A stretch of 64,000 nucleotides of DNA from a bacterium (lineage in GTDB: Bacteria > Zixibacteria > MSB-5A5 > WJJR01). Position 1 is the first letter of the stretch, and every line of letters starts with the position of its first letter. A model generated the notes under the pieces. That model ran no database searches, was not told the origin of the DNA, and saw only the letters and a program-made list of their open reading frames with translations. The stretch lies in NCBI GenBank assembly GCA_035559435.1, contig DATMBC010000055.1, positions 45,859 through 109,858 of the forward strand, written 5' to 3'. This document shows positions 1-64,000 of this stretch, piece by piece. Both the position numbers and the translations under genes were made by a program.

Positions 1-698
1 TGGATCTTGTCCTGATCTTGGTCGAAACGAGGGAGGAGCTTGTCAAGCAGTTTAGCGTCCCCTTCCTCGTATCTTCGATAAACCGCATAGGAGACTAGGT
101 CCGCGGCTTGGAGTAGGCGGGTAGTCTTCGAGTCCGCAAACGCTGGGGCGTCAGCGTAGTTCTTTACTCTTCCGAACTTGGTCCCTTTTCGTCGGTATTC
201 CAAAAGCAGTTTGTCCAGGTGCCCAGTGTACCGTTGCGAGTCCAAGACCATCAGACCTCGATTTCGGTCGCGTCTTTGATCTTTTTCGGCGCCCACAGGC
301 GCATTTGTCCGATTCAAGAAGGCGTCGAAGTGCCCACAGAGCTCATGAAAAGACTTCTCGACTGGATCATCATGGCCAAATGACGATTTGTGCATCGCCA
401 CTCCGAACAGCATGAGGCCTCTCGGATTCACATCAAGGATGGCTTGGCACAAATCTTGCAGTATCGCGTCGCGCATCTTGCTCTGGAACTGACGCCAAGT
501 CCCTCGACCCGCGCGAATGTTGCTTGAATGGAACTCAATCGGTGATGTCATATCAGGAAACCACTTCTCCTGCACTCGATCGAAAGACTCACTAAGGTAG
601 TATGCCTGGTTCTCATAGACAGCCACGGCTCCCATGACGAAGTACTCGCCCTGTCCCATGGCAGGTCGTCCCGATTCGTCGACGTAGAGAAGGAACAT
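1..698 (-). CDS. DUF3800-domain protein (C-terminal end runs off the window start)
   Basis: Manual minus-strand translation from ATG at 698 gives MFLLYVDESGRPAMGQGEYFVMGAVAVYENQ... and later ...TTRLLQAADLVSYAVYRRYEEGDAKLL.... These are the N-terminal YxDESG and C-terminal QxADxxxY motifs typical of DUF3800. There is no in-window stop, and the region is ~50% GC versus ~67% elsewhere. The six-frame track omitted this ORF because it has no stop in the window. Confidence 0.6.
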   Translation of the reverse strand, partial: MFLLYVDESGRPAMGQGEYFVMGAVAVYENQAYYLSESFDRVQEKWFPDMTSPIEFHSSNIRAGRGTWRQFQSKMRDAILQDLCQAILDVNPRGLMLFGVAMHKSSFGHDDPVEKSFHELCGHFDAFLNRTNAPVGAEKDQRRDRNRGLMVLDSQRYTGHLDKLLLEYRRKGTKFGRVKNYADAPAFADSKTTRLLQAADLVSYAVYRRYEEGDAKLLDKLLPRFDQDQDKI

Positions 699-902
699 AT
701 ATGGAGAATACCCCAGAGGCGGCAAACAGGGCAAAAAAAAAGCAGACCCGGTGGGCCGAGGCCCAACGAACCGCGTAAGGCAGTCCTCCGGAGTCGCTAA
801 CTACTTATTCGTACTCTTTCAGCAGAAGTTTGACTCTTTTTTAGATATCGAAGCAAATGTCGTCGCCGCGATGCTAACCAGTTGATTCACAACGCATTAC
901 TG

Positions 903-987
903 TGGTGCGCGAGGCGGGATTTGAACCCGCACGGGTTGCCCCACCACCCCCTCAAGATGGCGTGTCTGCCAATTCCACCACTCGCGC
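903..987 (-). tRNA. tRNA-Leu, anticodon GAG, type II with long variable arm, CCA encoded
   Basis: The reverse complement folds as a cloverleaf: acceptor GCGCGAG/CTCGCGC, anticodon stem CCATC/GGTGG with loop TTGAGGG (anticodon GAG), long variable arm, T-arm GCGGG-TTCAAAT-CCCGC, discriminator A and CCA. Total length is 85 nt. Confidence 0.9.
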
Positions 988-1036
988 ACGTGGTGTGTAC
1001 CGCCGCCCATCGAGGTCCACGGGCGTCACACAAGAC

Positions 1037-1492
1037 CTATCGCGGCGAATCGGTCGGATTCGGCGGCGTCTGCGCCGGCTGCTGCTGTGTCTGACCCGCC
1101 TGCTGATTCTGCTCCGGGTTCAACTGGTCAATCGGCGTCGGCTGGGTCGTCGCCGGCTGCGTCTGATCGGTTGTGGTCGTCGCGGGCGCCACAGGCGGCA
1201 ACTGGCTGGCCGCCTCCTGCACCGCGCTCTCGCCCTGCAGACCGCCAGTGGCGGTGCTGGTCGAGGGATTCAGAAACGACAGGACCAGCGCCGAGGCGAA
1301 AAACGAGATCGCCAGCACCGTGGTCGCCTTGGCCAGGAAGGTCGCCGCTCCACGGCCGCCGAAGACCGTGCCGGTCATCCCGCCGCCCCCGAAGGCGCCG
1401 GCGAGACCCTCGCCCTTGGCCGACTGCAACAGGACCGAAATGATCAAGCCCACGCAGATCAGAAGATGAATGCCGATGAAGATTCCGTACAC
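1037..1492 (-). CDS. secG: preprotein translocase subunit SecG with a Pro/Thr/Gln-rich C-terminal extension
   Basis: The N-terminus MYGIFIGIHLLICVGLIISVLLQSAKGEGLAGAFGGGG...TVFGGRGAATFLAKATTVLAISFFASALVLS matches the SecG two-TM pattern. The secG-tRNA-Leu neighbourhood is classic. Confidence 0.85.
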   Translation of the reverse strand: MYGIFIGIHLLICVGLIISVLLQSAKGEGLAGAFGGGGMTGTVFGGRGAATFLAKATTVLAISFFASALVLSFLNPSTSTATGGLQGESAVQEAASQLPPVAPATTTTDQTQPATTQPTPIDQLNPEQNQQAGQTQQQPAQTPPNPTDSPR

Positions 1493-1573
1493 ACGACCTC
1501 CAATTGTTCCTCAGTCCCACTGGCAAGCAAAAAAGCAGATTCCTCGCTTCGCTCGGAATGACTCTGCAATCCT

Positions 1574-2332
1574 CTAAACCGCGGCACGGATGATGGCGTC
1601 GAACTCGTCGGCGATAAGCGATGCGCCGCCGACCAGCGCGCCATCAATGTCCGGATCCGCCAACAATCCCTTCGCGTTGTCCGCCTTCACCGAGCCGCCA
1701 TACTGGATCCGTGCACGCTCACCCACGGTTGCGCCAAATCGCTGCGCCAGCCAATGGCGGATGAACCGGTGCATTTCGCCGGCCTGGGCCACCGTCGCGA
1801 CCTTGCCGGTGCCGATCGCCCACACTGGTTCATAGGCGATCGTGACTTTCTCCATCTGCGCTTCGGTCAGGTCCTTCAGGCCGCCGGCCAACTGCCGCTC
1901 GACCACCTGCTCGGTCTGGCCCGACTCGCGTTCTTCCAGAGTTTCACCGACGCAGACAATCGGCCCAAGCCCGGCGGTCAACGCCGCCTGGACCTTGCGA
2001 TTGACCCCCGCATCGGTCTCGCCGAACAACTGCCGCCGTTCGGAGTGTCCCAAGATAACCAATTGGCAGCCAACCGTCAACAGCATGCCCGCCGAGATTT
2101 CCCCGGTGAACGCTCCCGAGGCCGCCTCATGCATGTTCTGCGCCCCCAACATGATGCGGCTGCCGCGCAGGTAGTCGGCGGCCGGATATAACGACACATA
2201 AGGGGGGAAGATCGCCACATCGGCATGCTTCCAGCCCGCTTCCCGCTTGTGGAGCGCCGCGCACAACTGCATCGTGGTCGGGACATCCCCGTTCATCTTC
2301 CAGTTGCCGGCGATAAATGGTTTCCGGGTCAT
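1574..2332 (-). CDS. tpiA: triosephosphate isomerase
   Basis: [15 protein letters not shown]..., [16 protein letters not shown] and GGSVKADNA are TIM signatures. Length is 252 aa. Confidence 0.95.
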
Positions 2333-2416
2333 ATCAGCCCTGATGGGCGCCTACGCCTCCGGCGCGCGCCGTGATGTGGTCATGCCCGTGCGCTGTCGCC
2401 GTGCGGCCCGCGCGCC

Positions 2417-3616
2417 CTATTTGTCATTGAGCGCCGCCACTCCGGGCAGGATCTTGCCTTCGAGAAACTCCAGCGAGGCACCGCCGCCGGTCGAGATGTG
2501 TGAGATGTGCTCGGCGACACCGGCCTGATGCACCGCCGCCACCGAATCGCCACCGCCGACCACGGAGATCGCGCCACGGTCGGTGGCATGCGCCACCGCT
2601 TGTGCGACGGCCTTGGTGCCTTCATCGTATGGGGGCGTCTCGAAGACCCCCATCGGGCCGTTCCAAAAGATTGTCCCGGCTTGGCTGAGCACGTCGTCGA
2701 AGTCCTTGATCGTGTGCGGGCCGATGTCGTATCCGGCCATGTCGTCAGGAATCGACTCGACGGCAACGATCTGGTGCATCGCCTCCGGTGTCAGGTCGGC
2801 CGCCACCACACAATCCCACGGGAGAATGATCCGACGGCCGTCTTTCTCGGCGTCGCGGAGAATCCCTTTGGCGGTGTCCACCAGGTCCTCTTCGACCAGC
2901 GATTTGCCGACCGGTTTGCCCTGCGCCTTGAGGAAGGTGAACGCCATCCCGCCACCGATGAGAAACGTGTCCACCGTCTTCATCAGATTGGTCAACACCT
3001 CGAGTTTTCCCGAGACTTTGGCGCCACCGAGGATCGCGACGAGTGGCCGCTTCGGATTGGTCAGCAGACGTCCCAGATAATCGAGTTCCTTTTCCATCAG
3101 GTAGCCCGCGACGGCGGTGCGGAGGAACTTGGTCACACCCTCGGTTGAGGCGTGCGCCCGATGCGCGCTGCCGAAAGCGTCGTTCACGTATATTTCGGCG
3201 CAGGCGGCCAGACGACGCGCAAACTCGGGGTCGTTCTTTTCCTCGGCGGCGTGGAAACGGACATTCTCCAGCAGGCAGATGTCGCCGTCGTTGAGGATGC
3301 GGCAGCAGTTCTCGGGTTTAAGACCGATGCAATCTTCGGAAAACCCGACCGGCCGGCCGATCAGGCGGCTGAAATGCTCGGCGACCGGGCGGAGGGAATA
3401 CTTCGGATCGGGCCCATTCTTGGGACGCCCCAAATGCGAGACCAGGATGACCCGTGCCCCGGCGTCGACCAGCCGACGGACCGTCGGCAGCGCCGCCACC
3501 AGCCGCGTGTCATCGGTGACTTTGCCGTCCTTGATCGGCACATTGAAATCGACGCGCACCAGGACCCGCTTGCCGCGCACCTGCCCGATAATGTCATCAA
3601 TGGTCTTCTTGTTCAT
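2417..3616 (-). CDS. pgk: phosphoglycerate kinase
   Basis: [39 protein letters not shown]... gives a 399-aa product. The track ORF has a spurious 66-aa N-terminal extension, so the start was trimmed to the conserved MNKK. Confidence 0.95.
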
Positions 3617-3656
3617 CAGTCTCTCTTCAATCGCCAATCGCCGATCGTCAATCGCC

Positions 3657-4652
3657 TCAATCGTGCATCCGCGCCAGCATCTCCACCACACGGCAGGAGA
3701 AGCCCCACTCGTTGTCGTACCACGAGAACACCTTGACCAGATTGCCGTTGGCGCGCGTCTCCCTGGCGTCGAAAATCGAGGAGTGCGGATCGCCCACAAT
3801 GTCCATCGAGACAATCGGGTCCTCGCAGTAGTAGAGGATGCCCTTCATGGGACCCTCGGCGGCTTTCTTCATCGCCGCGTTGATCCCTTCCGCCGTCGCC
3901 GGTTTGGCGGTGACACAAGTCAAGTCAACCAGCGACCCATCCGGCACCGGGGCGCGCACCGCCACGCCGTCGAGTTTGCCTTCCAGCTGCGGCAGGACCA
4001 GGCCGATGGCCTTGGCCGCGCCGGTCGAGGTGGGGATGAGCGACATGGCCGCGGCACGGGCCCGGCGCAGGTCCTTGTGCGGCAGATCGAGAATGCGCTG
4101 GTCGTTGGTGTAGGCGTGCACCGTGGTCATGTATCCCGACACGATGCCGTATTCAGCATCCAGCACCTTGGCCACCGGCGCCAGACAGTTGGTCGTGCAG
4201 GAGCCGATCGAAATGACCATGTGCTTTTTGGGATCGTAGTCCTTGTCGTTGACGCCGATCACGAAGGTGCCGTCGACCTTCTTGGCCGGCGCGGAGATGA
4301 GCACGCGCCTGGCGCCGGCGGTCAGGTGCGCCGCGGCCTTCTCACGATCGGTGAACAGCCCTGTCGACTCGAGCACCGTCTCGGCGCCCAGTTCCTTCCA
4401 CGGCAACTTTGTGGGATCCTTTTCGGCGGTCACCTTGATACGCTTGGCGCCGACCACCAGCGCGTCACCGTCGGCCTTCACGGCCACGTCGAGACGGCGA
4501 TGGATGGAGTCGTACTTGAGCAGGTGCGCCATCGTCGGGGCGTCGCAGATGTCGTTGATGCCGACAATGTCAATCTGCGGATTGTTCATCGCCGCGCGGT
4601 ACACCAACCGTCCGATACGTCCGAATCCATTGATCCCCACTTTGATTGCCAT
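3657..4652 (-). CDS. gap: glyceraldehyde-3-phosphate dehydrogenase
   Basis: [21 protein letters not shown]... and SCTTNCLAP are present, with a 331-aa product. The track ORF extension was trimmed. Confidence 0.95.
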
Positions 4653-4723
4653 AGTTCCTCCGACTCCTTTTGGGATGTGATGTGCGGCAGGTCCGACCGC
4701 GATCTGCGCGGGCCACAACGCGG

Positions 4724-5419
4724 CTAACGATACATGTAGGCGGCTCCGATGAGCACCATGGTTCCCGAGTAGTCTTTGACACCGAATAACTCTTTGTCGA
4801 ACTTGGCGCGTTGATATTTGACCGTCCCGGTCAGGCAGAACGACGGCGACAGGACCAGATTGGCCCCGGCGCCAAAGTAGTACCCCAGCGCCGTGCGCGA
4901 TTCGGTGTCGAACCCGATCAGATTCGACCGCGCCAGATTGATCTCAAACAGCTCGGTCCCGACCACGAGCGACCCGCCGGCGCGCAACGAGGGCTGGAGC
5001 TTCTGTTGCGTCCGTTTGGCCATGGGGTAGAGGATGATGCCGGCGCTGAGCGGATAGATGGTCGCATCGCCGAAGATGTCCTCCTCGCCGGTCCGCACCC
5101 GCAAATCGCCGCGGTTGATCGCGCCGATGCTGAAGTCGAGATTGAGAATGCCCGTCATGTGGGGCTGGTAGAAAAACTCGAGATGGAAGGCGGTGTTGGA
5201 CGCATCGAGACGGGCGTTGGGTTCGGTGATCTCGTTGCCCAGATCGCTGGTGAACCATGGCCCCAGTTGCCCGCCGACCAGCGCCTTGCCCCACTGGCCC
5301 GGTGTCGGCTCCTGGCGCGCTTCCTTCGGTACGCCCATCGGTTGCGCCGCCAGCGGCCCGGCCATAAGCAGTGCCGCCAGCACGGCCGTCATCAACGCGA
5401 TCCCTGAGATTTTGATCAC
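4724..5419 (-). CDS. hypothetical secreted / outer-membrane beta-barrel-like protein
   Basis: The N-terminal signal peptide is MIKISGIALMTAVLAALLMAGPLAAQ. Alternating hydrophobic beta-strand patterns are present, and the C-terminus is ...GAAYMYR. Confidence 0.45.
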   Translation of the reverse strand: MIKISGIALMTAVLAALLMAGPLAAQPMGVPKEARQEPTPGQWGKALVGGQLGPWFTSDLGNEITEPNARLDASNTAFHLEFFYQPHMTGILNLDFSIGAINRGDLRVRTGEEDIFGDATIYPLSAGIILYPMAKRTQQKLQPSLRAGGSLVVGTELFEINLARSNLIGFDTESRTALGYYFGAGANLVLSPSFCLTGTVKYQRAKFDKELFGVKDYSGTMVLIGAAYMYR

Positions 5420-5434
5420 ACCCGCTCCTTGTTG

Positions 5435-6187
5435 TTACCGCACCCGCAGCGTCACGCCCACCGACGCCCACAGGCTCGACAGATCGAAGTTGCCATCGTC
5501 GCTGTAATTCAGATCGCTGAGACGGTAGGCGATGTCACCCACCAGCCCGAACCGGCCGCTCAGGTAGTATTCGCCGCCGGCGCCGATCAGAAAGCCCAGC
5601 GCCGCCTTGGTTCCCTCGGAATACACGCTCCGCCCCAGGCGCGGGTGGATGTTGCTGGGTTGTTCGCTGGCAATCAGCACCGAGATTCCGCCGCGGGCGT
5701 AGATGTTGTGCGGATGAGCCGCTGTGCCCAACTCATGGATCGCCCGCGCCCCAAGAAACAGCGGGATGAAATCGACACGGCCGTCGCCGAACAGGATTTT
5801 GCTGGCCTGCGATGTGTCCCCCTTGGGGTCCACCGGTGTTATCGGCGGTTCCTCCTGTATCCCATCGACCTGAACGTCATTACGTTGGGCAAATCCCGCC
5901 CCAATCTCGACCCACCAGATCCCCTTAACGTTAAAAAGCCCGTAGAGTTCGAGGAAGGGGGCTATCTGTCCGTCTTCTTCGACCGCGGCGCGGTAGAGCG
6001 TGTCGGGATCTTCGTGGAAATACACGTATCCGAGCGATCCGGCGATGTCCTGTTGCGGCCAGGCGCCGACACGCACCCCGAAACGGTCCCCTTGGCGCTG
6101 CGCTGACGCGGCGGCGGGACACGCCAGTAACGCGATGATCGCGGCCATCGCCGCCAGCCCGATGTGGATCCCTCTCCGACCGCGCAT
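5435..6187 (-). CDS. hypothetical secreted / outer-membrane beta-barrel-like protein, similar architecture to the 4724-5419 product
   Basis: A signal-peptide-like segment MRGRRGIHIGLAAMAAIIALLACPAAASAQ is followed by beta-rich sequence. The start was chosen at the internal Met (6187) so that the gene does not overlap pfp. Confidence 0.4.
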   Translation of the reverse strand: MRGRRGIHIGLAAMAAIIALLACPAAASAQRQGDRFGVRVGAWPQQDIAGSLGYVYFHEDPDTLYRAAVEEDGQIAPFLELYGLFNVKGIWWVEIGAGFAQRNDVQVDGIQEEPPITPVDPKGDTSQASKILFGDGRVDFIPLFLGARAIHELGTAAHPHNIYARGGISVLIASEQPSNIHPRLGRSVYSEGTKAALGFLIGAGGEYYLSGRFGLVGDIAYRLSDLNYSDDGNFDLSSLWASVGVTLRVR

Positions 6188-6203
6188 CCGTGCCTCGCTT
6201 TCG

Positions 6204-7265
6204 TTATCCGAAGAAATAGGCGGCTTCCTCAAACAGTTCCGGTGGCACTGTCCTGGTCTTGCCCGCCACCTCGGCGAGAGGAACCGAGGTGATCTGGTTA
6301 TTGCGGAATGTCACCATGCGCCCGAACTGGCCCTGTTCGATCAGGCGCACGCCGTGCAATCCGAATCGGGTGCACATGTAGCGATCCAGAGCCGTCGGCG
6401 ATCCGCCGCGCTGCACATGGCCGAGGATAACCTCGCGCGTCTCGTAGCCGGTGCGGGCCTCGATCTCGCGCGCCAGGACCTGCCCGATACCGCCGAGACG
6501 CACATGCCCAAACTCGTCGATTTCGCTGTCCTGCGTCACGAGCTTGCCCTCGCCGCCCTTGCCGTTGGCTTTGGTCAACGAGGCGCCTTCGGCCGCCACC
6601 ACTATCGACCAGTCCTTGCCGCCCTCATGGCGACGGGTGATGAGCGCGCACAACTCATCGATGTTCGTCGGGCGCTCCGGTATCAAAATCGCGTCGGCGC
6701 CGCCGGCGATTCCCCCTTGCAGGGCGATCCAGCCCGCGTGACGGCCCATCACCTCAACCACCATCACGCGCTTGTGCGATTCGGTGGTGGTGCGCACGCG
6801 ATCGATCGCATCCACGACCGTGTTGACCGCCGTGTCGAACCCGAAGCAGTAGTCAGTGCCGGCCAGATCGTTGTCGATGGTCTTGGGCACGCCGACGATC
6901 GGAATGCCGTTCTCGAACAGGGCATGCGCGACCCCCTGCGTATCCTCGCCACCGATGGCGATGATCCCATCCAGACCCAGACTCTTGACCGTCTGCTTGG
7001 CCTGGTCGATGCCGCCTTCCTTTTTGACCGGATTGGTGCGCGAGGTCTTCAGGATCGTCCCGCCCTGACCAATGATGCCCGAGACTTCCCGCAGTGCGAT
7101 CGGACGGGTGGAGCCGCCCTTGAGCAGTCCCTTCCAGCCGTCGAGAATGCCGGTAACCTGCCAGCGATTGTGCTTGATGGCCTTGACCACAATGGCGCGA
7201 ATGACCGCGTTTAACCCCGGGGCATCGCCGCCGGACGTCAGTATCCCTATGTGCTTGGATTCCAA
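6204..7265 (-). CDS. pfp: 6-phosphofructokinase, with residue signature of the PPi-dependent type
   Basis: GILTSGGDAPGLNAVIRA marks the Pfk family. The motif is GGEDT rather than GGDGS, and PKTIDND rather than PGTIDND (Asp and Lys at the E. coli G104 and G124 equivalents). Confidence 0.8.
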   Translation of the reverse strand: MESKHIGILTSGGDAPGLNAVIRAIVVKAIKHNRWQVTGILDGWKGLLKGGSTRPIALREVSGIIGQGGTILKTSRTNPVKKEGGIDQAKQTVKSLGLDGIIAIGGEDTQGVAHALFENGIPIVGVPKTIDNDLAGTDYCFGFDTAVNTVVDAIDRVRTTTESHKRVMVVEVMGRHAGWIALQGGIAGGADAILIPERPTNIDELCALITRRHEGGKDWSIVVAAEGASLTKANGKGGEGKLVTQDSEIDEFGHVRLGGIGQVLAREIEARTGYETREVILGHVQRGGSPTALDRYMCTRFGLHGVRLIEQGQFGRMVTFRNNQITSVPLAEVAGKTRTVPPELFEEAAYFFG

Positions 7266-7413
7266 GTGAGTTTCCGTCCTTCCCCTCGTCGGTGAATACC
7301 GGCGAGAGGCCCAAGTATGCCCGCCTGACCAGTGAAGTCAAGAAAGGCGAGAATCAGACCTGTCTAAAACCTGGTCATGCAACCCTTTTATCGACAGGCA
7401 ATTACGGCGGATT

Positions 7414-7839
7414 TCACCGTCCTGCCAACTGCCGCCTCAGCCCCTCCAAATCTCCCAGAACCCAGCCCTTAGTGATTCGTCCCGACTGGACCGAGAAGAA
7501 GGCAGCACCCGCGTATCGAATCGGTCGGCCCGTTGCCGGAAATCCAAAGATCGGGCCGCTGTGCGTGCCACTGTAAGTCAGCCGGACAGCCGCCCGGTCG
7601 TTGTCAACGATGAGCTCGTCGATCGTATTATGGAAGTCCGGAAAGGCCGCGCGCACCTGCTCCATGTACCGACGGAACCCTTCCTGACCGACGACGTCCG
7701 TTCCCAGCGACCCGCGAAAGACAAGAGCCGGATCGATCAGCGCCGGTATGAGGTCCCAACGCCACTGATTCCACAGTTCGTGGTAGTATCGCTCGATGAT
7801 TGTCGCGGCGGCGTCCATTGCCAATCCATTGCCGGTCAT
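7414..7839 (-). CDS. SnoaL-like / ester-cyclase family protein (NTF2 fold)
   Basis: ...AATIIERYYHELWNQWRWDLIPALIDPALVFRGSLG...GQEGFRRYMEQVRAAFPDF...DELIVDNDRAAVRLTYSGTH... is present. The start is uncertain: Met at 7839 or 7815. Confidence 0.6.
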   Translation of the reverse strand: MTGNGLAMDAAATIIERYYHELWNQWRWDLIPALIDPALVFRGSLGTDVVGQEGFRRYMEQVRAAFPDFHNTIDELIVDNDRAAVRLTYSGTHSGPIFGFPATGRPIRYAGAAFFSVQSGRITKGWVLGDLEGLRRQLAGR

Positions 7840-8159
7840 CCGGCGTTGGTGGTGCACGATATGGCAATTGACCTGAGGATAAAAAAGAATTTCCCTGCCG
7901 CCGGCGACGGGACCGTCCGTGGTAGTTGACCGGCGGCAGGGTGGTGAGGGAACGTTTCGCTCCCCCGAAGACACGCCCGGAACGGGCTCCCCGTGTTCCG
8001 CATCAACAAATGTCGTGCCGAACAAGACCCATCATGCACAATTCTGCGATTGATCGCTGGGAATCCCTCTAACTGCATGAATGCCAGTCAGAGGATTGCG
8101 CTCAGTTCTCGAGAGGAGTCCATGGATCGGACCCGTAGCGCGCAGAAACCCACGCCGGA

Positions 8160-8199
8160 GTGCGTAGTGCTACGCACCCCGTGCGAAGCGCTACGCAGC
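8160..8199. promoter_or_regulatory. two tandem imperfect palindromes, GTGCGTAG-NN-CTACGCAC and GTGCGAAGCGCTACGCAG (operator-like), in a divergent intergenic region
   Basis: 8160-8177 has perfect 8-bp inverted arms around a 2-nt centre. A degenerate second copy lies at 8181-8199. They sit between divergent genes at 7839 (-) and 8389 (+). Confidence 0.3.
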
Positions 8200-8388
8200 C
8201 GCAAGCGTTCTTCCACGCACCGGCCGGCCCGTCGGCAGCCGCCACGGGCGCCCGCGGAGGCTTGACAAAAACGGGAAAGCCCATTTACTGGATGATGGCA
8301 CCCTTGCATCCATAATTTACGGACCCTTCATACCGCAAATCATTGTCTGCACAGTGGTAGGTGCAGCGTCGACATTACACCTGATCCA

Positions 8389-8697
8389 GTGAGGTACGCC
8401 ATGAACAGGATGCTCCTACGAGTCATGCTCGTGTCGCTTCTGTGCGCGCTTTTGGTCGCGCCGGCGGCTTGGGCACGCAATCGCAAGACCATCACCGTGC
8501 GGCGGGGCCACCCGGCGGGTGACACCGGCCGGCTCACCGCGGCGGTGTCCGCGCCCACGGCATCGACCGGCATTGTTGTGCTGCGTTTTGGCCTGGGACT
8601 GTCCCAGTCCTATGTCTTCCGTCTGGACCTCTCCGGCCAGCACCTGTCCGGGTCGCATTCCCAGCAACTTCCCTCGACCAAGACTGGAGCGCGCTAA
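8389..8697 (+). CDS. small secreted hypothetical protein (signal peptide), translationally coupled to the downstream activator
   Basis: MNRMLLRVMLVSLLCALLVAPAAWA is a signal peptide. The stop TAA overlaps the downstream ATG as TAATGG at 8695-8699. Confidence 0.4.
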   Translation: MRYAMNRMLLRVMLVSLLCALLVAPAAWARNRKTITVRRGHPAGDTGRLTAAVSAPTASTGIVVLRFGLGLSQSYVFRLDLSGQHLSGSHSQQLPSTKTGAR

Positions 8698-10922
8698 TGG
8701 CGGAGGCCCACATGACAAACCTGGCGAATGACGCCGAAGCGTTTCTGACCGGCCGCCAGTATCAACGCGCCCTGGCCCTCGTCCAATCGGCGCTCGCGCA
8801 GGCGAGCGGCGATCCGGCGACGGACACTGTCCGCCTCCGACTGATCGAGGGCGAGTGCCTGGCATTCCTGGGCGAACAGCGTCGGGCGCTGGAGATCTGC
8901 GGACCGCTTCTGGAAACTCTTGGCGTCTCCAGCGAGCATGCGCTCTACGCGCGCGGCTCGCTGATCATGGGGATCGCGCAGTTCTACCTTGGCCAGACCA
9001 ACGAGGCCTTGGAGAACGCGCGCATCGCCCTGTACGCGTACAAGCGCGCCGGCGACACCGATGGCGCCTGCCGCAGTTTGAACTGGCTGGGTAACATCCA
9101 CTTCGACCGGTCGGAACTTGCCGACGCCGTGCGCGCCTATGAGCAGTGTATCGCACTGGCCGACACCGCCGCGCGGCCGCGTTGGGTCGCGGTCGGACGT
9201 TACAACCTCGGCAAGGCCTTCGCCCTGTGCGGCGAGATTCCGAAGGCGCTGGCCACGCTGACCGACAATCGCGAAGCGCTGGCGCAGGTGTCCGATCCGC
9301 TCAACGTCATGCGCAGCGACCTGCTCACCGCCTTCGTACGGATTCAGGATGGCGACCACACCGGCGCACGCGCCGCGTTGCGCGCTCTGGAATCCGCGGT
9401 CTTCGACTCGCCGCATCTGCGCGAGCAGGGCGCCTGGTGTGAGTACATGGGCGAACTGGAACTGCGGGAAGGCAACCTCAAGGCGGCGGCCGAACAGTTG
9501 GCCCGCGGCATCGCCATCGGATCGGGACCCAGCCGTGACGAGTCGGTCGTTGGCCAATCCCGCCGATTGCTGGCCGAAGTGCGGCTGGCCGAGGGCGATT
9601 TCCCCGAAGCGGTCGCCGAATGCCACCGCGCGCTTGAATCCGTCCGGCGCGTGGGCGAGCGCTTTGAAGAGGGCGTGATCTACCGCCTGCTCGGCGAAGC
9701 CCACCACCGGCTCGATCAGAATCCCGAGGCCCGCGCCGCCTTTAAGCAGTCAGTCGACTTGCTGCGCACCATCGGCGCGCGGCTGGAGTGGGCCAAGTCA
9801 TGCCTGGCCGCCGGTCAGTCGACGGTCTTTTCCCGCCGCGAGCGCTACGCCTTCCTGGCCGAGGCCGAACGGCTCTTCGGCGAAACCGGCGTCGAGCGCT
9901 GGATCGAAGAGGCCCGCGGCGCCGCCCAGGATCTCCTGCAGGGTCGTGTGGGTGAAATTCGCGCCCGCGCCACCGACACCGTCGGCTCCGCCTTGTTTAT
10001 CAGCGCCGACAGCCGCACCCGCGACACGCTCAAACTCGCCGACCGGCTGGCGCGCGTCGATATCGCCGTCCTGATCACCGGTGAGACCGGCGTCGGCAAG
10101 GACCAGTTGTCGCGCTATGTCCACGCCCAAAGCCCGCGTCGCGACGGCCCCTTTGTGCCGATCGACTTGTCCTGCATCCCGGAATCACTCTGGGAAAGCG
10201 AGGTCTTCGGCCATCGCAAGGGCGCCTTCACCGGCGCGACGGCCGACAAGATCGGACTGATGGAGTCGGCCAATGGCGGCACGGTGTTCCTCAACGAGAT
10301 CGGCAACCTGCCGCTGCCGTTCCAGGCCAAGATTCTCGAGCTGCTCGATTCGCAACGGATCCGTCCGGTGGGGCAGACCGAACCGTTGACCCTGGATGTC
10401 CGTTTCATCGCGGCGACCAATGAGAATTTGCGCGCGGCGGTGGCCGCCGGACGATTCCGGCAGGATCTGTACTTTCGCCTGGCCGGCGCGCCGTTGCATC
10501 TGCTGCCTCTGCGTGAACGGCGCGGCGACATCCTCCCGCTCATCCGTCATTTCCTGGTTGAGTATGGAGTGCCGGTCTCGGATCTCTCGTGTCTGGACAT
10601 GCAGTTGTGGGTCGAGCGCGCCTACAACGGACACTGGGAAGGGAACGTGCGCCAACTGCGCTCGTTTATCCATCGCCTGGTGGCGATCGCCGAGCGCCCT
10701 TCCGATCCCGAGTTTGCCGAGTGGGCGATGCGGCTTTTGGAGCAGATTGACATCATCCATGAGCCCAATGTCGGCGCGCGGGTCTCGCGCGAGGCCCTGC
10801 GGGCGGCGCTGGAACGCAACGTATGGAACCAACGCGCCGCGGCGCGCGATCTGGGGATCACCGAAGGCGGCGTCCGCCACCTGATGCGCCGCTGGGATGT
10901 CGCCCGTCCCAAAGCGGCGTAG
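8697..10922 (+). CDS. sigma-54-dependent transcriptional activator with a ~430-aa N-terminal TPR domain and a C-terminal Fis-type HTH
   Basis: The AAA+ sigma-54 interaction domain shows VLITGETGVGKDQLSRYVH, GAFTGA and TVFLNEIGNLPLPFQAKILELLD. The C-terminus carries AAARDLGITEGGVRHLMRRW. The N-terminal half is TPR-like and has no receiver domain. Confidence 0.85.
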   Translation: MAEAHMTNLANDAEAFLTGRQYQRALALVQSALAQASGDPATDTVRLRLIEGECLAFLGEQRRALEICGPLLETLGVSSEHALYARGSLIMGIAQFYLGQTNEALENARIALYAYKRAGDTDGACRSLNWLGNIHFDRSELADAVRAYEQCIALADTAARPRWVAVGRYNLGKAFALCGEIPKALATLTDNREALAQVSDPLNVMRSDLLTAFVRIQDGDHTGARAALRALESAVFDSPHLREQGAWCEYMGELELREGNLKAAAEQLARGIAIGSGPSRDESVVGQSRRLLAEVRLAEGDFPEAVAECHRALESVRRVGERFEEGVIYRLLGEAHHRLDQNPEARAAFKQSVDLLRTIGARLEWAKSCLAAGQSTVFSRRERYAFLAEAERLFGETGVERWIEEARGAAQDLLQGRVGEIRARATDTVGSALFISADSRTRDTLKLADRLARVDIAVLITGETGVGKDQLSRYVHAQSPRRDGPFVPIDLSCIPESLWESEVFGHRKGAFTGATADKIGLMESANGGTVFLNEIGNLPLPFQAKILELLDSQRIRPVGQTEPLTLDVRFIAATNENLRAAVAAGRFRQDLYFRLAGAPLHLLPLRERRGDILPLIRHFLVEYGVPVSDLSCLDMQLWVERAYNGHWEGNVRQLRSFIHRLVAIAERPSDPEFAEWAMRLLEQIDIIHEPNVGARVSREALRAALERNVWNQRAAARDLGITEGGVRHLMRRWDVARPKAA

Positions 10923-10982
10923 CCGACCGGTCATGAGCCCGGACCCATAATCCGCTTGTTATGGGTCTGCGAATTGCGCAAT

Positions 10983-11020
10983 CTGTCCGACTGGCCCGCG
11001 GTACTGGGCCAGTCGGACAG
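10983..11020 (+). promoter_or_regulatory. perfect hairpin (15-bp arms, 8-nt loop) ending 4 nt before the start codon of the downstream gene
   Basis: ctgtccgactggccc-gcggtact-gggccagtcggacag. It is preceded by the palindrome attgcgcaat (10972-10981) and a weak GG-N10-GC sigma-54-like spacing at 10964-10977. No T-tract follows the hairpin. Confidence 0.4.
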
Positions 11021-11024
11021 ACGC

Positions 11025-12008
11025 ATGACCAACGTGATCATCCCCGCCGCCGGCGTCGGCACCCGCCTCCGCCCGCACACACACACCGCTCCGAAGGCGC
11101 TGCTGCCAGTAGCCGGCAAGCCGATCCTCGGTCATATCCTCGATCGCATCGCCGCCGTCGACGGCCTCGGTACCATCCGGCTGGTCGTCGGCTTCCTCGG
11201 CGACCAGATCGAGGAGTATGTCCGGACCCGCTATGATCTGAATGTCCGCTTCGTCCAGCAGGCCGAACTGCTCGGCCTGGGGTATGCCGTGCACCTCGCG
11301 CTCGAGGACACGCCCGATGACGACCCGGTGCTGATCATTCTCGGCGATACGATCCTCGATGTCGATTTGGGCTCCTTCGTGACCGGGCCGGAGGATGCCA
11401 TCGGCGTCAAGGAGGTCGATGACCCGCGCCGCTTCGGCGTGATCGAGACCGATGGCCGTTACATCACCCGTCTGGTGGAAAAACCCGCCGACCCTCCGTC
11501 GAAGTGGGCGGTGGTCGGGCTCTACGGCATCCACTCAACCGGGCTTCTGCGCCGCTGCCTGAAGGATGTCATTGGTTCCGCCCGGACCAGCGCGGGGGAG
11601 ATTCAGATGACCGACGCCCTGCAGCTGATGGTCGAACGCGGCAGCCGGATGCGCGCGGTCCCTGTCGATGGCTGGTTTGACTGCGGCAAGGTCGAAACCC
11701 TTCTGCAAACCAACCGCCACCTGCTCGGCAAGAGCGCGCTTCACTATCAATTGGACGGTTCCATTGTGCTGCCGCCGGTGTATATTGCGCCCTCGGCCGT
11801 GGTCGAACGCTCCGTGATCGGGCCGTATGTTTCTATCGGCCAAGGCGCCCGGGTTGCGGACACGGTCGTGCGCAATTCGATCATTGCCGACGAGGCCCAG
11901 GTGAGCCGTTGCGTCATGGAAGATTCGCTCGTCGGTGCGCGCGCCACCGTGGAAGGAACCGCCAAACGTCTCAACGTCGGCGACTCATCGGCCGTGGGCC
12001 TGCCCTGA
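11025..12008 (+). CDS. sugar-phosphate nucleotidyltransferase with C-terminal left-handed beta-helix domain
   Basis: MTNVIIPAAGVGTRLRPHTHTAPKALLPVAGKPIL is the G-x-G-T-R-L NTP-transferase motif. The C-terminal third has hexapeptide repeats. Confidence 0.75.
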   Translation: MTNVIIPAAGVGTRLRPHTHTAPKALLPVAGKPILGHILDRIAAVDGLGTIRLVVGFLGDQIEEYVRTRYDLNVRFVQQAELLGLGYAVHLALEDTPDDDPVLIILGDTILDVDLGSFVTGPEDAIGVKEVDDPRRFGVIETDGRYITRLVEKPADPPSKWAVVGLYGIHSTGLLRRCLKDVIGSARTSAGEIQMTDALQLMVERGSRMRAVPVDGWFDCGKVETLLQTNRHLLGKSALHYQLDGSIVLPPVYIAPSAVVERSVIGPYVSIGQGARVADTVVRNSIIADEAQVSRCVMEDSLVGARATVEGTAKRLNVGDSSAVGLP

Positions 12009-12069
12009 GCTTGCACCCCCTCAACACCAGCGCCGCAACGATGGCTCCGGGCCGGCGGCGGGAGGATGA

Positions 12070-13224
12070 ATGAACGGCGATTTTCTGTTTACGTCCGAAT
12101 CGGTGACCGAAGGCCACCCGGACAAAGTCTGCGACCAAATCTCCGACGCGGTCCTCGATGAGGTGATGCGTCTCGACAAGATGGGGCGTGTCGCCTGCGA
12201 GACCTTTGCCACCGTGGGGCTGGTGATCGTCGGCGGCGAGATCACCACCAGCGCCTTCATCGATATCCATCGGCTGGTGCGCGAAACGCTTCGTGAGATC
12301 GGCTACACGCAGTGCGGTTTCAGTTGGGATTCCTGCGGCATCCTCAACGCCATCGGCCCGCAGTCGGCCGACATCGCGCAGGGGGTCGACACCGGCGGCG
12401 CCGGCGACCAGGGGTTGATGGTCGGCTTCGCCTGCCGCGAAACGCCCGAGCTGATGCCCATGCCGATCATGCTGGCGCACCACCTGACCCGCCGGCTGGC
12501 GGAAGTGCGCAAGAAGCGCATCCTGCCCTACCTCGGACCCGACGGCAAGTCGCAGGTCACCATCGAATATAAAGACGGTGTCCCGGCCCGCGTGCACACC
12601 GTGGTGCTGGCCGCCCAGCACGACGAATCCATTCTCGACGGCACCGGCAGGATGATTACCAACGCCGCGCGCGAGCAACTCATCGACACGGTGGCGCGCG
12701 AGGTGATTCCGAAGCGACTGCTCGACGACCGCACGATCTTCCACGTCAACCCCACCGGCAAATTCGTCATCGGCGGCCCGCAGTCCGACACCGGCATGAC
12801 CGGACGCAAGATCATCGTCGACACCTACGGCGGTATGGCCCCGCACGGCGGCGGCGCCTTCTCGGGCAAGGACCCGACCAAGGTCGACCGTTCCGCCGCC
12901 TACATGGCGCGCCACATCGCCAAGAACGTCGTCGCCGCCGACCTGGCCGAGCAGTGCACCGTGCAGTTGGCCTACGCCATCGGCGTCGCCGAGCCGGTCT
13001 CGGTGATGATCGATTGCAGCGGCACCGAACGCATCCCGTCGGCCCGCATCAGCGAGCTGGTCCGCAAGCACTGGGACCTCACCCCGAAAGGGATCATCGA
13101 CTACCTGGGACTGCGCGCGCCGATCTACAAGGCGACCGCCGCCTATGGGCACTTCGGACGCACCGAGGCGACGTTCACCTGGGAAAAGACCAACATGGCC
13201 GCGGCGCTGAGCAAGGACGCCTGA
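12070..13224 (+). CDS. metK: S-adenosylmethionine synthetase
   Basis: [49 protein letters not shown]. Confidence 0.95.
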
Positions 13225-13261
13225 GCGCGCCATCACCCCGTACGAGGAGAATTCAATCGAT

Positions 13262-14521
13262 ATGGATTATCACGTTTCCGATCTGTCGCTGGCCGCATCC
13301 GGCGCGCTGCGCATCGAGTGGGCCGAAAAGAACATGCCCGTCCTGCGCCTGATCCGCGCCCGCTTCGCCAAGGAAAAACCGCTTAAAGGCATCCGCGTGG
13401 GCTGCTGCCTGCATGTCACCACCGAGACCGCCAACCTGATGGAAACGCTGAGGGACGGCGGCGCCGAAGTCCGCCTCTGCGCCTCCAATCCGCTCTCCAC
13501 CCAGGATGATGTCGCCGCCTCGCTGGCCAAGCACACGAAGGTGGGCGTCTTCGCCACCCGCGGCGAAGACAACAAAACCTACTACAAACACATCGACGCC
13601 GTGCTGGCGATGAAGCCGCAGGTCACGATCGACGACGGCGCCGATTTGGTCTCCGCGCTGCATCAGGAGCGCAACAACGCGATCGCCGCCGGCATCTGGG
13701 GCGGCCTCGAGGAGACCACCACCGGTGTCATCCGCCTGCGCGCCATGGCGCGCGAAGGTGTGCTCAAGTTCCCGATGGTCGCGATCAACGATTCGCAGAC
13801 CAAGCACTTCTTCGACAACCGCTATGGCACCGGACAGTCGACCATCGACGGCATCCTGCGCGCCACCAACCATCTGCTGGCCGGATCGAGAGTGGTCGTG
13901 GTCGGCTATGGCTGGTGCGGACGCGGCGTGGCGGTGCGGGCCCGCGGCATGGGCGCCGATGTCATCGTCTGCGAAGTCGAGCCGGTCAAGGCGATCGAGG
14001 CGGTCATGGATGGCTTCCGCGTCATGCCGATGGCGCAGGCCGCCAGGGACGGCGATGTCTTCATCACGCTCACTGGCAACCTCGCCGTCATCCGCAAGGA
14101 ACACTTCGCGAAGATGAAAGACGGGGCCGTGGTCTGCAACTCCGGCCACTTCAACGTCGAAATCGACATCGATGCCCTCGACAAAATGTCCAAGGGCAAG
14201 CGCAAGGTCCGTCACGAGGTCGAGGAGTACACGCTGCGCGATGGACGTCGCATCCATCTGCTCGGCGAGGGACGGTTGATCAACCTCGCCTCGGCCGAGG
14301 GCCACCCGGCGATGGTGATGGACATGTCCTTCGCCAACCAGGCGCTGGGCGTCGAGTTCATTGCCAAAAACCGCGGAAAACTCCCGTTGGGCGTGCACGC
14401 CCTCCCGGAGCGCATCGACAAGGAGATCGCCCGGCTGAAACTCAAGTCGATGGGCGTCAAGATCGACACCCTGACCGCCGCGCAGAAGAAATACCTCGCC
14501 GAGTGGACGATGGGCACCTGA
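13262..14521 (+). CDS. ahcY: adenosylhomocysteinase
   Basis: [28 protein letters not shown]..., a Rossmann GYGWCGRG motif, and C-terminal KLDE/KY. Confidence 0.95.
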
Positions 14522-14549
14522 TCGGCCCCACAATTTCGCTGTCTCTGGC

Positions 14550-14583
14550 GGCGCCGTGCTTGAACACGGCGCCGTCGCTTTTT
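14550..14583 (+). terminator. candidate rho-independent terminator after ahcY
   Basis: Stem ggcgccgtg / cacggcgcc with loop cttgaa, then gtcgc and a T5 run. Confidence 0.5.
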
Positions 14584-14627
14584 ATACTCGGACTGGAAAT
14601 GTCCACTTTTAGTCCACAGGAGGTTCC

Positions 14628-14924
14628 ATGATTCTGGTCCGCAACACCTTCCAGCTGCAGTTCGGCAAGGCCAAGGAAGCCAAGGCCGTCATCCAGGCCG
14701 GGATGAAGGCCCTGACCGCCCCGGGACTGATCGAGCATCGCGCCTACATGGATCTGTCCGGGCCGTTCTACACGCTCGTCTTGGAGAACACCTGGGAGAG
14801 CATGGGCGCCTTTGAGAAGGCCCTGGCCGATCTGGGCAACCAGAAAGAGTGGCAGCAGTGGTATGCCAAACTCGTTCCACTGGTTGTCTCCGGGCACCGT
14901 GAGATTTATTCTGTGATCGCATGA
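14628..14924 (+). CDS. NIPSNAP-like small protein
   Basis: The 98-aa product ends ...QKEWQQWYAKLVPLVVSGHREIYSVIA, resembling the NIPSNAP C-terminal pattern. An AGGAGG RBS precedes it. Confidence 0.45.
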   Translation: MILVRNTFQLQFGKAKEAKAVIQAGMKALTAPGLIEHRAYMDLSGPFYTLVLENTWESMGAFEKALADLGNQKEWQQWYAKLVPLVVSGHREIYSVIA

Positions 14925-15640
14925 GCGACGTGACCCGATTCCAGGCGTTGACCTTCGATTGTTACGGCACCCTGATCGACTGGGAGCGGGGCATTCTCAC
15001 GGCGCTGCGTCCAATGCGGCAGCGGTTGGTTGATCGAATCGATGATGGCCAGTTGCTCGTCGCCTTCGGCGACGCCGAAAGCCGCATCGAACGCGAGCAC
15101 CCGACATTGCCCTATACCGAGATTCTGCGCCGCGTGCATCAATCTCTGGAATCGACCTTTGAATTGCCTGGGGACGCCGCCGCGGCGGCGGCCTTCGCTG
15201 GCTCGGTGGGCGACTGGCCGCCCTTTCCCGACACCGTCGCCGCCCTGCGCGATCTGCAGACACGCTTCAAGCTGGTGATCGTCTCCAACACCGATCATGC
15301 CTCCTTCGCCGGCACCCAGCGGTCGTTGGACATCCGATTCGATGCGCTGGTGCTGGCCGAGGATGTCGGCGTCTACAAGCCCGATCATCGCATGTTCGAT
15401 CGCGCCCTGTCGACGTTGGCGAACATGGGCATCGGGCGCGACAGCGTCCTCCATGTCGCGCAGAGTCTCTACCATGATCATGTCCCCGCCAAGGCGCTGG
15501 GGCTGGCCACCGCCTGGGTGGATCGCTACCGCGGCCAGTCCGGCGGCGCAGTCCGACCGCCCGGCATCGATATCCGTCCCGATTACACCGTCGGCTCCCT
15601 GCGGGAACTTGCCGTACGGTTGGGCGTTTCTACCGATTGA
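14921..15640 (+). CDS. HAD-superfamily hydrolase, haloacid dehalogenase type II-like
   Basis: FDCYGTLIDWE is HAD motif I with the nucleophile Asp, and IVSNTD is present. ATGA overlaps the upstream stop. Confidence 0.75.
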   Translation: MSDVTRFQALTFDCYGTLIDWERGILTALRPMRQRLVDRIDDGQLLVAFGDAESRIEREHPTLPYTEILRRVHQSLESTFELPGDAAAAAAFAGSVGDWPPFPDTVAALRDLQTRFKLVIVSNTDHASFAGTQRSLDIRFDALVLAEDVGVYKPDHRMFDRALSTLANMGIGRDSVLHVAQSLYHDHVPAKALGLATAWVDRYRGQSGGAVRPPGIDIRPDYTVGSLRELAVRLGVSTD

Positions 15641-15692
15641 ACGCGCGACAACGCGCCCGAAAACCGTAGAACCTCAATCCACGGGAGGCAAC

Positions 15693-16391
15693 ATGATCCG
15701 AGTCATCCCCGCGCGGGAACGTCATTTCAACGACTTCGGCTGGCTGCAGACGTACTGGCTGTTCTCGTTTGACACCTACCGCGATCCCGACAACGTCAAC
15801 TTCGGCGCGCTGCGCGTCTTCAACGACGACGTCGTCGCGCCCGGCGGCGGATTCCCGCCGCACCCGCACGGCGAAATGGAGATTGTGACCATCGTCCTCT
15901 CCGGCGCGGTCACTCATTCTGACAGCATGGGCAACAAAACGGTCATCCGCGCCGGCGATGTCCAGCGCATGACCGCCGGCACCGGTGTGCGCCATTCCGA
16001 GTTCAATTTCGAGGGCGAGCCGCTGCATCTGTACCAGATCTGGATCCTGCCCGACAAGCGCGGATTGACGCCCAGTTACGAGCAGCGCACCACCCGCGTC
16101 GCCGACTACAAGAACCGCCTGCTGGCGGTCGCTTCCAGCGATCCGTCACACCGGGACGTTGTGCGGCTCAACACCGACGCCGTAATCTACCTGTCGGACA
16201 TGGACGCCGGGCATGAGCATGTCTTCCGCAATGAGGCGGGACGACGCATCTTCCTCTATGTCACCGCGGGCGCGCTGGAGGTCAATGGCGCGCTTCTGGA
16301 GACCAACGACCAGGCGCGCATCGAAGGGGAGAAGGAGCTGACAATCCGCGCGCAGTCGGCGGCGAGGTTCATTGTCGTCGAAGTCCCGTAG
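15693..16391 (+). CDS. pirin family protein
   Basis: MIRVIPARERHF...GFPPHPHGEMEIVTIVLSGAVTHSDSMGN is the cupin metal-binding HxH...E motif. A GGGAGG RBS lies 5 nt upstream. The track's long upstream extension was trimmed. Confidence 0.85.
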   Translation: MIRVIPARERHFNDFGWLQTYWLFSFDTYRDPDNVNFGALRVFNDDVVAPGGGFPPHPHGEMEIVTIVLSGAVTHSDSMGNKTVIRAGDVQRMTAGTGVRHSEFNFEGEPLHLYQIWILPDKRGLTPSYEQRTTRVADYKNRLLAVASSDPSHRDVVRLNTDAVIYLSDMDAGHEHVFRNEAGRRIFLYVTAGALEVNGALLETNDQARIEGEKELTIRAQSAARFIVVEVP

Positions 16392-16413
16392 CCTCCGACG
16401 CAGCCCAGCGACA

Positions 16414-16542
16414 AACAAAGATTGCTTCGCCCCGCATAAAGCCGCGGGGCTCGCAATGACGATAGGGGGGGCTTGTGCCCCTCTGATCGTCATTGCGAGA
16501 CGGCCCGGCGCTGTGCGCCCGGCCGGCGAAGCAATCTTTGTT
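16414..16542. repeat. 129-nt nested imperfect palindrome between convergent genes (outer perfect 18-bp inverted repeat, inner 14-bp inverted repeat, central GGGGC-TTGT-GCCCC hairpin)
   Basis: aacaaagattgcttcgcc (16414-16431) is the reverse complement of ggcgaagcaatctttgtt (16525-16542). ctcgcaatgacgat (16450-16463) is the reverse complement of atcgtcattgcgag (16486-16499). Mirrored pseudo-ORFs on both strands translate to near-identical peptides (LAMTIGGA.AP.IVIA), which is a signature of the palindrome. Confidence 0.6.
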
Positions 16543-16557
16543 CGGCAGGGGAGCGGC

Positions 16558-17688
16558 CTACTTCCGCACACGCCATAGCGCGATCAGCCCTGCCAGCAAG
16601 CACAGGACATTCGGCGTCCAGGCGGCCACGATCGAGGCATGGGGAACCCAGGCAGGATACAAGTCGGCCAGGAGCGGACGCAACGCGCCGCTGTGCCCCA
16701 GCGACCGGAAGATTTCGTACAACACGCGCACTACGAACGTGATCATCATCGCGATGCCGAAATTCAGCGCCATGCCCGCGTGACGCGTCCGTGCCGCGAT
16801 CGGGAACCCGATCATAACCACGATCAGATTGATGAAGGGGAAGGCGATCTTCAACGCCAACTCGGTTTCCTCAAGCGTTGGATTGCCGCCGGTGCCGCGC
16901 AGACGCGCCACCGTCTGCTTTAGCTCCCCGTAGGTCATCTGCTGCGGGTTGACCCGCTTGCGGACCACATCCTCGGGCGTTTCCGACCAGGCGGGGAAAG
17001 CTGTGACGTTGAATGGCTCGTACGACACCACACTGTCGCCGGAGGGGGAGAAATTGCGGATGCCGCCGTCTTCGGCCACCCACGCCGACTCCTGATACCA
17101 GATTCGTTTCATCTCGACCGTCTGGGTCAGACGGCCGTTGTCGATTGTTTGCACCGTCACATCGGTGCCGAGATTCTGCTTGGTGTTGAAGGTCTTGAAG
17201 TGGTAGACGCGTCCGCCGCCGCCGACGAGAAAGACATTTTGCAGCAGCAGCCGCGCCGGCTCCGCGGTTCCCTTGATCAGCCGCTCGCGCAGATCGGCGC
17301 GGTTGCGCTCGCAGCGCGGGTAGATGGTCTCGCCGGCCATGAAGACCAACACCGTGACAACCAGCCCCATTGCCAGGAAGGGCGCCGACAGCCGCCACAG
17401 TGACAGCCCGGCGGCGCGCATCGCCACCAGTTCGTTGGTCTTGGCCAGGAATCCGACGGCAAAGAGAGTCGCCAGCAGCACCGCGACCGGCGTCACCAGG
17501 ATTAGCACATACGGGCTGTAGTACAGGTAGTAGAGCGCGACATAGACAAAGGGCACGCCCTTGTCGATGAACTTGTCGATGTTTTCCACCAGGTCGACGA
17601 TGATCGAGATCGCCCAGAAGGCGACCAGCGCCCACAGCAGACTGAAGACGAACTTGCCGATGAGGTAGCGATCAATGCGTATCAACAT
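16558..17688 (-). CDS. lptG: LPS export ABC transporter permease, LptF/LptG (YjgP/YjgQ) family
   Basis: MLIRIDRYLIGKFV... with six predicted TM segments and a large periplasmic loop. It is paired with an upstream paralog. Confidence 0.8.
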   Translation of the reverse strand: MLIRIDRYLIGKFVFSLLWALVAFWAISIIVDLVENIDKFIDKGVPFVYVALYYLYYSPYVLILVTPVAVLLATLFAVGFLAKTNELVAMRAAGLSLWRLSAPFLAMGLVVTVLVFMAGETIYPRCERNRADLRERLIKGTAEPARLLLQNVFLVGGGGRVYHFKTFNTKQNLGTDVTVQTIDNGRLTQTVEMKRIWYQESAWVAEDGGIRNFSPSGDSVVSYEPFNVTAFPAWSETPEDVVRKRVNPQQMTYGELKQTVARLRGTGGNPTLEETELALKIAFPFINLIVVMIGFPIAARTRHAGMALNFGIAMMITFVVRVLYEIFRSLGHSGALRPLLADLYPAWVPHASIVAAWTPNVLCLLAGLIALWRVRK

Positions 17689-17703
17689 GCCGTCAACCCG
17701 ACG

Positions 17704-19074
17704 TCAGCCGCGTGTCCATGCCCAGATCGCCCGCGGGGAGAGCGGAATCTCGTTGGTGCCCGTCCACAAGAGCAGCGCCCCCGCCGCGCCGATCAGCAGA
17801 TCGGCGCTCCACATCGCCCAGAACGGCGAGACAAAGCCGCGGTCGGCCAGTTTCTCCCCGCCGATGAGAAAAGCCCAATACAGCAAAAACAGCCCGATCG
17901 ACACGCCGATGGCGGTCGCAATCCCTCCGCGCCGTGCCCGCACCGCCAACGGACAGCCGATGAGGACGAAGACCACGCACGCCGCCGGGATCGAGTACTT
18001 CTTGTACACTTCGATTTTGTACTGATCGATCAACCGCTGCTGATTGTCCATCGCCGCCCGCTCGCGCTCGATCATGGCGACCACCCGTGAGGCCCGCTCG
18101 GCGGCCCGCTGACGGGCGTTGAGGCTGTCGGCGGCGGGCAGAAAATCGGGACGGTCGACCGGCATGGGATAGGCGACCATCTGTGAATCGGGCGGTCGGA
18201 GGAAGACCGCCGCCACCCAGGAGGAGCAGGTGCTGTTGATGGTGCGCCAGCGCGAGTCGATCGAGGCCCGCCAGACCGCGATGTCCTCGTTCATTTGCGC
18301 CGCCGACTTCTCGCGGTCGGTGCGATACTCCGTGTCGGTCCGCGTCCACTCGTCGCCCACTCCGCCAAGGTAGAAGGTCTGATGCTCAAAACGCGTGCGG
18401 CGGTACTTGACCCGGTCCTCGGGATCGGGCTCGTGGATCTCGCCGTCGTACAATTCGAGGATCAGCGTGTTGCCGTCCTCCGAGTTGCGCATCGTGCCGG
18501 TCTTCGCCGTCACCGTGCGCGGCTCGGCGCGGTTTTTGTGATCGAAGATCGTTACGTCGGCAATGTCGGAGGTCTTCTCGTCGAGCGACTTGATCAGCAG
18601 ATGGTAGCCGGCGATCCGGTCCTCGAGGACATTGGCCTTCAGGTCCAGCGTCGGACGCTTGCGCCGGATGTCGGACATCAGTTTGCGCGCCTGATGATTG
18701 GCATCAGGCAAAACCTCGTTGTTGAAGACAATCAGCCCGGACGCCATCACCCCCGCCAGGATCAGCACCGGCACGATCATTCGGTACAGAGACACCCCGG
18801 CCGCCTTCATCGCCGTGGTCTCCGAATCGCCCGCCATCCGACCGAAGGCCATCAACGTCCCAGACAGGACCGCCATCGGCACCGCCAGGGCGAACATCCA
18901 GGCGAGATTGAGGACAAACACTTGAATGATCACCCAGGCGGGCAGGCCCTTGGACACCACCATCTTGACCACGTTGGGGATGAAATCGACGACAAGGACC
19001 AGCGTGACGACCACGAGCGCGAACACAAAGGGCCCGTAGTGCTCACGCAGTATGTATCGGTCCAGTCGCGACAT
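17704..19074 (-). CDS. lptF: LPS export ABC transporter permease, LptF/LptG (YjgP/YjgQ) family
   Basis: MSRLDRYILREHYGPFVFALVVVTLVLVVDF... The start was trimmed to the conserved MSRLDRY. Confidence 0.8.
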   Translation of the reverse strand: MSRLDRYILREHYGPFVFALVVVTLVLVVDFIPNVVKMVVSKGLPAWVIIQVFVLNLAWMFALAVPMAVLSGTLMAFGRMAGDSETTAMKAAGVSLYRMIVPVLILAGVMASGLIVFNNEVLPDANHQARKLMSDIRRKRPTLDLKANVLEDRIAGYHLLIKSLDEKTSDIADVTIFDHKNRAEPRTVTAKTGTMRNSEDGNTLILELYDGEIHEPDPEDRVKYRRTRFEHQTFYLGGVGDEWTRTDTEYRTDREKSAAQMNEDIAVWRASIDSRWRTINSTCSSWVAAVFLRPPDSQMVAYPMPVDRPDFLPAADSLNARQRAAERASRVVAMIERERAAMDNQQRLIDQYKIEVYKKYSIPAACVVFVLIGCPLAVRARRGGIATAIGVSIGLFLLYWAFLIGGEKLADRGFVSPFWAMWSADLLIGAAGALLLWTGTNEIPLSPRAIWAWTRG

Positions 19075-19231
19075 GCGGCGTGAATATAGACCCCGCCTTC
19101 TCATACCGACAGTTCATAAGTCTGCGCCACAAACGGCACTTACGGGCTTTCCGCTTGACTTTGCCGCCGGGGGAAGGGATTTTGGGCCGTTTACGGAACC
19201 CATTGGGGTCCAGCGAGTTTAAGAGGGGAAG

Positions 19232-20197
19232 ATGGCCATCCGCGACCTTGCGCCCGGCGACCGCGTCGAAGATTTCTTTGCGCTCCGCAAGTTCGAGCGC
19301 CGCGAGCATCAGGGGGGCGAACGGCTCACGCTGGAGCTCGGCGACGCATCGGGACGCATGGAAGCGGTCATGTGGGAGGGGTATGAATCTCTGCTCGACC
19401 AATTGCGCGCCGGCGATATCGTCAAGGTCCGCGGTCTGGTCGGGACCTACCGCGATCGTCCGCAGATTCGCATCGAAAGGATGCGTCCCGCCGGAGCCGA
19501 CGACCAGGTTGACAAATCGGCCTTCGTCCCCCGCGCGCCGGTCCCGTCTGAAACACTGGCGGCGGAATTGGACCGCTTCATCGGGTCGATCGCCGATCCC
19601 TGGCTTTCACGGTTGCTGGGGTCGCTGCTCGGCGACGGCGCCACGCGCGCGGCCTACCTGCAGGCGGCTGGCGGCAAACGCTGGCACCATGATTCGCTCG
19701 GTGGACTGGCGGAACACTCGCTGAACATGGCGCGCATCGTCGAGCTGCTCTGCCAGGTCTATCCCGATCTGGACCGCGAGCTTCTGATTTGCGGGGCGCT
19801 GCTGCACGACATCGGCAAGATCGAGCAGTATGCCATCGGGTCGATGATCGACTACTCCGATGAGGGCCGGTTGGTCGGGCATATCAACTCCGGTGACTTC
19901 CGCGTCACCAGCGCCATGCGGGCGATCGAGGGGTTTCCGGAACGGACCGAACAACTGCTGCGGCACCTGATCATCTCGCACCAGGGACAGATGGAGACCG
20001 GATCGCCGGTGGTGCCGCAGACGCGCGAGGCGTTCATTCTCTACTACGCCGACGAGATCGACTCCAAAATGGGCGCCCTGCGCCATGTCGCCGAAAAAAC
20101 CGGCGACCGGCCGTGGAGCGAGTTTGTCAATCTGATCGGACGGCACATATACTTCGGCGGGCGGGACCAGGGAACGGCCGCCGGCGCAGATGAATAG
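19232..20197 (+). CDS. OB-fold plus HD-domain phosphohydrolase, YhaM-like 3'-5' exoribonuclease
   Basis: N-terminal OB fold (VKVRGLVGTYRDRPQIRIERM) and HD domain (HHDSLGGLAEHSLNM...LLHDIGK). Confidence 0.7.
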   Translation: MAIRDLAPGDRVEDFFALRKFERREHQGGERLTLELGDASGRMEAVMWEGYESLLDQLRAGDIVKVRGLVGTYRDRPQIRIERMRPAGADDQVDKSAFVPRAPVPSETLAAELDRFIGSIADPWLSRLLGSLLGDGATRAAYLQAAGGKRWHHDSLGGLAEHSLNMARIVELLCQVYPDLDRELLICGALLHDIGKIEQYAIGSMIDYSDEGRLVGHINSGDFRVTSAMRAIEGFPERTEQLLRHLIISHQGQMETGSPVVPQTREAFILYYADEIDSKMGALRHVAEKTGDRPWSEFVNLIGRHIYFGGRDQGTAAGADE

Positions 20198-20206
20198 GAT
20201 GGGGCA

Positions 20207-21235
20207 GTGGGACTCTTCGACCTGATTTCCTCCGACATTGGCATCGACCTCGGCACCGCCAACACGCTGGTCTGGGTGCGCGGCGTCGGCATCGTGCTCA
20301 ATGAACCCTCGGTGGTGGCCACCGAGGTCAGCAGTGGACGCATCCTCGCCGTCGGCTCGGCCGCCAAGGAGATGCTGGGACGCACCCCCGATGAAATCCG
20401 CGCGGTGCGTCCGCTCAAAGACGGCGTGATCGCCGACTTCGAGATCACCGAGAAGTTGCTCTCGGACTTCATCCGCCGGGTGATTCGCCACCGCTACCTG
20501 ATGAAACCCAAAGTGGTGGTCTCGGTGCCGTCGGGGATCACCGAAGTGGAAAAGCGCGCGGTGCGCGATTCGGCCCAGAGCGCCGGCGCCCGCGAGGTCT
20601 TCCTGCTGCAGGAGCCGATGGCCGCCGCCATCGGCGTCGGGCTGCCGGTCGACCAGCCCTCCGGCAACATGGTGATCGACATCGGCGGCGGCACGTCAGA
20701 AATCGCCGTCATCGCCCTTTCGGGGATCGTCAACAACATGTCGATCCGCATCGCCGGCGACGAGATGAACGAGTCGATCGTGCTCTACCTGAAGAAGAAC
20801 TACAACCTCCTGATCGGCGAATTGACAGCCGAGGAAATCAAGATCCGGATCGGCTCGGCCGCGCCCTTGGACCGCGAGGAATCGATCGAGATCAAGGGAC
20901 GCGACCTGATCGCCGGCGTGCCCAAGACAATGAAGATCTCCTCGGTGCAAGTGCGCGAGGCGCTGGAAGAACCCATCGACGCCATTGTCGAGGCGGTCCG
21001 GCAGTCGCTCGAACGCACCCCGCCCGAACTGTCCTCCGACATCCTCGACCGCGGTATCATCCTCACTGGCGGCGGCGCCCTTCTGCGCGGTCTCGACCGC
21101 CGTCTCAGGCAGGAAACCAATCTCCCGGTCAACGTCGCCGATGACCCGCTCACCTGCGTGGTGCGAGGCACCGGACGGGTCCTGGAAAACATGCCGATGT
21201 TTAGCAAGGTGCTGATCAAGAGCCGTCGCGACTGA
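20207..21235 (+). CDS. mreB: rod shape-determining protein MreB
   Basis: MGLFDLISSDIGIDLGTANTLVWVRGVGIVLNEPSVVA..., actin-fold ATPase motifs. Confidence 0.95.
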   Translation: MGLFDLISSDIGIDLGTANTLVWVRGVGIVLNEPSVVATEVSSGRILAVGSAAKEMLGRTPDEIRAVRPLKDGVIADFEITEKLLSDFIRRVIRHRYLMKPKVVVSVPSGITEVEKRAVRDSAQSAGAREVFLLQEPMAAAIGVGLPVDQPSGNMVIDIGGGTSEIAVIALSGIVNNMSIRIAGDEMNESIVLYLKKNYNLLIGELTAEEIKIRIGSAAPLDREESIEIKGRDLIAGVPKTMKISSVQVREALEEPIDAIVEAVRQSLERTPPELSSDILDRGIILTGGGALLRGLDRRLRQETNLPVNVADDPLTCVVRGTGRVLENMPMFSKVLIKSRRD

Positions 21236-21310
21236 TCCGATGTGTCTGTCCGTTCGATATGATGGTGAACAGGGGGCGTAAGCCCCTTGTTTGCCTTTGG
21301 AGCCCTTCGC

Positions 21311-23503
21311 ATGACCCTGACGCCCGACAGCATTATTCACTTCCTGATCCACGACGTTGGACGGCCGGTCAAGCTGCGCGAACTGTCGCACTTGATGCAT
21401 CTGCCAGAGCGCGACTACCCGAAACTGCGCGGCCTGGTCAAGCAGATGCTTTCGTCCGGACGGCTGGTGACGCTCAAGCGCGGACGTCTGGCGCCGCCCG
21501 ATCCGCTCAACCTGATCATCGGCACCGTGGCGGTGCGTCGCGGGCAGCACTTCTTCGTCCGTCTTGATCCACCCGACGAGGACCCCGGGGCGCCGCGCCG
21601 CGAGATCTTTATCCGCCCGCGCGAGCGGCTCACCGCGCTTGACGGCGACCGGGTGATGGTGCGTCTGCATCAGGAAAAAGACGGGCCCACCGAGGAAGGG
21701 GCTATCATCAAGATTCTCGCGCGGGCGCTCAAGCCGATCGTCGGTATCTACCACAAGTCGCGGCACTTCTCCTACGTGGTGCCCGATGCCCCGCACCCGC
21801 TGCGCGAAATCCATGTTCCGCCCGCCCAGACCCGCAAGGCGCAGATCGGCCAGCAAGTGATCGTGCAGATCACCGACTGGGACTCCCCCGATGCCTCCCC
21901 GTCCGGGAAGATCGTCGAGGTGCTCGGCTTCCCCGATGAACCGGGTGTCGACATCGAACGAGTTATCGGTTCCTACAATCTTCCGCGACGTTTCCCCGCC
22001 GAGGTGCTTCAGGAAGCCAAGGCGTTCCCCGACTCGATTCCTCCCGGTGAGCTGAAGGGACGCGAGGACTTTCGCGACCTCATCACCTTCACCATCGACC
22101 CCGCCGATGCCAAGGACCACGACGACGCCGTCTCGATCGAACGCGTGGGCCGTCACTGGCGGCTGGGAGTGCACATCGCCGACGTCAGCCACTATGTCCG
22201 TGAAGGCGGCGCGCTCGATCGCGAGGCCTACGAGCGCGGCACATCGGTCTATCTGGTCGACCGTGTCATCCCGATGCTTCCCGAGCGGCTCTCCAACGAT
22301 CTATGCAGTCTGCGGCCGAAGGTCGACCGGCTGACGCTCTCCTGCATCATCGACCTGAGCGAAACCGGCGAGGTGATCAAGTACCGGTTCGTCGAGGGCG
22401 TGATCCGTTCGCGCGCGAAGTTGAGTTACGAGATGGTCATGGACTACTTCGCGACAGGGGAGAAGACGCGCACAATCGCGCCGCTGGCCGACACGCTCGA
22501 CATGATGCGGGCGCTGGCGCGCCTGCTGCGACGGCGGCGGTTCGCCCACGGCAGTCTCGACCTCGATGTCCCGGAAGCGAAGGTGATTCTCGACGAAGAC
22601 GGCCACCCGGTGGACATCCGGCTGCGGCACTCGGATGAGTCGCACCAGTTGATTGAGGAATTCATGCTGGTGGCCAACCAGTGCGCCGCGCACCGCTTCC
22701 TGCGCAAGAATCTTCCCTGTCTCTATCGCGTCCATGCGCCGCCGGCCCCGGAAAAGATGGAAGAATTCGCCGGATTCGCCGAGCACCTGGGCTTCCGCTT
22801 CTCGGCCGAAGGGGGCGTCACGCCGAAAAAGCTCGCGCAGTTTCTTGAGCAGATCCGCGATGACCCGCGCAAGGACATGATCCACCAGGTCCTGTTGCGC
22901 TCGCTGATGAAGGCGGTCTATCAACCCGACAACGTCGGGCACTTTGGATTGGCGTTCCCGTACTACACGCATTTCACCTCGCCGATCCGCCGCTACCCCG
23001 ATCTGTGGATTCACCGGCACATCAAGAAGCTCGAGTCCAACACCTGGAAGGTGGCGCAACAGAACAGCATGCGCGCCGCGCTGCCGGCCATTGGTCGGCA
23101 AACCTCCGACCGTGAGCGGCAGGCGGAGGAAGCCGAGCGCGAATCAATCCGCATTAAGCAACTGGAGTACCTCTCGCAGCACCTGGGCGACGAATACACC
23201 GGCAAAGTCTCCGGATTCCTCGAGTTCGGCATGTTTGTCTCTCTGGATGGGATCGGCGCCGACGGGCTGGTCCGGTTTTCCGGCATCGACGATGACTTCT
23301 ATGTCTGGGAGCGCGAACGCTGGCAGGTGCGGGGACGCCGACGCGGACGGACCTTCCGTCTCGGCGAAAGCGTTCGTGTGCGCCTGATCCGCACCGATGC
23401 CGAACGTCGCGAGATCGACCTGGAGTTGGTCGCCGAGGAATCACCCCGAAAGCCCAAAGCCGGCGCAGCGCGCCGCTATGGGCGACGATCCCGTCGTCGC
23501 TGA
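21311..23503 (+). CDS. rnr: ribonuclease R (RNB-family exoribonuclease with C-terminal S1 domain and basic tail)
   Basis: RNB motifs ([22 protein letters not shown]), a C-terminal S1 domain, and an RRGRR basic tail. The start was taken at MTLTPDS (21311). Confidence 0.9.
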
Positions 23504-23527
23504 CTGTCCACACAGCGATCCGGGCCC

Positions 23528-23557
23528 TTGCCATTCTGGCCAGATCTCTGCTATTAT
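23528..23557 (+). promoter_or_regulatory. candidate sigma-70 promoter (TTGCCA-18 nt-TATTAT) for the NtrC-family regulator
   Basis: -35 TTGCCA at 23528-23533 and -10 TATTAT at 23552-23557. The ATG is at 23578. Confidence 0.35.
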
Positions 23558-23577
23558 GGCAGAAATCGAGGGCTTGG

Positions 23578-25018
<1,441 letters not shown>

Positions 25019-25029
<11 letters not shown>

Positions 25030-26668
25030 GCGTACCGCCGCATTGGCCCAATTCGTCCTATCTGTCCTATTGGTCCTATTGGTCTTATTGGCCCTTGCCC
25101 CATCCGCCGCCGCCCAGCAACCCGATATCCGCCCCTATGAATCCGAGGAGGATCTCTGGGAAGCGCTCGACCAAGGCGAGATCAGTTTCGAAGATTTCCT
25201 CGATCTTCTGGAACTGGTCCGCGCCGGCGCCGACACACTGACCAACCCTCCCTCCGACTGGGAAGCGCTTCCTGGCTCCGATGCCGGCTATCTGGCCGCC
25301 GATTCATCCCAGCCGATCACTCAACCCCGGCCCGCTGCCGTCACCGGACGTGTCGACCTGCCGCTTCTGACTTCGTGGCGCAGCGGGATCGATGCCGACT
25401 TGAATGAACCCACCGGCAGCGATGGGTACACCGTGGTCCGTTGGCAGAGCGGCGCAGTCCGCGGCCTGTTCGACTGGGAGCATGACCGCGACGAGGGCGG
25501 TCGCTGGCGACGGCGCACCCTCATCTGGCAGACACGCCGGGTCACGATGCAACTCGGCAACCTCGAACCGCGCTGGGGGAGAGGGTTGGTGGTCGGACGC
25601 CGCTCACGGATAGTGCGTTCCGTGGACCGCTCCGGCTCCTTCTGGCAACCTGCGCTCGGGCGGCACGATGGAATCGCCGCGAGCATCGCGCTGGCCCCTT
25701 CCGTGAGGGGAGATGGATTTCTCAGTTTTCTCGACAGCGACAGTCTGACTGAATGGTCGGGCGGGACGCAACTGCGTTGGTCCCGGAAAACGATGGATGT
25801 CGGCCTCAACTGGGCCAGCAGCGTCAACGGCATCGAGAGACCTGAAATTGAGGGCTTCGAGCTGTTCTCCGCTCATGAGGAGCAGGTCTATGGCGCTCAC
25901 ACACGCCTGGGGCATGGCCCGCGGCAGTTGCTGGCTGAATTCGCCATCAACAACCGCGGTGTCTCCGCCAAGGCGGTCGAATTTCTCTGGCCGCTGCAAC
26001 GCGGCCGCTTCCATGCCCGGCTATGGTCATATGGCGATGGCTTCACCAATCCCCTCGGCGGCGGGCCGGGGCACATCGACACACGCGTGGTCGGGCTTGA
26101 ATCGCGCGGAAGGGCGTTCTCCTCACGCACCGCCGGCGAGCGCGGATTCGACTTCTCGACACGGCTGGATGTCGCGCCCGGTATGCGTCTGCGCTGGGAC
26201 TGGATGACTCACCGCGAGGCGCCCGGCGAAAAGCTGGAACACGACGGCGTGTTCCGTGCCGAGGTCCAACGCGACGGTCTGCGTCTGACGCCCTTCGTCC
26301 GGGCCCGCATCGACGAGGACGAAAGCGAGTCCTACTCGCTGGGCAACTACCTCTGGTGGGGGAGGGAGGGACGGCGCCTCAATCTGCGCGCCGAGTATGG
26401 GCGCCATTACAGTCGTGAAGCGCCGTTTGTCCGCGCCGGCGTCGGGCTGGAGTGGCAGCTCAGACGGTTTGTGCGTCTGGCGCCGGCGATCCGCTGGACC
26501 GATCCCGATCTGGATCATCCCGGCGATGGATACTGGTACTTCTACTTCACCGAAGTCGTCACTCCGGCGGCCGGCCTGAAGTTCGAGGCGGCGCTGGTCT
26601 GGAAGCAACTCGAGAATCCGGACGCCAACGATCCGGTTGAATTGCGGGTGCGGCTCGCATTAAGGTAG
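25019..26668 (+). CDS. hypothetical secreted beta-rich protein (possible outer-membrane barrel)
   Basis: Signal peptide [34 protein letters not shown], an acidic helical segment, then Trp/Arg/Gly-rich beta-strand pattern. The start overlaps the regulator's stop. Confidence 0.45.
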
Positions 26669-26672
26669 TAAC

Positions 26673-29600
26673 ATGCTTCGCAGGATGCTTCCCTTACTCC
26701 TTGCGTTCGGTGCGATCCTCCGGATGGCCATGCCGGCCCGGGCCGGTTTGATCCTGAACGAGGCCCTCGCCAACGAACCCGGGTCGGCCACCACACTCGA
26801 GTGGATCGAACTCCTCCATTGGCCTGACACCGGAGCCGACGTTTCGCTGCAGGGATACCGATTGCTCGATGGCGGGTCGATCATCACTTTCGACACCTCG
26901 CTTGTCATCCCCGCCGGCGGCTTTGCCGTTCTCGCGCGCAAGACGATCGGCGCGGCCAGTTTCGAAGCGCGCTGGGGTGACTCGTCCGGTGTCTGGGGCG
27001 ATAGGCCCGATGAATCATTTCCGTTGATCGCGGTCGGCCAGATGTCTTTGCGCAACGCCGGCGACACGGTGCGTCTGGTGTCGCCCACCGGCGATACCTC
27101 GCTCATCCTCTGGGCTTCCGACGCGGGCGATGGACGTTCGATCGAACGGATTCGTCCCGGCGACAACGATGCCCCGTCCAATTTCGCGCCCAGTGTCGCT
27201 CCGTCCGGATCAACGCCGGGATCGCCCAATTCGGTGCTGCCGCCGCGCGGCGATCTGGCCATCGATACCCTCGTCACGGGCCCGCTGCTTCCCACGCCGG
27301 ATGACACGGTGCGCGTCGCCGTGCGCATCCGCAATGTCGGCTTCGGCGATGTCGCCGGCGGCACGCTGACGCTGCGACACGATGGGAGCGCGGCCAGAGT
27401 CATCGTTGCGCGACCCTACCCGGCCATTCCCGAAAGTGGTGAACTCACGCTCGTGCTCGATTGGCCGAACCCGCCCCCGGGGATCAGCCCCGTCACGGCC
27501 TGGCTCAACGAAGACGCCGACAGCTCCAACAATGCACGCACGGTGCCGGTCCTCGTGCGTTTCAATCGACCGCATCTGGTGATCTCCGAGTATCTCGCCA
27601 ATCCCGAAACCCCCGGTCCCGATGAATGGGTGGAGATCGCCAACGTCAGCGACTGGGAGATTCGTCTCGAAGGGCTGCGTGTCGGCGATTCGCTCAATAG
27701 CGAATCGATTCCCGCCACCGCCGGAGCAATCCCTGCCGGCGGATTCCATGTGCTGGCCGAAAACGCGGCCGCCTTCCGCGCTCACTATCCTGACTTCACC
27801 GGAGCGCTCACCGGCATCCCCGGCTGGCGCGCGCTCAACAATACCGGCGATGGCATTCGCTTAATCGGCCCCTCCGGTGAGATCATCGACTCGCTGTCCT
27901 TCCGCCTGACCTATCCCGACAACCGATCGGTGGAACGTGTCGAATTGACGCCATCGTACTCTGTGCCCGGTGACTGGACCGTTTCCGAGGCGCCGCTGGG
28001 CGCCACCCCCGGCACGCCCAATTCGGTGGCGCGCGGCGAAACCGGGTCGCTGATGTTCGATTCCGTCTGGATCGAGCCGGCGCTGCGTCGCTGGGGCGAC
28101 ACACTCACTCTGGCCGCGGCAGTGCGCAATCACCGCTTCGGGCCGGCTTCGGGTTTTATACTGACTGTCCTGCGCGAACTCGACTTCGCCAACCCCGGCG
28201 CACAGCGCGAACCGATCGCTGAACTCGCGATCACGGCGATGGACGAGGGACAGTCGGCGATCCTCGCGTTACCCTGGGTCGATGCGCCTATTGGGTTGCA
28301 GCGTCTGCAGTTTTCGCTGCGCGACGCTCAGGGAACCGCAGCCGACAGCGCCGCGATCGTGATTACCATTCTCTGTCCGCCTTCGCTACTCATCATCTCC
28401 GAGTACATGGCCGCCCCCGTAGCCGGGTTCTCCGGCGAGTGGATCGAATTGTACAATACGGCCACTGTTCCCGTCGACCTGCGCGGTGTCCAGATCGGCG
28501 ACAGCACTGCCTTGTCCAGTCTTCCGCCAACGGCGTCCATCCTGGAGCCGGGGGCGTTTGTGGTGCTGGCTCAGGATGAAGATCAATTCCGCTCCGCGTA
28601 CCAGGAATTCGCCGGCGAAGTACTGACCGTGCCCGCCTGGCGCACACTGGGCGATGGCGGCGATCGCATTCGACTGGCGGGCGCGGGGACTGAGATCATC
28701 GACTCACTGACGTATGCCGCCTTGCCGCAGGATTGGCGATCGCTCGAACGCCGGCAGTTGCTACCGCGGCCCGCTGACCGTCGCGATTGGGGACACAGCA
28801 TCGACCCCTGGGGCGCCACACCGGGACGCCCCAATTCAATCGCCCGGAACGACAACGATCTGGCGTTGACCGGTTTTGGTCTGGATGCGTCGGGCGTCTA
28901 CTGGCCGTCTGCGATCACCGGCTCACTGGAAGTCGTCAACGAGGGCTTCGCCACCGTCGAACAGGCCAAGATCAGCATCGTGGATGGGATCAGCGACACA
29001 GAAGTCTGGTCAACCGTCTTACCGTCCCTGGCGCCGGAGTCGGCTGTGGTCGTTCCCTTCGAGTTCGGGCCGCTGCCGCCCGGGTTTTACATTCTGCGCG
29101 CGGCCGTTCCGGATGATGAGTTTGGTGACAACAACAGCGCCACCCGGTCGATGCAAATCGGGCACACTTTTCCCGGGCTGGTCATCGCGGAATACCTGGC
29201 CGATCCCGCCAGTCCCGGCCCCGGCGAGTGGGTCGAGCTGTACAACGCCTCCGATATGATGCTCACCCTGCGTGGCTGCGGCTTGGGTGACTCGGTGGGC
29301 TATGCGCCGCTCCCGATCTCTGCGCCGTTTGTGCTGGCGCCCGGCGACTACGTCGTTCTCTGCCAAGACCGTGTTGCCTTTCTCGCCTGGTATGCCGGTT
29401 TCACCGGCGACCTCATCGAAGTCCGCAACTGGCGCGAGTTGAACAACGACGGCGACAGGATCCGTTTGCGCGGCGTTCTGGGCGAAATCATCGACTCGCT
29501 GACGTATGTCGAAGGAGCCGGCCACAACCGTTCGTGGGAACGCATCTCCCTGTCGCCGACATACTCCACGCGTGCCGATTGGACCGCATCGGTCGCCGCC

Positions 29601-29939
29601 GCGGGCGCGACGCCGGGCGCGCCCAATTCCGTCGATGCCGCCGCCGCCGGACCGCTGGACGTTGCGGTTTCACCCAACCCCGTCTTCCGCGCCGCGGGAC
29701 AGATCGCCAACATCGTCTACCGTATCGACATCGGCGAACGGCTCACGCTGAAGATCTTCGATCGCGACGGCCACACGGTGCGCACCATCGTCGATGATGC
29801 GCCCAGCGCTTCCGGCTCGATCGCCTGGAATGGCACCGACGACGATGGCGCAGACCTCCGACCCGGTCCATACATCCTGTTGGCCCGCTCCGAACCGGCC
29901 GGATCAACGAAGAAACTCGTGGTGGTGCTGGCCCCATGA
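26673..29939 (+). CDS. large secreted protein with four lamin-tail-domain (LTD) repeats alternating with Ig/CARDB-like modules and a C-terminal T9SS-type sorting domain
   Basis: Four copies of the motif L(I/V)I(S/N)E(Y/A)(L/M)A.P....(D/G)EW(I/V)E(L/I).N......L.G..(V/I)GDS are present. The C-terminus VSPNPV...LKIFDRDGHTVRTIV...SIAWNGTDDDGADLRPGPYILLAR...KKLVVV fits the T9SS CTD pattern. An N-terminal signal peptide is present. Confidence 0.75.
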   Translation: MLRRMLPLLLAFGAILRMAMPARAGLILNEALANEPGSATTLEWIELLHWPDTGADVSLQGYRLLDGGSIITFDTSLVIPAGGFAVLARKTIGAASFEARWGDSSGVWGDRPDESFPLIAVGQMSLRNAGDTVRLVSPTGDTSLILWASDAGDGRSIERIRPGDNDAPSNFAPSVAPSGSTPGSPNSVLPPRGDLAIDTLVTGPLLPTPDDTVRVAVRIRNVGFGDVAGGTLTLRHDGSAARVIVARPYPAIPESGELTLVLDWPNPPPGISPVTAWLNEDADSSNNARTVPVLVRFNRPHLVISEYLANPETPGPDEWVEIANVSDWEIRLEGLRVGDSLNSESIPATAGAIPAGGFHVLAENAAAFRAHYPDFTGALTGIPGWRALNNTGDGIRLIGPSGEIIDSLSFRLTYPDNRSVERVELTPSYSVPGDWTVSEAPLGATPGTPNSVARGETGSLMFDSVWIEPALRRWGDTLTLAAAVRNHRFGPASGFILTVLRELDFANPGAQREPIAELAITAMDEGQSAILALPWVDAPIGLQRLQFSLRDAQGTAADSAAIVITILCPPSLLIISEYMAAPVAGFSGEWIELYNTATVPVDLRGVQIGDSTALSSLPPTASILEPGAFVVLAQDEDQFRSAYQEFAGEVLTVPAWRTLGDGGDRIRLAGAGTEIIDSLTYAALPQDWRSLERRQLLPRPADRRDWGHSIDPWGATPGRPNSIARNDNDLALTGFGLDASGVYWPSAITGSLEVVNEGFATVEQAKISIVDGISDTEVWSTVLPSLAPESAVVVPFEFGPLPPGFYILRAAVPDDEFGDNNSATRSMQIGHTFPGLVIAEYLADPASPGPGEWVELYNASDMMLTLRGCGLGDSVGYAPLPISAPFVLAPGDYVVLCQDRVAFLAWYAGFTGDLIEVRNWRELNNDGDRIRLRGVLGEIIDSLTYVEGAGHNRSWERISLSPTYSTRADWTASVAAAGATPGAPNSVDAAAAGPLDVAVSPNPVFRAAGQIANIVYRIDIGERLTLKIFDRDGHTVRTIVDDAPSASGSIAWNGTDDDGADLRPGPYILLARSEPAGSTKKLVVVLAP

Positions 29940-30763
29940 CCCGGCGACGACTCCTGATTCCGCTGGTCGTCCTTCTCGGGCTGGCCCTCGCAAAACACGC
30001 ATTGGCGCAGGACGATGAATTCGGTTCAGCGGTGCTGCAGAGCGTCGGGGAGGTCTACGCGCTCTTGCCGGGGTCTCCCGCGGTCGTGGGCGTGCATCCG
30101 GCGTTGTCGGGTCTTGCCGACACACGCACCGCGCTGGAACTCTCTTATCGCCAACCATTCGGTTTGAGTGAACTGGAAGATCTCACGCTGGCCGCCGCGC
30201 GCCAGATCGGCCGCTGGCGCGCCGGTGGCACGGTCACGCGATCCGGCGAGGCCGGTTTGTATCAGGAATATCGCCTCACCGGCGCCATCGCCCTGACTCC
30301 CGTGCGACGGCTCGCCATCGGCGCATCGCTCATGTATGTGAGCGCCGAATTCGGCGACAATCTCTCACGGTATGCCGGCGGCTTCGGCACTCTCTCCGTC
30401 GCGGCACGTCCATGGCCGTCGCTTCATCTCGCCGCCGCGCTTCACAGTATCACGCTCGACCGAGTGTACGAGAATGACCCCTCCGATCCGGTCGTCGAAT
30501 TGTCGGCGGCGTGGACAGCCGGAGAAGAAGTGGCGCTTGGCGCCCGCTGGCGCCGGACCCGCGAGGGTGATCATCGCTTCGGTTTGGGGCAGGTTCTTTC
30601 ACTGACCGACAACGTGGAATTCCTGGCCGGATTGCGATTCGATCCGGTGCGCTACGCTCTCGGCGGACGGTTCCGCTACCGTGGCGGCGCGCTGGTCTAC
30701 ACCTATGAGGGGCATCCCGAACTGGGCGGCACGCACGCCATCGGCCTGGCGTGGAGCCGGTGA
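29936..30763 (+). CDS. hypothetical secreted / outer-membrane protein translationally coupled to the LTD protein
   Basis: Signal peptide MTRRRLLIPLVVLLGLALAKHALAQ and beta-rich sequence. ATGA overlaps the upstream stop. It lacks the PorP/SprF N-terminal QDPQFSQY motif. Confidence 0.4.
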   Translation: MTRRRLLIPLVVLLGLALAKHALAQDDEFGSAVLQSVGEVYALLPGSPAVVGVHPALSGLADTRTALELSYRQPFGLSELEDLTLAAARQIGRWRAGGTVTRSGEAGLYQEYRLTGAIALTPVRRLAIGASLMYVSAEFGDNLSRYAGGFGTLSVAARPWPSLHLAAALHSITLDRVYENDPSDPVVELSAAWTAGEEVALGARWRRTREGDHRFGLGQVLSLTDNVEFLAGLRFDPVRYALGGRFRYRGGALVYTYEGHPELGGTHAIGLAWSR

Positions 30764-30822
30764 GCCGAAATCCGGTCGTTTCCACTCCGCCCATATCGTA
30801 TCTTCGACCGCCTGAGGATGAA

Positions 30823-31995
30823 ATGACCCGACGCAACCTCGCCGAACTGGAAGCACAGGTCCTTGCGCCCTATGCGGCGCTTAGTGCGCGCACGCTGGGA
30901 CGGGTCTATGCCGAGCCGGCGCACCCCTACCGGACCGAATTCCAGCGCGATCGCGAACGGATCATCCACTCCGCGGCGTTCCGTCGTCTCGAATACAAAA
31001 CCCAGGTCTTTGTGAACCACGAGGGCGACAACTACCGCACGCGTCTCACCCACACGATCGAGGTCGCGCAGATTGCCCGCTCGATCGCCCGCGCCATGGC
31101 CCTCAACGAGGATCTCGCCGAGGCGATCGCGCTGGCCCATGACCTCGGACACACCCCGTTTGGCCATGCCGGCGAGGATGCGCTCAACGCCAAGATGGCG
31201 CCCGACGGCGGCTTCTCGCACAACCGCCAATCATTGCGCGTTGTCGAGGTGCTGGAGGAACGCTATCCCGGATACACGGGCTTGAACCTCACCTTCGAGG
31301 TCCGCGAAGGGATTGTCAAACACGAGACCGTCTACGACCGCCCCGAGGCGCGTCTGCCCGATTTCCACCCCGAGTGGCGCCCCACGCTTGAGGCGCAGCT
31401 GGTCAACTTCGCCGATGAGATCGCCTACAATTCCCATGACCTCGACGACGGCCTGCGCGCCGACATGTTTGCCTGGGAGGACTTGCGCGGCATCGAGCTC
31501 TGGGAGGAACTCAACGCGGAATCGCGTCGCGCGCACCCGGACCTCGACCGACGTCTACGCCGGCACCACATCGTCCGGCTGCTGATCAACCGCCAAGTCA
31601 CCGACCTGGTTGACCATGCCCATCAGCTTTTGGAAACGCACAACATCCGCTCGCTCGATGACGTCCGCGCCGCCTCGGTCATCTTCATGAAGTTCTCGCC
31701 CGGGTTCCAGGCGAAGATCGACCCCTTCAAACGTTTTCTCTACGAACGCATGTACCGTCACTACCGGCTGGTGCGGATGAAACTGAAGGCCGAGCGGATG
31801 GTGCATGCGCTCTTCGACGCCTACGTCAGCGAGCCGCGCCAACTGGCCCCGCAGTATCTGGCCAAGATCGAAAACGGCCGCGATGCCGACGAGGCGCATG
31901 TGCGCCAGGTCGTCTGCGATTACATCGCCGGCATGACCGATCGTTACGCCATGCTTGAGCATCGCAAGCTCTTCGATCCCTTCGAGAAAGTCTGA
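30823..31995 (+). CDS. dgt: dGTPase-family HD-domain protein (deoxyguanosinetriphosphate triphosphohydrolase-like)
   Basis: YRTEFQRDRERIIHSAAFRRLEYKTQVF...RTRLTHTIEVAQIARSIA...HDLGHTPFGHAGE. GAGGA RBS. The start was trimmed to MTRRNLAELEAQ. Confidence 0.85.
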   Translation: MTRRNLAELEAQVLAPYAALSARTLGRVYAEPAHPYRTEFQRDRERIIHSAAFRRLEYKTQVFVNHEGDNYRTRLTHTIEVAQIARSIARAMALNEDLAEAIALAHDLGHTPFGHAGEDALNAKMAPDGGFSHNRQSLRVVEVLEERYPGYTGLNLTFEVREGIVKHETVYDRPEARLPDFHPEWRPTLEAQLVNFADEIAYNSHDLDDGLRADMFAWEDLRGIELWEELNAESRRAHPDLDRRLRRHHIVRLLINRQVTDLVDHAHQLLETHNIRSLDDVRAASVIFMKFSPGFQAKIDPFKRFLYERMYRHYRLVRMKLKAERMVHALFDAYVSEPRQLAPQYLAKIENGRDADEAHVRQVVCDYIAGMTDRYAMLEHRKLFDPFEKV

Positions 31996-32136
31996 CCTGC
32001 CGGCTGCCTGCGGACAGAAACTCTGCACTGACGTGCACACCGGCGGTGGCCGCCATTCCGGCGCGCCGCGCCGAGTGTAAGTCCACAAGCAGGTTAGCCG
32101 TTCCCGGCCGAGTGCGCCGGGTTGGGCTGGGGGCAC

Positions 32137-32151
32137 GGCACGGGCTTTGCA
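32137..32151 (+). promoter_or_regulatory. near-consensus sigma-54 (-24/-12) promoter GGCACG-N4-TTGCA
   Basis: cGGCACGggctTTGCAtcc matches TGGCACG-N4-TTGCA at 15 of 16 core positions. An overlapping tandem GGCACG lies at 32132-32137. It sits ~45 nt upstream of the ATG at 32197, which has a GGGAGA RBS. Confidence 0.55.
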
Positions 32152-32196
32152 TCCACTGACAGCGGGGGTCGACCTGCGAACATCTAGGGAGAACGG

Positions 32197-32574
32197 ATGC
32201 AATGCTACTTTTCGTCGATTAAACCCGGCCAGCCCGACGAGCCCGGGCCCGGATTTGTCTCCTTCGTCATCCCCGAACTGAAGATCACCTTCCGCGCCCG
32301 CTATCAGGGCACCGCAGGCGAGTGCGAATACGCCAGTCTGCTGGCGCTGCTGGAATTCGTCGAGATCAATCCCCGTGTCTTCGAGAACAAGACGCTTGAG
32401 ATTTTCGGCGATTCCTTCTCGGTGGTCAGCCAGGTCAACGACCGCCGCGACTGCGCCCAGGGTCTGGAAAACTTCCGCAACGTCGCGCTGCTGCTCAAAC
32501 GGCGCATTCCCTACACGATCGGCTGGGTGCCGCCGGCGGACAATCCCGCCCGTCCCAGCGACGTTCCTCGCTGA
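32197..32574 (+). CDS. RNase H-like (RNase HI / RVT_3-like fold) small protein with first catalytic Asp replaced
   Basis: CYFSS...PGPGFVSFVI aligns to the YTDGS...GPGG.G.V. block but with D replaced by S. TAGECEYASLLALLEFV aligns to TNN.AEY.AL..AL, keeping the Glu. LEIFGDSFSVVSQVN keeps the GDS Asp. The C-terminus WVPPADNPA aligns to the ADxLA Asp. Confidence 0.5.
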   Translation: MQCYFSSIKPGQPDEPGPGFVSFVIPELKITFRARYQGTAGECEYASLLALLEFVEINPRVFENKTLEIFGDSFSVVSQVNDRRDCAQGLENFRNVALLLKRRIPYTIGWVPPADNPARPSDVPR

Positions 32575-32693
32575 CCGAAGAACTTGGCGATTTTTCGACC
32601 GCCGCCGAAGTGCTTGGCGCAGGGGCGGCCGGCGGTATATGTTTGTCCTGCCCGCCGGCGAGGGCGGGACACAACGCAAGCATCGTACACATC

Positions 32694-33737
32694 ATGGGCT
32701 TCTCGGAAGATCGCGCGCAGGGCAGGTTCGGCTCCTTCTATCTTCTCATTGCGGAGAATCCCTATCTGCTCTGGGACGCCGCCGAGCATTGGAAGGCGGC
32801 CTGGCGACGGCAGGCGGGCGACGATCTGCGCGTCGAGACCTTCACCGCGCCCCATATCGACTTCGATCGTCTCCTCGGCGCCGGAGCCACCATGCCGATG
32901 TTCGAAACCACGCAACTGGTCCTGATTCGCGACGTCGAAAAGGTCACCGGCAAAAAGCAGGAAGAGCTGATCCGGATCCTGCAACAGTCGTCGCCCTCGA
33001 CCAAGTGGCTTCTGACCGCCGCGGAACTGGACCGCCGCACGGTGATCGGCAAGAAGCTGGCCACGTTCGGCCCGGTGGAGGAATTCAAGCGCGTCTACCC
33101 CGATCAGGTCTCCGGGTGGGTGACCCGCATCGCCGCCGATCTTGACACGATATTGGCGCCACCGGCCGTAGAGCTGATCGCGAGCGTGCATGGCACCGAC
33201 CTGTTCGCCGTCCGCCAGACGATCGAACGGGTCGCGCTGTACGTCGGCAAGCGCCGCCGCATCGAGGCCGCGGATATTGAAGTCGTGCTGGCCGGCGAGG
33301 GCGAGTACGATGTCTTCCAACTTCTGGAGGCGGCGTCGCGCTCCGACTTTGTGCGCGGCTTGGCGATTGCCCGGGCGCTGGCCGCCTCCGCCAGTCGCCA
33401 GTTGGGCGAGCTTTCCGTCTGGCTGTCGTTGATCTACGGCCAATGCCAACGTTATTTGAAGATTCTCGAATTGTCCGACCGGCCGATCGAAGAGATCGCC
33501 CAGCAACTGCACATCCACATTTTCCTGATGCGCAAACTGCACAGGCAGGCGACCGATCTCGGATATGATGCCCTGATCCGCACCTGCGAGGCCGCCTTCG
33601 AAACCGATTTCATGGTCAAGACTTCAAAGGCCAGACCCGCTCTTGCCTGGGAGTTGTTTGTCTGGCGGATCGTGGCCGGACGGAACATCCCCCCTGATGC
33701 CTTTCTGGACCTGTCCGCTGCTCGCAGCGGGGAATAA
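32694..33737 (+). CDS. holA: DNA polymerase III subunit delta
   Basis: GSFYLLIAENPYLL... and AAA+-like clamp-loader delta architecture of 347 aa. The track ORF begins upstream with GTG, and the in-frame ATG at 32694 was chosen. Confidence 0.75.
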   Translation: MGFSEDRAQGRFGSFYLLIAENPYLLWDAAEHWKAAWRRQAGDDLRVETFTAPHIDFDRLLGAGATMPMFETTQLVLIRDVEKVTGKKQEELIRILQQSSPSTKWLLTAAELDRRTVIGKKLATFGPVEEFKRVYPDQVSGWVTRIAADLDTILAPPAVELIASVHGTDLFAVRQTIERVALYVGKRRRIEAADIEVVLAGEGEYDVFQLLEAASRSDFVRGLAIARALAASASRQLGELSVWLSLIYGQCQRYLKILELSDRPIEEIAQQLHIHIFLMRKLHRQATDLGYDALIRTCEAAFETDFMVKTSKARPALAWELFVWRIVAGRNIPPDAFLDLSAARSGE

Positions 33738-33749
33738 TCCGAATCACCG

Positions 33750-34355
33750 ATGGTAACCAGAGCGGACACGGGCGGTGATCAGCACTATCCGGCGCTCAGT
33801 GAGCCCGAGCTGATCCGTCTGGCCCAGAAAGGGGACCGTCGCGCCTACGACCAACTGGTACGGATTTACCAGCGGCAAGTATACCGTTGGGCCTTCCATG
33901 TTGTTCGCACACATGACCTTGCGGACGAAGTGGCGCAGGATGTCTTTGTGCGCACCTACCAGGCCCTCGACCGGGTCGATCCCGATCGGCCTCTCGGCGC
34001 TTGGCTTTGCCGGAGCACAGTCAATGTGGCGCTCAATATTGTGCGCAAACAGCAATTCCGGACCCAATGGGCGCAGGAGAACCGACCCGATCCGACCGAT
34101 TTCGAGCGGGAATCGGCACAGCCCGATGCGGGATTCAGGCGCAAACGTGTGTTGCAGCGACTGGAGGCGGCCATCAACGACCTGCCGCCGTTGTACCGGA
34201 CGATTATGCTCCTGCGCATCCGCGATGAAATGAGCTATGATGAAATCTCCAAAGCACTTGGCGTATCAATGGGGACCGTTATGTCCCGGATTGCCCGCGC
34301 CCGCCACCGGCTTCGTGAGGCGCTGGGTGACTTTATGGATGATCTGCGGGAATAG
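33750..34355 (+). CDS. RNA polymerase sigma-70 factor, ECF subfamily
   Basis: Region 2 (YDQLVRIYQRQVYRWAFHVVRTHDLADEVAQDVFVRTY) and region 4 (YDEISKALGVSMGTVMSRIARARHRLRE). Confidence 0.9.
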   Translation: MVTRADTGGDQHYPALSEPELIRLAQKGDRRAYDQLVRIYQRQVYRWAFHVVRTHDLADEVAQDVFVRTYQALDRVDPDRPLGAWLCRSTVNVALNIVRKQQFRTQWAQENRPDPTDFERESAQPDAGFRRKRVLQRLEAAINDLPPLYRTIMLLRIRDEMSYDEISKALGVSMGTVMSRIARARHRLREALGDFMDDLRE

Positions 34356-34426
34356 AATGCCCGAACGATGGTAATAGGGTAAAGGGCGGGCGTCCGGCTA
34401 CGGCCGGACAGGGGAAAGGTAAGACG

Positions 34427-35602
34427 ATGAATTGCCGTGGGGTCGAAAACTGGGTCTGGAAGGAAGGGGCGGGGAATCTCCCGGCCGCGGTGGTGGAGCA
34501 TGCCGCCGCCTGTCCCGGTTGCCGCGCCTTGATCGAGGAGGTCCGTCTGTTGGACCGCTCCGTCGCCGCCATGCCCGTCCCCGAGCCGGGCGAGGACTAT
34601 TGGAATTACATGCGTGAGCAGGTGGCGCGGCGTCTCGACGCTCCGGTGACCACCGTGATCTCGCTGGAACCGGCCACTCCCCGCTGGCAGCGGATCCTGA
34701 CGCGCGTCTGGGCTCCGGCCCTGGCCGTTGTCCTGGTCGCGGTTGTGGCCAACCAGCGGGCGCTGGTGACCACCGAGTCGGTACACATCCTGTCCGAGGC
34801 GGAGCTCCAGTCGCGGGTGAAAGCTCTCGCGCAGGCGCCGAATTCATCGGAATTTGCCAATCTCGAGGAGACCGCCCCGGCCACGGAGCCGTCAGCGACC
34901 GCACTCGCCCCGGTGCGTCGGCAGACCGAGAGCGCTCTGCGTACCGCCCCGGCGCCTTACGCCGCCGGCGCGACCACTGCGGCTGAGCCGGAACTGGCGA
35001 CAGGGCCCGTCGACGTCCCGGCGTCGTCGTCCGCCGAGCCCACGATGGCGATCGCCGACCGGCGTGGGACCACACCATCTGAGACGCTCTGGCCCGATCG
35101 ACAAGTCATGATCATGGGGCAGGTCGATTCGAATGCCCCCGATCAGAAGTCTTCCTCCGACGATGGCCGTCTGGCCGCGCAGGACCCCTTCGGCGCCTAC
35201 GAACGCCAGATGGCGCTGGCCGATCAGGGGTTCGAGACGGCGGGCGCGGCATCCACACCGACCCGTCTTCTGGAAGGACCGGCGGCCGCGCCGTCACGCG
35301 GTTCCGAACGTCTCACCACGGCCGAGCAGATGCGCCGCTTCGATGAAATCGCCGAGTTGCGCGAACTGATCGCCCGTCTGGAGACGGTGCCGCCATCCAG
35401 CCGTGCCATGTCGCAGTGGAGTCAGTGGTCGACCGCGTGGTACCGGCTGGGGATGCTCTCCGACCAGCAGGTCGTCGTCGACTCCGCCATTGTCGCGGTC
35501 GACTACTTCACGCGGACCGTCCCCGGCGATTCCGCCACCGCGCGCGAGTGGCAGAATCGGCGGACGCATTTGGAGAACCGACGGACCGCGCTGCAACGTT
35601 GA
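34427..35602 (+). CDS. anti-sigma factor with N-terminal zf-HC2 motif and a single TM segment
   Basis: H-x3-C-x2-C (EHAAACPGCRAL) and a TM segment (VWAPALAVVLVAVVA). It lies immediately downstream of the ECF sigma gene. Confidence 0.65.
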   Translation: MNCRGVENWVWKEGAGNLPAAVVEHAAACPGCRALIEEVRLLDRSVAAMPVPEPGEDYWNYMREQVARRLDAPVTTVISLEPATPRWQRILTRVWAPALAVVLVAVVANQRALVTTESVHILSEAELQSRVKALAQAPNSSEFANLEETAPATEPSATALAPVRRQTESALRTAPAPYAAGATTAAEPELATGPVDVPASSSAEPTMAIADRRGTTPSETLWPDRQVMIMGQVDSNAPDQKSSSDDGRLAAQDPFGAYERQMALADQGFETAGAASTPTRLLEGPAAAPSRGSERLTTAEQMRRFDEIAELRELIARLETVPPSSRAMSQWSQWSTAWYRLGMLSDQQVVVDSAIVAVDYFTRTVPGDSATAREWQNRRTHLENRRTALQR

Positions 35603-35648
35603 CGATTTAACGCTTCCCAAAGCCCGTTCGTGGTGGCTGCAACACAGG

Positions 35649-35683
35649 CCCCGCCGGTCGATGCGACCGGCGGGGCTTTCTCC
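35649..35683 (+). terminator. candidate rho-independent terminator after the anti-sigma gene
   Basis: Perfect 12-bp stem ccccgccggtcg / cgaccggcgggg with a 3-nt loop, followed by ctttctcc. Confidence 0.5.
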
Positions 35684-35742
35684 GAGCCGCGGAATTCGGT
35701 TGCCAACCCGGCGACGGCGCGATAGGTTTTTGGTGTGACGCC

Positions 35743-36507
35743 GTGTGGACCGCAACGCTCATATCGGGAGTCTGCCTGATGATGGCCTGGTTGGAACCGC
35801 GGGCTTCCTCTTGGGAGCCGCCCACACCGCCGCCCGGCGCCGACGAGGCCTTCGCGCGCGCCCGCGCCGAGATGGTGCAGCGCCAGATCGAGGCGCGCGG
35901 GGTGCGCGATTCGGTCGTGCTCGATGCCCTGCGCGTGGTCCCACGCCACCGCTTTGTGCCGCCGCAGTTCCAGGATGAGGCCTACGATGACACCCCGCTG
36001 CCGATCGGCTACGGCCAGACGATCTCGCAGCCATACATCGTCGCAGCCATGACCGAGGCGTTGCAACTGAAGCCGCGCGACCGGGTGCTCGAGATCGGCA
36101 CCGGATCCGGGTATCAGGCGGCGGTGCTGGCCGAGATTGTCGATGAAGTGTACTCGATTGAAATCCTCGACTCGCTCGGGCAGCGGGCCGAATCGACGCT
36201 CACTGCCCTCGGCTACCGCAACGTCTCGGTGAGAGTCGGCGACGGCTACCGCGGCTGGCCCGAGAAGGCCCCCTTCGATGCCATTATCGTCACCGCCGCC
36301 CCCGATCACATTCCCTCGGCGCTGGTGGACCAACTGGCCGTCGGCGGGCGCATGATCCTGCCCGTTGGCGACGAGGATCAAAGTCTGATCCTCCTGACAA
36401 AAACCGCCACCGGCGTGGAGCGCCGCACGCTCTTTCCCGTCCGCTTTGTCCCCATGACCGGGGAGGCGGATAAGCCCCGTCCCTCCGACTCTGCGTCACC
36501 GCGCTAG
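35743..36507 (+). CDS. pcm: protein-L-isoaspartate O-methyltransferase
   Basis: VLEIGTGSGYQAAVLA SAM-binding motif and GYGQTISQPYIVA. The N-terminus is extended and the start is uncertain. Confidence 0.85.
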   Translation: MWTATLISGVCLMMAWLEPRASSWEPPTPPPGADEAFARARAEMVQRQIEARGVRDSVVLDALRVVPRHRFVPPQFQDEAYDDTPLPIGYGQTISQPYIVAAMTEALQLKPRDRVLEIGTGSGYQAAVLAEIVDEVYSIEILDSLGQRAESTLTALGYRNVSVRVGDGYRGWPEKAPFDAIIVTAAPDHIPSALVDQLAVGGRMILPVGDEDQSLILLTKTATGVERRTLFPVRFVPMTGEADKPRPSDSASPR

Positions 36508-36614
36508 GGTGTTGTCCGCCCGTCCGAATTGCGAAACTTCGGCCGGGGGGTGTCGTAAACTATGACGTGCTCCATTCAGGCGGCCGGGTGGCCGCCGGTG
36601 CACGGGGAGGTGTG

Positions 36615-37079
36615 ATGCAAAAACGGCTGGTTCGCACGCCGGACAAGGCGATGATCGGCGGGGTGTGCGCCGGAATCGCCGAATACTTCGATGTCGATCC
36701 GACTTGGATTCGCCTGTTGGCAGTCCTGCTGACTTTTGCCAGCGGTTTCGGCCTGGTGGCCTACATAGTGGCCTGGATTGTGATCCCGCGCGGTCCGCTC
36801 GCGCATCCGGCCGAGGCCACGCCGCTGCCGGCCAACGCCGCGCCGGCGCGCGTGCCCGAACGCCGTGGCGCCGGTTTTCTGCCCGGCGTGATCCTCATCC
36901 TCGTCGGCATGGCCTTCCTGTTTGACAATCTCTTCTTCTGGTTCGATTGGGACTATGTCTGGCCGCTGTTCCTGGTCGGCGCCGGCGTGGTGTTCATCTA
37001 CTTCGCCGTCAAACCCGACGCGCGGCGCGAAGAGCACACCGCCACCAATATTGCGGAGGCGCGCAATGGCAGTCGGTAA
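36615..37079 (+). CDS. PspC-domain membrane protein
   Basis: MQKRLVRTPDKAMIGGVCAGIAEYFDVDPTWIRLLAVLLTF... is the canonical PspC domain. GGGGAGG RBS. Confidence 0.8.
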   Translation: MQKRLVRTPDKAMIGGVCAGIAEYFDVDPTWIRLLAVLLTFASGFGLVAYIVAWIVIPRGPLAHPAEATPLPANAAPARVPERRGAGFLPGVILILVGMAFLFDNLFFWFDWDYVWPLFLVGAGVVFIYFAVKPDARREEHTATNIAEARNGSR

Positions 37080-38037
37080 GGTGCGAACCGGCGTCATCCT
37101 GATCGCTTTGGGCGTCCTGCTGCTGCTCAACACGACCGGCACGGTCGACTTCGGCTTCTGGCGCTGGCTGGGCAAACTCTGGCCGCTCATCCTCGTTGCG
37201 ATCGGTATCGAGAAGATCTTTTCCTCCGCCCAGTCTTCGAGCGTGCGCAATCTCGCCTGGCTTTCGCCGGTCATCATCGTCGGCGTCGTCTCCTATGCGG
37301 TCATCGCCGGCGAGCGCGAGCCCCGGGCCAACTTCTGGTCCAGCGATTGGGAGTGGCAGTGGGACGATTCCGACAGCGAGGGCCCGACCGCGACCTCGAC
37401 CTGGTCGGAGCCGCTTTCGCCCGAAGTTCAGCGGGTGAAGCTTGAACTCGAACTGGACGGCGGACGCCTCACGGTGCGTGGGGGCAGCGATGCCGGCAGC
37501 ATCCTCGTCGCGCGCGCCAGCCACCGTGGCGACAAACCGATTGTCACCTCGACTCTGGAAGGCGGCGTCCGCTCCATCCGCGTCGAACAGGCGGATCGCG
37601 CACGTCACCGCGGACGCGATCAATGGACGATGAAACTGACCGACAGTCTGCCGGTGGATCTGATTGTCCGGGGCGGGGCGGCGAAGATGCGTCTTGATCT
37701 GACCGCGGTAAAGATCGAGTCGCTCGAACTCGACGCCGGCGCCGCCGACATCGACGTGGTCTTCGGCTCTCTGGCGTCGTCAATCGCCTGCGCCATCGAC
37801 TGCGGCGTCTCGGATGTCGAGATCACCATCCCGCCATCGGCGGGACTGCGGCTGCACCGCGACGGCGCGATCTCGCGTCTGTCCGATACCAACCTTGACC
37901 TGATCGACCGGGGCGATCACAGCGAGACCGCCGGTTTCGAGGAGGCCCCGATCAAGATCGAGCTGAAGGTGCAGTCGGCGCTCAGCTCGCTGCGTTTGCG
38001 GCGCGCCTCCGGCCCGTCGCAGGGTACGTCGATCTGA
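37066..38037 (+). CDS. membrane protein with C-terminal DUF4097-like (toast-rack) beta domain, LiaF/LiaG-like
   Basis: Two to three N-terminal TM segments, then a repetitive beta-rich C-terminal domain. It overlaps the pspC-domain gene by 14 nt. GGAGG RBS. Confidence 0.5.
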   Translation: MAVGKVRTGVILIALGVLLLLNTTGTVDFGFWRWLGKLWPLILVAIGIEKIFSSAQSSSVRNLAWLSPVIIVGVVSYAVIAGEREPRANFWSSDWEWQWDDSDSEGPTATSTWSEPLSPEVQRVKLELELDGGRLTVRGGSDAGSILVARASHRGDKPIVTSTLEGGVRSIRVEQADRARHRGRDQWTMKLTDSLPVDLIVRGGAAKMRLDLTAVKIESLELDAGAADIDVVFGSLASSIACAIDCGVSDVEITIPPSAGLRLHRDGAISRLSDTNLDLIDRGDHSETAGFEEAPIKIELKVQSALSSLRLRRASGPSQGTSI

Positions 38038-38062
38038 CGTGGAGTGGCCGTGATCCTCAGAC

Positions 38063-38090
38063 CCCGCGCCTTGGGCGCGGGGTTTTTTCT
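38063..38090 (+). terminator. rho-independent terminator
   Basis: ccccgcgcc-ttg-ggcgcgggg followed by TTTTTT. Confidence 0.8.
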
Positions 38091-38143
38091 TGAACCGCCG
38101 CGCGCCAAGCGGCATTTTTTCACGGATGAGAACGGATCCGACC

Positions 38144-38926
38144 ATGCGTGTGTTGGCGCTGGGACTGATGCTGGCGCTGGTGGTTGCTCTGACCGGACTG
38201 CCATCGGGTTGCGGCGTCGGCGGCGGCGATGGGCTGGCGCGTGTCACCGCTTCCGGTGTGCTGCGTGTCGGCACCGACGCCACCTATCCACCCTTCGAGT
38301 GGGTTGACACCGCCACCGGCGAGGTCGAGGGGTTTGACATCGATCTGGTCCGCGAAATCTGCCGGGAGCTCGGCTGCCGCGCCGAGTTCGTCGTCGTTCC
38401 CTTTGATGGCATCATCGCCGGGCTGGTCTCGCGCAAATACGACATGATCGCATCCACATTCACCATCACCCCCGAACGCGCCCGCCAGGTTGCCTTCTCT
38501 GAGCCCTACTACGACGGCGGCCAGGCGATCGCCGTGCCGATCTACGACACCTCGACGTTCAGCGTCGACGATCTGCGCGGCAAGACCATCGCCGTGCAAC
38601 TCGGGACCACCGGCGAGCGGCGCGCCTCCCAGATTCCGAACGCCGAGATCATCGCCTTCGAGAACATCGGCGCCGCCTTCATCGATATGGAAAACGGCCG
38701 CGTCGATGCGGTCATCAACGACAAACCCACCACCGAACTGATCATCCGCCAGCGCGGCTCCGCCAAAATCGTCGGCCCCAGTCTGACCGCCGAGGAGTAC
38801 GGTTTCGCCGTGGCCAAGGATGAAAAAGAGCTTTTAGCGGCGATCAACCGGGCCCTCGCCAAGATCAAGGCCGATGGCCGCTATGAGAGCATCCGCGCCA
38901 AATGGTTCGGCCCCTCTGCCACCTGA
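38144..38926 (+). CDS. amino-acid ABC transporter substrate-binding lipoprotein (family 3 SBP)
   Basis: Lipobox LPSGC. GTDATYPPFEW...GFDIDL...DMIASTFTITPER... Confidence 0.85.
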   Translation: MRVLALGLMLALVVALTGLPSGCGVGGGDGLARVTASGVLRVGTDATYPPFEWVDTATGEVEGFDIDLVREICRELGCRAEFVVVPFDGIIAGLVSRKYDMIASTFTITPERARQVAFSEPYYDGGQAIAVPIYDTSTFSVDDLRGKTIAVQLGTTGERRASQIPNAEIIAFENIGAAFIDMENGRVDAVINDKPTTELIIRQRGSAKIVGPSLTAEEYGFAVAKDEKELLAAINRALAKIKADGRYESIRAKWFGPSAT

Positions 38927-38994
38927 TCGTGGGCCGGCAGCGACGTAATCCCTTCACACAAAAGGGATTGTAACCATCTCATCGACAGCGTAAC

Positions 38995-39720
38995 TTGTGT
39001 CGTCTGGAGGCAGAAACTCCTCCGGGAGGCCCTATCGACCTGATCGCCGAACAGGGCGCGCTCGCGCTGCGAATCCTCAAGTTCTTGTTGCCGGCGGTGC
39101 CGACAACTATCGGCATCACCCTGTCTTCCTTTGCGATCGCGCTGGTCTTGGGCACACTGGTTGGTCTCGCACCGCTGGCGCGCAACCGTTTCATCACGTT
39201 CTGCGCCCGGATCTATGTCGATGTCCTGCGCGGCGTGCCGCTCTTGGTCCAAATCTTCTTCATCTACTTCGGGTTGGGCTCTGTCCTCAATTTGAATCGC
39301 TTCGCCGCCGGAATCCTGGCGGTCGGCATCGGCTATTCGGCCTATCTGGCCGAGATCATCCGTTCGGGCGTTTCATCGATTGCGGAGGGCCAGCACGAGG
39401 CGGCCGCGGCGCTGGGCATGTCACGCCCGCAGGCGATGCGCCATGTCATCCTGCCGCAGGCGACCCGCACCATTATTCCCCCGGCGGCCAATGAGTTCAT
39501 CGCCTGCCTGAAGGACTCGTCGTTGGTCTCGATCATCGGCCTGCGCGAATTGACCCGCGCCGGGCGCGAGTACTACTCACAGTACTTCGTCGACTTCCAG
39601 ACCTGGTTTCTGGTCGGCTGTCTCTATCTGGTGATGACGCTGGCGCTGACCAAGCTGGCCCGTCATCTCGAGCGCCGTTTCGCGGTGCGGGGATTCGGCG
39701 CCGGAGGGCTGCGGCATTGA
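38995..39720 (+). CDS. amino-acid ABC transporter permease
   Basis: His/Glu/Gln/Arg/opine-family permease with EAA-like loop motif (IYVDVLRGVPLLVQIFFIYFG). The start is uncertain (TTG at 38995). Confidence 0.8.
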   Translation: MCRLEAETPPGGPIDLIAEQGALALRILKFLLPAVPTTIGITLSSFAIALVLGTLVGLAPLARNRFITFCARIYVDVLRGVPLLVQIFFIYFGLGSVLNLNRFAAGILAVGIGYSAYLAEIIRSGVSSIAEGQHEAAAALGMSRPQAMRHVILPQATRTIIPPAANEFIACLKDSSLVSIIGLRELTRAGREYYSQYFVDFQTWFLVGCLYLVMTLALTKLARHLERRFAVRGFGAGGLRH

Positions 39721-40463
39721 ACCGGATTGACGACCGTCCCGTCGTGCGCGCCGAAGCGCTTTGCAAACGCTTCGGCGAGTTTGTCGCACTTGACCATGTC
39801 GACCTGGATGTGTCCTACTCCGAGGTCGTGGCGTTGGTCGGACCGTCGGGCGCGGGCAAATCGACCTTCCTGCGCTGCCTGAATGGGCTGGAGTCGGTCG
39901 ATTCGGGCACGATCACCGTCGCGGGGCAAAAGGTCGATCCGCGCGATGAGTCCATTCACACGGTGCGCGCCCAGATCGGCATGGTCTTCCAGCAGTTCAA
40001 TCTCTTCCCGCACCTGACCGCGCTGGAAAATGTCGCGCTGGCGCCGCGCGTGGTGCGCGGGCTGTCCGCCGCCGATGCCGGGCGTCTGGCCGAGGAGAAA
40101 CTGGTCCTCGTCGGGCTGCGCCACAAGCTCGGCGCCTACCCGGCTGAACTCTCCGGCGGACAACAGCAGCGTGTCGCCATCGCCCGCTCGCTGGCCATGC
40201 AACCCAAGGTCATGCTCTTCGATGAACCCACCTCGGCGCTCGACGCCGAGATGATCGGCGAGGTGCTTGCGGTGATCCGCGATCTGGCCGCCGCTGGCAT
40301 GACCATGGTGGTTGTCTCGCACGAGCTCGGCTTTGTCCGCGAGGTGGCCGGACGGATCGCCTTCTTTGAGAACGGGCGCATCATCGAGTGTGCCCCGCCG
40401 GACCAAATCCTCAACGGCGCCGCCGATCCGCGCGTGCGCGAGTTCTTCCACCGTATGCTGTAG
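39717..40463 (+). CDS. amino-acid ABC transporter ATP-binding protein
   Basis: Walker [10 protein letters not shown], signature [16 protein letters not shown], Walker [12 protein letters not shown]. Confidence 0.9.
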
Positions 40464-40502
40464 GCGAGGGAACGAGCGACCGTGTCGTTGCGTTAAACAG
40501 CC

Positions 40503-42200
40503 ATGAGATTCTCCCGCACGCGTTTGTTGTTGCCGCTTTTGATCGTCGCCGGATGCGCCGGCATGTTGAACGCGGCGGGCATCTCCGACCCGGTGCGTCA
40601 GGCCGCCGCCGCCGGCGACCGTGTCTGGGTCTTCATCTCCGATAAAGGGCCCGACGCCGATGCGCGCGCCCGCGCCAGGATCGTGCCGCCGCGCGCCGCG
40701 GCACGGATCGCCGCCCGGGGATCGTCATTCGACCCGCGCATCGACCTGCCGGTGCACAACGGCTATCGCCACGGCCTCGAACAGGCCGGTATGGTGATCA
40801 AGAACGAATCCCGCTGGCTCAATGCCGTGACCGGTTGGATTCACCCCGAGGACCTGCCCGCCATCGCGCAACTGCCGTTTGTCGACTCACTCCGGCCGGT
40901 CGTGACCTTTCATCGGCCCGAGATCGCCGGGGACGATCTGCCTTCGCCATTGCCGCGCCGCGCCGTGGCATCCGAGGACGTGTTCGACTACGGCGGCGCT
41001 GCGGCGCAGATCCAACTGCTGGGCGTCCAGTACCTCCATCGCGCCGGATTGAGCGGACGCGGTGTGCGCATCGGCATGATGGACACCGGCTTCTCGCTCG
41101 GCATCCGCGCCTTCGACTGCCTTGACATCCGGGGCACGCGCGATTTCATCAATGGCGACGACGATGTCGGCGACAACGAGGCCTCGCAGATGCGCCATGG
41201 CACGCAGACCCTGTCGCTCTGCGGCGGGTTCGACGAGGGCCGGATGGTCGGAGTCGCTCCCGGCGCCCAGTTCGTCGTCGCCAAGACCGAGCTGGTCGAT
41301 CTGGAGATCGAAGCCGAGGAGGACAACTGGGTCGCCGGCCTCGAATGGCTCGATTCGATGGGTTGCGAGATCGTCTCCAGTTCGCTGGGATATGTGGACT
41401 GGTACGGCCAGGATGACTTCGACGGCAACACCGCGCCATCGACCATCGCGGCCGATCTGGCGGCAGCGCGGGGTGTTCTGGTCGTCAACGCCGCCGGCAA
41501 CTATGGCTGCGGCGATGGCGACATTCGCATCATCGTGCCCGCCGACGGCGATTCGGTGCTGACCGTCGGCGCCTCGACATTCGAAGGGGTGCGCGCCAGT
41601 TTCTCCTCCTGCGGGCCGACCAGCGACGGACGCATCAAGCCCGATGTGATCGCCCCCGGGCAGGGCGTCTGGGTCGCGCTGCCCAACACCGGAATGTATC
41701 AGCCCGGCAACGGGACATCGTTCGCCACGCCGCTGGTGGCCGGTGTCTGCGCGCTGCTTTTGGAGCAGAATCCCGCGCTGTCGCCGTTCGATTTGATCCT
41801 GCTTTTGCGCTCCACCGCCGACCAGGCGACCAAGCCCTGGCCCACCTACGGCTGGGGGCTGGTGCAGGCGGTCGCGGCGGCCGGACTGGACACCAACGCC
41901 ATCGAGCCGGTGCGGCCATTTGACTGCAACCGTGTGGCCGGGAGCGTCGAATTGCGCCCCAATCCCGCCTCGGAATCGGTGACCATCAAAGTCACCGGCG
42001 GACCAAACAGCGACGGCGACTTCCGCATTTTCACGGTCTCTGGCGGTTTGGTCTATGAAGGGGAAATCCGCGCCGGCGAAGGGACGTGGGACGGCCAGAC
42101 CATCTCCGGCGCAGACGCCGCCCCTGCGGTTTATCTGATCCATATTCACACTGAGATCATCGAAGAAGTCCTGAAGCTGGCCTGGCTGCCGCGGGATTGA
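40503..42200 (+). CDS. S8-family subtilisin-like serine peptidase with C-terminal T9SS-type sorting domain
   Basis: Asp (MMDTGF), His (HGTQT) and Ser (GTSFATPLVAG) catalytic motifs. The C-terminus VELRPNPASESVTIKV...FRIFTVSGGLVYEGEIRAGEGTWDGQTISGADAAPAVYLIHIHT...EEVLKLAWLP is CTD-like. Confidence 0.85.
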   Translation: MRFSRTRLLLPLLIVAGCAGMLNAAGISDPVRQAAAAGDRVWVFISDKGPDADARARARIVPPRAAARIAARGSSFDPRIDLPVHNGYRHGLEQAGMVIKNESRWLNAVTGWIHPEDLPAIAQLPFVDSLRPVVTFHRPEIAGDDLPSPLPRRAVASEDVFDYGGAAAQIQLLGVQYLHRAGLSGRGVRIGMMDTGFSLGIRAFDCLDIRGTRDFINGDDDVGDNEASQMRHGTQTLSLCGGFDEGRMVGVAPGAQFVVAKTELVDLEIEAEEDNWVAGLEWLDSMGCEIVSSSLGYVDWYGQDDFDGNTAPSTIAADLAAARGVLVVNAAGNYGCGDGDIRIIVPADGDSVLTVGASTFEGVRASFSSCGPTSDGRIKPDVIAPGQGVWVALPNTGMYQPGNGTSFATPLVAGVCALLLEQNPALSPFDLILLLRSTADQATKPWPTYGWGLVQAVAAAGLDTNAIEPVRPFDCNRVAGSVELRPNPASESVTIKVTGGPNSDGDFRIFTVSGGLVYEGEIRAGEGTWDGQTISGADAAPAVYLIHIHTEIIEEVLKLAWLPRD

Positions 42201-42217
42201 CCCGGCGCGCTTCCTCG

Positions 42218-42247
42218 TTGATTCGCCCCGGCCGGCCGTTGTATACT
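42218..42247 (+). promoter_or_regulatory. candidate sigma-70 promoter for tRNA-Gly (TTGATT-18 nt-TATACT)
   Basis: -35 TTGATT at 42218-42223 and -10 TATACT at 42242-42247. The tRNA begins at 42263. Confidence 0.45.
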
Positions 42248-42262
42248 GAAGCGCCTGACCAC

Positions 42263-42336
42263 GCGGGAGTAACTCAGTTGGCTAGAGTCACAGCCTTCCA
42301 AGCTGTTGGTCGCGGGTTCGAATCCCGTCTCCCGCT
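42263..42336 (+). tRNA. tRNA-Gly, anticodon UCC (no encoded CCA)
   Basis: Acceptor GCGGGAG/CTCCCGC, D-arm ACTC...GAGT, anticodon stem ACAGC/GCTGT with loop CTTCCAA, T-arm GCGGG-TTCGAAT-CCCGT. Length is 74 nt. Confidence 0.9.
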
Positions 42337-42405
42337 CTCACCTTGAAGAACCACACGCGCCGGATCGTCCGGCGCTGTCTGCCAACCCTCACTCGGAGAC
42401 CACAC

Positions 42406-43047
42406 GTGCGAAATCGCCTGCCTGTTGCCGCACTGACGCTGACCGTCGGCCTGTCGCTGTTGCTTGCCGCCTGCGGTGATTCGAATGTCGAAACCGTCAA
42501 GAAGGACGGGACCACTCCACAGTCCGCCGCGTCGTCGGCAACGACTCCCAAAAGCGGCGGCTCGGGCAGCGCCACAGGCGCCACCGCCGGCGCCGCCGGT
42601 GTCAGCTGGTCGATTCCCGAGGGGTGGGCGGTGATGGGCGCGCGGCCAATGCGGGCCGCCACTTACCTGATCGGCGAAGGCGACAACGAATCCGAGTGCG
42701 CCGTCTTCTTCTTCGGCACCGGTCAGGGCGGCGATGTCCAGTCGAACATCAACCGCTGGATCGGGCAATTCCAGCAGCCCGATGGCTCCGACTCGAAGGG
42801 CAAGGCGCAAACCAGCCACCTCGAAGCCAACGGCCTGCATGTCACCACCATCGATTTGACCGGGACTTACATGTCCGGCGGCATGATGGGACAGGCGCCG
42901 GTCCCCAAGCCGGGGTTCCGTCTGCTCGGAGCAATCGTCGAAGCTCCCGAAGGTCCGCTGTTTTTCAAGCTCACGGGACCGGAGAAGGCCATCGCGGAAA
43001 TCAAGCCCGACTTCGACTACTTGATCGCCAATCTGAAGAAATCGTAA
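42406..43047 (+). CDS. hypothetical lipoprotein
   Basis: Lipobox LLAAC after a signal peptide, with GGAGAC RBS before GTG at 42406. The track ORF starting 7 nt after the tRNA was trimmed. Confidence 0.45.
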   Translation: MRNRLPVAALTLTVGLSLLLAACGDSNVETVKKDGTTPQSAASSATTPKSGGSGSATGATAGAAGVSWSIPEGWAVMGARPMRAATYLIGEGDNESECAVFFFGTGQGGDVQSNINRWIGQFQQPDGSDSKGKAQTSHLEANGLHVTTIDLTGTYMSGGMMGQAPVPKPGFRLLGAIVEAPEGPLFFKLTGPEKAIAEIKPDFDYLIANLKKS

Positions 43048-43052
43048 GTCGG

Positions 43053-43637
43053 TTACAGATGCGCCACCGTGCGCAGGATCAGAACCAAATCGCCGGCGAA
43101 GGAGCGTGTCCGGACATACTCCTTCGCCATCGCGATTTTCTGGGGCAGGATTTCGGTCACGTACCTGGCTTCCGGATCGGATGCGGCGGCCAACAGCAGT
43201 TCTTCACGGCGGAACTTGAGACTTGCCGGGTCGGTGATCCCCGGACGCGCCTGCAGGATCACCTCGTAGTCGGCACGGAACATCTCGACATAACGGCGGA
43301 CTTCGGGACGCGGTCCAACCAGACTCATGTCGCCGCGGACGACATTCCACAACTGCGGCAATTCATCGAGTTTGGTGCGGCGCAGCAACCGCCCGACCGG
43401 TGTCACACGACGGTCCCCGCGCGAGGTGACCAGCGGGCCATCGATTCCCTCGTACATCGTGCGGAACTTGACGATCCGAAACGGCGCAAAGCCGCGGCCG
43501 ATCCGCTCCTGACGGAAGAACACCGGGCCGCGGCTGGTTCCCACCACGGCCAGCGCGATGAGCACAAGCAGGGGCGAGGCGACAATCAGGCCGGCCGTGG
43601 CGCAGACCAGGTCGAAGAGGCGCTTGCCCATCGTCAC
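43053..43637 (-). CDS. bacterial sugar transferase (small monotopic phosphoglycosyl transferase, PglC/WbaP C-terminal-like)
   Basis: [31 protein letters not shown]...[24 protein letters not shown]...[22 protein letters not shown]. Confidence 0.85.
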
Positions 43638-44836
43638 TTTGCCTGCGCGCGGGCAATCGCGGTGACTGCGGCGATGACCGACTCGACATCCTCATCGGTC
43701 ATCTTCGGGTAGATCGGCAGACTGATCGAACGCTGGTAGCTGGCCAGCGCGCGCGGGAAATCCTCCGGCTGGTAACCGTAGGTCTCGACATAGTACGGAT
43801 GCAGGTGCAGGGGAATGAAGTGCACCGACACGCCGATGTTGGCGCGTTTGAGTTCCTCGATGAACTCATCCCGTCCGATCCGCAACGCCTCCAGACGCAG
43901 ACGCAGGATGTAGAGATGCCAGGAGTGCACGTCGCCTGCGGGAGCATCGGGCGGCGGCTCCACCAACTCGGCGATCTCCCTGAACGCCTGCGTATATCGG
44001 CGTGCGATCTCCATACGGCGCGCATGAAACTGCTCGGCCTTGCGCAGTTGCGCCAGCCCCAGCGCCGCGGCGATGTCGGGCATGTTGTACTTGAAGCCGG
44101 GGTAGAGGATGTCATACTTCCATGAACCCGCGGCGGTGTAGCGCGTCCAGGCGTTCTTGCTGATCCCATGCAGACTCATCATCCGCATGCGCTCGGCCAG
44201 CCCTTCATCCTGCGTGGTGGCCATGCCGCCTTCGCCGGTGGTGATTGTCTTGGTTGAGTAGAAGGAGAAGCAGGTGACATGGCCAAGCGTGCCGACCATC
44301 CGGCCCTTGTAAGTGGAGGGGAAGGTGTGGGCGGCATCTTCGATGACTGCCATGCCGTGGGCACGGGCAATCTGGGTGATGGCGTCCATGTCGCACATGA
44401 GTCCGCCGATGTGCACCGGGATGACCGCCTTGGCCCGCCAGGCTTTGCGTGTCGCTTCGGCCAGCGCGTCGGGATCGATATTCATGGTCACCGGATCGAT
44501 ATCAACCAGGAGTGGAGTGGCGCCGAGGTAGCGGATTACCTCGCCGGTGGCCGCGAAGGTCATCGGCGTGGTCAAAACCTCGTCTCCTTCGCCCACCCCG
44601 ACCGCTTCCAGCGCCAGATGCAGCGCCGCGGTGCAGGAATTGACTGCGATGGCGTGCGCCGCTCCGACTTTCGCGGCAAACTCCTCCTCAAAACGCTTCA
44701 CCTTGGGCCCGGAAGTCAGCCATCCCGACCGCAGCGTATCCACCACCTCGGCGATTTCCTCCTCGCCGATGGTGGGCGCCGCAAAAGGGAGAAAGGTCGC
44801 GCGCGCAGGCAGTCCGGTCGTGGGTGTCATGCTCAT
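43634..44836 (-). CDS. DegT/DnrJ/EryC1/StrS-family PLP-dependent sugar aminotransferase
   Basis: ...VNSCTAALHLALEAVGVGEGDEVLTTPMTFAATGEVI...SFYSTKTITTGEGGMATT (PLP Lys). It overlaps the sugar transferase by 4 nt. Confidence 0.9.
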   Translation of the reverse strand: MSMTPTTGLPARATFLPFAAPTIGEEEIAEVVDTLRSGWLTSGPKVKRFEEEFAAKVGAAHAIAVNSCTAALHLALEAVGVGEGDEVLTTPMTFAATGEVIRYLGATPLLVDIDPVTMNIDPDALAEATRKAWRAKAVIPVHIGGLMCDMDAITQIARAHGMAVIEDAAHTFPSTYKGRMVGTLGHVTCFSFYSTKTITTGEGGMATTQDEGLAERMRMMSLHGISKNAWTRYTAAGSWKYDILYPGFKYNMPDIAAALGLAQLRKAEQFHARRMEIARRYTQAFREIAELVEPPPDAPAGDVHSWHLYILRLRLEALRIGRDEFIEELKRANIGVSVHFIPLHLHPYYVETYGYQPEDFPRALASYQRSISLPIYPKMTDEDVESVIAAVTAIARAQAK

Positions 44837-45123
44837 GCGCCGGAAATAGGCGCATTCTGAGTCGAAAGCAAGGGGGGATTGGGAGTGTCAGACAGATCGT
44901 GGATTCTCACGATCCCGGGTGTTGTGGATGACGAGCCACAACCTGGAGACTGTGGGGCGTGGCCCCCGCTTCGCTTGGGCCATCAAGGGGCTGAAAGCCC
45001 CTTGTCGCGCAGATGCGTGTCTATCTGGTATTCCGGAAGCAATTCAAGTCAGGCAAATCGTGCGTTAGAACACGTCGGAGACAAGGGGCGACGGCGCCTT
45101 GCCTCGCACGCGCGATAAACGTC

Positions 45124-45567
45124 CTAAAACGGCAAGTCCTCCTCATCCCCGCTGACCGTTCCCTTCGGAGAAGAGGAGTAGCCGCGGCTGGCGGTCGGCT
45201 GGCCGTTGTCGAACGACGGTTCCGGACCGCCCTCGTCGCGCTTGCCGCCCAGCATCACCATCTGCTCGCAGACCACTTCGGTGAAATACTTCTTCTGGCC
45301 GTCCTGCTCATACTGACGCGTCTCCAGACGACCCTCGATGAAGACCTGGCGTCCCTTCTTCAGATACTGATTGGCCACTTCGGCGGTGCGCCCCCACACC
45401 TTGATGTTGTGCCACTGCGTGTCTTCCTTGTCGTTGCCGTCCTTGTCACGCCACTTGCGGGTGGTCGCCAGCGAAAACGTGGCCACCGCCTGTCCGCTCG
45501 GGGTGTACTTCAGTTCGGGGTCCTTGCCGAGATTGCCGATCAGCATGACTTTGTTGAGCGACGCCAT
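45124..45567 (-). CDS. ssb: single-stranded DNA-binding protein
   Basis: MASLNKVMLIGNLGKDPELKYTPSGQAVATFSLATT... is the OB fold. The acidic C-terminal tail is DEEDLPF. The track ORF extension was trimmed. Confidence 0.9.
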   Translation of the reverse strand: MASLNKVMLIGNLGKDPELKYTPSGQAVATFSLATTRKWRDKDGNDKEDTQWHNIKVWGRTAEVANQYLKKGRQVFIEGRLETRQYEQDGQKKYFTEVVCEQMVMLGGKRDEGGPEPSFDNGQPTASRGYSSSPKGTVSGDEEDLPF

Positions 45568-45822
45568 AATGCCTCCTGAGCCTGCCCGCCCGTGGCGGGA
45601 ATGTGTTGCGTCAGTCCTTGCCAGTACGTCCGTGGCTATCATCCACAATTCGGACAATTCGGGTCAATCACTTTCATGTCAACTTATCCACAGGGGTGCG
45701 GTCTGCGGTCACGGCCCTGACCGCGGCGGCCTATGTCGTTGCCAGCCGCCCGGTTTCGACCGCGGGGCTCTTCGCCCCACACCCCTTGACGCGCCCCCCG
45801 AATTAGGTGAGATTCCCCGGCA

Positions 45823-46683
45823 ATGAAGCGACTCCGACTGGCCATCGACCAGATGGCGCCCGTGCTCGGCGACCTGGACGCCAACTTCAAGCGGCATCAG
45901 GACGCCATCGCCTGGGCCAAGACCCAGAAGGCCGACCTGTTGGTCTTCCCCGAACTGTCGCTGTCCGGCTATCTGGTTCGCGGCATGGTCCACCATGTCG
46001 GCATCACCCGCGATGACCCGCGTCTGCTGGCGCTGGCCGGCGCCGCCGGCGGGATGTCGATTGTGCTCGGCATGGTCGAAAAGTCCGACGATGGGCAGTT
46101 TTTCAATGTCGGCTGCTATCTGCGCGATGGCCGGGTTGCCGCCATCCAACGCAAACTCATACTGCCCAATTACGGCATGTTCGAGGAGCGCCGCTTTATG
46201 GCCTCGGGGGCGCATCTGGAGTGTTTCGACACACCCTGGGGGAAAGCCGGCATCCTCATCTGCTTTGATTTGTTGCATCCGGCGACGGTCTACCTCCTCG
46301 AACAATCCGGCGCGCATCTGCTGATCTCGATTTCCGCCTCGCCGGCGCGCGGCATCAGCGCCGAAGGCCACATGGCTGGCGAGCAGGTGTTCCGCGTGGC
46401 GCAGGAGGCGGCGGCGCGTCTTTGCGGCCTGATGACGGTCTACGTCAACCGCGTCGGTGTCGAGGAGGGGGTCACCTTCTGGGGCGGCTCGCAGGTCATG
46501 GATCCCTTCGGCGTGGTGCTCTGCGAATTGCCGATGTATGAGGCCGCGCGCGCCGTCTGCGAAATCGACATGGAATCCGTCAGCCGCGCCCGCACGTTGT
46601 TCCCCCACCTGAAGGAGAGCCGTCCCGACCTGATCCTGCAGGAGATGTGGCGTCTGCGCCAGGGCGCCGCGCCCATGCCATGA
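45823..46683 (+). CDS. carbon-nitrogen hydrolase (nitrilase superfamily), likely the glutaminase partner of NadE
   Basis: E-K-C triad context: VFPELSLSGY...RKLILPNYGMFEE...ILICFDLLHP. The stop overlaps the nadE start (ATGA). Confidence 0.75.
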   Translation: MKRLRLAIDQMAPVLGDLDANFKRHQDAIAWAKTQKADLLVFPELSLSGYLVRGMVHHVGITRDDPRLLALAGAAGGMSIVLGMVEKSDDGQFFNVGCYLRDGRVAAIQRKLILPNYGMFEERRFMASGAHLECFDTPWGKAGILICFDLLHPATVYLLEQSGAHLLISISASPARGISAEGHMAGEQVFRVAQEAAARLCGLMTVYVNRVGVEEGVTFWGGSQVMDPFGVVLCELPMYEAARAVCEIDMESVSRARTLFPHLKESRPDLILQEMWRLRQGAAPMP

Positions 46684-47528
46684 ACCCGCGCCTGGCCGCC
46701 ATTGATCTGACTATTGATCCGCCGCTGACTGTCGGGCTGCTGGTCAATTTCCTTTGCGACCAACTTGCCCAGAAGGGTTTCGAAGACGCCGTCCTCGGTG
46801 TCTCCGGCGGCGTCGATTCGGCGCTGGGTGTCGCGCTGCTGGCCACCGCGCTCGGCCCCGAGCATGTCACCGGTCTGGCGATGCCGGCAACCCAATCCGA
46901 TCCGCGGAGTCTCAGGGATGCCCGCCTCGTCGCCGAAACTTTCGGCATCGAGTTGATCGAACGCCCCATCGGCGCGCTGGTCGACCGTTTCTTCGCCGGC
47001 CAACGCCACGTCGACCGGGTCCGTCTCGGCAATGTCGCGGCGCGGATGCGCATGATTCAGCTGTTCGACTACTCGCAAGAGCATCACGCATTGGTGATCG
47101 GCACATCCAACAAAACCGAGCTGTTGCTGGGCTATGGCACCTGGTTCGGCGATCTGGCCTGCGCCATCAATCCACTCGGCGATCTCTACAAGACCCAGGT
47201 CTGGGCGCTGGCCGATTGGCTGGGCGTGCCCGAACCCGTGATCGCCAAGGCCCCCTCGGCCGATCTCTGGAAGGGCCAGACCGATGAGGGGGAGCTGGGC
47301 TTCACCTACGACGAGGTCGACCGTTTCCTCTATCTGCTGGTCGATCGCGACTACTCCCTCGAGTCGCTCCGCGAACTGGGATTCGCGCCGCGGTTTATCG
47401 CCAGCGTGCTGAAACGAATTGCCCGTTCGCAGTTTAAGCGCTCGTTGCCGACCATTCCCAAACTCTCGACCAAGACCATCGGCATCGATTTCCACTTCAC
47501 CCGCGAGTGGGGCGGATGGCCCTCATGA
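46680..47528 (+). CDS. nadE: NAD+ synthetase
   Basis: PP-loop ATP pyrophosphatase motif LGVSGGVDSALGVALL, 282 aa. Confidence 0.85.
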   Translation: MNPRLAAIDLTIDPPLTVGLLVNFLCDQLAQKGFEDAVLGVSGGVDSALGVALLATALGPEHVTGLAMPATQSDPRSLRDARLVAETFGIELIERPIGALVDRFFAGQRHVDRVRLGNVAARMRMIQLFDYSQEHHALVIGTSNKTELLLGYGTWFGDLACAINPLGDLYKTQVWALADWLGVPEPVIAKAPSADLWKGQTDEGELGFTYDEVDRFLYLLVDRDYSLESLRELGFAPRFIASVLKRIARSQFKRSLPTIPKLSTKTIGIDFHFTREWGGWPS

Positions 47529-48205
47529 GCGCGGGCGTCCTGTTCATCGTCGCCACTCCCATCGGCAATCTGGGCGATATCACCGCGCGCGCGGTGGCCA
47601 CGCTGGGCGCGGCCGATCTGGTGCTCTGCGAGGACACACGGCGCACCCGCACGCTGCTGTCACATCTGGGCCTGTCGCCGCGGCTTCTGTCGGTGCGCGA
47701 GCACAACGAACGCGCCCGCGCGGCCGGCCTGCTCGAACGGCTCGCCGCCGGCGAAACGCTGGTCTATGTCAGCGACGCCGGCACACCCGGCATCTCCGAC
47801 CCCGGGGCGCGGCTGGTGGACACCGTGGTCGCCGCCGGATTCCCGGTGGTGCCGATCCCCGGCCCGTCGTCGGTGACCGCGCTCCTGTCGGTCTGCGGTT
47901 TCCCCGCCGACCAGTTTGTCTTCGAAGGATTCCTGCCGGTGAAAAGCGGCCAGCGGGCGCAGCGCCTCGCCGCGCTTGCCGCCGAGACACGGACCCTCGT
48001 GCTGTTTGAATCGCCGCACCGGATCGTGCGCACGCTGGCCGAGATGCGCGACGCCTGGGGCGAGCGCTCCGCCTGCGTCGGACGCGAACTCACCAAGAAG
48101 TTCGAGGAGATCCGTCGCGGCACGCTGGGCGAGCTGGCTGACTGGGCGCAATCTAAGTCGATGCGCGGCGAATTCGTGTTGGCCGTGCGCGGCGCGGGGC
48201 GCTGA
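47525..48205 (+). CDS. rsmI: 16S rRNA (cytidine1402-2'-O)-methyltransferase
   Basis: MSAGVLFIVATPIGNLGDITARAVATLGAADLVLCEDTRRTRTLL... ATGA overlaps the nadE stop. Confidence 0.85.
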   Translation: MSAGVLFIVATPIGNLGDITARAVATLGAADLVLCEDTRRTRTLLSHLGLSPRLLSVREHNERARAAGLLERLAAGETLVYVSDAGTPGISDPGARLVDTVVAAGFPVVPIPGPSSVTALLSVCGFPADQFVFEGFLPVKSGQRAQRLAALAAETRTLVLFESPHRIVRTLAEMRDAWGERSACVGRELTKKFEEIRRGTLGELADWAQSKSMRGEFVLAVRGAGR

Positions 48206-48248
48206 AGTCGGTTGCCGCCCTCCCGCCCGTGTGTTACCTTCGCGCGCG

Positions 48249-49193
48249 ATGTCGAAACCGAACGCCCGACCCCGGAACGGCCTGTGGCATCGTTCCACCG
48301 CGCTGGATCGCCTGACGATCGGTTACATCCTCGCGTTTGCCGTCGCGCTCTTCTTTCTTGGACGCGACAACGCCGCCTGGGGACGGCTCCTGCTGGTCCA
48401 TCTGGCATTGGCCGCGGCGATCGTCGTCATCATTCATCTCTGGCATGACCGCTCAACCGGCGTGGCGGGTTTCATCCGCCAGCTGTACCCGGCCATGCTC
48501 TACCCGTTCTTCTACGGTGAACTGGCGGTCGCCAATTTCTGGATCTTCCCCGAATTTCGCGATGCGCGTCTGGTGGCCTTCGAGCGCGCCATCTTCGGCA
48601 TCGATCCCAACGTCTGGATCACATCGTTGCAATCCCCCTGGCTCAACGAAGTGATGATGCTGGGGTACTTCAGTTACTATCTGCTACTTCCGATCGTGGC
48701 CCTGCCGCTGTTTTTCCGGGGCCGGATCGATGACCTGCGCGGATTGCTCCTCGGCGCCACCACGGCTTTCGTGATCTCCTACATCGGATTTGTCGTCTAT
48801 CCGGTCGAGGGGCCGCGCTACTTTCTGGCCGAGCGGTTTGACGCGCCGCTGGCGGGATGGCTGTTTGTGCCCCTGGTGCGGATGATCATTGATGGCGGCG
48901 CGATCCACGGCGGCTGCATGCCGTCGTCGCATGTGGCGGTCGCGCTGGTTGCGCTGGCCTGGGCCTTGCGCACCATGCCGCGCCTGGGACGCGTGCTCGT
49001 CCCGTTTGTCATCCTGCTTGCCATCGGCACCGCGTGGGGGCGATTCCATTACGTCACCGACGCGGTTGTCGGCGTCGCGGTGGGACTGGCCGCGTTGGCG
49101 CTCACCGGTTTCTGGCGGAGAACGTCCGCCGTCGAACACGAATTGCTCGTGTCATCGGCGCGCGCCATGGCGCCGTCGGGAACGCTGCGGTAG
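48249..49193 (+). CDS. PAP2-superfamily membrane phosphatase / phosphotransferase (IPC-synthase-like or PIP-phosphatase-like)
   Basis: PAP2 motifs C2 PSSH and C3 GRFHYVTD in a polytopic membrane protein. The start was taken at MSKPNARPR (48249). Confidence 0.7.
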   Translation: MSKPNARPRNGLWHRSTALDRLTIGYILAFAVALFFLGRDNAAWGRLLLVHLALAAAIVVIIHLWHDRSTGVAGFIRQLYPAMLYPFFYGELAVANFWIFPEFRDARLVAFERAIFGIDPNVWITSLQSPWLNEVMMLGYFSYYLLLPIVALPLFFRGRIDDLRGLLLGATTAFVISYIGFVVYPVEGPRYFLAERFDAPLAGWLFVPLVRMIIDGGAIHGGCMPSSHVAVALVALAWALRTMPRLGRVLVPFVILLAIGTAWGRFHYVTDAVVGVAVGLAALALTGFWRRTSAVEHELLVSSARAMAPSGTLR

Positions 49194-49208
49194 CCGCCGT
49201 GAGACACC

Positions 49209-50015
49209 ATGTGTCCTGAACTCTTCCACATCGGCGACTTCGCCGTGCGCGCCTATGGCTTGGCGCTGGCGCTCTCGTTTCTCATCGGCCTCTGGCTGAT
49301 CGACCGCGAGGCGCGTCTGCTTGGCCTCAACCCCGACGCCATCGTCAACCTCGGCTTCGTGCTGATCATCTTCGGCGTGATCGGAGGACGGCTGGGCTTT
49401 GTGCTCTATCACTGGTCCGACTTTGCCGACAATCCGCTGGACATCATCAATCCGTTCCAGGCCGGCCAGTTCGGCATCTCCGGGTTGAATCTGCAAGGGG
49501 GGCTGATCGGCGGCTTTGTCGCCGGATTGTTCTATCTGCGCTGGAAGAAACTCCCTTGGGTGGCGGCGCTCGACGCGGTGGCGCCCGCGGTCGGGTTCGG
49601 GATTTTCGTGTCACGGATCGGTTGCTTCCTCAACGGCTGCTGTTTCGGCACTCCCACCGATGGTCCCTTCGGTGTGCATTTCCCGGATCATTCCGCGCCG
49701 CATGCGGTCTTCGGCGACCGCGCCGTGCATCCGACCCAACTGTACTCCTCCGCCTATGGCCTGCTGCTGTTCTTGTTTCTGCTGTGGATCAATCGACGGC
49801 GCTATCGGGTGGGACGCGCCACCGGATTGTTCTTCGTCGCCGAATCGGCGGCGCGCCTGGCGATCGAACCGCTGCGCTACTACGAGGACGCCATGTGGAT
49901 CACGCTGGCCGGCTTGGACATCACCTACAACGTCATCGCCGCCGTGATCATGTTCGTGATCGGTCTGTTCTTTCTGGTTCGCCGGTGGCCGGAGTCGGCG
50001 GGTAAAACGGCTTGA
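49209..50015 (+). CDS. lgt: prolipoprotein diacylglyceryl transferase
   Basis: MCPELFHIGDFAVRAYGLALALSFLIGLWL... and the Lgt signature region GGRLGFVLYHW. Confidence 0.9.
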   Translation: MCPELFHIGDFAVRAYGLALALSFLIGLWLIDREARLLGLNPDAIVNLGFVLIIFGVIGGRLGFVLYHWSDFADNPLDIINPFQAGQFGISGLNLQGGLIGGFVAGLFYLRWKKLPWVAALDAVAPAVGFGIFVSRIGCFLNGCCFGTPTDGPFGVHFPDHSAPHAVFGDRAVHPTQLYSSAYGLLLFLFLLWINRRRYRVGRATGLFFVAESAARLAIEPLRYYEDAMWITLAGLDITYNVIAAVIMFVIGLFFLVRRWPESAGKTA

Positions 50016-50127
50016 CCCTCCTTTGGGGTAACGGGTATATTCGCCCATTCCCGCGGGTACGGGTCCGAACGCGAACGCCTTGTGGCACAACAACAAGCGT
50101 CGGCCTGGGTGCTTCCGGGATCAAGTC

Positions 50128-50730
50128 ATGCACCATACACGGCGCGCATCATATGAAGCGTTCTCGATCCCGTACGGCCGGGTGTGTGTCAGACTGGGCC
50201 TGACGCCCAACATCCTGACAGCGCTGGGGCTCGTCTGCGCCGCCGGCGCGGCGGTGGCCTTTTGGCAGGAGCGCTTCTGGCTTGGCGTCTTCCTGATGCT
50301 TCTGACTTCGCTCCTGGACATGCTCGATGGCGCCACCGCCCGGGCCGGCAATCTCGGCACCGTCTTCGGCGCGGTGCTCGATCACAATGTGGATCGCGTC
50401 GGCGAGTTTCTGATCATCCTTGGCATCGTGCTCTCCGGCCATGTGCATCCCGGCTGGGGGCTGTTCGCTCTCTTCGGCATGTGGTCGGCCTCCTATGCGC
50501 GCGCGGCCGCCGAATCGATTGGCAAGATGAAGACCTGCGCGGTCGGGTTCGTGGGACGGCTGGAGAAATTCATCATCATTCTCGCCGGCGCGGTGTTCGA
50601 AGTCTACTTCCCGATGAAATCCCTGCAGATCGCGATGATCGCCGTCGGCGCGATTTCGTTTATCACCACCATCCAGCGCCTGATCTTCGCGCATCGGGAA
50701 CTGACCGGAAGGACGGGAGGCGCCGCATGA
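50128..50730 (+). CDS. CDP-alcohol phosphatidyltransferase family protein (PgsA1 / PIP-synthase-like size)
   Basis: D-x2-D-G-x2-A-R...G-x3-D-x3-D motif: LDMLDGATARAGNLGTVFGAVLDHNVDRVGE. About 200 aa with multiple TM segments. Confidence 0.8.
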   Translation: MHHTRRASYEAFSIPYGRVCVRLGLTPNILTALGLVCAAGAAVAFWQERFWLGVFLMLLTSLLDMLDGATARAGNLGTVFGAVLDHNVDRVGEFLIILGIVLSGHVHPGWGLFALFGMWSASYARAAAESIGKMKTCAVGFVGRLEKFIIILAGAVFEVYFPMKSLQIAMIAVGAISFITTIQRLIFAHRELTGRTGGAA

Positions 50731-51665
50731 CGTTGCTGGCCTTCGGCAATCCGGTTTACGATGACATCCGCACGCCGTGGGTGGCGACCATCGGGCGCGT
50801 GCTCTCCGGCTGCGCCACCAATGCCGCCTTCGTCTACCGCCGTCTCGGCGGCGACGTGACCGTGGTGGGGCGTGTCGGCCACGACCGTCTCGATCACTAC
50901 CGCGGCTACCTGAGGCTCAACGGCATCGGCGAGATCACCGATCCCTGCCCGGAGACCGGCGGATTCGGCCTCGACTACGATGACCGCGGCCGCCGCGAAC
51001 TGACCATCCTTGGACGCGCCGAACCGATCGCGCGCATCCCCGCCGCCATCGAAACCGCCGACATGGTCTTCATCGGACCGGTGATGCAGGAGACGCCGCT
51101 GCCGTTGGTGCGCGAGATTCGCGAACGCACCGAAGCGCCGATCTTCCTCGATCCGCAGGGCCTCTTGCGTCGCATCGGCTCGCATGGACGCATCGAGCAT
51201 TTCAAGCCGGAAGGTATTGAGGAGATCTGCGCCCTCTGCGATGTGGTCAAGCCGAACGAACTGGAAACCGAAATCCTGACCGGCATTGACCCGCGCGTGG
51301 ATCTGGAAGGCGCCGCGCGAATTCTCAAAGGATGGGGCATTCGCACCGTGGCGATCACGCTGGCCGAACTGGGCGCGTTGATTGTCAGCGACGAGGGCTG
51401 GCACCGCGTCGATGCGATCCCGACCCATGCCATCGACTCGACGGGCGCCGGGGACACCTTTGCCGGCGGCCTGATGTACGCCCGCTCGCAGGGGCGCAAC
51501 TGGGCCGAGGCGGCGCAGCTGGCCACCGCTTGCTCCTCGACCATGATTTCCAACTGCGGGCCGGATTTTGTGCTCACTTACGAGGACGCCCTTCGACGCG
51601 CCGCCGGCGTCGGGGTCCGTCCCTTTCAGACCGTCCGATCAGCCGCGAACGTAAGCGCATGCTGA
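50727..51665 (+). CDS. PfkB-family (ribokinase-like) carbohydrate kinase
   Basis: DSTGAGDTFAGG C-terminal PfkB signature and N-terminal GG-like motif. ATGA overlaps the upstream gene. The listed 493-aa track ORF is an out-of-frame artefact. Confidence 0.8.
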   Translation: MTLLAFGNPVYDDIRTPWVATIGRVLSGCATNAAFVYRRLGGDVTVVGRVGHDRLDHYRGYLRLNGIGEITDPCPETGGFGLDYDDRGRRELTILGRAEPIARIPAAIETADMVFIGPVMQETPLPLVREIRERTEAPIFLDPQGLLRRIGSHGRIEHFKPEGIEEICALCDVVKPNELETEILTGIDPRVDLEGAARILKGWGIRTVAITLAELGALIVSDEGWHRVDAIPTHAIDSTGAGDTFAGGLMYARSQGRNWAEAAQLATACSSTMISNCGPDFVLTYEDALRRAAGVGVRPFQTVRSAANVSAC

Positions 51666-51780
51666 AAAGCCCGGGAGGGCGAGGCTCCTGCCGAGCCGCC
51701 CCATTGCAATGAATCGTGTGATGTCCGAAACGCCGTCAACAATGATTCACTCATCAATAACGAATAGGTAAGGAGCATCC

Positions 51781-52935
51781 ATGGCGTCCAAACTGCGTGT
51801 GGCCATCATCGGCGTCGGCAATTGCGCCTCGTCGTTCGTGCAGGGCGTGCACTACTACAAAAACGCCCGCGACGACGAATTCGTGCCCGGGCTGATGCAT
51901 GTCAATCTCGGCGGCTATCACATCTCCGACATCGAGTTCTCCGCCGCCATCGACATTGACAAGAACAAAGTCGGCAAGGACCTCGGCGAGGCGATCTACA
52001 CCAAGCCGAACAACACCTTCAAATTCTGCGATGTCCCCAAACTCGGCATCACCGTCCAGCGCGGTATGACCCACGATGGCCTGGGCGAGTACCTCTCCAA
52101 GATCATCGAGAAGGCCCCCGGCGACACCGTCGACATCGTCAAGCTGCTCAAGGACACCGGCACCGACATCGTCGTCAATTACCTCCCGGTCGGCTCCGAA
52201 GAGGCGACCAAGTGGTATGTCGAGCAGATCCTGATGGCCGGTTGCGGCTTCGTCAACTGCATCCCGGTCTTCATCGCCCGCGAGAAGTACTGGCAGAAGC
52301 GCTTCGAGGAGAAAGGCCTGCCGGTGGTCGGCGATGACATCAAATCGCAGGTCGGCGCCACCATCGCCCACCGCGTGATGACCCGTCTGTTCCGCGAACG
52401 CGGCGTCAAGCTCTTGCGCACCTCGCAACTCAACGTCGGCGGCAACACCGACTTCTACAACATGCTCGAACGCCGCCGTCTCGAATCCAAGAAGATCTCC
52501 AAGACCAACGCGGTCACCTCGCAGCTGGACTATGACCTCGGCGAGGAGAACATCCACATTGGGCCCTCCGACTACGTCGCCTGGCTGACCGACCGCAAGT
52601 GGGCCTACATCCGCATGGAAGGGGAGACTTTCGGCGGCGTGCCGCTCAACATCGAAATGAAGATGGAAGTCTGGGACTCGCCCAACTCGGCGGGGGTGGT
52701 AATCGACGCCGTCCGTTGCTGCAAGCTGGCGATGGACCACAAGCTCTCCGGCGCCCTGATCGGCCCTTCAGCCTATTTCAAGAAATCCCCGCCGGTGCAA
52801 TACTCCGACGAGGAAGCGCGCCGTCTGACCGAGGAGTTCATCGAGAAGTACCGCCGTCCCGATGCTCCCCGTGTCACCCCGCGCACCGCGCCCGTCACCA
52901 CCGCCACACCGGTGACGGTCGGCGCGCAGTCATAA
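51781..52935 (+). CDS. ino1: myo-inositol-1-phosphate synthase
   Basis: Highly similar by eye to actinobacterial Ino1: [94 protein letters not shown]. Confidence 0.9.
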
Positions 52936-52960
52936 CGGCTTATCCTCCAGATGGACCCAC

Positions 52961-52990
52961 GGGGCGGAGAGACATCTCCGCCCCGTTTTT
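52961..52990 (+). terminator. rho-independent terminator after ino1
   Basis: ggggcggaga-gaca-tctccgcccc followed by gttttt. Confidence 0.85.
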
Positions 52991-53191
52991 CATTGTGACA
53001 GAACCGGGACGCGGCTCAAGAGCCGCTTCTGCGGCGTCGGTATCGTGACGGACCCTCATGACGGCGCAGCTTGCGTTCGTCCTCGCCGCTGGCCTGCGCG
53101 CCAAACTAATAATGTGATGCCATCGCTGCGGATCGTCCTTGATCATCCCGGCTCTCCTGCCATACTTACCGCCCGGATTCGTCGAGTCACC

Positions 53192-53857
53192 ATGCCTCAC
53201 GCCGCCCAACCACGATCCAACCGTCCGGGGTTTTTCCTCGTGGTGGAGGGCTCCGATGGGTCTGGGAAGAGCACACTGGCCCGGCGTCTGCGCGCGGCGC
53301 TGGAGCGCGAAGGATTCACCGTGTGCGCGGTGCGCGAGCCGGGGGGAACCCGACTCTCCGAGCGGGTGCGTCAGGTCTTGCTCCATTCGCGGGAGAACAT
53401 CTCCCCGCGCGCCGAACTTTATCTCTATCTGGCCTCACGGGCGCAGCTGATTGATGAGGTCATCCGTCCGGCGCTGCAGCGCGGCGAGGTGGTCGTCGCC
53501 GACCGGTTCAGTCTTTCAACCTACGCCTACCAGTCCGGCGGACGCGGTCTGCCGTTGGGGCCGGTGATCGCCGCCGATCAGTTCGCCCGCGATGGCATCC
53601 AGCCCGATCTGACCCTGGTCCTGGCGGTGAGCGAAGCCGACGCCGAAGCGCGGCTGGAGAGCATGGGCAATGTCCCCGACCGGATCGAACGGGAGTCGCG
53701 TCCCTTCCACCGTCGGGTCCGCCGTTTCTACCAATCTTGGGCCAAAAAGCGCCCTCGCCACCACATTATAGACTCCGCCCGCGGCGCCGATGCGGTGCTC
53801 GAAGAGGCGATGCAGTTGGTCCGGCGCAAACTTCGCCGAAGCAAACACAACACCTGA
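53192..53857 (+). CDS. tmk: thymidylate kinase
   Basis: FFLVVEGSDGSGKSTLARRL (P-loop), DRF motif (VVVADRFSLSTYAYQ). The start was trimmed to MPHAAQ. Confidence 0.9.
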   Translation: MPHAAQPRSNRPGFFLVVEGSDGSGKSTLARRLRAALEREGFTVCAVREPGGTRLSERVRQVLLHSRENISPRAELYLYLASRAQLIDEVIRPALQRGEVVVADRFSLSTYAYQSGGRGLPLGPVIAADQFARDGIQPDLTLVLAVSEADAEARLESMGNVPDRIERESRPFHRRVRRFYQSWAKKRPRHHIIDSARGADAVLEEAMQLVRRKLRRSKHNT

Positions 53858-54113
53858 TGGTAAAAGTGCCGAGGGAACGGAAACGCGGACACGGATGCCT
53901 GCTCGAATGGATTGGTTGGACCAACGAATCTCGTTCCCGGAAGTGGCAGGCCGCAAAAAGCATATCCCTTCTCCCCCTGCGCGGGAGAGGCGGAATGTCG
54001 GGCATGCCGTCGGATCTTGCGCGACGCGCGCCTGTCAGTGTTCACACCGGCTCCTGTGATGTGACGCGCCGTGACGCGATGCGATTCGAATAACGAACCG
54101 CAGACATACTCTT

Positions 54114-55772
54114 ATGTGGCGCTTCTGGCAACAGTTGGCGACCGGCCCGCGCGATCCGCGTGGCCCGTCGCCGCGCGGTTTTGTCTTCTTTCTGGCCATC
54201 CTGTTTTTGCTGTACGCGGCGGCCAATTGGTTGCGCGACGACCCGCGTTTCTCCGGCGCCCTGCAATTGACCACGGCGTTCCGCTATGTCCTGACCCATG
54301 GCGCAATCGATGCCACCCCCGAAATGGTCTTCGAAGCCGCGGTCAACGGTCTGACGGCCCCGCTCGATCCGTTCTCCGGCTACATGCCCGCCGAGGAACT
54401 CGGTTACTTCGAGGAAGAGACGGAAGGCGAGTATGTCGGCATTGGTGTCGAGATCAAGGTGACCGCCGGACGGATCATCATCGTCCGGGTCTTCCCCCAA
54501 ACACCCGCCGCCGAGGCGCTCATTCAGCCGGGCGATGCCATCCTCGCCATCGATGGCACACCGACTCTGGGACTGACGCTGAGCCGCGCCATCGAACTGA
54601 TGCGCGGAGAAGAGGGGACGTCGGTCGCCGTGCGCCTGTCTTCGCCGGATGGCGAGGAACGCGAGCTCACACTCGAACGGCGCGCGGTCTCGGTATCGCC
54701 GTTCCCGATTCATGGAGTTTCCTTCTCCGGTTGCGCCTACATTCGTTGGACCGATTTCACCGTCGGCTCAGCCGACCGTCTGGCGGCGTTGGTCGAAGGC
54801 ATCCGCGTCGAAGAACCGATCGGGATCATCCTCGACCTGCGTGGCAACCCCGGCGGCCTGCTCGATGAAGCGGTCAATGCCGCCGGTATCTTTCTGCCTC
54901 CCGATCAATTGATCTGCAAAGTGGCGGATCGTGGCGGACGCAACGTTATGGAGTACCGAACCGCCGAGTCCCCCGCCACCTTCACCGGTCCTCTGGCCAT
55001 CGTCCTCGATGAAAACTCGGCTTCGGCCTCCGAGGTGATCGCCGCCGCGCTGCAGGAACTGGGGCGGGCCGTGGTGGTCGGACGGCGCAGTTACGGCAAG
55101 GGCTGGGTGCAGAATGTCTTCGAATTCGAGGACGGCAGCGCCCTGCGTTTGTCCACCGCCCGGTACTACACGCCCGCCGGACGCACCTTCGGCGATCCCC
55201 ACATTCGTATCCCCGCCGATTCCGCGGCCGGCGACTCTGCCTGGTTTGGCCCTTCCGGTCTGGAGCCGGACACGATGGTGGAAGAGCTGGACGTCGGCCC
55301 CTGGGAGGATGCGCTGGCCCGGCGCGGCCTGTTTGCCGATTTCGCCATCGCCTATGCCGATGACTGGCCCGGCGACGATCTGGCGGTCGAACTGCGGTAC
55401 TGGTGCGACTCGCTCGGCATTATCCCGGAAGGATTGGCCGCCCATCTCGTCGCAGCCGGGAAATCCCCGTCGGCGCACGGGCTCACTGCGGCCACCCGCG
55501 TTGAGCGGGAACATCTCCTCCTTTCGCTCGATTCAGCCTGGGTGCGTGATCGCACCATTCTGTTTGAACGCGAAATTGAGGCGTTGACCATGCGGCTGTG
55601 GGAGCAACGGATGATCGCGGTCGAGCGACCTGACGAGGCCGAACTGGATGAGTATCTGTCGGCCGATCCGGACTTGGCCGCCGCCCGCGACCTGCTGGAG
55701 CAACCGGAGCGCTACAACGCCTACGTCGGCCGCTGGCGACGCCAGATGGCCGCCCTCTCCGCCGCGCGCTAA
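54114..55772 (+). CDS. ctp: S41-family C-terminal processing peptidase with PDZ domain
   Basis: PDZ domain (GIGVEIKVTAGRIIIVRVFPQTPAAEALIQPGDAILAIDG) and S41 catalytic region (LAIVLDENSASASEVIAAAL...GKGWVQ). N-terminal TM segment. Confidence 0.85.
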   Translation: MWRFWQQLATGPRDPRGPSPRGFVFFLAILFLLYAAANWLRDDPRFSGALQLTTAFRYVLTHGAIDATPEMVFEAAVNGLTAPLDPFSGYMPAEELGYFEEETEGEYVGIGVEIKVTAGRIIIVRVFPQTPAAEALIQPGDAILAIDGTPTLGLTLSRAIELMRGEEGTSVAVRLSSPDGEERELTLERRAVSVSPFPIHGVSFSGCAYIRWTDFTVGSADRLAALVEGIRVEEPIGIILDLRGNPGGLLDEAVNAAGIFLPPDQLICKVADRGGRNVMEYRTAESPATFTGPLAIVLDENSASASEVIAAALQELGRAVVVGRRSYGKGWVQNVFEFEDGSALRLSTARYYTPAGRTFGDPHIRIPADSAAGDSAWFGPSGLEPDTMVEELDVGPWEDALARRGLFADFAIAYADDWPGDDLAVELRYWCDSLGIIPEGLAAHLVAAGKSPSAHGLTAATRVEREHLLLSLDSAWVRDRTILFEREIEALTMRLWEQRMIAVERPDEAELDEYLSADPDLAAARDLLEQPERYNAYVGRWRRQMAALSAAR

Positions 55773-55862
55773 TTCTTGCCACCGTCCCAGCGTCTGGCTG
55801 TTGTCAGAGCCACCGCGGTTCAGTTCCTTCTCCGTGTCGGAACGCAGGGACGGAAACGCCGC

Positions 55863-56630
55863 ATGGTGGAATTATTGACATTGCTGTGTGTCGGGCTGGT
55901 GGTCGGACTGGCCGGGGGGATTCTGGGCGTTGGCGGCGGCTTCCTGTTGGTTCCGATCCTGTTTTCCTGGCTGGGCTGGCCGATGTTGGCGGCAGTGGCC
56001 ACCAGCCACTTCTGCGGACTGGCGGTCTCGGCCTCCGCCACCGGCAATTACTCGGCGGCCGGGCTGATCGACTGGCGGCTGGGGATCATCTTGGAGGTGG
56101 TAGCGGTGGCCGGGGCGGCCTTCGGCGCCCTGTCGGCGCGCTGGGCCCCGGTCGATGCCATCGCGATCGGGTTTGCCGCGGTGGCGGTGTTCTCCGCCTA
56201 TAAGATGTGGAACCCACGCGCGGCTGCCGAAGATGGCGCCCATACGGCCGGCGCGCAACCGACGACAAAACAGTATGCATTCGCTCTGCCTTCGATGTTT
56301 CTGGTCGGCGCGGTCTCCGGCATTCTCGGGCTGGGCGGCGGCGTGTTCATTGTTCCGATCCTCACCGAATTGATGCATCTTCCCGTGCGTCGCGCGGTCG
56401 GCACCTCGGTGTTCATGGTCGGGATGAACGCCGCGTCCGCCGGCATTGTATACTATCTGCACGGTGATGTGCCGTCCGAACCGGCTGCGCTGCTGGCGGG
56501 GGGAGTGTTCGCCGGGGCGATGCTGGGTTCGGCGATCCAGCACCGGCTGCCGGCGCTGCTGTTGCGCCGTGTGTTTGCAATTATCCTGATCGTGTTGTCC
56601 GCGCGTCTGCTGATGCGCGCCTTCGGATAG
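55863..56630 (+). CDS. TauE/SafE-family (DUF81) membrane exporter
   Basis: Internal duplication of ...GILGVGGGFLLVPIL... and ...GILGLGGGVFIVPIL..., typical of TauE/SafE. Confidence 0.8.
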   Translation: MVELLTLLCVGLVVGLAGGILGVGGGFLLVPILFSWLGWPMLAAVATSHFCGLAVSASATGNYSAAGLIDWRLGIILEVVAVAGAAFGALSARWAPVDAIAIGFAAVAVFSAYKMWNPRAAAEDGAHTAGAQPTTKQYAFALPSMFLVGAVSGILGLGGGVFIVPILTELMHLPVRRAVGTSVFMVGMNAASAGIVYYLHGDVPSEPAALLAGGVFAGAMLGSAIQHRLPALLLRRVFAIILIVLSARLLMRAFG

Positions 56631-56640
56631 AAAGCCGCCC

Positions 56641-56964
56641 ATGCCCTCGCCCCGTCCGTCCGCGCCCGCCTCCGATGGCATCGTGGCCATGTTGTATCAC
56701 TGGGGCGCGCGCCTGATCGGCTCGCTGCTGCTTGTCTACCTGCTGATGCGACTGGTCAGACAGTCTGCCGGCGGCGCGGACCCATTTTGGAATCGCGTGA
56801 TCGAACTTGGTTCTCATGTTTCGCTGGTCGGACTGTGGGCGGTGCCGGTACTGGCGCTGCTCATCGGCGGCTCGGTCTGGATTCGGCGTAATCGCCGGGA
56901 TTGGACCGGTTGGTTCGCCGTGGCCATCTCACTGTTCCTCTCATCCTTCTGGGTTGTAAAGTGA
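56641..56964 (+). CDS. small hypothetical membrane protein
   Basis: 107 aa with three hydrophobic segments. Its stop overlaps the GTG start of the downstream gene. Confidence 0.35.
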   Translation: MPSPRPSAPASDGIVAMLYHWGARLIGSLLLVYLLMRLVRQSAGGADPFWNRVIELGSHVSLVGLWAVPVLALLIGGSVWIRRNRRDWTGWFAVAISLFLSSFWVVK

Positions 56965-59531
56965 CAACGACTTCCACACCACGCCCCTGCGATGCGGTCG
57001 TGCTGGCCGGCGGCTTCGGCACCCGGCTCAAACCGCTGACCGCGTCTCTGCCCAAACCCATGGTCCCCGTCGGCAACCGGCCGCTGATGGAACATGTCAT
57101 TGGACTTCTGGCCGACCATGGGTTCAAGGACGTCCTCGTTCTGCTCTTCTTTCAGGCCGAGCGCATCACCGGCCATTTCGGTGACGGCTCGCGCTTTGGC
57201 GTCCACATGCACTATCTGCGCCCCAACGGCGACTTCGGCACCGCCGGCAGCGTTCGCCATGCCCTCGACCTGCTGGCCGACCGCTTCCTGGTGATCGCCG
57301 GCGATGTCCTCACCGACATCGACCTGACAGCGGCGCGACGGTTCCACGAAAGCCGCAACGCCGACGCCACCATTGTGCTCACCCGCCACGCCAACCCGCT
57401 GCCATACGGCATCGTATTGACCGATCCCGAATCGCGTATCACGCGTTTCCTTGAGAAGCCGTCCTGGGGCGAGGTCTTCAGCGACACGGTCAACACCGGG
57501 ATCTACCTGCTGGAGAAATCGCTTCTGGCCCCTTGGACCACCGAGCGTTCGGTGGACTTTTCGCAGGATGTCTTTCCGCTGGCGCTGGCGCAGGGCAAGG
57601 GGCTTTATGGCCCGATCGCCGAGGGATACTGGCGTGATGTCGGCCATGTCGATGACTACGCGCAGGCGCACATCGACCTCATCTCCAACCGCGTCAAGGT
57701 GCATTGGGCGAACCCAATGCAGGAACGCGACGGCGCCCGTGTGGTCTGCGGCGCCGATTGCATGATCGATCCGTCCGCCAAACTCTCCGGCACGGTGGTG
57801 CTGGGCGACCGTGTCTCCATCGGCCCGCGCGCGCACCTGACCGACTCGTTTGTCGGCTCCGGATCGGCGATCGGGCAGGCGGCGCAAATCCGCCGGTCGG
57901 TCATCTGGACGGCGGTCGGGATCGGGGTTCGCTCCAACCTCAACGAGACCATCGTTCAATCCGGGACCCGCATCGGCAGCGATTGCATTCTGCGTGAGCG
58001 CTCGATCGTCTCCGAACTCTGCCAGCTGGGCGAGCGCGTCACTGTGCAGCCCGGCTGCAAAATCTGGCCACACAAGAGCGTCGAGGATGGTGCGCGGGTT
58101 TCCTCCAGCGTCGTCTGGGGCGAACAATACAGCCGCGAACTGTTTACCGACGCCAAGGTGTCCGGCCTGACCAATCGCGAGATGACCCCGGAATTTGCCG
58201 CGCGGCTGGGCGCGGCCTTCGCCTCGCAGTTTCCGCAAGGGTCGGTGCTGGTGGTCGCGCGCGACCCCTCGCTGGAGGCCCGCGCCGTCACCGAGGCGCT
58301 CAAATCCGGCATCACCTCCTCCGGCATTCATGTCCGGGACCTGCGCGACACGGTCGTGCCTGTTCTGCGCTTCGAACTGTCGCAGAATCGCGGGGAGCCG
58401 CGGATCAGCGGCGGCCTGTTTGTGCGCCGCTCACCCACCGACCGGCAGATCACCGACGCCATCTTCTTTGACAAGGCTGGTTTCGATCTGTCCGGCGGCT
58501 CGGCCCGATCGGTGGAGCGTGTCTTCTTCCGCGAGGACTTCCGCCGCGCTGACCCGGATGAAATCGGCACCATCCGCTACTCCGAACGTTTTCTCCACCG
58601 TTATCGCGATGCCTTCCTCACCCATCTGCGGGTGGGGGAGATTCGTGCCCGCGGCTTCCGGATCGTCGTCGACTACGCCAACGGCCTCATGTCGCATGTC
58701 CTGCCGCCGCTCCTTGAGGAGATGGGCGTTGAGGCGGTGGCGCTCAACAGCGCCAACATCGAGATGGGCCCAAACGCACACGACACCGCATTCCGCTCGT
58801 TGTCCCGTATCGTCCCGGCGATGGAGTGCGATCTGGGCATCCATATCCATCCGGCCGGGGAGAAGATCACGCTGGTGACACGCACCGGGCAGATCCTCGG
58901 CGCGCAGCATCTGCTTCTGGCCATGTGCGATCTCGCCTGGCGGGTGCATCCCAAGGGCACCATTGCCGTTCCGGTCACCGCCACCGCGGCGGTCGACACA
59001 CTGGCGGAGCGTGTCGGTGGACGAGTCGAACGGGTCAAAAGCGACCATCTGGCGATGATGCAGGCGGCCGCGGCCGGGCAGGCGGTGCTGGTGGCCGGGA
59101 CCCGTGGCGGCTTCATCTTCCCGGGCTGGCAACGCGGGGCGGATGCCGCCGCGGCGCTGGCCAACCTGCTCGAATTGCTGGCCCGTTCCGACAGCGAATT
59201 CGGCCTGGTGGCGCAGGAGGCGGTCCCCGGCGCCTTCGCCGAGGCGGCGGTGCCCTGCCAGTGGCGTCACAAGGGGGCGCTCATGCGCCGCATCCTCGAA
59301 GAGACCTCCGACCTGCCCCGGCTGATGGTCGACGGCGTGCGGATTCGTCTCGATGATGCGTGGTTGTGGGTTGCGCCCGACCGCCGAAGTGCGCTATTTC
59401 GGGTCCAGGTCGAGGCCGCCACACAGGAAAAGGCGAGCGAAGTTCTTGCCGAATGGGGCGCGCACCTGGCCGCCTGGCGCGGCGATCTCGAACGGGCCAC
59501 GCTCACGGAAGATTCCTTGAGCCCGGATTAA
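56961..59531 (+). CDS. fusion protein: sugar-1-phosphate nucleotidyltransferase (with left-handed beta-helix) plus phosphohexomutase-like C-terminal domains whose catalytic motifs are degenerate
   Basis: The N-terminus has VVLAGGFGTRLKPLTASLPKPMVPVGNRPLMEH (NTP-transferase) and hexapeptide repeats. The C-terminal ~480 aa align to alpha-D-phosphohexomutase domains I-IV. The TASHNP loop reads RRSPTD and the DGDGDR metal loop reads HPAGEK. Confidence 0.8.
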   Translation: MTTTSTPRPCDAVVLAGGFGTRLKPLTASLPKPMVPVGNRPLMEHVIGLLADHGFKDVLVLLFFQAERITGHFGDGSRFGVHMHYLRPNGDFGTAGSVRHALDLLADRFLVIAGDVLTDIDLTAARRFHESRNADATIVLTRHANPLPYGIVLTDPESRITRFLEKPSWGEVFSDTVNTGIYLLEKSLLAPWTTERSVDFSQDVFPLALAQGKGLYGPIAEGYWRDVGHVDDYAQAHIDLISNRVKVHWANPMQERDGARVVCGADCMIDPSAKLSGTVVLGDRVSIGPRAHLTDSFVGSGSAIGQAAQIRRSVIWTAVGIGVRSNLNETIVQSGTRIGSDCILRERSIVSELCQLGERVTVQPGCKIWPHKSVEDGARVSSSVVWGEQYSRELFTDAKVSGLTNREMTPEFAARLGAAFASQFPQGSVLVVARDPSLEARAVTEALKSGITSSGIHVRDLRDTVVPVLRFELSQNRGEPRISGGLFVRRSPTDRQITDAIFFDKAGFDLSGGSARSVERVFFREDFRRADPDEIGTIRYSERFLHRYRDAFLTHLRVGEIRARGFRIVVDYANGLMSHVLPPLLEEMGVEAVALNSANIEMGPNAHDTAFRSLSRIVPAMECDLGIHIHPAGEKITLVTRTGQILGAQHLLLAMCDLAWRVHPKGTIAVPVTATAAVDTLAERVGGRVERVKSDHLAMMQAAAAGQAVLVAGTRGGFIFPGWQRGADAAAALANLLELLARSDSEFGLVAQEAVPGAFAEAAVPCQWRHKGALMRRILEETSDLPRLMVDGVRIRLDDAWLWVAPDRRSALFRVQVEAATQEKASEVLAEWGAHLAAWRGDLERATLTEDSLSPD

Positions 59532-59537
59532 TCACGG

Positions 59538-61148
59538 ATGAAGCGACAACTGACATGGTCTGTGGCGCTGGGGCTTGGGCTTTTGGCCTCGGTCGCATCG
59601 GCACAACTGCGCCCGCCGACTGCCGCCCCGCCCGCCGCAGAAGCCGCGCGAACGCCTGCCGTACCCGAGAAGATCAGCGCGTCCGACGTGCTGGCTCCGG
59701 CGTATCTGGATCAAGTGATCGACCCCGATGACTACCACGTCGGCCCCGGTGACGTCGTCTTGATCAACATCTGGAGTTCCCGGCCCGAACAGTTCCGCGT
59801 CGAGATCTCGCCGGAGGCCACCTTCATCATTCCGGGGGTCGGCGAACTGAATGTGGAAGGATTCACGCTCACCCAATTGAAAGAGTCGGCAATTGCGCGC
59901 CTGCGCCGTTATTACGAACAGCCACCCATTTCCGTGACGCTGGCGGCCGTGCGCCGCTTCCGCGTCACCGTGACCGGCGCGGTGAAGAAACCCGGCCTTC
60001 ATGTCGTCACCGCCAACACCCGCGCCTCGGAGGTGCTCGACATGGCCGGGCTGGAGGATGATGCCGCCCGGCGGCAGGTCCGTCTGGAGCGCCGCGACAC
60101 CACCATGCTGGTGGATTTGGCCGCCTTCGAGCGGCTGGGCATACGTAACGCCAATCCTTATCTCGCCGAGGGCGATGTGCTGGTCGCCCCCCCGCTGGAC
60201 AACCGCTGGGGGAATGTCCGCATCGAAGGGGCGGTAAACCTGCCCGGCACCTTCGGCTTTTCACCCGGCGATCTGGTCGGCGACCTGATCGATCTCGCCT
60301 TCGGCCTGCGCGCCGATGCCGATACGCTGCGTCTCGAGCTGTGGCGGTTTCCGGTCGGGCAGAACGAGGCCATCCGTTTCGAGTGGCCCACCGGCACAAC
60401 GTATTCGCAGTGGCGCAAATTCGCCCTGCAGCCCGATGACCGGCTGTTTATCCGAACCGTTGAAGGCTTCCGCGCGAAGCGGTTGGTGCGGATCACCGGC
60501 GAAGTGGTTCGTCCCGGTTACTATCCCTTCGCCGGCGAGAGCATCCATCTGCGCGATGTCATCGATTCGGCGGGGGGCTTCACCGATGAAGCCGATCTCG
60601 TTCACGCCTTTATTATCCGCTACCAGCAGCCCAAGTGGGTTGAGGAAAATCGTCAGCGGGTGGCGTTGATCCCCTCGGAACTGCGCTCCGAGGCCGAATC
60701 TGATCTGCTGCAGGCCGACGCGCTGACCGTGCCCGGACGGGTCGCCGCCGATTTTGCCGAACTCTTCGGGCGCGGTAACGAGAGCCACAACGTCCCGCTC
60801 TTTGACGGCGACGAGATCGTCGTGCCGCGCATGACCGAAAGCGTCAACATCATCGGTCGCGTGGTCCAGCCGGGCCTGGTGCCGGTCAAGCCCGGCGCCG
60901 ACCTGAATTACTACATTGATCGGGCCGGCGGTTACTCCTGGCGGGCCGACCGTGGCGGCACCTTCCTCGTCAAAGGTGGTACCGGTTCCGCGATCAAAAA
61001 GAAGAGAATCCGCGAGATCACCGCCGGCGACACCATCGTGATCCCGACCCGGCGCGGGCGCCGCTGGTGGGCGGCCTTCCGTGAAACGCTCACCGTCACG
61101 ACCAGTCTGGCGACTCTCTACTTGGTCATCGACCAGGTTACACAATGA
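59538..61148 (+). CDS. polysaccharide export protein (Wza-like, Poly_export plus SLBB domains)
   Basis: Signal peptide, YHVGPGDVVLINIW export motif, and repeated SLBB-like segments. Confidence 0.8.
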   Translation: MKRQLTWSVALGLGLLASVASAQLRPPTAAPPAAEAARTPAVPEKISASDVLAPAYLDQVIDPDDYHVGPGDVVLINIWSSRPEQFRVEISPEATFIIPGVGELNVEGFTLTQLKESAIARLRRYYEQPPISVTLAAVRRFRVTVTGAVKKPGLHVVTANTRASEVLDMAGLEDDAARRQVRLERRDTTMLVDLAAFERLGIRNANPYLAEGDVLVAPPLDNRWGNVRIEGAVNLPGTFGFSPGDLVGDLIDLAFGLRADADTLRLELWRFPVGQNEAIRFEWPTGTTYSQWRKFALQPDDRLFIRTVEGFRAKRLVRITGEVVRPGYYPFAGESIHLRDVIDSAGGFTDEADLVHAFIIRYQQPKWVEENRQRVALIPSELRSEAESDLLQADALTVPGRVAADFAELFGRGNESHNVPLFDGDEIVVPRMTESVNIIGRVVQPGLVPVKPGADLNYYIDRAGGYSWRADRGGTFLVKGGTGSAIKKKRIREITAGDTIVIPTRRGRRWWAAFRETLTVTTSLATLYLVIDQVTQ

Positions 61149-62389
61149 CGCTCGAGTCCACGCCCCGCGCCGCGTCGAATCCCCCGCCCCTCATCGAGGG
61201 CGGACTGCTGGGGCTTCTGCGTCTGCTGGTGCGGAACCGCGGGCTCCTGTGGAAATACCCACTGGCGATCACGGCCCTCGTTTTGGGCGCATCGTTCCTG
61301 TTTCCCAACATCTACCGTTCGACGGTCACGATTCTGCCGCCCGAACGCGACTTCCAGAGCCTGTCGCAGCCGACCGGCGACCTGAAATCCTTCCTCTCCG
61401 GCGGGATGGCGCTGCCGGTCATGGCCACGCCGTCGGACATTCTCGAAGCCGTCCTCCTCTCGCGCACGGTGCGTGAATCCACCGCCACGCGTCTGGATCT
61501 TCCGGCACGATGGGGAATGACACGCGCGGAGGTTCTCGAGGAGTTGCAGCAAACCACCGGATCCAAGGTCGCGCCGTCGGGCGTGGTCACCTTCTGGGTG
61601 GAGTACCGGAACCGTTGGTTTGCGGACACGCTGGCCAACACGATGGTGAGTATCGCCGACCGGCTCAACCAGACCATCGTCAACACCAAGGCCTCGCGCA
61701 CCCGCGCTTTCGTCGAACGTCGCCTGGAGGAGACACGCCGACAGCTCGACAGCGCCGCCGCCGCGCTCGAAGAATTTCAGAAGCAGCATCGCACCATCGC
61801 CCTCGATGTCGAGGTCAAGGCGATGGTGGAAGGCGCGGCGACCCTGCGCGCGCAACAGACCGCCGACGAGATCGAATTGTCGGTCCTGCGCGAAACGCTT
61901 TCCGATGACCACCCCCGCATCCGCGAACTGTCAACCCGCATCAGCCAGACCCGGCAGAAGCTGAGCGCACTGGAATCGCCGGTGGACGACACCGCACGTT
62001 CCTATCTGGGCACCGGCTTCGCCGAACTGCCCCGACTCGCCCAGGAATTGGCCATCCGTCTGCGCGATGTGAAGGTGGCGGAAGCGCTCTATGAACTGCT
62101 CACACAGCAGTACGAACATGCCCGCATTCAGGAACGCCGCGACACGCCCACCTTCTCGGTCCTCGATCCGGCCAGTGGCGGCGGCGAAAAGGTGCGGCCG
62201 CGGCGGCTCCTGCTTGGCCTGGCGACACTGCTGGCGGCCCTGGTGTTGGTCGCCGGAGTGATCGTCGTCCGCGCCTGGCTGGACCGGCTGGCGGTCGTGG
62301 ATCCCGAACGTCATCACGAAATCATCTCGCTGTGGCAGGCGATGTTTCGCCGCGCCGGCAACAGGGCCAAGGAGCTGTCCCCGCCATGA
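61145..62389 (+). CDS. polysaccharide chain-length determinant / co-polymerase (Wzz/GumC-like)
   Basis: An N-terminal TM, a long coiled-coil periplasmic region, and a C-terminal TM (LLLGLATLLAALVLVAGVIVV). ATGA overlaps the wza stop. Confidence 0.7.
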   Translation: MTLESTPRAASNPPPLIEGGLLGLLRLLVRNRGLLWKYPLAITALVLGASFLFPNIYRSTVTILPPERDFQSLSQPTGDLKSFLSGGMALPVMATPSDILEAVLLSRTVRESTATRLDLPARWGMTRAEVLEELQQTTGSKVAPSGVVTFWVEYRNRWFADTLANTMVSIADRLNQTIVNTKASRTRAFVERRLEETRRQLDSAAAALEEFQKQHRTIALDVEVKAMVEGAATLRAQQTADEIELSVLRETLSDDHPRIRELSTRISQTRQKLSALESPVDDTARSYLGTGFAELPRLAQELAIRLRDVKVAEALYELLTQQYEHARIQERRDTPTFSVLDPASGGGEKVRPRRLLLGLATLLAALVLVAGVIVVRAWLDRLAVVDPERHHEIISLWQAMFRRAGNRAKELSPP

Positions 62390-63420
62390 CCTCATCCTCA
62401 GACCGTCTCATCAACGTGGGCTGCATCGGGTTGGGCGCCTGGGGCAAGAACCTCCTGCGTGAATTTGCCGGGACGCCCGGCGCGCGTGTCCCCATCGCCT
62501 GCGATCCGGCTCCGGCCGCGCGTCAACGCGCCCAACAGAATCACCCCGACATCATTATCACCGACCAGATCGAGGGCGTTTTTGCCGCCGATATCGACGC
62601 CGTCGTAATCGCCACACCGCCGGTATCGCACTTCGCGCTGGCGATGAAGGCGATCGCCGCCGGCAAGGATGTCTTTGTCGAAAAGCCGCTGGTGCTGGAT
62701 GTGGGCGAAGGAGAGAAACTGGTCGCCGCCGCCGCCGCCGCCAGGCGCATCCTGATGGTTGGTCACATCATGGAGTACAACCCCGCCATTGAGTGGCTCA
62801 AGCGCTACATCGCCGACGGGGGACTTGGCGACATCTACTACATTTATGCCACACGCGTGAATCTCGGCCAGGTCCGCGAAAACGAAAACGCCATGTGGTC
62901 GCTGGCGCCGCATGATGTCTCGATGATCTCCTACTTGCTCGATGACTACCCCCGCCGCGTCAGCGCCGTCGGCAGTTGCTATGTCCGCAAGGGCATCGAG
63001 GATGTCGTCTTCATGAACCTCGCCTTCGCCGGCAACCGCATGGCCCATATCCACACCTCGTGGCTGGATCCGCACAAGGTGCGATCCCTGACCATCGTCG
63101 GCCAGAAGCGCATGGCTGTCTTTTCCGACACCGACCCGCAGGAGAAGATCAAGGTTTTTGACAAGGGCGTCGACCGGTCGTTGAATTTTGAAACCTACGC
63201 CGAGTATCTGACCCTGCGGACCGGGGAGGTCTACATCCCCTTGGTGGACAACACCCAGCCGTTGGCGCTGGAGTGCCGTCACTTCATCAACTGCGTCCGC
63301 GAACGCAAGACGCCCCGCTCCGACGGGCAGGATGGCCTGCGCGTGCTCCGCGTGCTCGACGCCGCCCAACAATCGCTGGATTCCGGCGGCGTTCCCATCG
63401 ACATTCCCCACCCCGCGTGA
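62386..63420 (+). CDS. Gfo/Idh/MocA-family NAD-dependent sugar oxidoreductase (WbpB-like)
   Basis: Rossmann motif INVGCIGLGAWG and AVVIATPPVSHFALAMKAIAAGKDVFVEKPL. The start at MTSSSD overlaps the upstream stop. Confidence 0.85.
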   Translation: MTSSSDRLINVGCIGLGAWGKNLLREFAGTPGARVPIACDPAPAARQRAQQNHPDIIITDQIEGVFAADIDAVVIATPPVSHFALAMKAIAAGKDVFVEKPLVLDVGEGEKLVAAAAAARRILMVGHIMEYNPAIEWLKRYIADGGLGDIYYIYATRVNLGQVRENENAMWSLAPHDVSMISYLLDDYPRRVSAVGSCYVRKGIEDVVFMNLAFAGNRMAHIHTSWLDPHKVRSLTIVGQKRMAVFSDTDPQEKIKVFDKGVDRSLNFETYAEYLTLRTGEVYIPLVDNTQPLALECRHFINCVRERKTPRSDGQDGLRVLRVLDAAQQSLDSGGVPIDIPHPA

Positions 63421-63446
63421 TCGCGCGGAGGAGGAGTTGACCGCCC

Positions 63447-64000
63447 ATGAGTATCTCCATTGATCCCTCGGCCCACATCGGCTCGAACACGCGGTGGGGC
63501 GAATTCTGCATCATCGGTCCCAACGTTGAAATCGGGCCCAACTGCGAGATCGGCCATCATGTCGTTCTGCACGCCGGCACCCGCATCGGCGCCGCGGTGC
63601 GCATCGACGATGGCGCCGTGATCGGCAAACGTCCCATGCGCGCCGCCAACACCGCGGTCACCAAGGAACAGGACCTGCCGCCGACGGTGATCGGCGACAA
63701 CTGCATCATCGGCACGCACGTGGTCATCTACCGCGGCGCCACGCTTGGCCAGAAGGTGCTTGTGGCCGATCTGTCCACCGTGCGCGAAAACGTCACCGTC
63801 GGCGATTTCACCATCGTCGGCCGCGGTGTCGCCATCGAGAATTTCTGCACCATCGGCAGGTACTGCAAGCTGGAGACCAACGTCTATATCACCGCCTACT
63901 CCGAAGTCGGCGATCGTGTCTTCGTCGCGCCGGGCGTGGTCACTTCCAATGACAATTTCGTCGGGCGCACCGAGGAACGCTTCAAGAACTTCAAGGGCGT
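63447..64000 (+). CDS. left-handed beta-helix (hexapeptide-repeat) acetyltransferase, WbpD-like; 3' end beyond the window
   Basis: Repeating [LIV]GxxxxI hexapeptides: IGPNVEIGPNCEIGHHVVLHAGTRIGAAVRIDDGAVIG. GGAGGAGG RBS. Confidence 0.8.
   Translation, partial: MSISIDPSAHIGSNTRWGEFCIIGPNVEIGPNCEIGHHVVLHAGTRIGAAVRIDDGAVIGKRPMRAANTAVTKEQDLPPTVIGDNCIIGTHVVIYRGATLGQKVLVADLSTVRENVTVGDFTIVGRGVAIENFCTIGRYCKLETNVYITAYSEVGDRVFVAPGVVTSNDNFVGRTEERFKNFKG

Follow-up and report, generated by a model that had tools for sequence, protein, structure and literature searches.

A DUF3800-VI RNA and an adjacent DUF3800 gene in a candidate acquired insertion downstream of tRNA-Leu(GAG)

Previous studies have described eleven RNA motifs associated with DUF3800 genes, several of which carry terminators (Weinberg et al. 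2017, PMC5737381). The DUF3800 domain has an RNase H fold and has been linked to retron type VII and to Cas12a2, Cas12a3 and VI-F loci (PMC7736814, PMC10910872, PMC13594972, PMC12669027), and a "catalytic rearrangement" has been reported for it (PMC10910872). The association of one protein family with eleven unrelated partner RNAs has been a puzzle since 2017. In the present study, we analysed a 64-kb stretch of DNA (hereafter the window), which adds an example from a poorly sampled phylum. The pairing of RNA and gene has likewise been known since 2017, and the locus is one more example of it, not a new kind of element. For comparison we used the type III systems (ToxIN), which consist of a promoter, a structured RNA, a terminator and a nuclease gene. 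The best overall explanation of the locus, to which we assign a probability of about one half, is an acquired insertion of ~1.7 kb whose core is formed by a DUF3800-VI RNA and an RNase HII-like DUF3800 protein.

The RNA, the DUF3800 gene and the tRNA in the window

The tRNA-Leu(GAG) gene was located at 903..987 on the minus strand, with its CCA end encoded at 903-905 (ARAGORN; Rfam tRNA 49.5 bits). It was intact, with no duplicated 3' half, and was the last gene of a conserved pgk-tpiA-secG-tRNA-Leu block (secG, tpiA and pgk by Pfam), which was also present in the relatives L004, L184 and L185. An AT-rich spacer (797..902, minus strand) led from the tRNA to the RNA motif; no sigma-70 promoter was recognised in it, and it carried no terminator of its own. 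A promoter and terminator scan of 600-1100 returned no promoter-like site and called terminator-like sites at 745-760, with no other such site downstream of the tRNA. In L185, a plain hairpin and a T run directly followed the tRNA-Leu. By eye, the only promoter candidate for the window RNA was a degenerate GAGTCA...GAATAA.

Using cmscan, we found a DUF3800-VI RNA motif (Rfam RF02915) of 53 nt at 744..796 on the minus strand. The match scored 37.9 bits against a gathering score of 35, which is a small margin, with an E-value of 1.5e-5 and model positions 1-52 of 52 covered. The architecture of this RNA is an outer stem, P1, around two hairpins, P2 and P3. The minimum-free-energy and centroid folds both gave P1, P2 and P3 as in the consensus, and the folding z-score of the whole motif against shuffled sequences was only -1.46. 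P1 of the window copy contained a bulged U and a C-U mismatch. A U9 tract read from the sequence (733..741, minus strand) began 2 nt after P1 and lay 34 nt before the start codon of the DUF3800 gene; judged from the letters, P1 and the U9 tract would form a terminator-like 3' end of the RNA. The motif ended 45 nt upstream of the DUF3800 start codon on the same strand, and a covariance model built during the analysis (R1) gave a single match in the 64-kb window. The original prediction had described a GC-rich hairpin plus T9 at 722-760 as a separator between the gene and the tRNA. Both the hairpin and the U9 tract (741-733) exist, but the hairpin is the inner part of the 53-nt DUF3800-VI RNA, a conserved partner of the gene, and not a plain terminator or separator. 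The window RNA could be a decaying copy, with a score barely above the threshold, defects in P1 and no recognisable promoter.

The DUF3800 gene was located at 1..698 on the minus strand, where the window holds the first 232 of 256 codons and the remainder lies to the left; the full-length protein of 256 aa was read from contig L001 (262-1032). The ORF (698..1) matched the Pfam DUF3800 profile (PF12686) with 61.6 bits (cut-off 21, E 1.8e-16) over profile positions 1-149 of 149. The protein contained YVDESG at residues 5-10 and LQAAD at residues 196-200, the latter within LQAADLVSY. The family assignment of the original prediction was confirmed by this end-to-end profile match, and both of the motifs that it had named were present. 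The N-terminal DE and C-terminal QxxD motifs described previously (PMC7736814) were both present. The invariant residues were D7, E8, S9, G10, H57, D125, R147, Q197, D200, H233, H237, C245, C247 and C250 (D7, E8, Q197 and D200 in 32 sequences), and the C-terminal part of the protein carried a cluster of the form H-x3-H...C-x-C-x2-C. None of the invariant acidic positions was altered in the protein.

For the structure model (AF2), we used P0013, a full-length homologue 62% identical to the window protein, and obtained a pLDDT of 90.3. In Foldseek, the best matches of this model were RNase HII, H2 and HIII structures (e.g., PDB 1EKE, 1IO2, 3PUF and 2D0A), with E-values of 7e-5 to 3e-3, a probability of ~1.0, sequence identities of 10-15% and modest TM-scores of 0.34-0.50. 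We take the DESG at the N terminus of DUF3800 to resemble the DEAG motif of RNase HII. On the basis of this confidently modelled fold, the DUF3800 protein is a predicted RNase HII-like nuclease, and the model of the homologue agrees with the RNase H-like fold proposed earlier. At the sequence level, only DUF3800 was matched in Pfam at E <= 1, with no match to RNase_HII, and a profile search of PDB sequences retrieved neither an RNase H nor a solved DUF3800 structure. NCBIfam gave no match for the protein, and PHROGs gave one, to a family of unknown function. No significant match was found among the PADLOC-DB 2.0 profiles (best PDC-M04A, E 0.04, 11 bits). Of the two profile searches suggested alongside the original prediction, the one against Pfam therefore recovered DUF3800, and the one against defence profiles yielded no family.

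Conservation of the pair and possible roles of the RNA

With the Rfam model at its gathering score, 17 of 38 related loci were found to carry the RNA in the orientation of the DUF3800 gene and 8-90 nt upstream of it. Of 83 related loci searched with model R1 (E <= 0.003), 55 had the RNA just upstream of the gene and in the same orientation; the model also detected it in 8 viral contigs and in the Pseudomonas phage Marin, where the copy adjoined a CI repressor gene. RNA and gene strictly co-occurred, in a fixed arrangement, at dozens of unrelated loci and in temperate phage and viral contigs. The same model gave no match in ~87 kb from host relatives without the DUF3800 gene, and DUF3800-VI RNA was not found on the small E. 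coli plasmid pETEC_5. In a covariation analysis of 20 copies, 96% of cells were paired and compensatory changes occurred at 13 of the 20 pairs; slid controls gave 34-47%. Three P2 pairs and the junction residues were invariant in sequence. The promoter TTGACn-N16-18-nAnnnT was found in 35 of 56 copies, ending 4-8 nt before P1 (20 nt in one locus), and at least six T within the 12 nt after P1 were found in 45 of the 56, compared with 4% of random 12-mers; the window copy is included among these 56. The RNA was single-copy in nearly all loci (two copies in L093 and L115 only), so there are no tandem arrays of the kind known from type III antitoxins. In 32 of 33 loci the DUF3800 gene was poorer in GC than the sequence on either side, the mean difference being 9 points. 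When 715 flanking ORFs from 84 loci were compared all against all by BLASTP, no conserved neighbour gene was common to more than five loci, and no reverse transcriptase, CRISPR array, cas gene or TPR domain was present here or in 84 related loci. Homologues of the DUF3800 protein (~30% identical) occurred on 53 plasmids, including plasmids of 3.6-7 kb.

We consider that the locus is most likely a self-contained mobile RNA-plus-nuclease module, which probably serves defence or addiction. In the mechanism that we propose, the RNA would be produced in excess as a discrete transcript, which in most relatives would start at P1 from a consensus promoter and have a terminator-like end, and the nuclease gene, whose ATG directly follows the U tract in some copies, would be expressed solely via read-through. 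The RNA would bind and control the nuclease, either inhibiting it like an antitoxin or serving it as an essential cofactor, and the unit would function independently in defence or addiction, carried by phages and deposited at variable sites in chromosomes. The simplest source of the window RNA would be read-through transcription from the secG-tRNA-Leu operon, of which P1 and the U9 tract would also be the sole terminator. A more specific form of this proposal, which is possible rather than probable, is that of a minimal autonomous RNA-controlled nuclease, namely a module of the type III-like toxin-antitoxin or abortive-infection kind whose nuclease has an RNase H fold. Such a module would spread, as a cassette of ~1 kb, on temperate phages and into tRNA-adjacent chromosomal sites; here, its own promoter lost, it would be driven by the secG-tRNA-Leu operon while terminating it. 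Against a toxic protein, a Tn-seq study in Legionella placed a DUF3800 gene, together with antitoxins, among the essential genes (10.1101/2020.10.01.323287), a result that would suit a protective partner better than a toxic one.

The always-upstream, same-strand placement of the RNA fits a purely cis-acting leader equally well. According to this explanation, the RNA, whose Rfam type is "Cis-reg", would serve the DUF3800 mRNA only as a cis-acting leader at its 5' end or as an attenuator, in which P1 and the U tract terminate transcription and a signal or the protein relieves or enforces termination, with no function in trans; we hold it to be a serious candidate, if a somewhat unlikely one. All ~60 loci have the RNA directly in front of the gene and in its orientation, at a distance of 8-100 nt from the start codon, and the promoter is placed for a transcript start at P1. 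In locus L113, moreover, the U tract abuts the ATG, so that the gene could be transcribed only through the motif. The sister motif DUF3800-I, however, may precede or follow its gene and may point in either direction, which speaks for a partnership between RNA and protein and not for control in cis (PMC5737381). The invariant P2 pairs and junction residues suggest a protein recognition site, and eleven unrelated RNA structures accompany the one protein family; both points weigh against a simple leader but are compatible with autoregulation by protein binding.

Extent of the foreign segment and less likely explanations

The GC content of window positions 1-900 was 52.2%, compared with a mean of 64.2% elsewhere (900-nt windows; sd 1.8, minimum 58.6), which corresponds to z = -6.5. 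The drop began at tRNA-Leu(GAG), immediately 3' of the tRNA. The DUF3800 gene had a GC3 of 0.59, whereas secG, tpiA, pgk and the aminoacyl-tRNA synthetase (aaRS) gene ranged from 0.75 to 0.87; within the insertion, the GC3 values were 0.59 and 0.56 against the same range in host genes. The original prediction had given 50% against 67%, and its discontinuity held while the size of the gap was slightly overstated. Both GC and codon usage differed on recomputation, and the low-GC islet did adjoin the encoded CCA end of the tRNA, with the low GC lying directly 3' of it.

The sequence to the left of the window was taken from contig L001, which showed 0 mismatches to the window over 959 nt and added 4.4 kb. 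In this contig the syntenic core genes resumed, with Tag at 1.8 kb and a class II aminoacyl-tRNA synthetase at 4.9 kb. The relative L185, whose TpiA was 74% identical, carried secG, tRNA-Leu, 330 bp, Tag and the aaRS gene in this order, with DUF3800 absent and no GC dip; the segment was thus missing at the same site in this relative, a comparison that the original prediction had called for. L185 is the closest relative with a spanning contig and the sole informative one for presence or absence, because the contigs of the closest Zixibacteria MAGs, L002 and L003, end before or inside the tRNA and L184 ends 144 nt past it. DNA homology to L185 stopped 8 nt beyond the tRNA CCA, at about window position 895, and blastn showed 1.73 kb in L001 standing in place of the 330 bp in L185. 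The core genes resume in L001, and L185 has tRNA-Leu, 330 bp and then Tag; the foreign piece therefore measures ~1.7 kb. Based on GC, GC3 and blastn of L001 against L185, the window part of the foreign insertion was set at 1..895 (no strand), and the whole of it, ~1.73 kb, at L001 66-1797, the contig being identical to the window where the two overlap. A second ORF of the insertion, to the left of the window, encoded 191 aa and matched no Pfam or PADLOC family. Window positions 1 to ~895 would accordingly form the right-hand portion of an insertion of ~1.7 kb that was acquired horizontally and directly follows tRNA-Leu(GAG) in a Zixibacteria-like genome, and this reading of the segment shares the roughly even odds given above for the best explanation as a whole. 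Another low-GC3 patch was observed 3-4.8 kb to the left.

The original prediction had also suggested that the rest of the island, to the left, could carry an integrase and further cargo, and had proposed a search for a distal att repeat of the tRNA 3' end. Pfam scans of seven ORFs of at least 60 aa in the 4.4-kb extension revealed no integrase or recombinase domain and matched only Adenine_glyco, RibD_C/DHFR_1 and HGTP_anticodon. No second copy of the 26-nt tRNA 3' end was present in L001 with up to 3 mismatches, and a seed-8 direct-repeat search of L001 returned no repeat family involving the tRNA. Neither the larger island nor the distal repeat was thus borne out. A classical integrase-mediated genomic island or phage-like element in the tRNA-Leu 3' end, with integrase, cargo and distal att site still further left, is improbable, and for this contig it is largely refuted. 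Low GC, the position at the tRNA 3' end and the absence from one relative would suit such an island, as would the low-GC3 patch 3-4.8 kb leftward and the finding that 8 of 85 loci have a tRNA within ~800 nt of the module, ~2-5x a rough chance expectation. The extension, however, carries no integrase, recombinase domain or direct repeat of the tRNA 3' end, and the host-like syntenic Tag and aaRS genes interrupt and close the region. The tRNA is, in addition, intact with no duplication of its 3' half, and the homologous modules are solitary genes amid unrelated housekeeping contexts.

By analogy with the RuvC-fold OMEGA/TnpB/IscB systems, the RNA might be a guide or scaffold for an RNA-directed nuclease, with DUF3800 cleaving RNA-specified nucleic acids; this is very improbable. 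The RNase H-like fold of the protein, the obligate adjacent structured RNA and the association of DUF3800 domains with CRISPR effectors and retrons (PMC10910872, PMC7736814) are in line with it, but the ~53 nt of the RNA are all engaged in three helices, the loops and P3 are variable but short, the alignment has no variable single-stranded guide-like segment, and no transposon ends or repeats were found. We give hardly any credence to the view that the hairpin and T9 are a mere intrinsic terminator of the secG-tRNA-Leu operon and that the RF02915 match is fortuitous, for which one could cite the lack of another terminator-like site downstream of the tRNA, the plain terminator after the tRNA of L185 and an excess of 2.9 bits only over the Rfam threshold, but against which stand a full-model E-value of 1.5e-5 with all three helices formed, a position 45 nt upstream of DUF3800 in the same geometry as at ~60 other loci, and no matches in ~87 kb of gene-less relatives or in the remaining 63 kb of the window. 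The RNA motif of the proposed module may well double as the terminator of the operon, and both roles are compatible.

Significance and comparison with known systems

The comparative layout is what the locus and its relatives add to the puzzle: a strong promoter for a start at P1, a nuclease gene directly preceded by a terminator-like end, the lack of a protein partner, and foreign composition almost everywhere. If the RNA controls the nuclease, the pair would represent a new RNA-protein defence or addiction architecture, and the Marin copy places it beside a CI repressor in a cultivable Pseudomonas phage. For annotation, a "terminator" called before any DUF3800 gene is worth checking against Rfam.

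The window copy resembled the described DUF3800-VI RNAs (RF02915; PMC5737381) in its three helices, conserved P2 and junction, same-strand upstream position and U tract. It differed from them in scoring barely over the threshold, in the bulged U and one mismatch of P1, and in having no recognisable promoter, whereas 35 of 56 copies have a consensus one; its host is a Zixibacteria-like MAG. The modelled DUF3800 fold is like that of RNase HII, H2 and HIII, with an N-terminal strand ending in Asp-Glu followed by a small residue and Gly, and with further invariant Asp residues. Unlike these enzymes, DUF3800 has the extra invariant C-terminal H-x3-H...C-x-C-x2-C, shares 10-15% identity with them and gives no Pfam RNase_HII match. 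The segment as a whole adjoins a tRNA 3' end, is low in GC and is absent from a relative, as is seen with tRNA-targeting islands of the tyrosine-integrase type, but it comprises ~1.7 kb of foreign DNA only, with no integrase or att duplication.

The retron type VII effectors and the TPR-DUF3800 accessories of Cas12a2, Cas12a3 and type VI-F share with the window protein the DUF3800 domain, the N-terminal DE and a defence setting that involves structured nucleic acids. The QxxD motif, which is missing from the retron-linked DUF3800 proteins, is kept in the subfamily of the window protein. The type III toxin-antitoxin and abortive-infection systems (ToxIN, CptIN and TenpIN) differ from the DUF3800-VI loci in that their RNA is a tandem array processed by the toxin, whereas the DUF3800-VI RNA is single-copy, and in that the toxin has a ToxN/Kid-like rather than an RNase H-like fold. 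The layout of the two is nevertheless the same, and both are small, self-contained, phage-borne (with homologous DUF3800 genes on plasmids) and of atypical composition. As far as the sequence can indicate, the T-rich tract between the RNA and the DUF3800 gene, U9 here and found in 45 of 56 copies, would be a further likeness to the type III systems.

The DUF3800-VI RNA and its partner gene

An Rfam cmscan of window 1-3000 matched positions 796-744 (minus strand) to the DUF3800-VI RNA (RF02915) over the full model, with 37.9 bits (gathering cut-off 35) and an E-value of 1.5e-5. RNAfold recovered all three helices in this copy, and the U9 tract following the outer stem P1 was retained. The original prediction had described a GC-rich hairpin with a T9 tract; both features were described correctly, but this apparent terminator is the partner RNA of the adjacent gene. 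This gene, a DUF3800 ORF (698..1, minus strand), continues past the window edge, and its 232 residues in the window covered the whole Pfam DUF3800 profile at 61.6 bits (cut-off 21).

With the Rfam model, 17 of 38 related loci showed the motif immediately upstream of their DUF3800 homologue. In 20 copies the consensus structure was 96% paired, with compensatory changes in 13 of 20 pairs, whereas sliding the partners as a control reduced pairing to 34-47%. With R1, a covariance model made from those copies, 55 of 83 related loci (E <= 0.003) had the RNA upstream of the gene in the same orientation. The R1 model gave exactly one match in the 64-kb window, matched 8 viral contigs and the Pseudomonas phage Marin, and had no match in about 87 kb from relatives without a DUF3800 gene.

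The protein subfamily comprised 308 representatives at 50% identity (E <= 1e-30), nearly all single-domain and about 250 aa long. D7, E8, S9, G10, H57, D125, R147, Q197 and D200 were invariant, as was a C-terminal cluster of H233, H237, C245, C247 and C250, and the protein of the window keeps every one of these residues. AlphaFold2 gave a confident model (pLDDT 90.3, pTM 0.90) for a full-length member with 62% identity, and the best Foldseek matches of this model in the PDB were RNase HII, H2 and HIII (E 7e-5 to 3e-3, TM 0.34-0.50), in agreement with the RNase H-like fold predicted earlier for DUF3800 (PMC7736814, PMC10910872). A sequence search found no solved DUF3800 structure.

The tRNA-Leu site in the window and its relatives

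The gene lies beside tRNA-Leu(GAG) (903-987, minus strand, encoded CCA). The tRNA is followed on its right by a minus-strand housekeeping block that also occurs in relatives: secG (1037-1492), tpiA (1574-2332) and pgk (2417-3814). We measured a GC content of 52.2% over window 1-900, left of the tRNA, against 64.2% on average (sd 1.8, minimum 58.6) in 900-nt segments elsewhere in the window (z = -6.5). These results confirmed the predicted low-GC islet with a DUF3800 gene at tRNA-Leu; the discontinuity is real, but the figures originally given for it were slightly overstated. No GC anomaly was seen at 1-kb resolution around the window's sole other tRNA, tRNA-Gly(TCC) (42263-42337, plus strand). 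SecG (151 aa) carries a long low-complexity Pro/Gln/Thr-rich C-terminal extension past its 70-residue SecG domain, as in the relatives L002, L004 and L185. The Rfam model of the Glutamine-II riboswitch matched below threshold inside pgk (2910-2946, minus strand; 20.1 bits vs 33), almost certainly by chance.

A protein search led to L001, a Logan contig of 5.4 kb that encodes a 100%-identical DUF3800 product and whose first 959 bases are the reverse complement of window 1-959 with 0 mismatches. L001 supplied the full protein of 256 aa and 4.4 kb past the window edge. After DUF3800 follow a 191-aa ORF without a family match, Tag (3-methyladenine glycosylase I), a RibD_C/DHFR-like gene, three ORFs without a Pfam match, and the C-terminus of a class II aminoacyl-tRNA synthetase (aaRS). 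GC3 was foreign next to the tRNA (DUF3800 0.59, 191-aa ORF 0.56) and host-like in Tag (0.80), RibD_C (0.80) and aaRS (0.87). The three unmatched ORFs, between RibD_C and aaRS, formed a second foreign patch (0.47-0.61; L001 3006-4790, about 2-3.8 kb left of the window edge). One of them (3006-3680, minus strand) has a weak PADLOC HEPN_IX match (E 9e-4) and a HEPN-like R-x-x-D-Y signature.

TpiA, with 82% identity to a Zixibacteria MAG, places the window among the candidate phylum Zixibacteria. The majority of close contigs are interrupted within the tRNA: two independent metagenome contigs, L001 (at its position 1) and L002 (at 5854), share a breakpoint at the base corresponding to window 959. 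The likely cause is the assembly process, with a de Bruijn-graph branch at a conserved tRNA common to several species, and short-read assemblies seldom span the insertion site. One relative, L185 (157-kb contig, TpiA 74% identical), does span it, with the order secG, tRNA-Leu(GAG), a plain hairpin-T terminator, 330 bp, Tag, aaRS and recO; neither DUF3800 nor a GC dip was found there at the tRNA-Leu site. By blastn, L001 1-65, 1798-2346 and 4911-5415 aligned with the tRNA, Tag and aaRS of L185, respectively; thus 1.73 kb (DUF3800 module and 191-aa ORF) stands in place of the 330 bp. A second indel of 2.56 kb between Tag and aaRS (L001 2347-4910), which includes the second low-GC3 patch, is wholly missing in L185. 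In Zixibacteria at a greater distance, the left block is retained but the sequence after the tRNA is entirely different, so the tRNA marks a synteny breakpoint. This comparison of sequences supports horizontal acquisition beside the tRNA. The larger integrase island that had been expected leftwards was not borne out, since neither an integrase in the 4.4-kb extension nor a repeat of the tRNA 3' end in L001 was found.

Mobility of the module

In 32 of 33 loci the gene was poorer in GC than the DNA on either side, with a mean gap of 9 points. No conserved neighbouring gene was found across related loci, and some modules stand alone amid housekeeping genes. In 8 of 85 loci a tRNA was no more than about 800 nt away, a 2-5-fold enrichment by non-rigorous estimate; in L084, 55 nt separate tRNA-Lys(CTT) from the module downstream of it, resembling the window. 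In L165 (1269-2742), a module oriented as in the window lies downstream of tRNA-Leu(GAG) and then tRNA-Ser(GCT), with about 475 nt between it and these tRNAs.

In the temperate phage Marin (OR683406.1, 16785-17528 and upstream), the RNA and DUF3800 gene adjoin the CI repressor. The module sits in the immunity region, where the CI-like repressor and a BRCT-domain gene share its strand. Such regions are a typical site of lysogen-expressed exclusion genes, and Marin offers a cultivable test system. DUF3800 homologues (about 30% identical) also occur on 53 plasmids, including ColE1-type ones of 3.6-7 kb with DUF3800 as main cargo; small mobilisable carriers of E. coli, Klebsiella, Shigella and Citrobacter hold essentially no other cargo. 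The DUF3800-VI RNA was not detected on E. coli E24377A plasmid pETEC_5 (NC_009791.1; gene at 1619-2311), and plasmids of this type may carry another partner RNA. Collectively, the analysis showed a structured RNA consistently paired with an RNase H-like protein, in a mobile, compositionally foreign unit with no other partner.

Transcription, possible mechanism and known systems

In 56 copies (the window and 55 related loci), the pattern TTGACn-N16-18-nAnnnT occurred in 35, and 4-8 nt separated the end of the -10 element from the first base of P1 (one exception, L086, 20 nt), so the transcript would start at the motif. At least 6 T within 12 nt after P1 were present in 45 copies, compared with 4% of random 12-mers. 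The start codon lay 8-100 nt from the motif; in L113, where the U tract runs directly up to the ATG, the gene must therefore be transcribed through the motif. Two tandem RNA copies precede one gene in L093 (317-424) and L115 (44-219), the second copy in L115 having its own TTGACA promoter, and L107 has an extra degenerate copy upstream. In the window, neither a recognisable sigma-70 promoter for the RNA nor another terminator after the tRNA was found; read-through from the secG-tRNA-Leu operon would thus be its simplest source.

That the DUF3800-VI RNA and the DUF3800 gene are the parts of the module is highly probable. In our tentative reading of their joint action, to which we assign a probability of 0.3-0.35, the RNA would be made in excess as a discrete transcript, the nuclease would be expressed by read-through only, and the RNA would bind and control it, making the pair a self-contained defence or addiction module. 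The main rival explanation, that the RNA is a purely cis-acting leader or attenuator, is nearly as probable.

This layout resembles that of type III toxin-antitoxin systems, but the module RNA is single-copy in nearly all loci, and the absence of a PADLOC match for the DUF3800 protein also counts against the analogy. So does a Legionella Tn-seq study in which a DUF3800 gene scored essential alongside antitoxins (10.1101/2020.10.01.323287), a result that would fit a protective role of the protein better than a toxic one. Weinberg et al. 2017 reported eleven DUF3800-associated RNA motifs, "several followed by Rho-independent terminators", and gave no functional hypothesis (PMC5737381). The gene family, RNase H-like fold, mobile-element link and RNA partner are all already in the literature, Pfam and Rfam; the locus is a further case, in a Zixibacteria-like genome, of a known, functionally unexplained RNA-gene pairing, and the DUF3800 family is still worth experimental study.

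Follow-up and report, generated by a model that had tools for sequence, protein, structure and literature searches.

A tandem lamin-tail-domain protein encoded between two outer-membrane barrel genes in Zixibacteria-lineage bacteria: a candidate cargo with its own carrier

The locus raises the question of what a bacterial protein built from four lamin-tail domains (LTDs) does, and whether its gene works alone or with its neighbours. The window, the whole 64,000-nt stretch of DNA analysed, encodes this protein as HWO57223.1, which NCBI names "lamin tail domain-containing protein" and starts at M20. The open reading frame and its fourfold periodicity are both real, and, taken alone, the protein belongs to a known class and has already been annotated. 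The initial annotation called it giant; at 1088 aa it is large. Its gene and parts are as follows.

26673..29939, + strand: gene of the LTD-repeat protein, a predicted surface protein, 1088 aa and stop (NCBI HWO57223.1)
26673..26744, + strand: Sec-type signal peptide, aa 1-24, MLRRMLPLLLAFGAILRMAMPARA followed by G, read from the sequence and orthologue N-termini
26745..27233, + strand: LTD unit 1, aa 25-187, subtype LILNEALANEPGS..., end GSTPGSPNS (Pfam LTD 30.5 bits alone; unit HMM)
27234..27569, + strand: inter-LTD module 1, aa 188-299, CARDB-like Ig-type spacer (family level)
27570..28025, + strand: LTD unit 2, aa 300-451, end GATPGTPNS (Pfam LTD 44.6 bits; unit HMM)
28026..28385, + strand: inter-LTD module 2, aa 452-571, CARDB-like (family level)
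28386..28838, + strand: LTD unit 3, aa 572-722, end GATPGRPNS (Pfam LTD 55.6 bits; unit HMM)
28839..29174, + strand: inter-LTD module 3, aa 723-834, CARDB-like (scores highest among the three, yet at 16.6 bits, E 0.0094, is under the cutoff of 22.7)
29175..29630, + strand: LTD unit 4, aa 835-986, end GATPGAPNS (Pfam LTD 49.9 bits; unit HMM)
29631..29936, + strand: C-terminal domain (CTD), aa 987-1088, FlgD_ig-type Ig-like β-sandwich (Pfam FlgD_ig 36 bits, above 27)

BLASTP of segments against the protein recovers four homologous units (E 1e-7 to 1e-43, 24-50% identity), bearing out the ~270-aa periodicity first noticed. The Pfam LTD model (PF00932) matches four stretches with 166.1 bits against a gathering threshold of 34.3, and unit 1, scanned alone, lies slightly below that threshold. 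The cores L(I/V)I(S/N/A)E(Y/A)(L/M)A, first placed at aa ~24, ~300, ~570 and ~830, begin at aa 26, 302, 573 and 836, and the G(S/A)TPGxPNS motifs at aa 179, 443, 714 and 978. Secretion, also proposed at the outset, agrees with the signal peptide: by inspection it ends in an AXA-type site, ARA before G, that is kept in orthologues, and LTD1 follows directly.

The layout differs in two respects from the four LTD-plus-Ig-like pairs originally described. All four LTDs are present, but there are only three Ig-like modules, and LTD4 runs into the C-terminal domain with no spacer between. Additionally, the W...GATPGxPNS segment does not belong to the Ig-like module, as had been thought; it closes each LTD-containing unit of ~155 aa and precedes the module, and in unit 1 its W is replaced by F. 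The suggested CARDB/Ig comparison gives a mixed result: 11 of 17 orthologous inter-LTD modules match CARDB (PF07705) at E<=1 (best E 9.4e-6), but the window's copies stay below the cutoff (16.6 against 22.7 bits), and on these profile scores the modules are CARDB-type at family level only. Profiles of the modules give only marginal matches in the PDB, and a PDB sequence search with the whole protein as query returns no match.

The architecture had been presented as distinctive, yet it is already in NCBI, and the same SP-(LTD-Ig)n-LTD-CTD layout occurs at a locus of an unrelated lower-GC lineage (L004). Moreover, Mans et al. 2004, as cited in PMC6085458, had earlier described LTDs in tandem in proteins that bacteria secrete. 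Like such proteins and like LTD nucleases such as ExeM, the LTD-repeat protein joins a signal peptide to LTD β-sandwich modules, which in those extracytoplasmic proteins sometimes stand in tandem. Unlike the nucleases, it has no catalytic domain, and it combines a strict alternation of LTD and CARDB-type modules with a CTD tail. The binding of DNA, polysaccharide or membrane that had been ascribed to LTDs is unproven: their function is established in no bacterial protein, and the LTD of ExeM is dispensable for extracellular DNA degradation in vivo, its role being described as not yet elucidated (PMC6085458).

The tail offers a clue to the protein's route. [quoted passage not shown] Its motifs are SPNP..., FDRDG..., PGPY... 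and ...KKLVVVLAP. It passes Pfam FlgD_ig (PF13860) and matches the tails of PorU and PorZ at E 0.003; its profile finds FlgD (E 1.7e-5), the PorU CTD 6za2 (E 0.016) and PorZ 5m11 (E 0.096) in the PDB. WD40 matches of the same profile, at 7-8 bits per repeat, were rejected as a short repeated-motif artefact. Type A CTDs are seven-strand Ig-like β-sandwiches in which β4 opens with a conserved, functionally important Gly and the last strand contains a Lys (PMC11285876). The CTD alignment contains an invariant G47 and K95, which we tentatively equate with these two residues.

The curated sorting-domain models are nevertheless missed. TIGR04183 (type A CTD) aligns over positions 1-71 of 72 but reaches 14.8 bits against a curated cutoff of 23 (E 0.021), CHU_C (PF13585, type B CTD) gives 14.8 bits against a gathering threshold of 27 (E 0.031), and Por_Secre_tail is not among the matches listed for the isolated tail against Pfam. 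Because these curated cutoffs are missed, the T9SS-type domain of the initial annotation is retained as a resemblance to a sorting domain, with membership undemonstrated. The tail also resembles FlgD, scoring over the Pfam cutoff and matching FlgD Ig domains of solved structure. Unlike FlgD, however, it has no FlgD N-terminal domain, stands in a non-flagellar context, and occupies the position of a sorting tag at the very end of a secreted multidomain protein. No other CTD-bearing ORF appears in the window by HMM or regex, and none of the core T9SS components (SprA/Sov, PorU, PorV, PorK-N, PorL/M) is among the ten large ORFs scanned in these 64 kb.

The genes on either side of the LTD gene, together with a regulator, are these.

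23578..25029, + strand: σ54-dependent transcriptional activator, AAA+ with Fis-type HTH (Pfam; synteny)
25019..26668, + strand: upstream partner gene, 549-aa signal-peptide protein, the large barrel (NCBI HWO57222.1 "hypothetical"; AF2, synteny)
29936..30763, + strand: downstream partner gene, 275-aa signal-peptide protein, the small barrel (NCBI HWO57224.1 "hypothetical"; AF2, Foldseek, profile search)

This invariant pair of flanking outer-membrane barrel genes, which the initial annotation missed, is the most informative feature of the locus, and this context is its new part.

The small barrel is modelled by AF2 (pLDDT 81) as an N-terminal hatch-like segment followed by 14 strands. Its gene shares 4 nt with the end of the LTD gene (ATGA), and an overlap of 4 nt is found at two related loci (L001 and L003) as well. 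In Foldseek its top PDB match is the T9SS translocon chain 6h3i_F, with 8gl6_F also found (TMq ~0.66); we take chain F of these entries to be PorV. The chain so taken, FadL and OmpG all score at TMq 0.58-0.68, PorV no better than OmpG or FadL. The hatch/NPA segment matches TbuX (E 1.5e-4), although the NPA motif itself is degenerate, (H/S/C)PA, in the window's clade. Model, fold search and hatch match thus describe a 14-strand FadL-type barrel with an N-terminal hatch.

Sequence profiles connect this barrel to T9SS shuttles through its relatives. The window's protein itself matches no PorV, PorQ or PorP model in Pfam or NCBIfam, and gives no match to NF033709 (PorV/PorQ) at E<=0.1. The clade profile, however, finds 422 relatives, and it matches one relative, P0103, at E 5.4e-21 among 1.84e9 proteins. 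Of 84 sampled relatives, 34 match NF033709 at E<=0.01 (best 1.5e-29), 23 match PorQ, 10 PorP/SprF and 8 PorV2; P0103 scores 68.9 bits against the NF033709 curated cutoff of 90, and relatives scanned singly are all under it. Moreover, hhalign pairs the window's clade (A1) with a PorV/PorQ-like cluster (A8) at 99.9% probability (E 2.3e-31, 268 columns). Judged by these profile comparisons, the small barrel is homologous to PorV/PorQ-like proteins and is a divergent member of the FadL/PorV/PorQ superfamily.

In the AF2 model of the large barrel (pLDDT 79.5), a short N-terminal domain of helices precedes a β-barrel of ~24 strands. Its gene overlaps the end of the σ54 activator gene by 11 nt and ends 4 nt ahead of the LTD start. 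The protein has no sequence relative in Pfam, NCBIfam or the PDB, and by this measure is a ~550-aa family without known relatives. Foldseek finds only generic barrels (TM 0.37-0.49), the nearest being TonB-dependent transporter and usher barrels; identification as a TonB-dependent transporter or fimbrial usher was rejected on this generic likeness and on the lack of Plug, TonB_dep_Rec or Usher matches (Pfam/NCBIfam) in 36 members. SprA/Sov was likewise rejected: the published SprA structure is a 36-strand barrel of more than 2000 aa, and this protein has 549 aa and ~24 strands, no family match and no SprA among its 50 best Foldseek matches. A HhH/ComEA-like reading of the N-terminal helices (...DWEALPGS...) was dropped because no HhH model matched; the only matches were weak ones to EF-hand and SHOCT, in 6 of the 36 members.

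The three genes stay together across the lineage. In all 16 loci with enough flank, the LTD gene has the gene of a ~550-aa barrel of ~24 strands on one side and that of a ~275-aa barrel of 14 strands on the other. Large barrel, LTDxN-CTD and small barrel follow one another in this order in 14 of 14 loci with enough flank. The small barrel is directly downstream of the cargo wherever that junction is present (18/18). The gene order recurs in a deep branch whose barrels are 22-25% identical: cargo and small barrel adjoin in 4/4 loci and the large barrel is present in 2/2. No locus examined has lost either barrel. A metagenome scan used a query alignment of six closer members.

Conserved adjacency alone is weak evidence, because the whole region is syntenic across the lineage, including the housekeeping genes RNase R, dGTPase and holA. 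One locus, L005, keeps the triad intact though all outer synteny differs, and it is the sole locus showing the triad move as a unit. The σ54 activator directly upstream of the large barrel is adjacent in almost all loci. Regulation of the cassette by σ54 was considered and set aside, leaving adjacency only: matches to the TGGCAC-N5-TTGC consensus show no enrichment across the window (51 observed against 68 expected), and the DNA upstream of the cassette, here and at eight other loci, has no good GG-N10-GC site.

In every related Zixibacteria genome examined the LTD gene lies between two barrel genes, one of them for a distant PorV/PorQ relative, which suggests a cargo encoded together with its carrier. 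By analogy with Bacteroidota type B cargo and their PorP/SprF shuttles, there is about an even chance that its product forms an LTD stalk on the cell surface, where a cognate carrier barrel holds it. The protein would then be the cargo in a three-gene outer-membrane module conserved among Zixibacteria-lineage bacteria. It would leave the cytoplasm by the Sec route through its N-terminal signal peptide, and its C-terminal Ig-like domain, a putative relative of T9SS sorting domains, would target it across or onto the outer membrane. The small barrel, encoded downstream and presumably translationally coupled, would carry or hold it at the cell surface, much as PorV acts on type A CTD cargo and PorP/SprF-like barrels on neighbouring type B CTD cargo in Bacteroidota. 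The large barrel would be the third obligate partner, probably an outer-membrane conduit or platform. Once displayed, the protein may form a beads-on-a-string stalk of putative ligand-binding LTD modules alternating with CARDB-type spacers, whose length and valency would follow from how many LTD units a species has (2 to 5).

The closest parallels are the Bacteroidota pairs SprB-SprF, PG1035-PorP and the Fjoh type B pairs. There, as here, a multi-domain protein that Sec exports, a surface protein there and a predicted one here, carries a β-sandwich signal at its C-terminus and is encoded next to a ~270-300-aa barrel of the PorV/PorQ/PorP superfamily. In the known pairs this barrel binds its own cargo, transports it and anchors it (PMC12618676, PMC9143113, PMC10994853); PorP binds PG1035 and SprF binds SprB (PMC9143113). 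The present case differs in its tail, which is FlgD_ig/type A-like, and in its barrel, which is nearer the PorV/PorQ models than PorP/SprF, its relatives scanned singly still being sub-cutoff. It differs also in the orphan ~24-strand barrel that is always present and in the Zixibacteria lineage, and its pairing of cargo and carrier is a putative one.

PorV (LptO), the FadL-fold shuttle of type A cargo, is the other parallel: it shares the 14-strand barrel and N-terminal hatch-like segment, gives the best PDB fold match, and serves CTDs that the tail of the LTD cargo resembles. PorV serves all type A cargo of a cell and is not known to be encoded beside a single cargo. The chains taken as PorV are resolved at 345-367 residues, compared with 275 aa for the small barrel, which has no direct PorV model match and is matched equally by OmpG and FadL. 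A cargo with its own carrier would carry the principle of a CTD cargo with a cognate PorV/PorQ/PorP-type barrel, so far demonstrated for Bacteroidota alone, over to an uncultured phylum of the FCB group, and with a type A-like rather than a type B tail. It would also tie that pair to the ~550-aa barrel family and give the "hypothetical" families of HWO57222.1 and HWO57224.1 a concrete, testable role. A large barrel that proved to be a conduit would bear on the evolution of T9SS-type outer-membrane transport. The natural series of 2 to 5 units, for its part, could be used to explore which ligands bacterial LTDs recognise.

The reading can be taken further. The triad might be a self-contained single-cargo export and display device fixed in the core genome, with the large barrel as translocon or platform, the PorV/PorQ-like barrel as lateral carrier or anchor, and the CTD as tag; it would then be a minimal relative of the T9SS portion made up of SprA and PorV, possibly its evolutionary forerunner or a side branch. 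We regard this as decidedly speculative. If true, the device would operate in a phylum without a described T9SS.

Among the alternatives, an ordinary T9SS type A cargo fares best, though it is unlikely. The canonical SprA, PorV and PorU would be encoded elsewhere, the CTD would be cleaved and the protein released or linked to LPS, and the flanking barrels would be unrelated genes sharing a syntenic block by chance. The full-length alignment of the tail with TIGR04183 and its likeness to the PorU and PorZ CTDs suit this account, as do the equally syntenic housekeeping genes and L004, which carries the same cargo type with no such barrels alongside (a distant large-barrel homologue sought there by hhalign has a probability of 0.4%). 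Chance neighbourhood fits poorly, however, with L005, where the triad persists while all else changes, with barrels lost nowhere, with overlapping stop and start codons of cargo and small barrel, and with a downstream barrel from the very superfamily that carries T9SS cargo. Moreover, a literature search found no paper joining Zixibacteria with type IX secretion.

A Sus-like capture-and-uptake system is a distinctly improbable alternative. Here the LTD stalk would bind an extracellular polymer such as DNA or a glycan, the plug-less large barrel would import it, and the FadL-like small barrel would be a second channel. The nearest folds of the large barrel (TonB-dependent transporter and usher barrels), the FadL-type hatch/NPA-like segment of the small barrel and the LTDs of extracellular nucleases (PMC6085458) point this way. 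Yet the large barrel matches no Plug, TonB box or TonB_dep_Rec and stays below TM 0.5, the NPA motif is degenerate in the small-barrel clade, the cassette has no nuclease, hydrolase or inner-membrane transporter, and ExeM degrades DNA in vivo without its LTD.

Very unlikely is a purely structural role, in which a vertically inherited core component forms an S-layer-like coat or outer-membrane tether and the beads mainly give length and self-association, with no external ligand. The gene occurs at a single locus, has nowhere been lost and keeps its place in the core genome over deep divergence; it evolves fast, as surface proteins do, and its LTD units number 2 to 5 among species. No S-layer or SLH-type domains were found, however, and such a scaffold is compatible with the export and anchoring steps of the cargo-with-carrier reading rather than exclusive of them.

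An assembly or annotation artefact, with the repeat number wrong through collapse or expansion, has nothing in its favour beyond the periodicity of the protein and is practically negligible, given a best DNA self-match of 66% over 236 nt, a longest exact repeat of 14 nt, no tandem repeat in Tandem Repeats Finder, an identical 1088-aa protein in an independent Logan assembly, and four-unit orthologues at 45-55% identity. The assembly-collapse risk once attached to the DNA repeats falls away, because these are too diverged, the second assembly is identical, and the units are positionally orthologous between species. Unit 1 is a distinct subtype, and orthologous copies of it share 52-67% identity.

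The gene for the lamin tail domain (LTD) protein lies where the initial annotation placed it, at 26673..29939 on the + strand, encodes 1088 aa, and is flanked by genes for two predicted outer-membrane barrels, with which it forms a triad:

25019..26668, + strand: large-barrel gene, 549 aa with a signal peptide, ending 4 nt before the LTD start
29936..30763, + strand: small-barrel gene, 275 aa with a signal peptide, overlapping the LTD stop by 4 nt

The large-barrel start in turn precedes the stop of a σ54 activator gene by 11 nt.

The fourfold periodicity claimed for the LTD protein is real and far beyond chance, as four Pfam LTD matches, segment BLASTP and motif positions agree. Pfam assigns LTD to four stretches totaling 166 bits over the whole protein (gathering score 34.3), and the domains score 30.5, 44.6, 55.6 and 49.9 bits when scanned piecewise against the same threshold. 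BLASTP of segments against the whole protein delimits homologous units at aa 25-290, 300-560, 573-825 and 835-995, which are 24-50% identical to one another (E 1e-7 to 1e-43). LTD motif cores begin at aa 26, 302, 573 and 836, and G(S/A)TPGxPNS recurs at aa 179, 443, 714 and 978. Four copies of an LTD plus an Ig-like module had been proposed; the four LTDs stand, but there are only three spacer modules, of ~112-120 aa each, because LTD4 abuts the C-terminal domain (CTD). The W...GATPGxPNS segment, formerly assigned to the Ig-like module, instead closes each ~155-aa LTD unit upstream of the spacer. By inspection, the N-terminus (MLRRMLPLLLAFGAILRMAMPARA followed by GLILNE) is a Sec signal peptide, and orthologues share the same hydrophobic core and AXA, with LTD1 directly after. 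CARDB falls below threshold in the whole-protein Pfam scan, as does each of the three inter-LTD modules taken singly, and it matches 11 of 17 aligned orthologue modules (best E 9.4e-6). At the family level, these modules are predicted to be CARDB-type Ig-like domains.

The tail keeps its proposed T9SS character as a resemblance, but misses the curated cutoffs. Spanning aa 987-1088, it covers 71 of the 72 positions (1-71) in TIGR04183, the model for the T9SS type A sorting domain, and also aligns with the C-terminal parts of the models for PorU and PorZ (E ~0.003). The tail scores 14.8 bits against both TIGR04183 (cutoff 23) and the type B model CHU_C (cutoff 27), and its last 82 aa match Pfam FlgD_ig at 36 bits (cutoff 27). 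Among solved structures, a profile of 12 orthologue tails finds FlgD Ig domains (E 1.7e-5) and the CTDs of PorU (6za2, residues 1057-1154 of 1156; E 0.016) and of PorZ (5m11; E 0.096). G47 and K95 are invariant in the CTD alignment, presumably at the β4-start Gly and last-strand Lys of T9SS CTDs. Both of these residues are functionally important in T9SS CTDs (PMC11285876). Judged by sequence, the tail appears to resemble a T9SS CTD in every soft respect, as a curated member of neither type A nor type B.

The small barrel of the window matches no Pfam or NCBIfam model. AlphaFold2 with a family alignment (pLDDT 81) predicts a 14-strand outer-membrane-type β-barrel with a short N-terminal segment. 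Its best Foldseek match in the PDB is chain F of the T9SS translocon entries 6h3i and 8gl6 (TMq ~0.66), which we take to be PorV from chain lengths; the scores for OmpG and FadL are nearly the same, and by fold alone the protein can be called no more than a 14-strand FadL/OmpG-class barrel. When 1.84 billion representatives are searched with a window-clade profile, 422 proteins match at E<=1e-3, nearly all of ~270 aa and matched end to end. Among 84 sampled relatives, the NCBIfam model NF033709 ‘PorV/PorQ family’ matches 34 (best E 1.5e-29), followed by PorQ (23), PorP/SprF (10), ‘PorV2’ (8) and PorV (3), while Pfam finds PorP_SprF in 9 and Toluene_X/FadL in 4. Relatives scanned individually fall below the NCBI cutoff, one of them (P0103) with 68.9 bits against 90. 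In profile-profile comparison, the window clade aligns with a PorV/PorQ-like cluster over 268 columns at 99.9% probability (E 2.3e-31). A broad small-barrel profile also matches FadL-family structures through an N-terminal hatch segment with an ‘NPA’ motif (TbuX, E 1.5e-4), which reads (H/S/C)PA in the window clade. These profiles identify the small barrel as a divergent member of the FadL/PorV/PorQ/PorP superfamily, within no curated named family. At 7055-7904 of L005, the most divergent locus, gene calling splits the small-barrel gene in two (98 and 180 aa) and the HMM spans positions 63-267 only; a frameshift, pseudogenization or an assembly error accounts for the split.

Family HMMs find the order large barrel, LTDxN-CTD, small barrel in 14 of 14 loci with enough flank (the window and the related loci L001-L003, L005-L007 and L009-L015), four others being cut by contig ends. 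A metagenome scan seeded from small-barrel relatives ~22-25% identical to the window protein adds a deep branch, in which an LTDx2-CTD gene lies immediately upstream of the small barrel in 4/4 loci with upstream sequence, and a large-barrel homologue precedes the LTD gene in 2/2 (HMM E 1e-21 and 4e-23). The triad is a fixed part of the core genome in an uncultured phylum. Less probably, the LTD protein is an ordinary T9SS cargo with the flanking barrels as bystanders. Adjacency alone is weak evidence in this lineage because the entire block is syntenic, from RNase R and the σ54 activator through the triad to HD-dGTPase, a 125-aa ORF and holA; its housekeeping genes are ~45-54% identical where identity between the barrels has dropped to 22-25%. 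A functional unit is supported by the start/stop overlaps, by the superfamily to which the small barrel belongs, by L005, which keeps an intact triad among outer genes that all differ, and by the finding that none of the loci examined has lost one member. Insertions break the otherwise compact block in three loci: ~2.4 kb separating the large-barrel gene from the LTD gene (L013, 1430-3877), and, between the σ54 activator and the large barrel, four small genes (methyltransferase-like, HTH and others; L003, 4428-6078) or ~1.4 kb (L016, 2560-3958). The 125-aa ORF (window 32197-32574, +), located between the HD-dGTPase-like gene and holA, has no Pfam match and is kept in nearly all related loci, deep branch included (L022 and L023, 33-36% identity).

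The large barrel is modeled (AlphaFold2, family alignment, pLDDT 79.5) as a short helical N-domain followed by ~24 outer-membrane-type strands, and at 549 aa with this strand number it is not SprA-like. It has no detectable relative in Pfam, NCBIfam or the PDB, even with all 36 members or a profile as query. A Sus-like capture-and-uptake system might be read into its generic Foldseek likeness to TonB-dependent transporter and usher barrels in the PDB (TM 0.37-0.49); the protein lacks a plug, a TonB box and usher domains.

In Bacteroidota, cargo with a type A CTD exits the SprA translocon bound to PorV, and type B cargo exits on other carriers, which tether it at the cell surface (PMC10994853); PorP binds PG1035 and SprF binds SprB (PMC9143113). 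The window cassette follows the same plan: its multidomain protein, exported by Sec, ends in a CTD-like tail, and the gene is translationally coupled to that of a carrier-superfamily barrel. This shared logic is the ground for the route proposed here. The LTD protein would be exported by Sec, pass the outer membrane in a CTD-dependent manner, and then be retained on its cognate 14-strand small barrel, with the large barrel as a possible third partner, conduit or platform. The displayed protein may form a stalk of LTD binding modules with CARDB domains as spacers; in ExeM, the LTD is dispensable for extracellular DNA degradation in vivo (PMC6085458). The analysis shows the architecture, folds, homology and linkage, while CTD-barrel contact, surface display and the large-barrel role are inferred; the overall scheme of export, cognate-barrel retention and display is about as likely as not. 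A structural coat is an unlikely alternative. That the triad works on its own to export and display a single cargo, as a relative of the SprA-PorV part of the T9SS, seems improbable. The literature searched describes no such triad, in which a PorV/PorQ-superfamily barrel accompanies an orphan ~24-strand barrel; the triad would represent a variation on a known cargo-shuttle principle.

The initial annotation also warned of assembly collapse, but repetition at the DNA level is not meaningful: self-alignment reaches at most 66% identity, over 236 nt, no exact repeat exceeds 14 nt, the sole motif echoes are 41 nt at 63-73% identity spaced 792-813 nt apart, and Tandem Repeats Finder reports no repeat. 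An assembly artefact behind the repeat number, the weakest alternative, is countered by an identical 1088-aa protein in an independent Logan assembly. LTD units number 2, 3, 4 or 5 per protein across related loci. Unit 1 of the window protein shares 52-67% identity with its counterparts in other species versus only 35% with its own sister units, and unit 2 follows the same pattern. The array is an old one and did not arise by recent duplication.

A word-indexed search finds 27 orthologues (34-89% identity), all Zixibacteria where a taxon is named. The architecture had been called distinctive, but L004, an unrelated lower-GC metagenome contig, encodes a 25% identical protein built on the same SP-(LTD-Ig)n-LTD-CTD plan, the window protein itself is already public as HWO57223.1 (‘MAG TPA: lamin tail domain-containing protein [bacterium]’), and tandem LTD repeats in secreted bacterial proteins have long been noted (Mans et al. 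2004, as cited in PMC6085458). In essence the proposed reading, LTD repeats followed by a T9SS-like tail, is right, but such a protein is ordinary. Two NCBI starts look too short: HWO57223.1 begins at M20, which drops the signal peptide, and HWO57222.1 (large barrel) has 526 aa versus 549 aa in the window and 540-560 aa in orthologues. L006, L007, L012, L013 and L018 carry the Zixibacteria-type cassette under the labels ‘uncultured Ignavibacteria bacterium’ or ‘Acidobacteriota bacterium’, and L006 proteins are 89-98% identical to those of window genes; these labels are probably taxonomic mislabels of metagenome-assembled genomes (MAGs).

Elsewhere, the window encodes a second σ54-dependent activator and a sugar cluster:

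8523-10919, + strand: second σ54-dependent activator (ORF of 799 aa from stop to stop), in which a long TPR/MalT-like N-terminal region replaces the receiver domain
56892-63417, + strand: sugar/exopolysaccharide cluster
59532-61145, + strand: Wza-like Poly_export/SLBB protein, after an 879-aa fusion
62095-63417, + strand: GFO/IDH/MocA oxidoreductase of the same cluster

The 879-aa fusion joins nucleotidyl transferase, hexapeptide acyltransferase and phosphoglucomutase/phosphomannomutase domains. No σ54 promoter consensus lies upstream of the cassette in nine loci, and σ54 consensus counts at up to 2 mismatches are below chance across the window. The sole perfect -24/-12 match in the 64-kb window is TGGCACAAATCTTGC at 445-459 (+). 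Two large ORFs, 3105-4724 (+, 540 aa) and 34343-35599 (+, 419 aa), have no Pfam match at E<=1e-4. A subtilase (Peptidase_S8; 40497-42197, +) and an S41 tail-specific protease with a PDZ domain (54075-55769, +) are also encoded, both without the LTD-type C-terminal tail. The strongest AT skew, -0.296, falls at 48001-50000, compared with values mostly within ±0.15 elsewhere.
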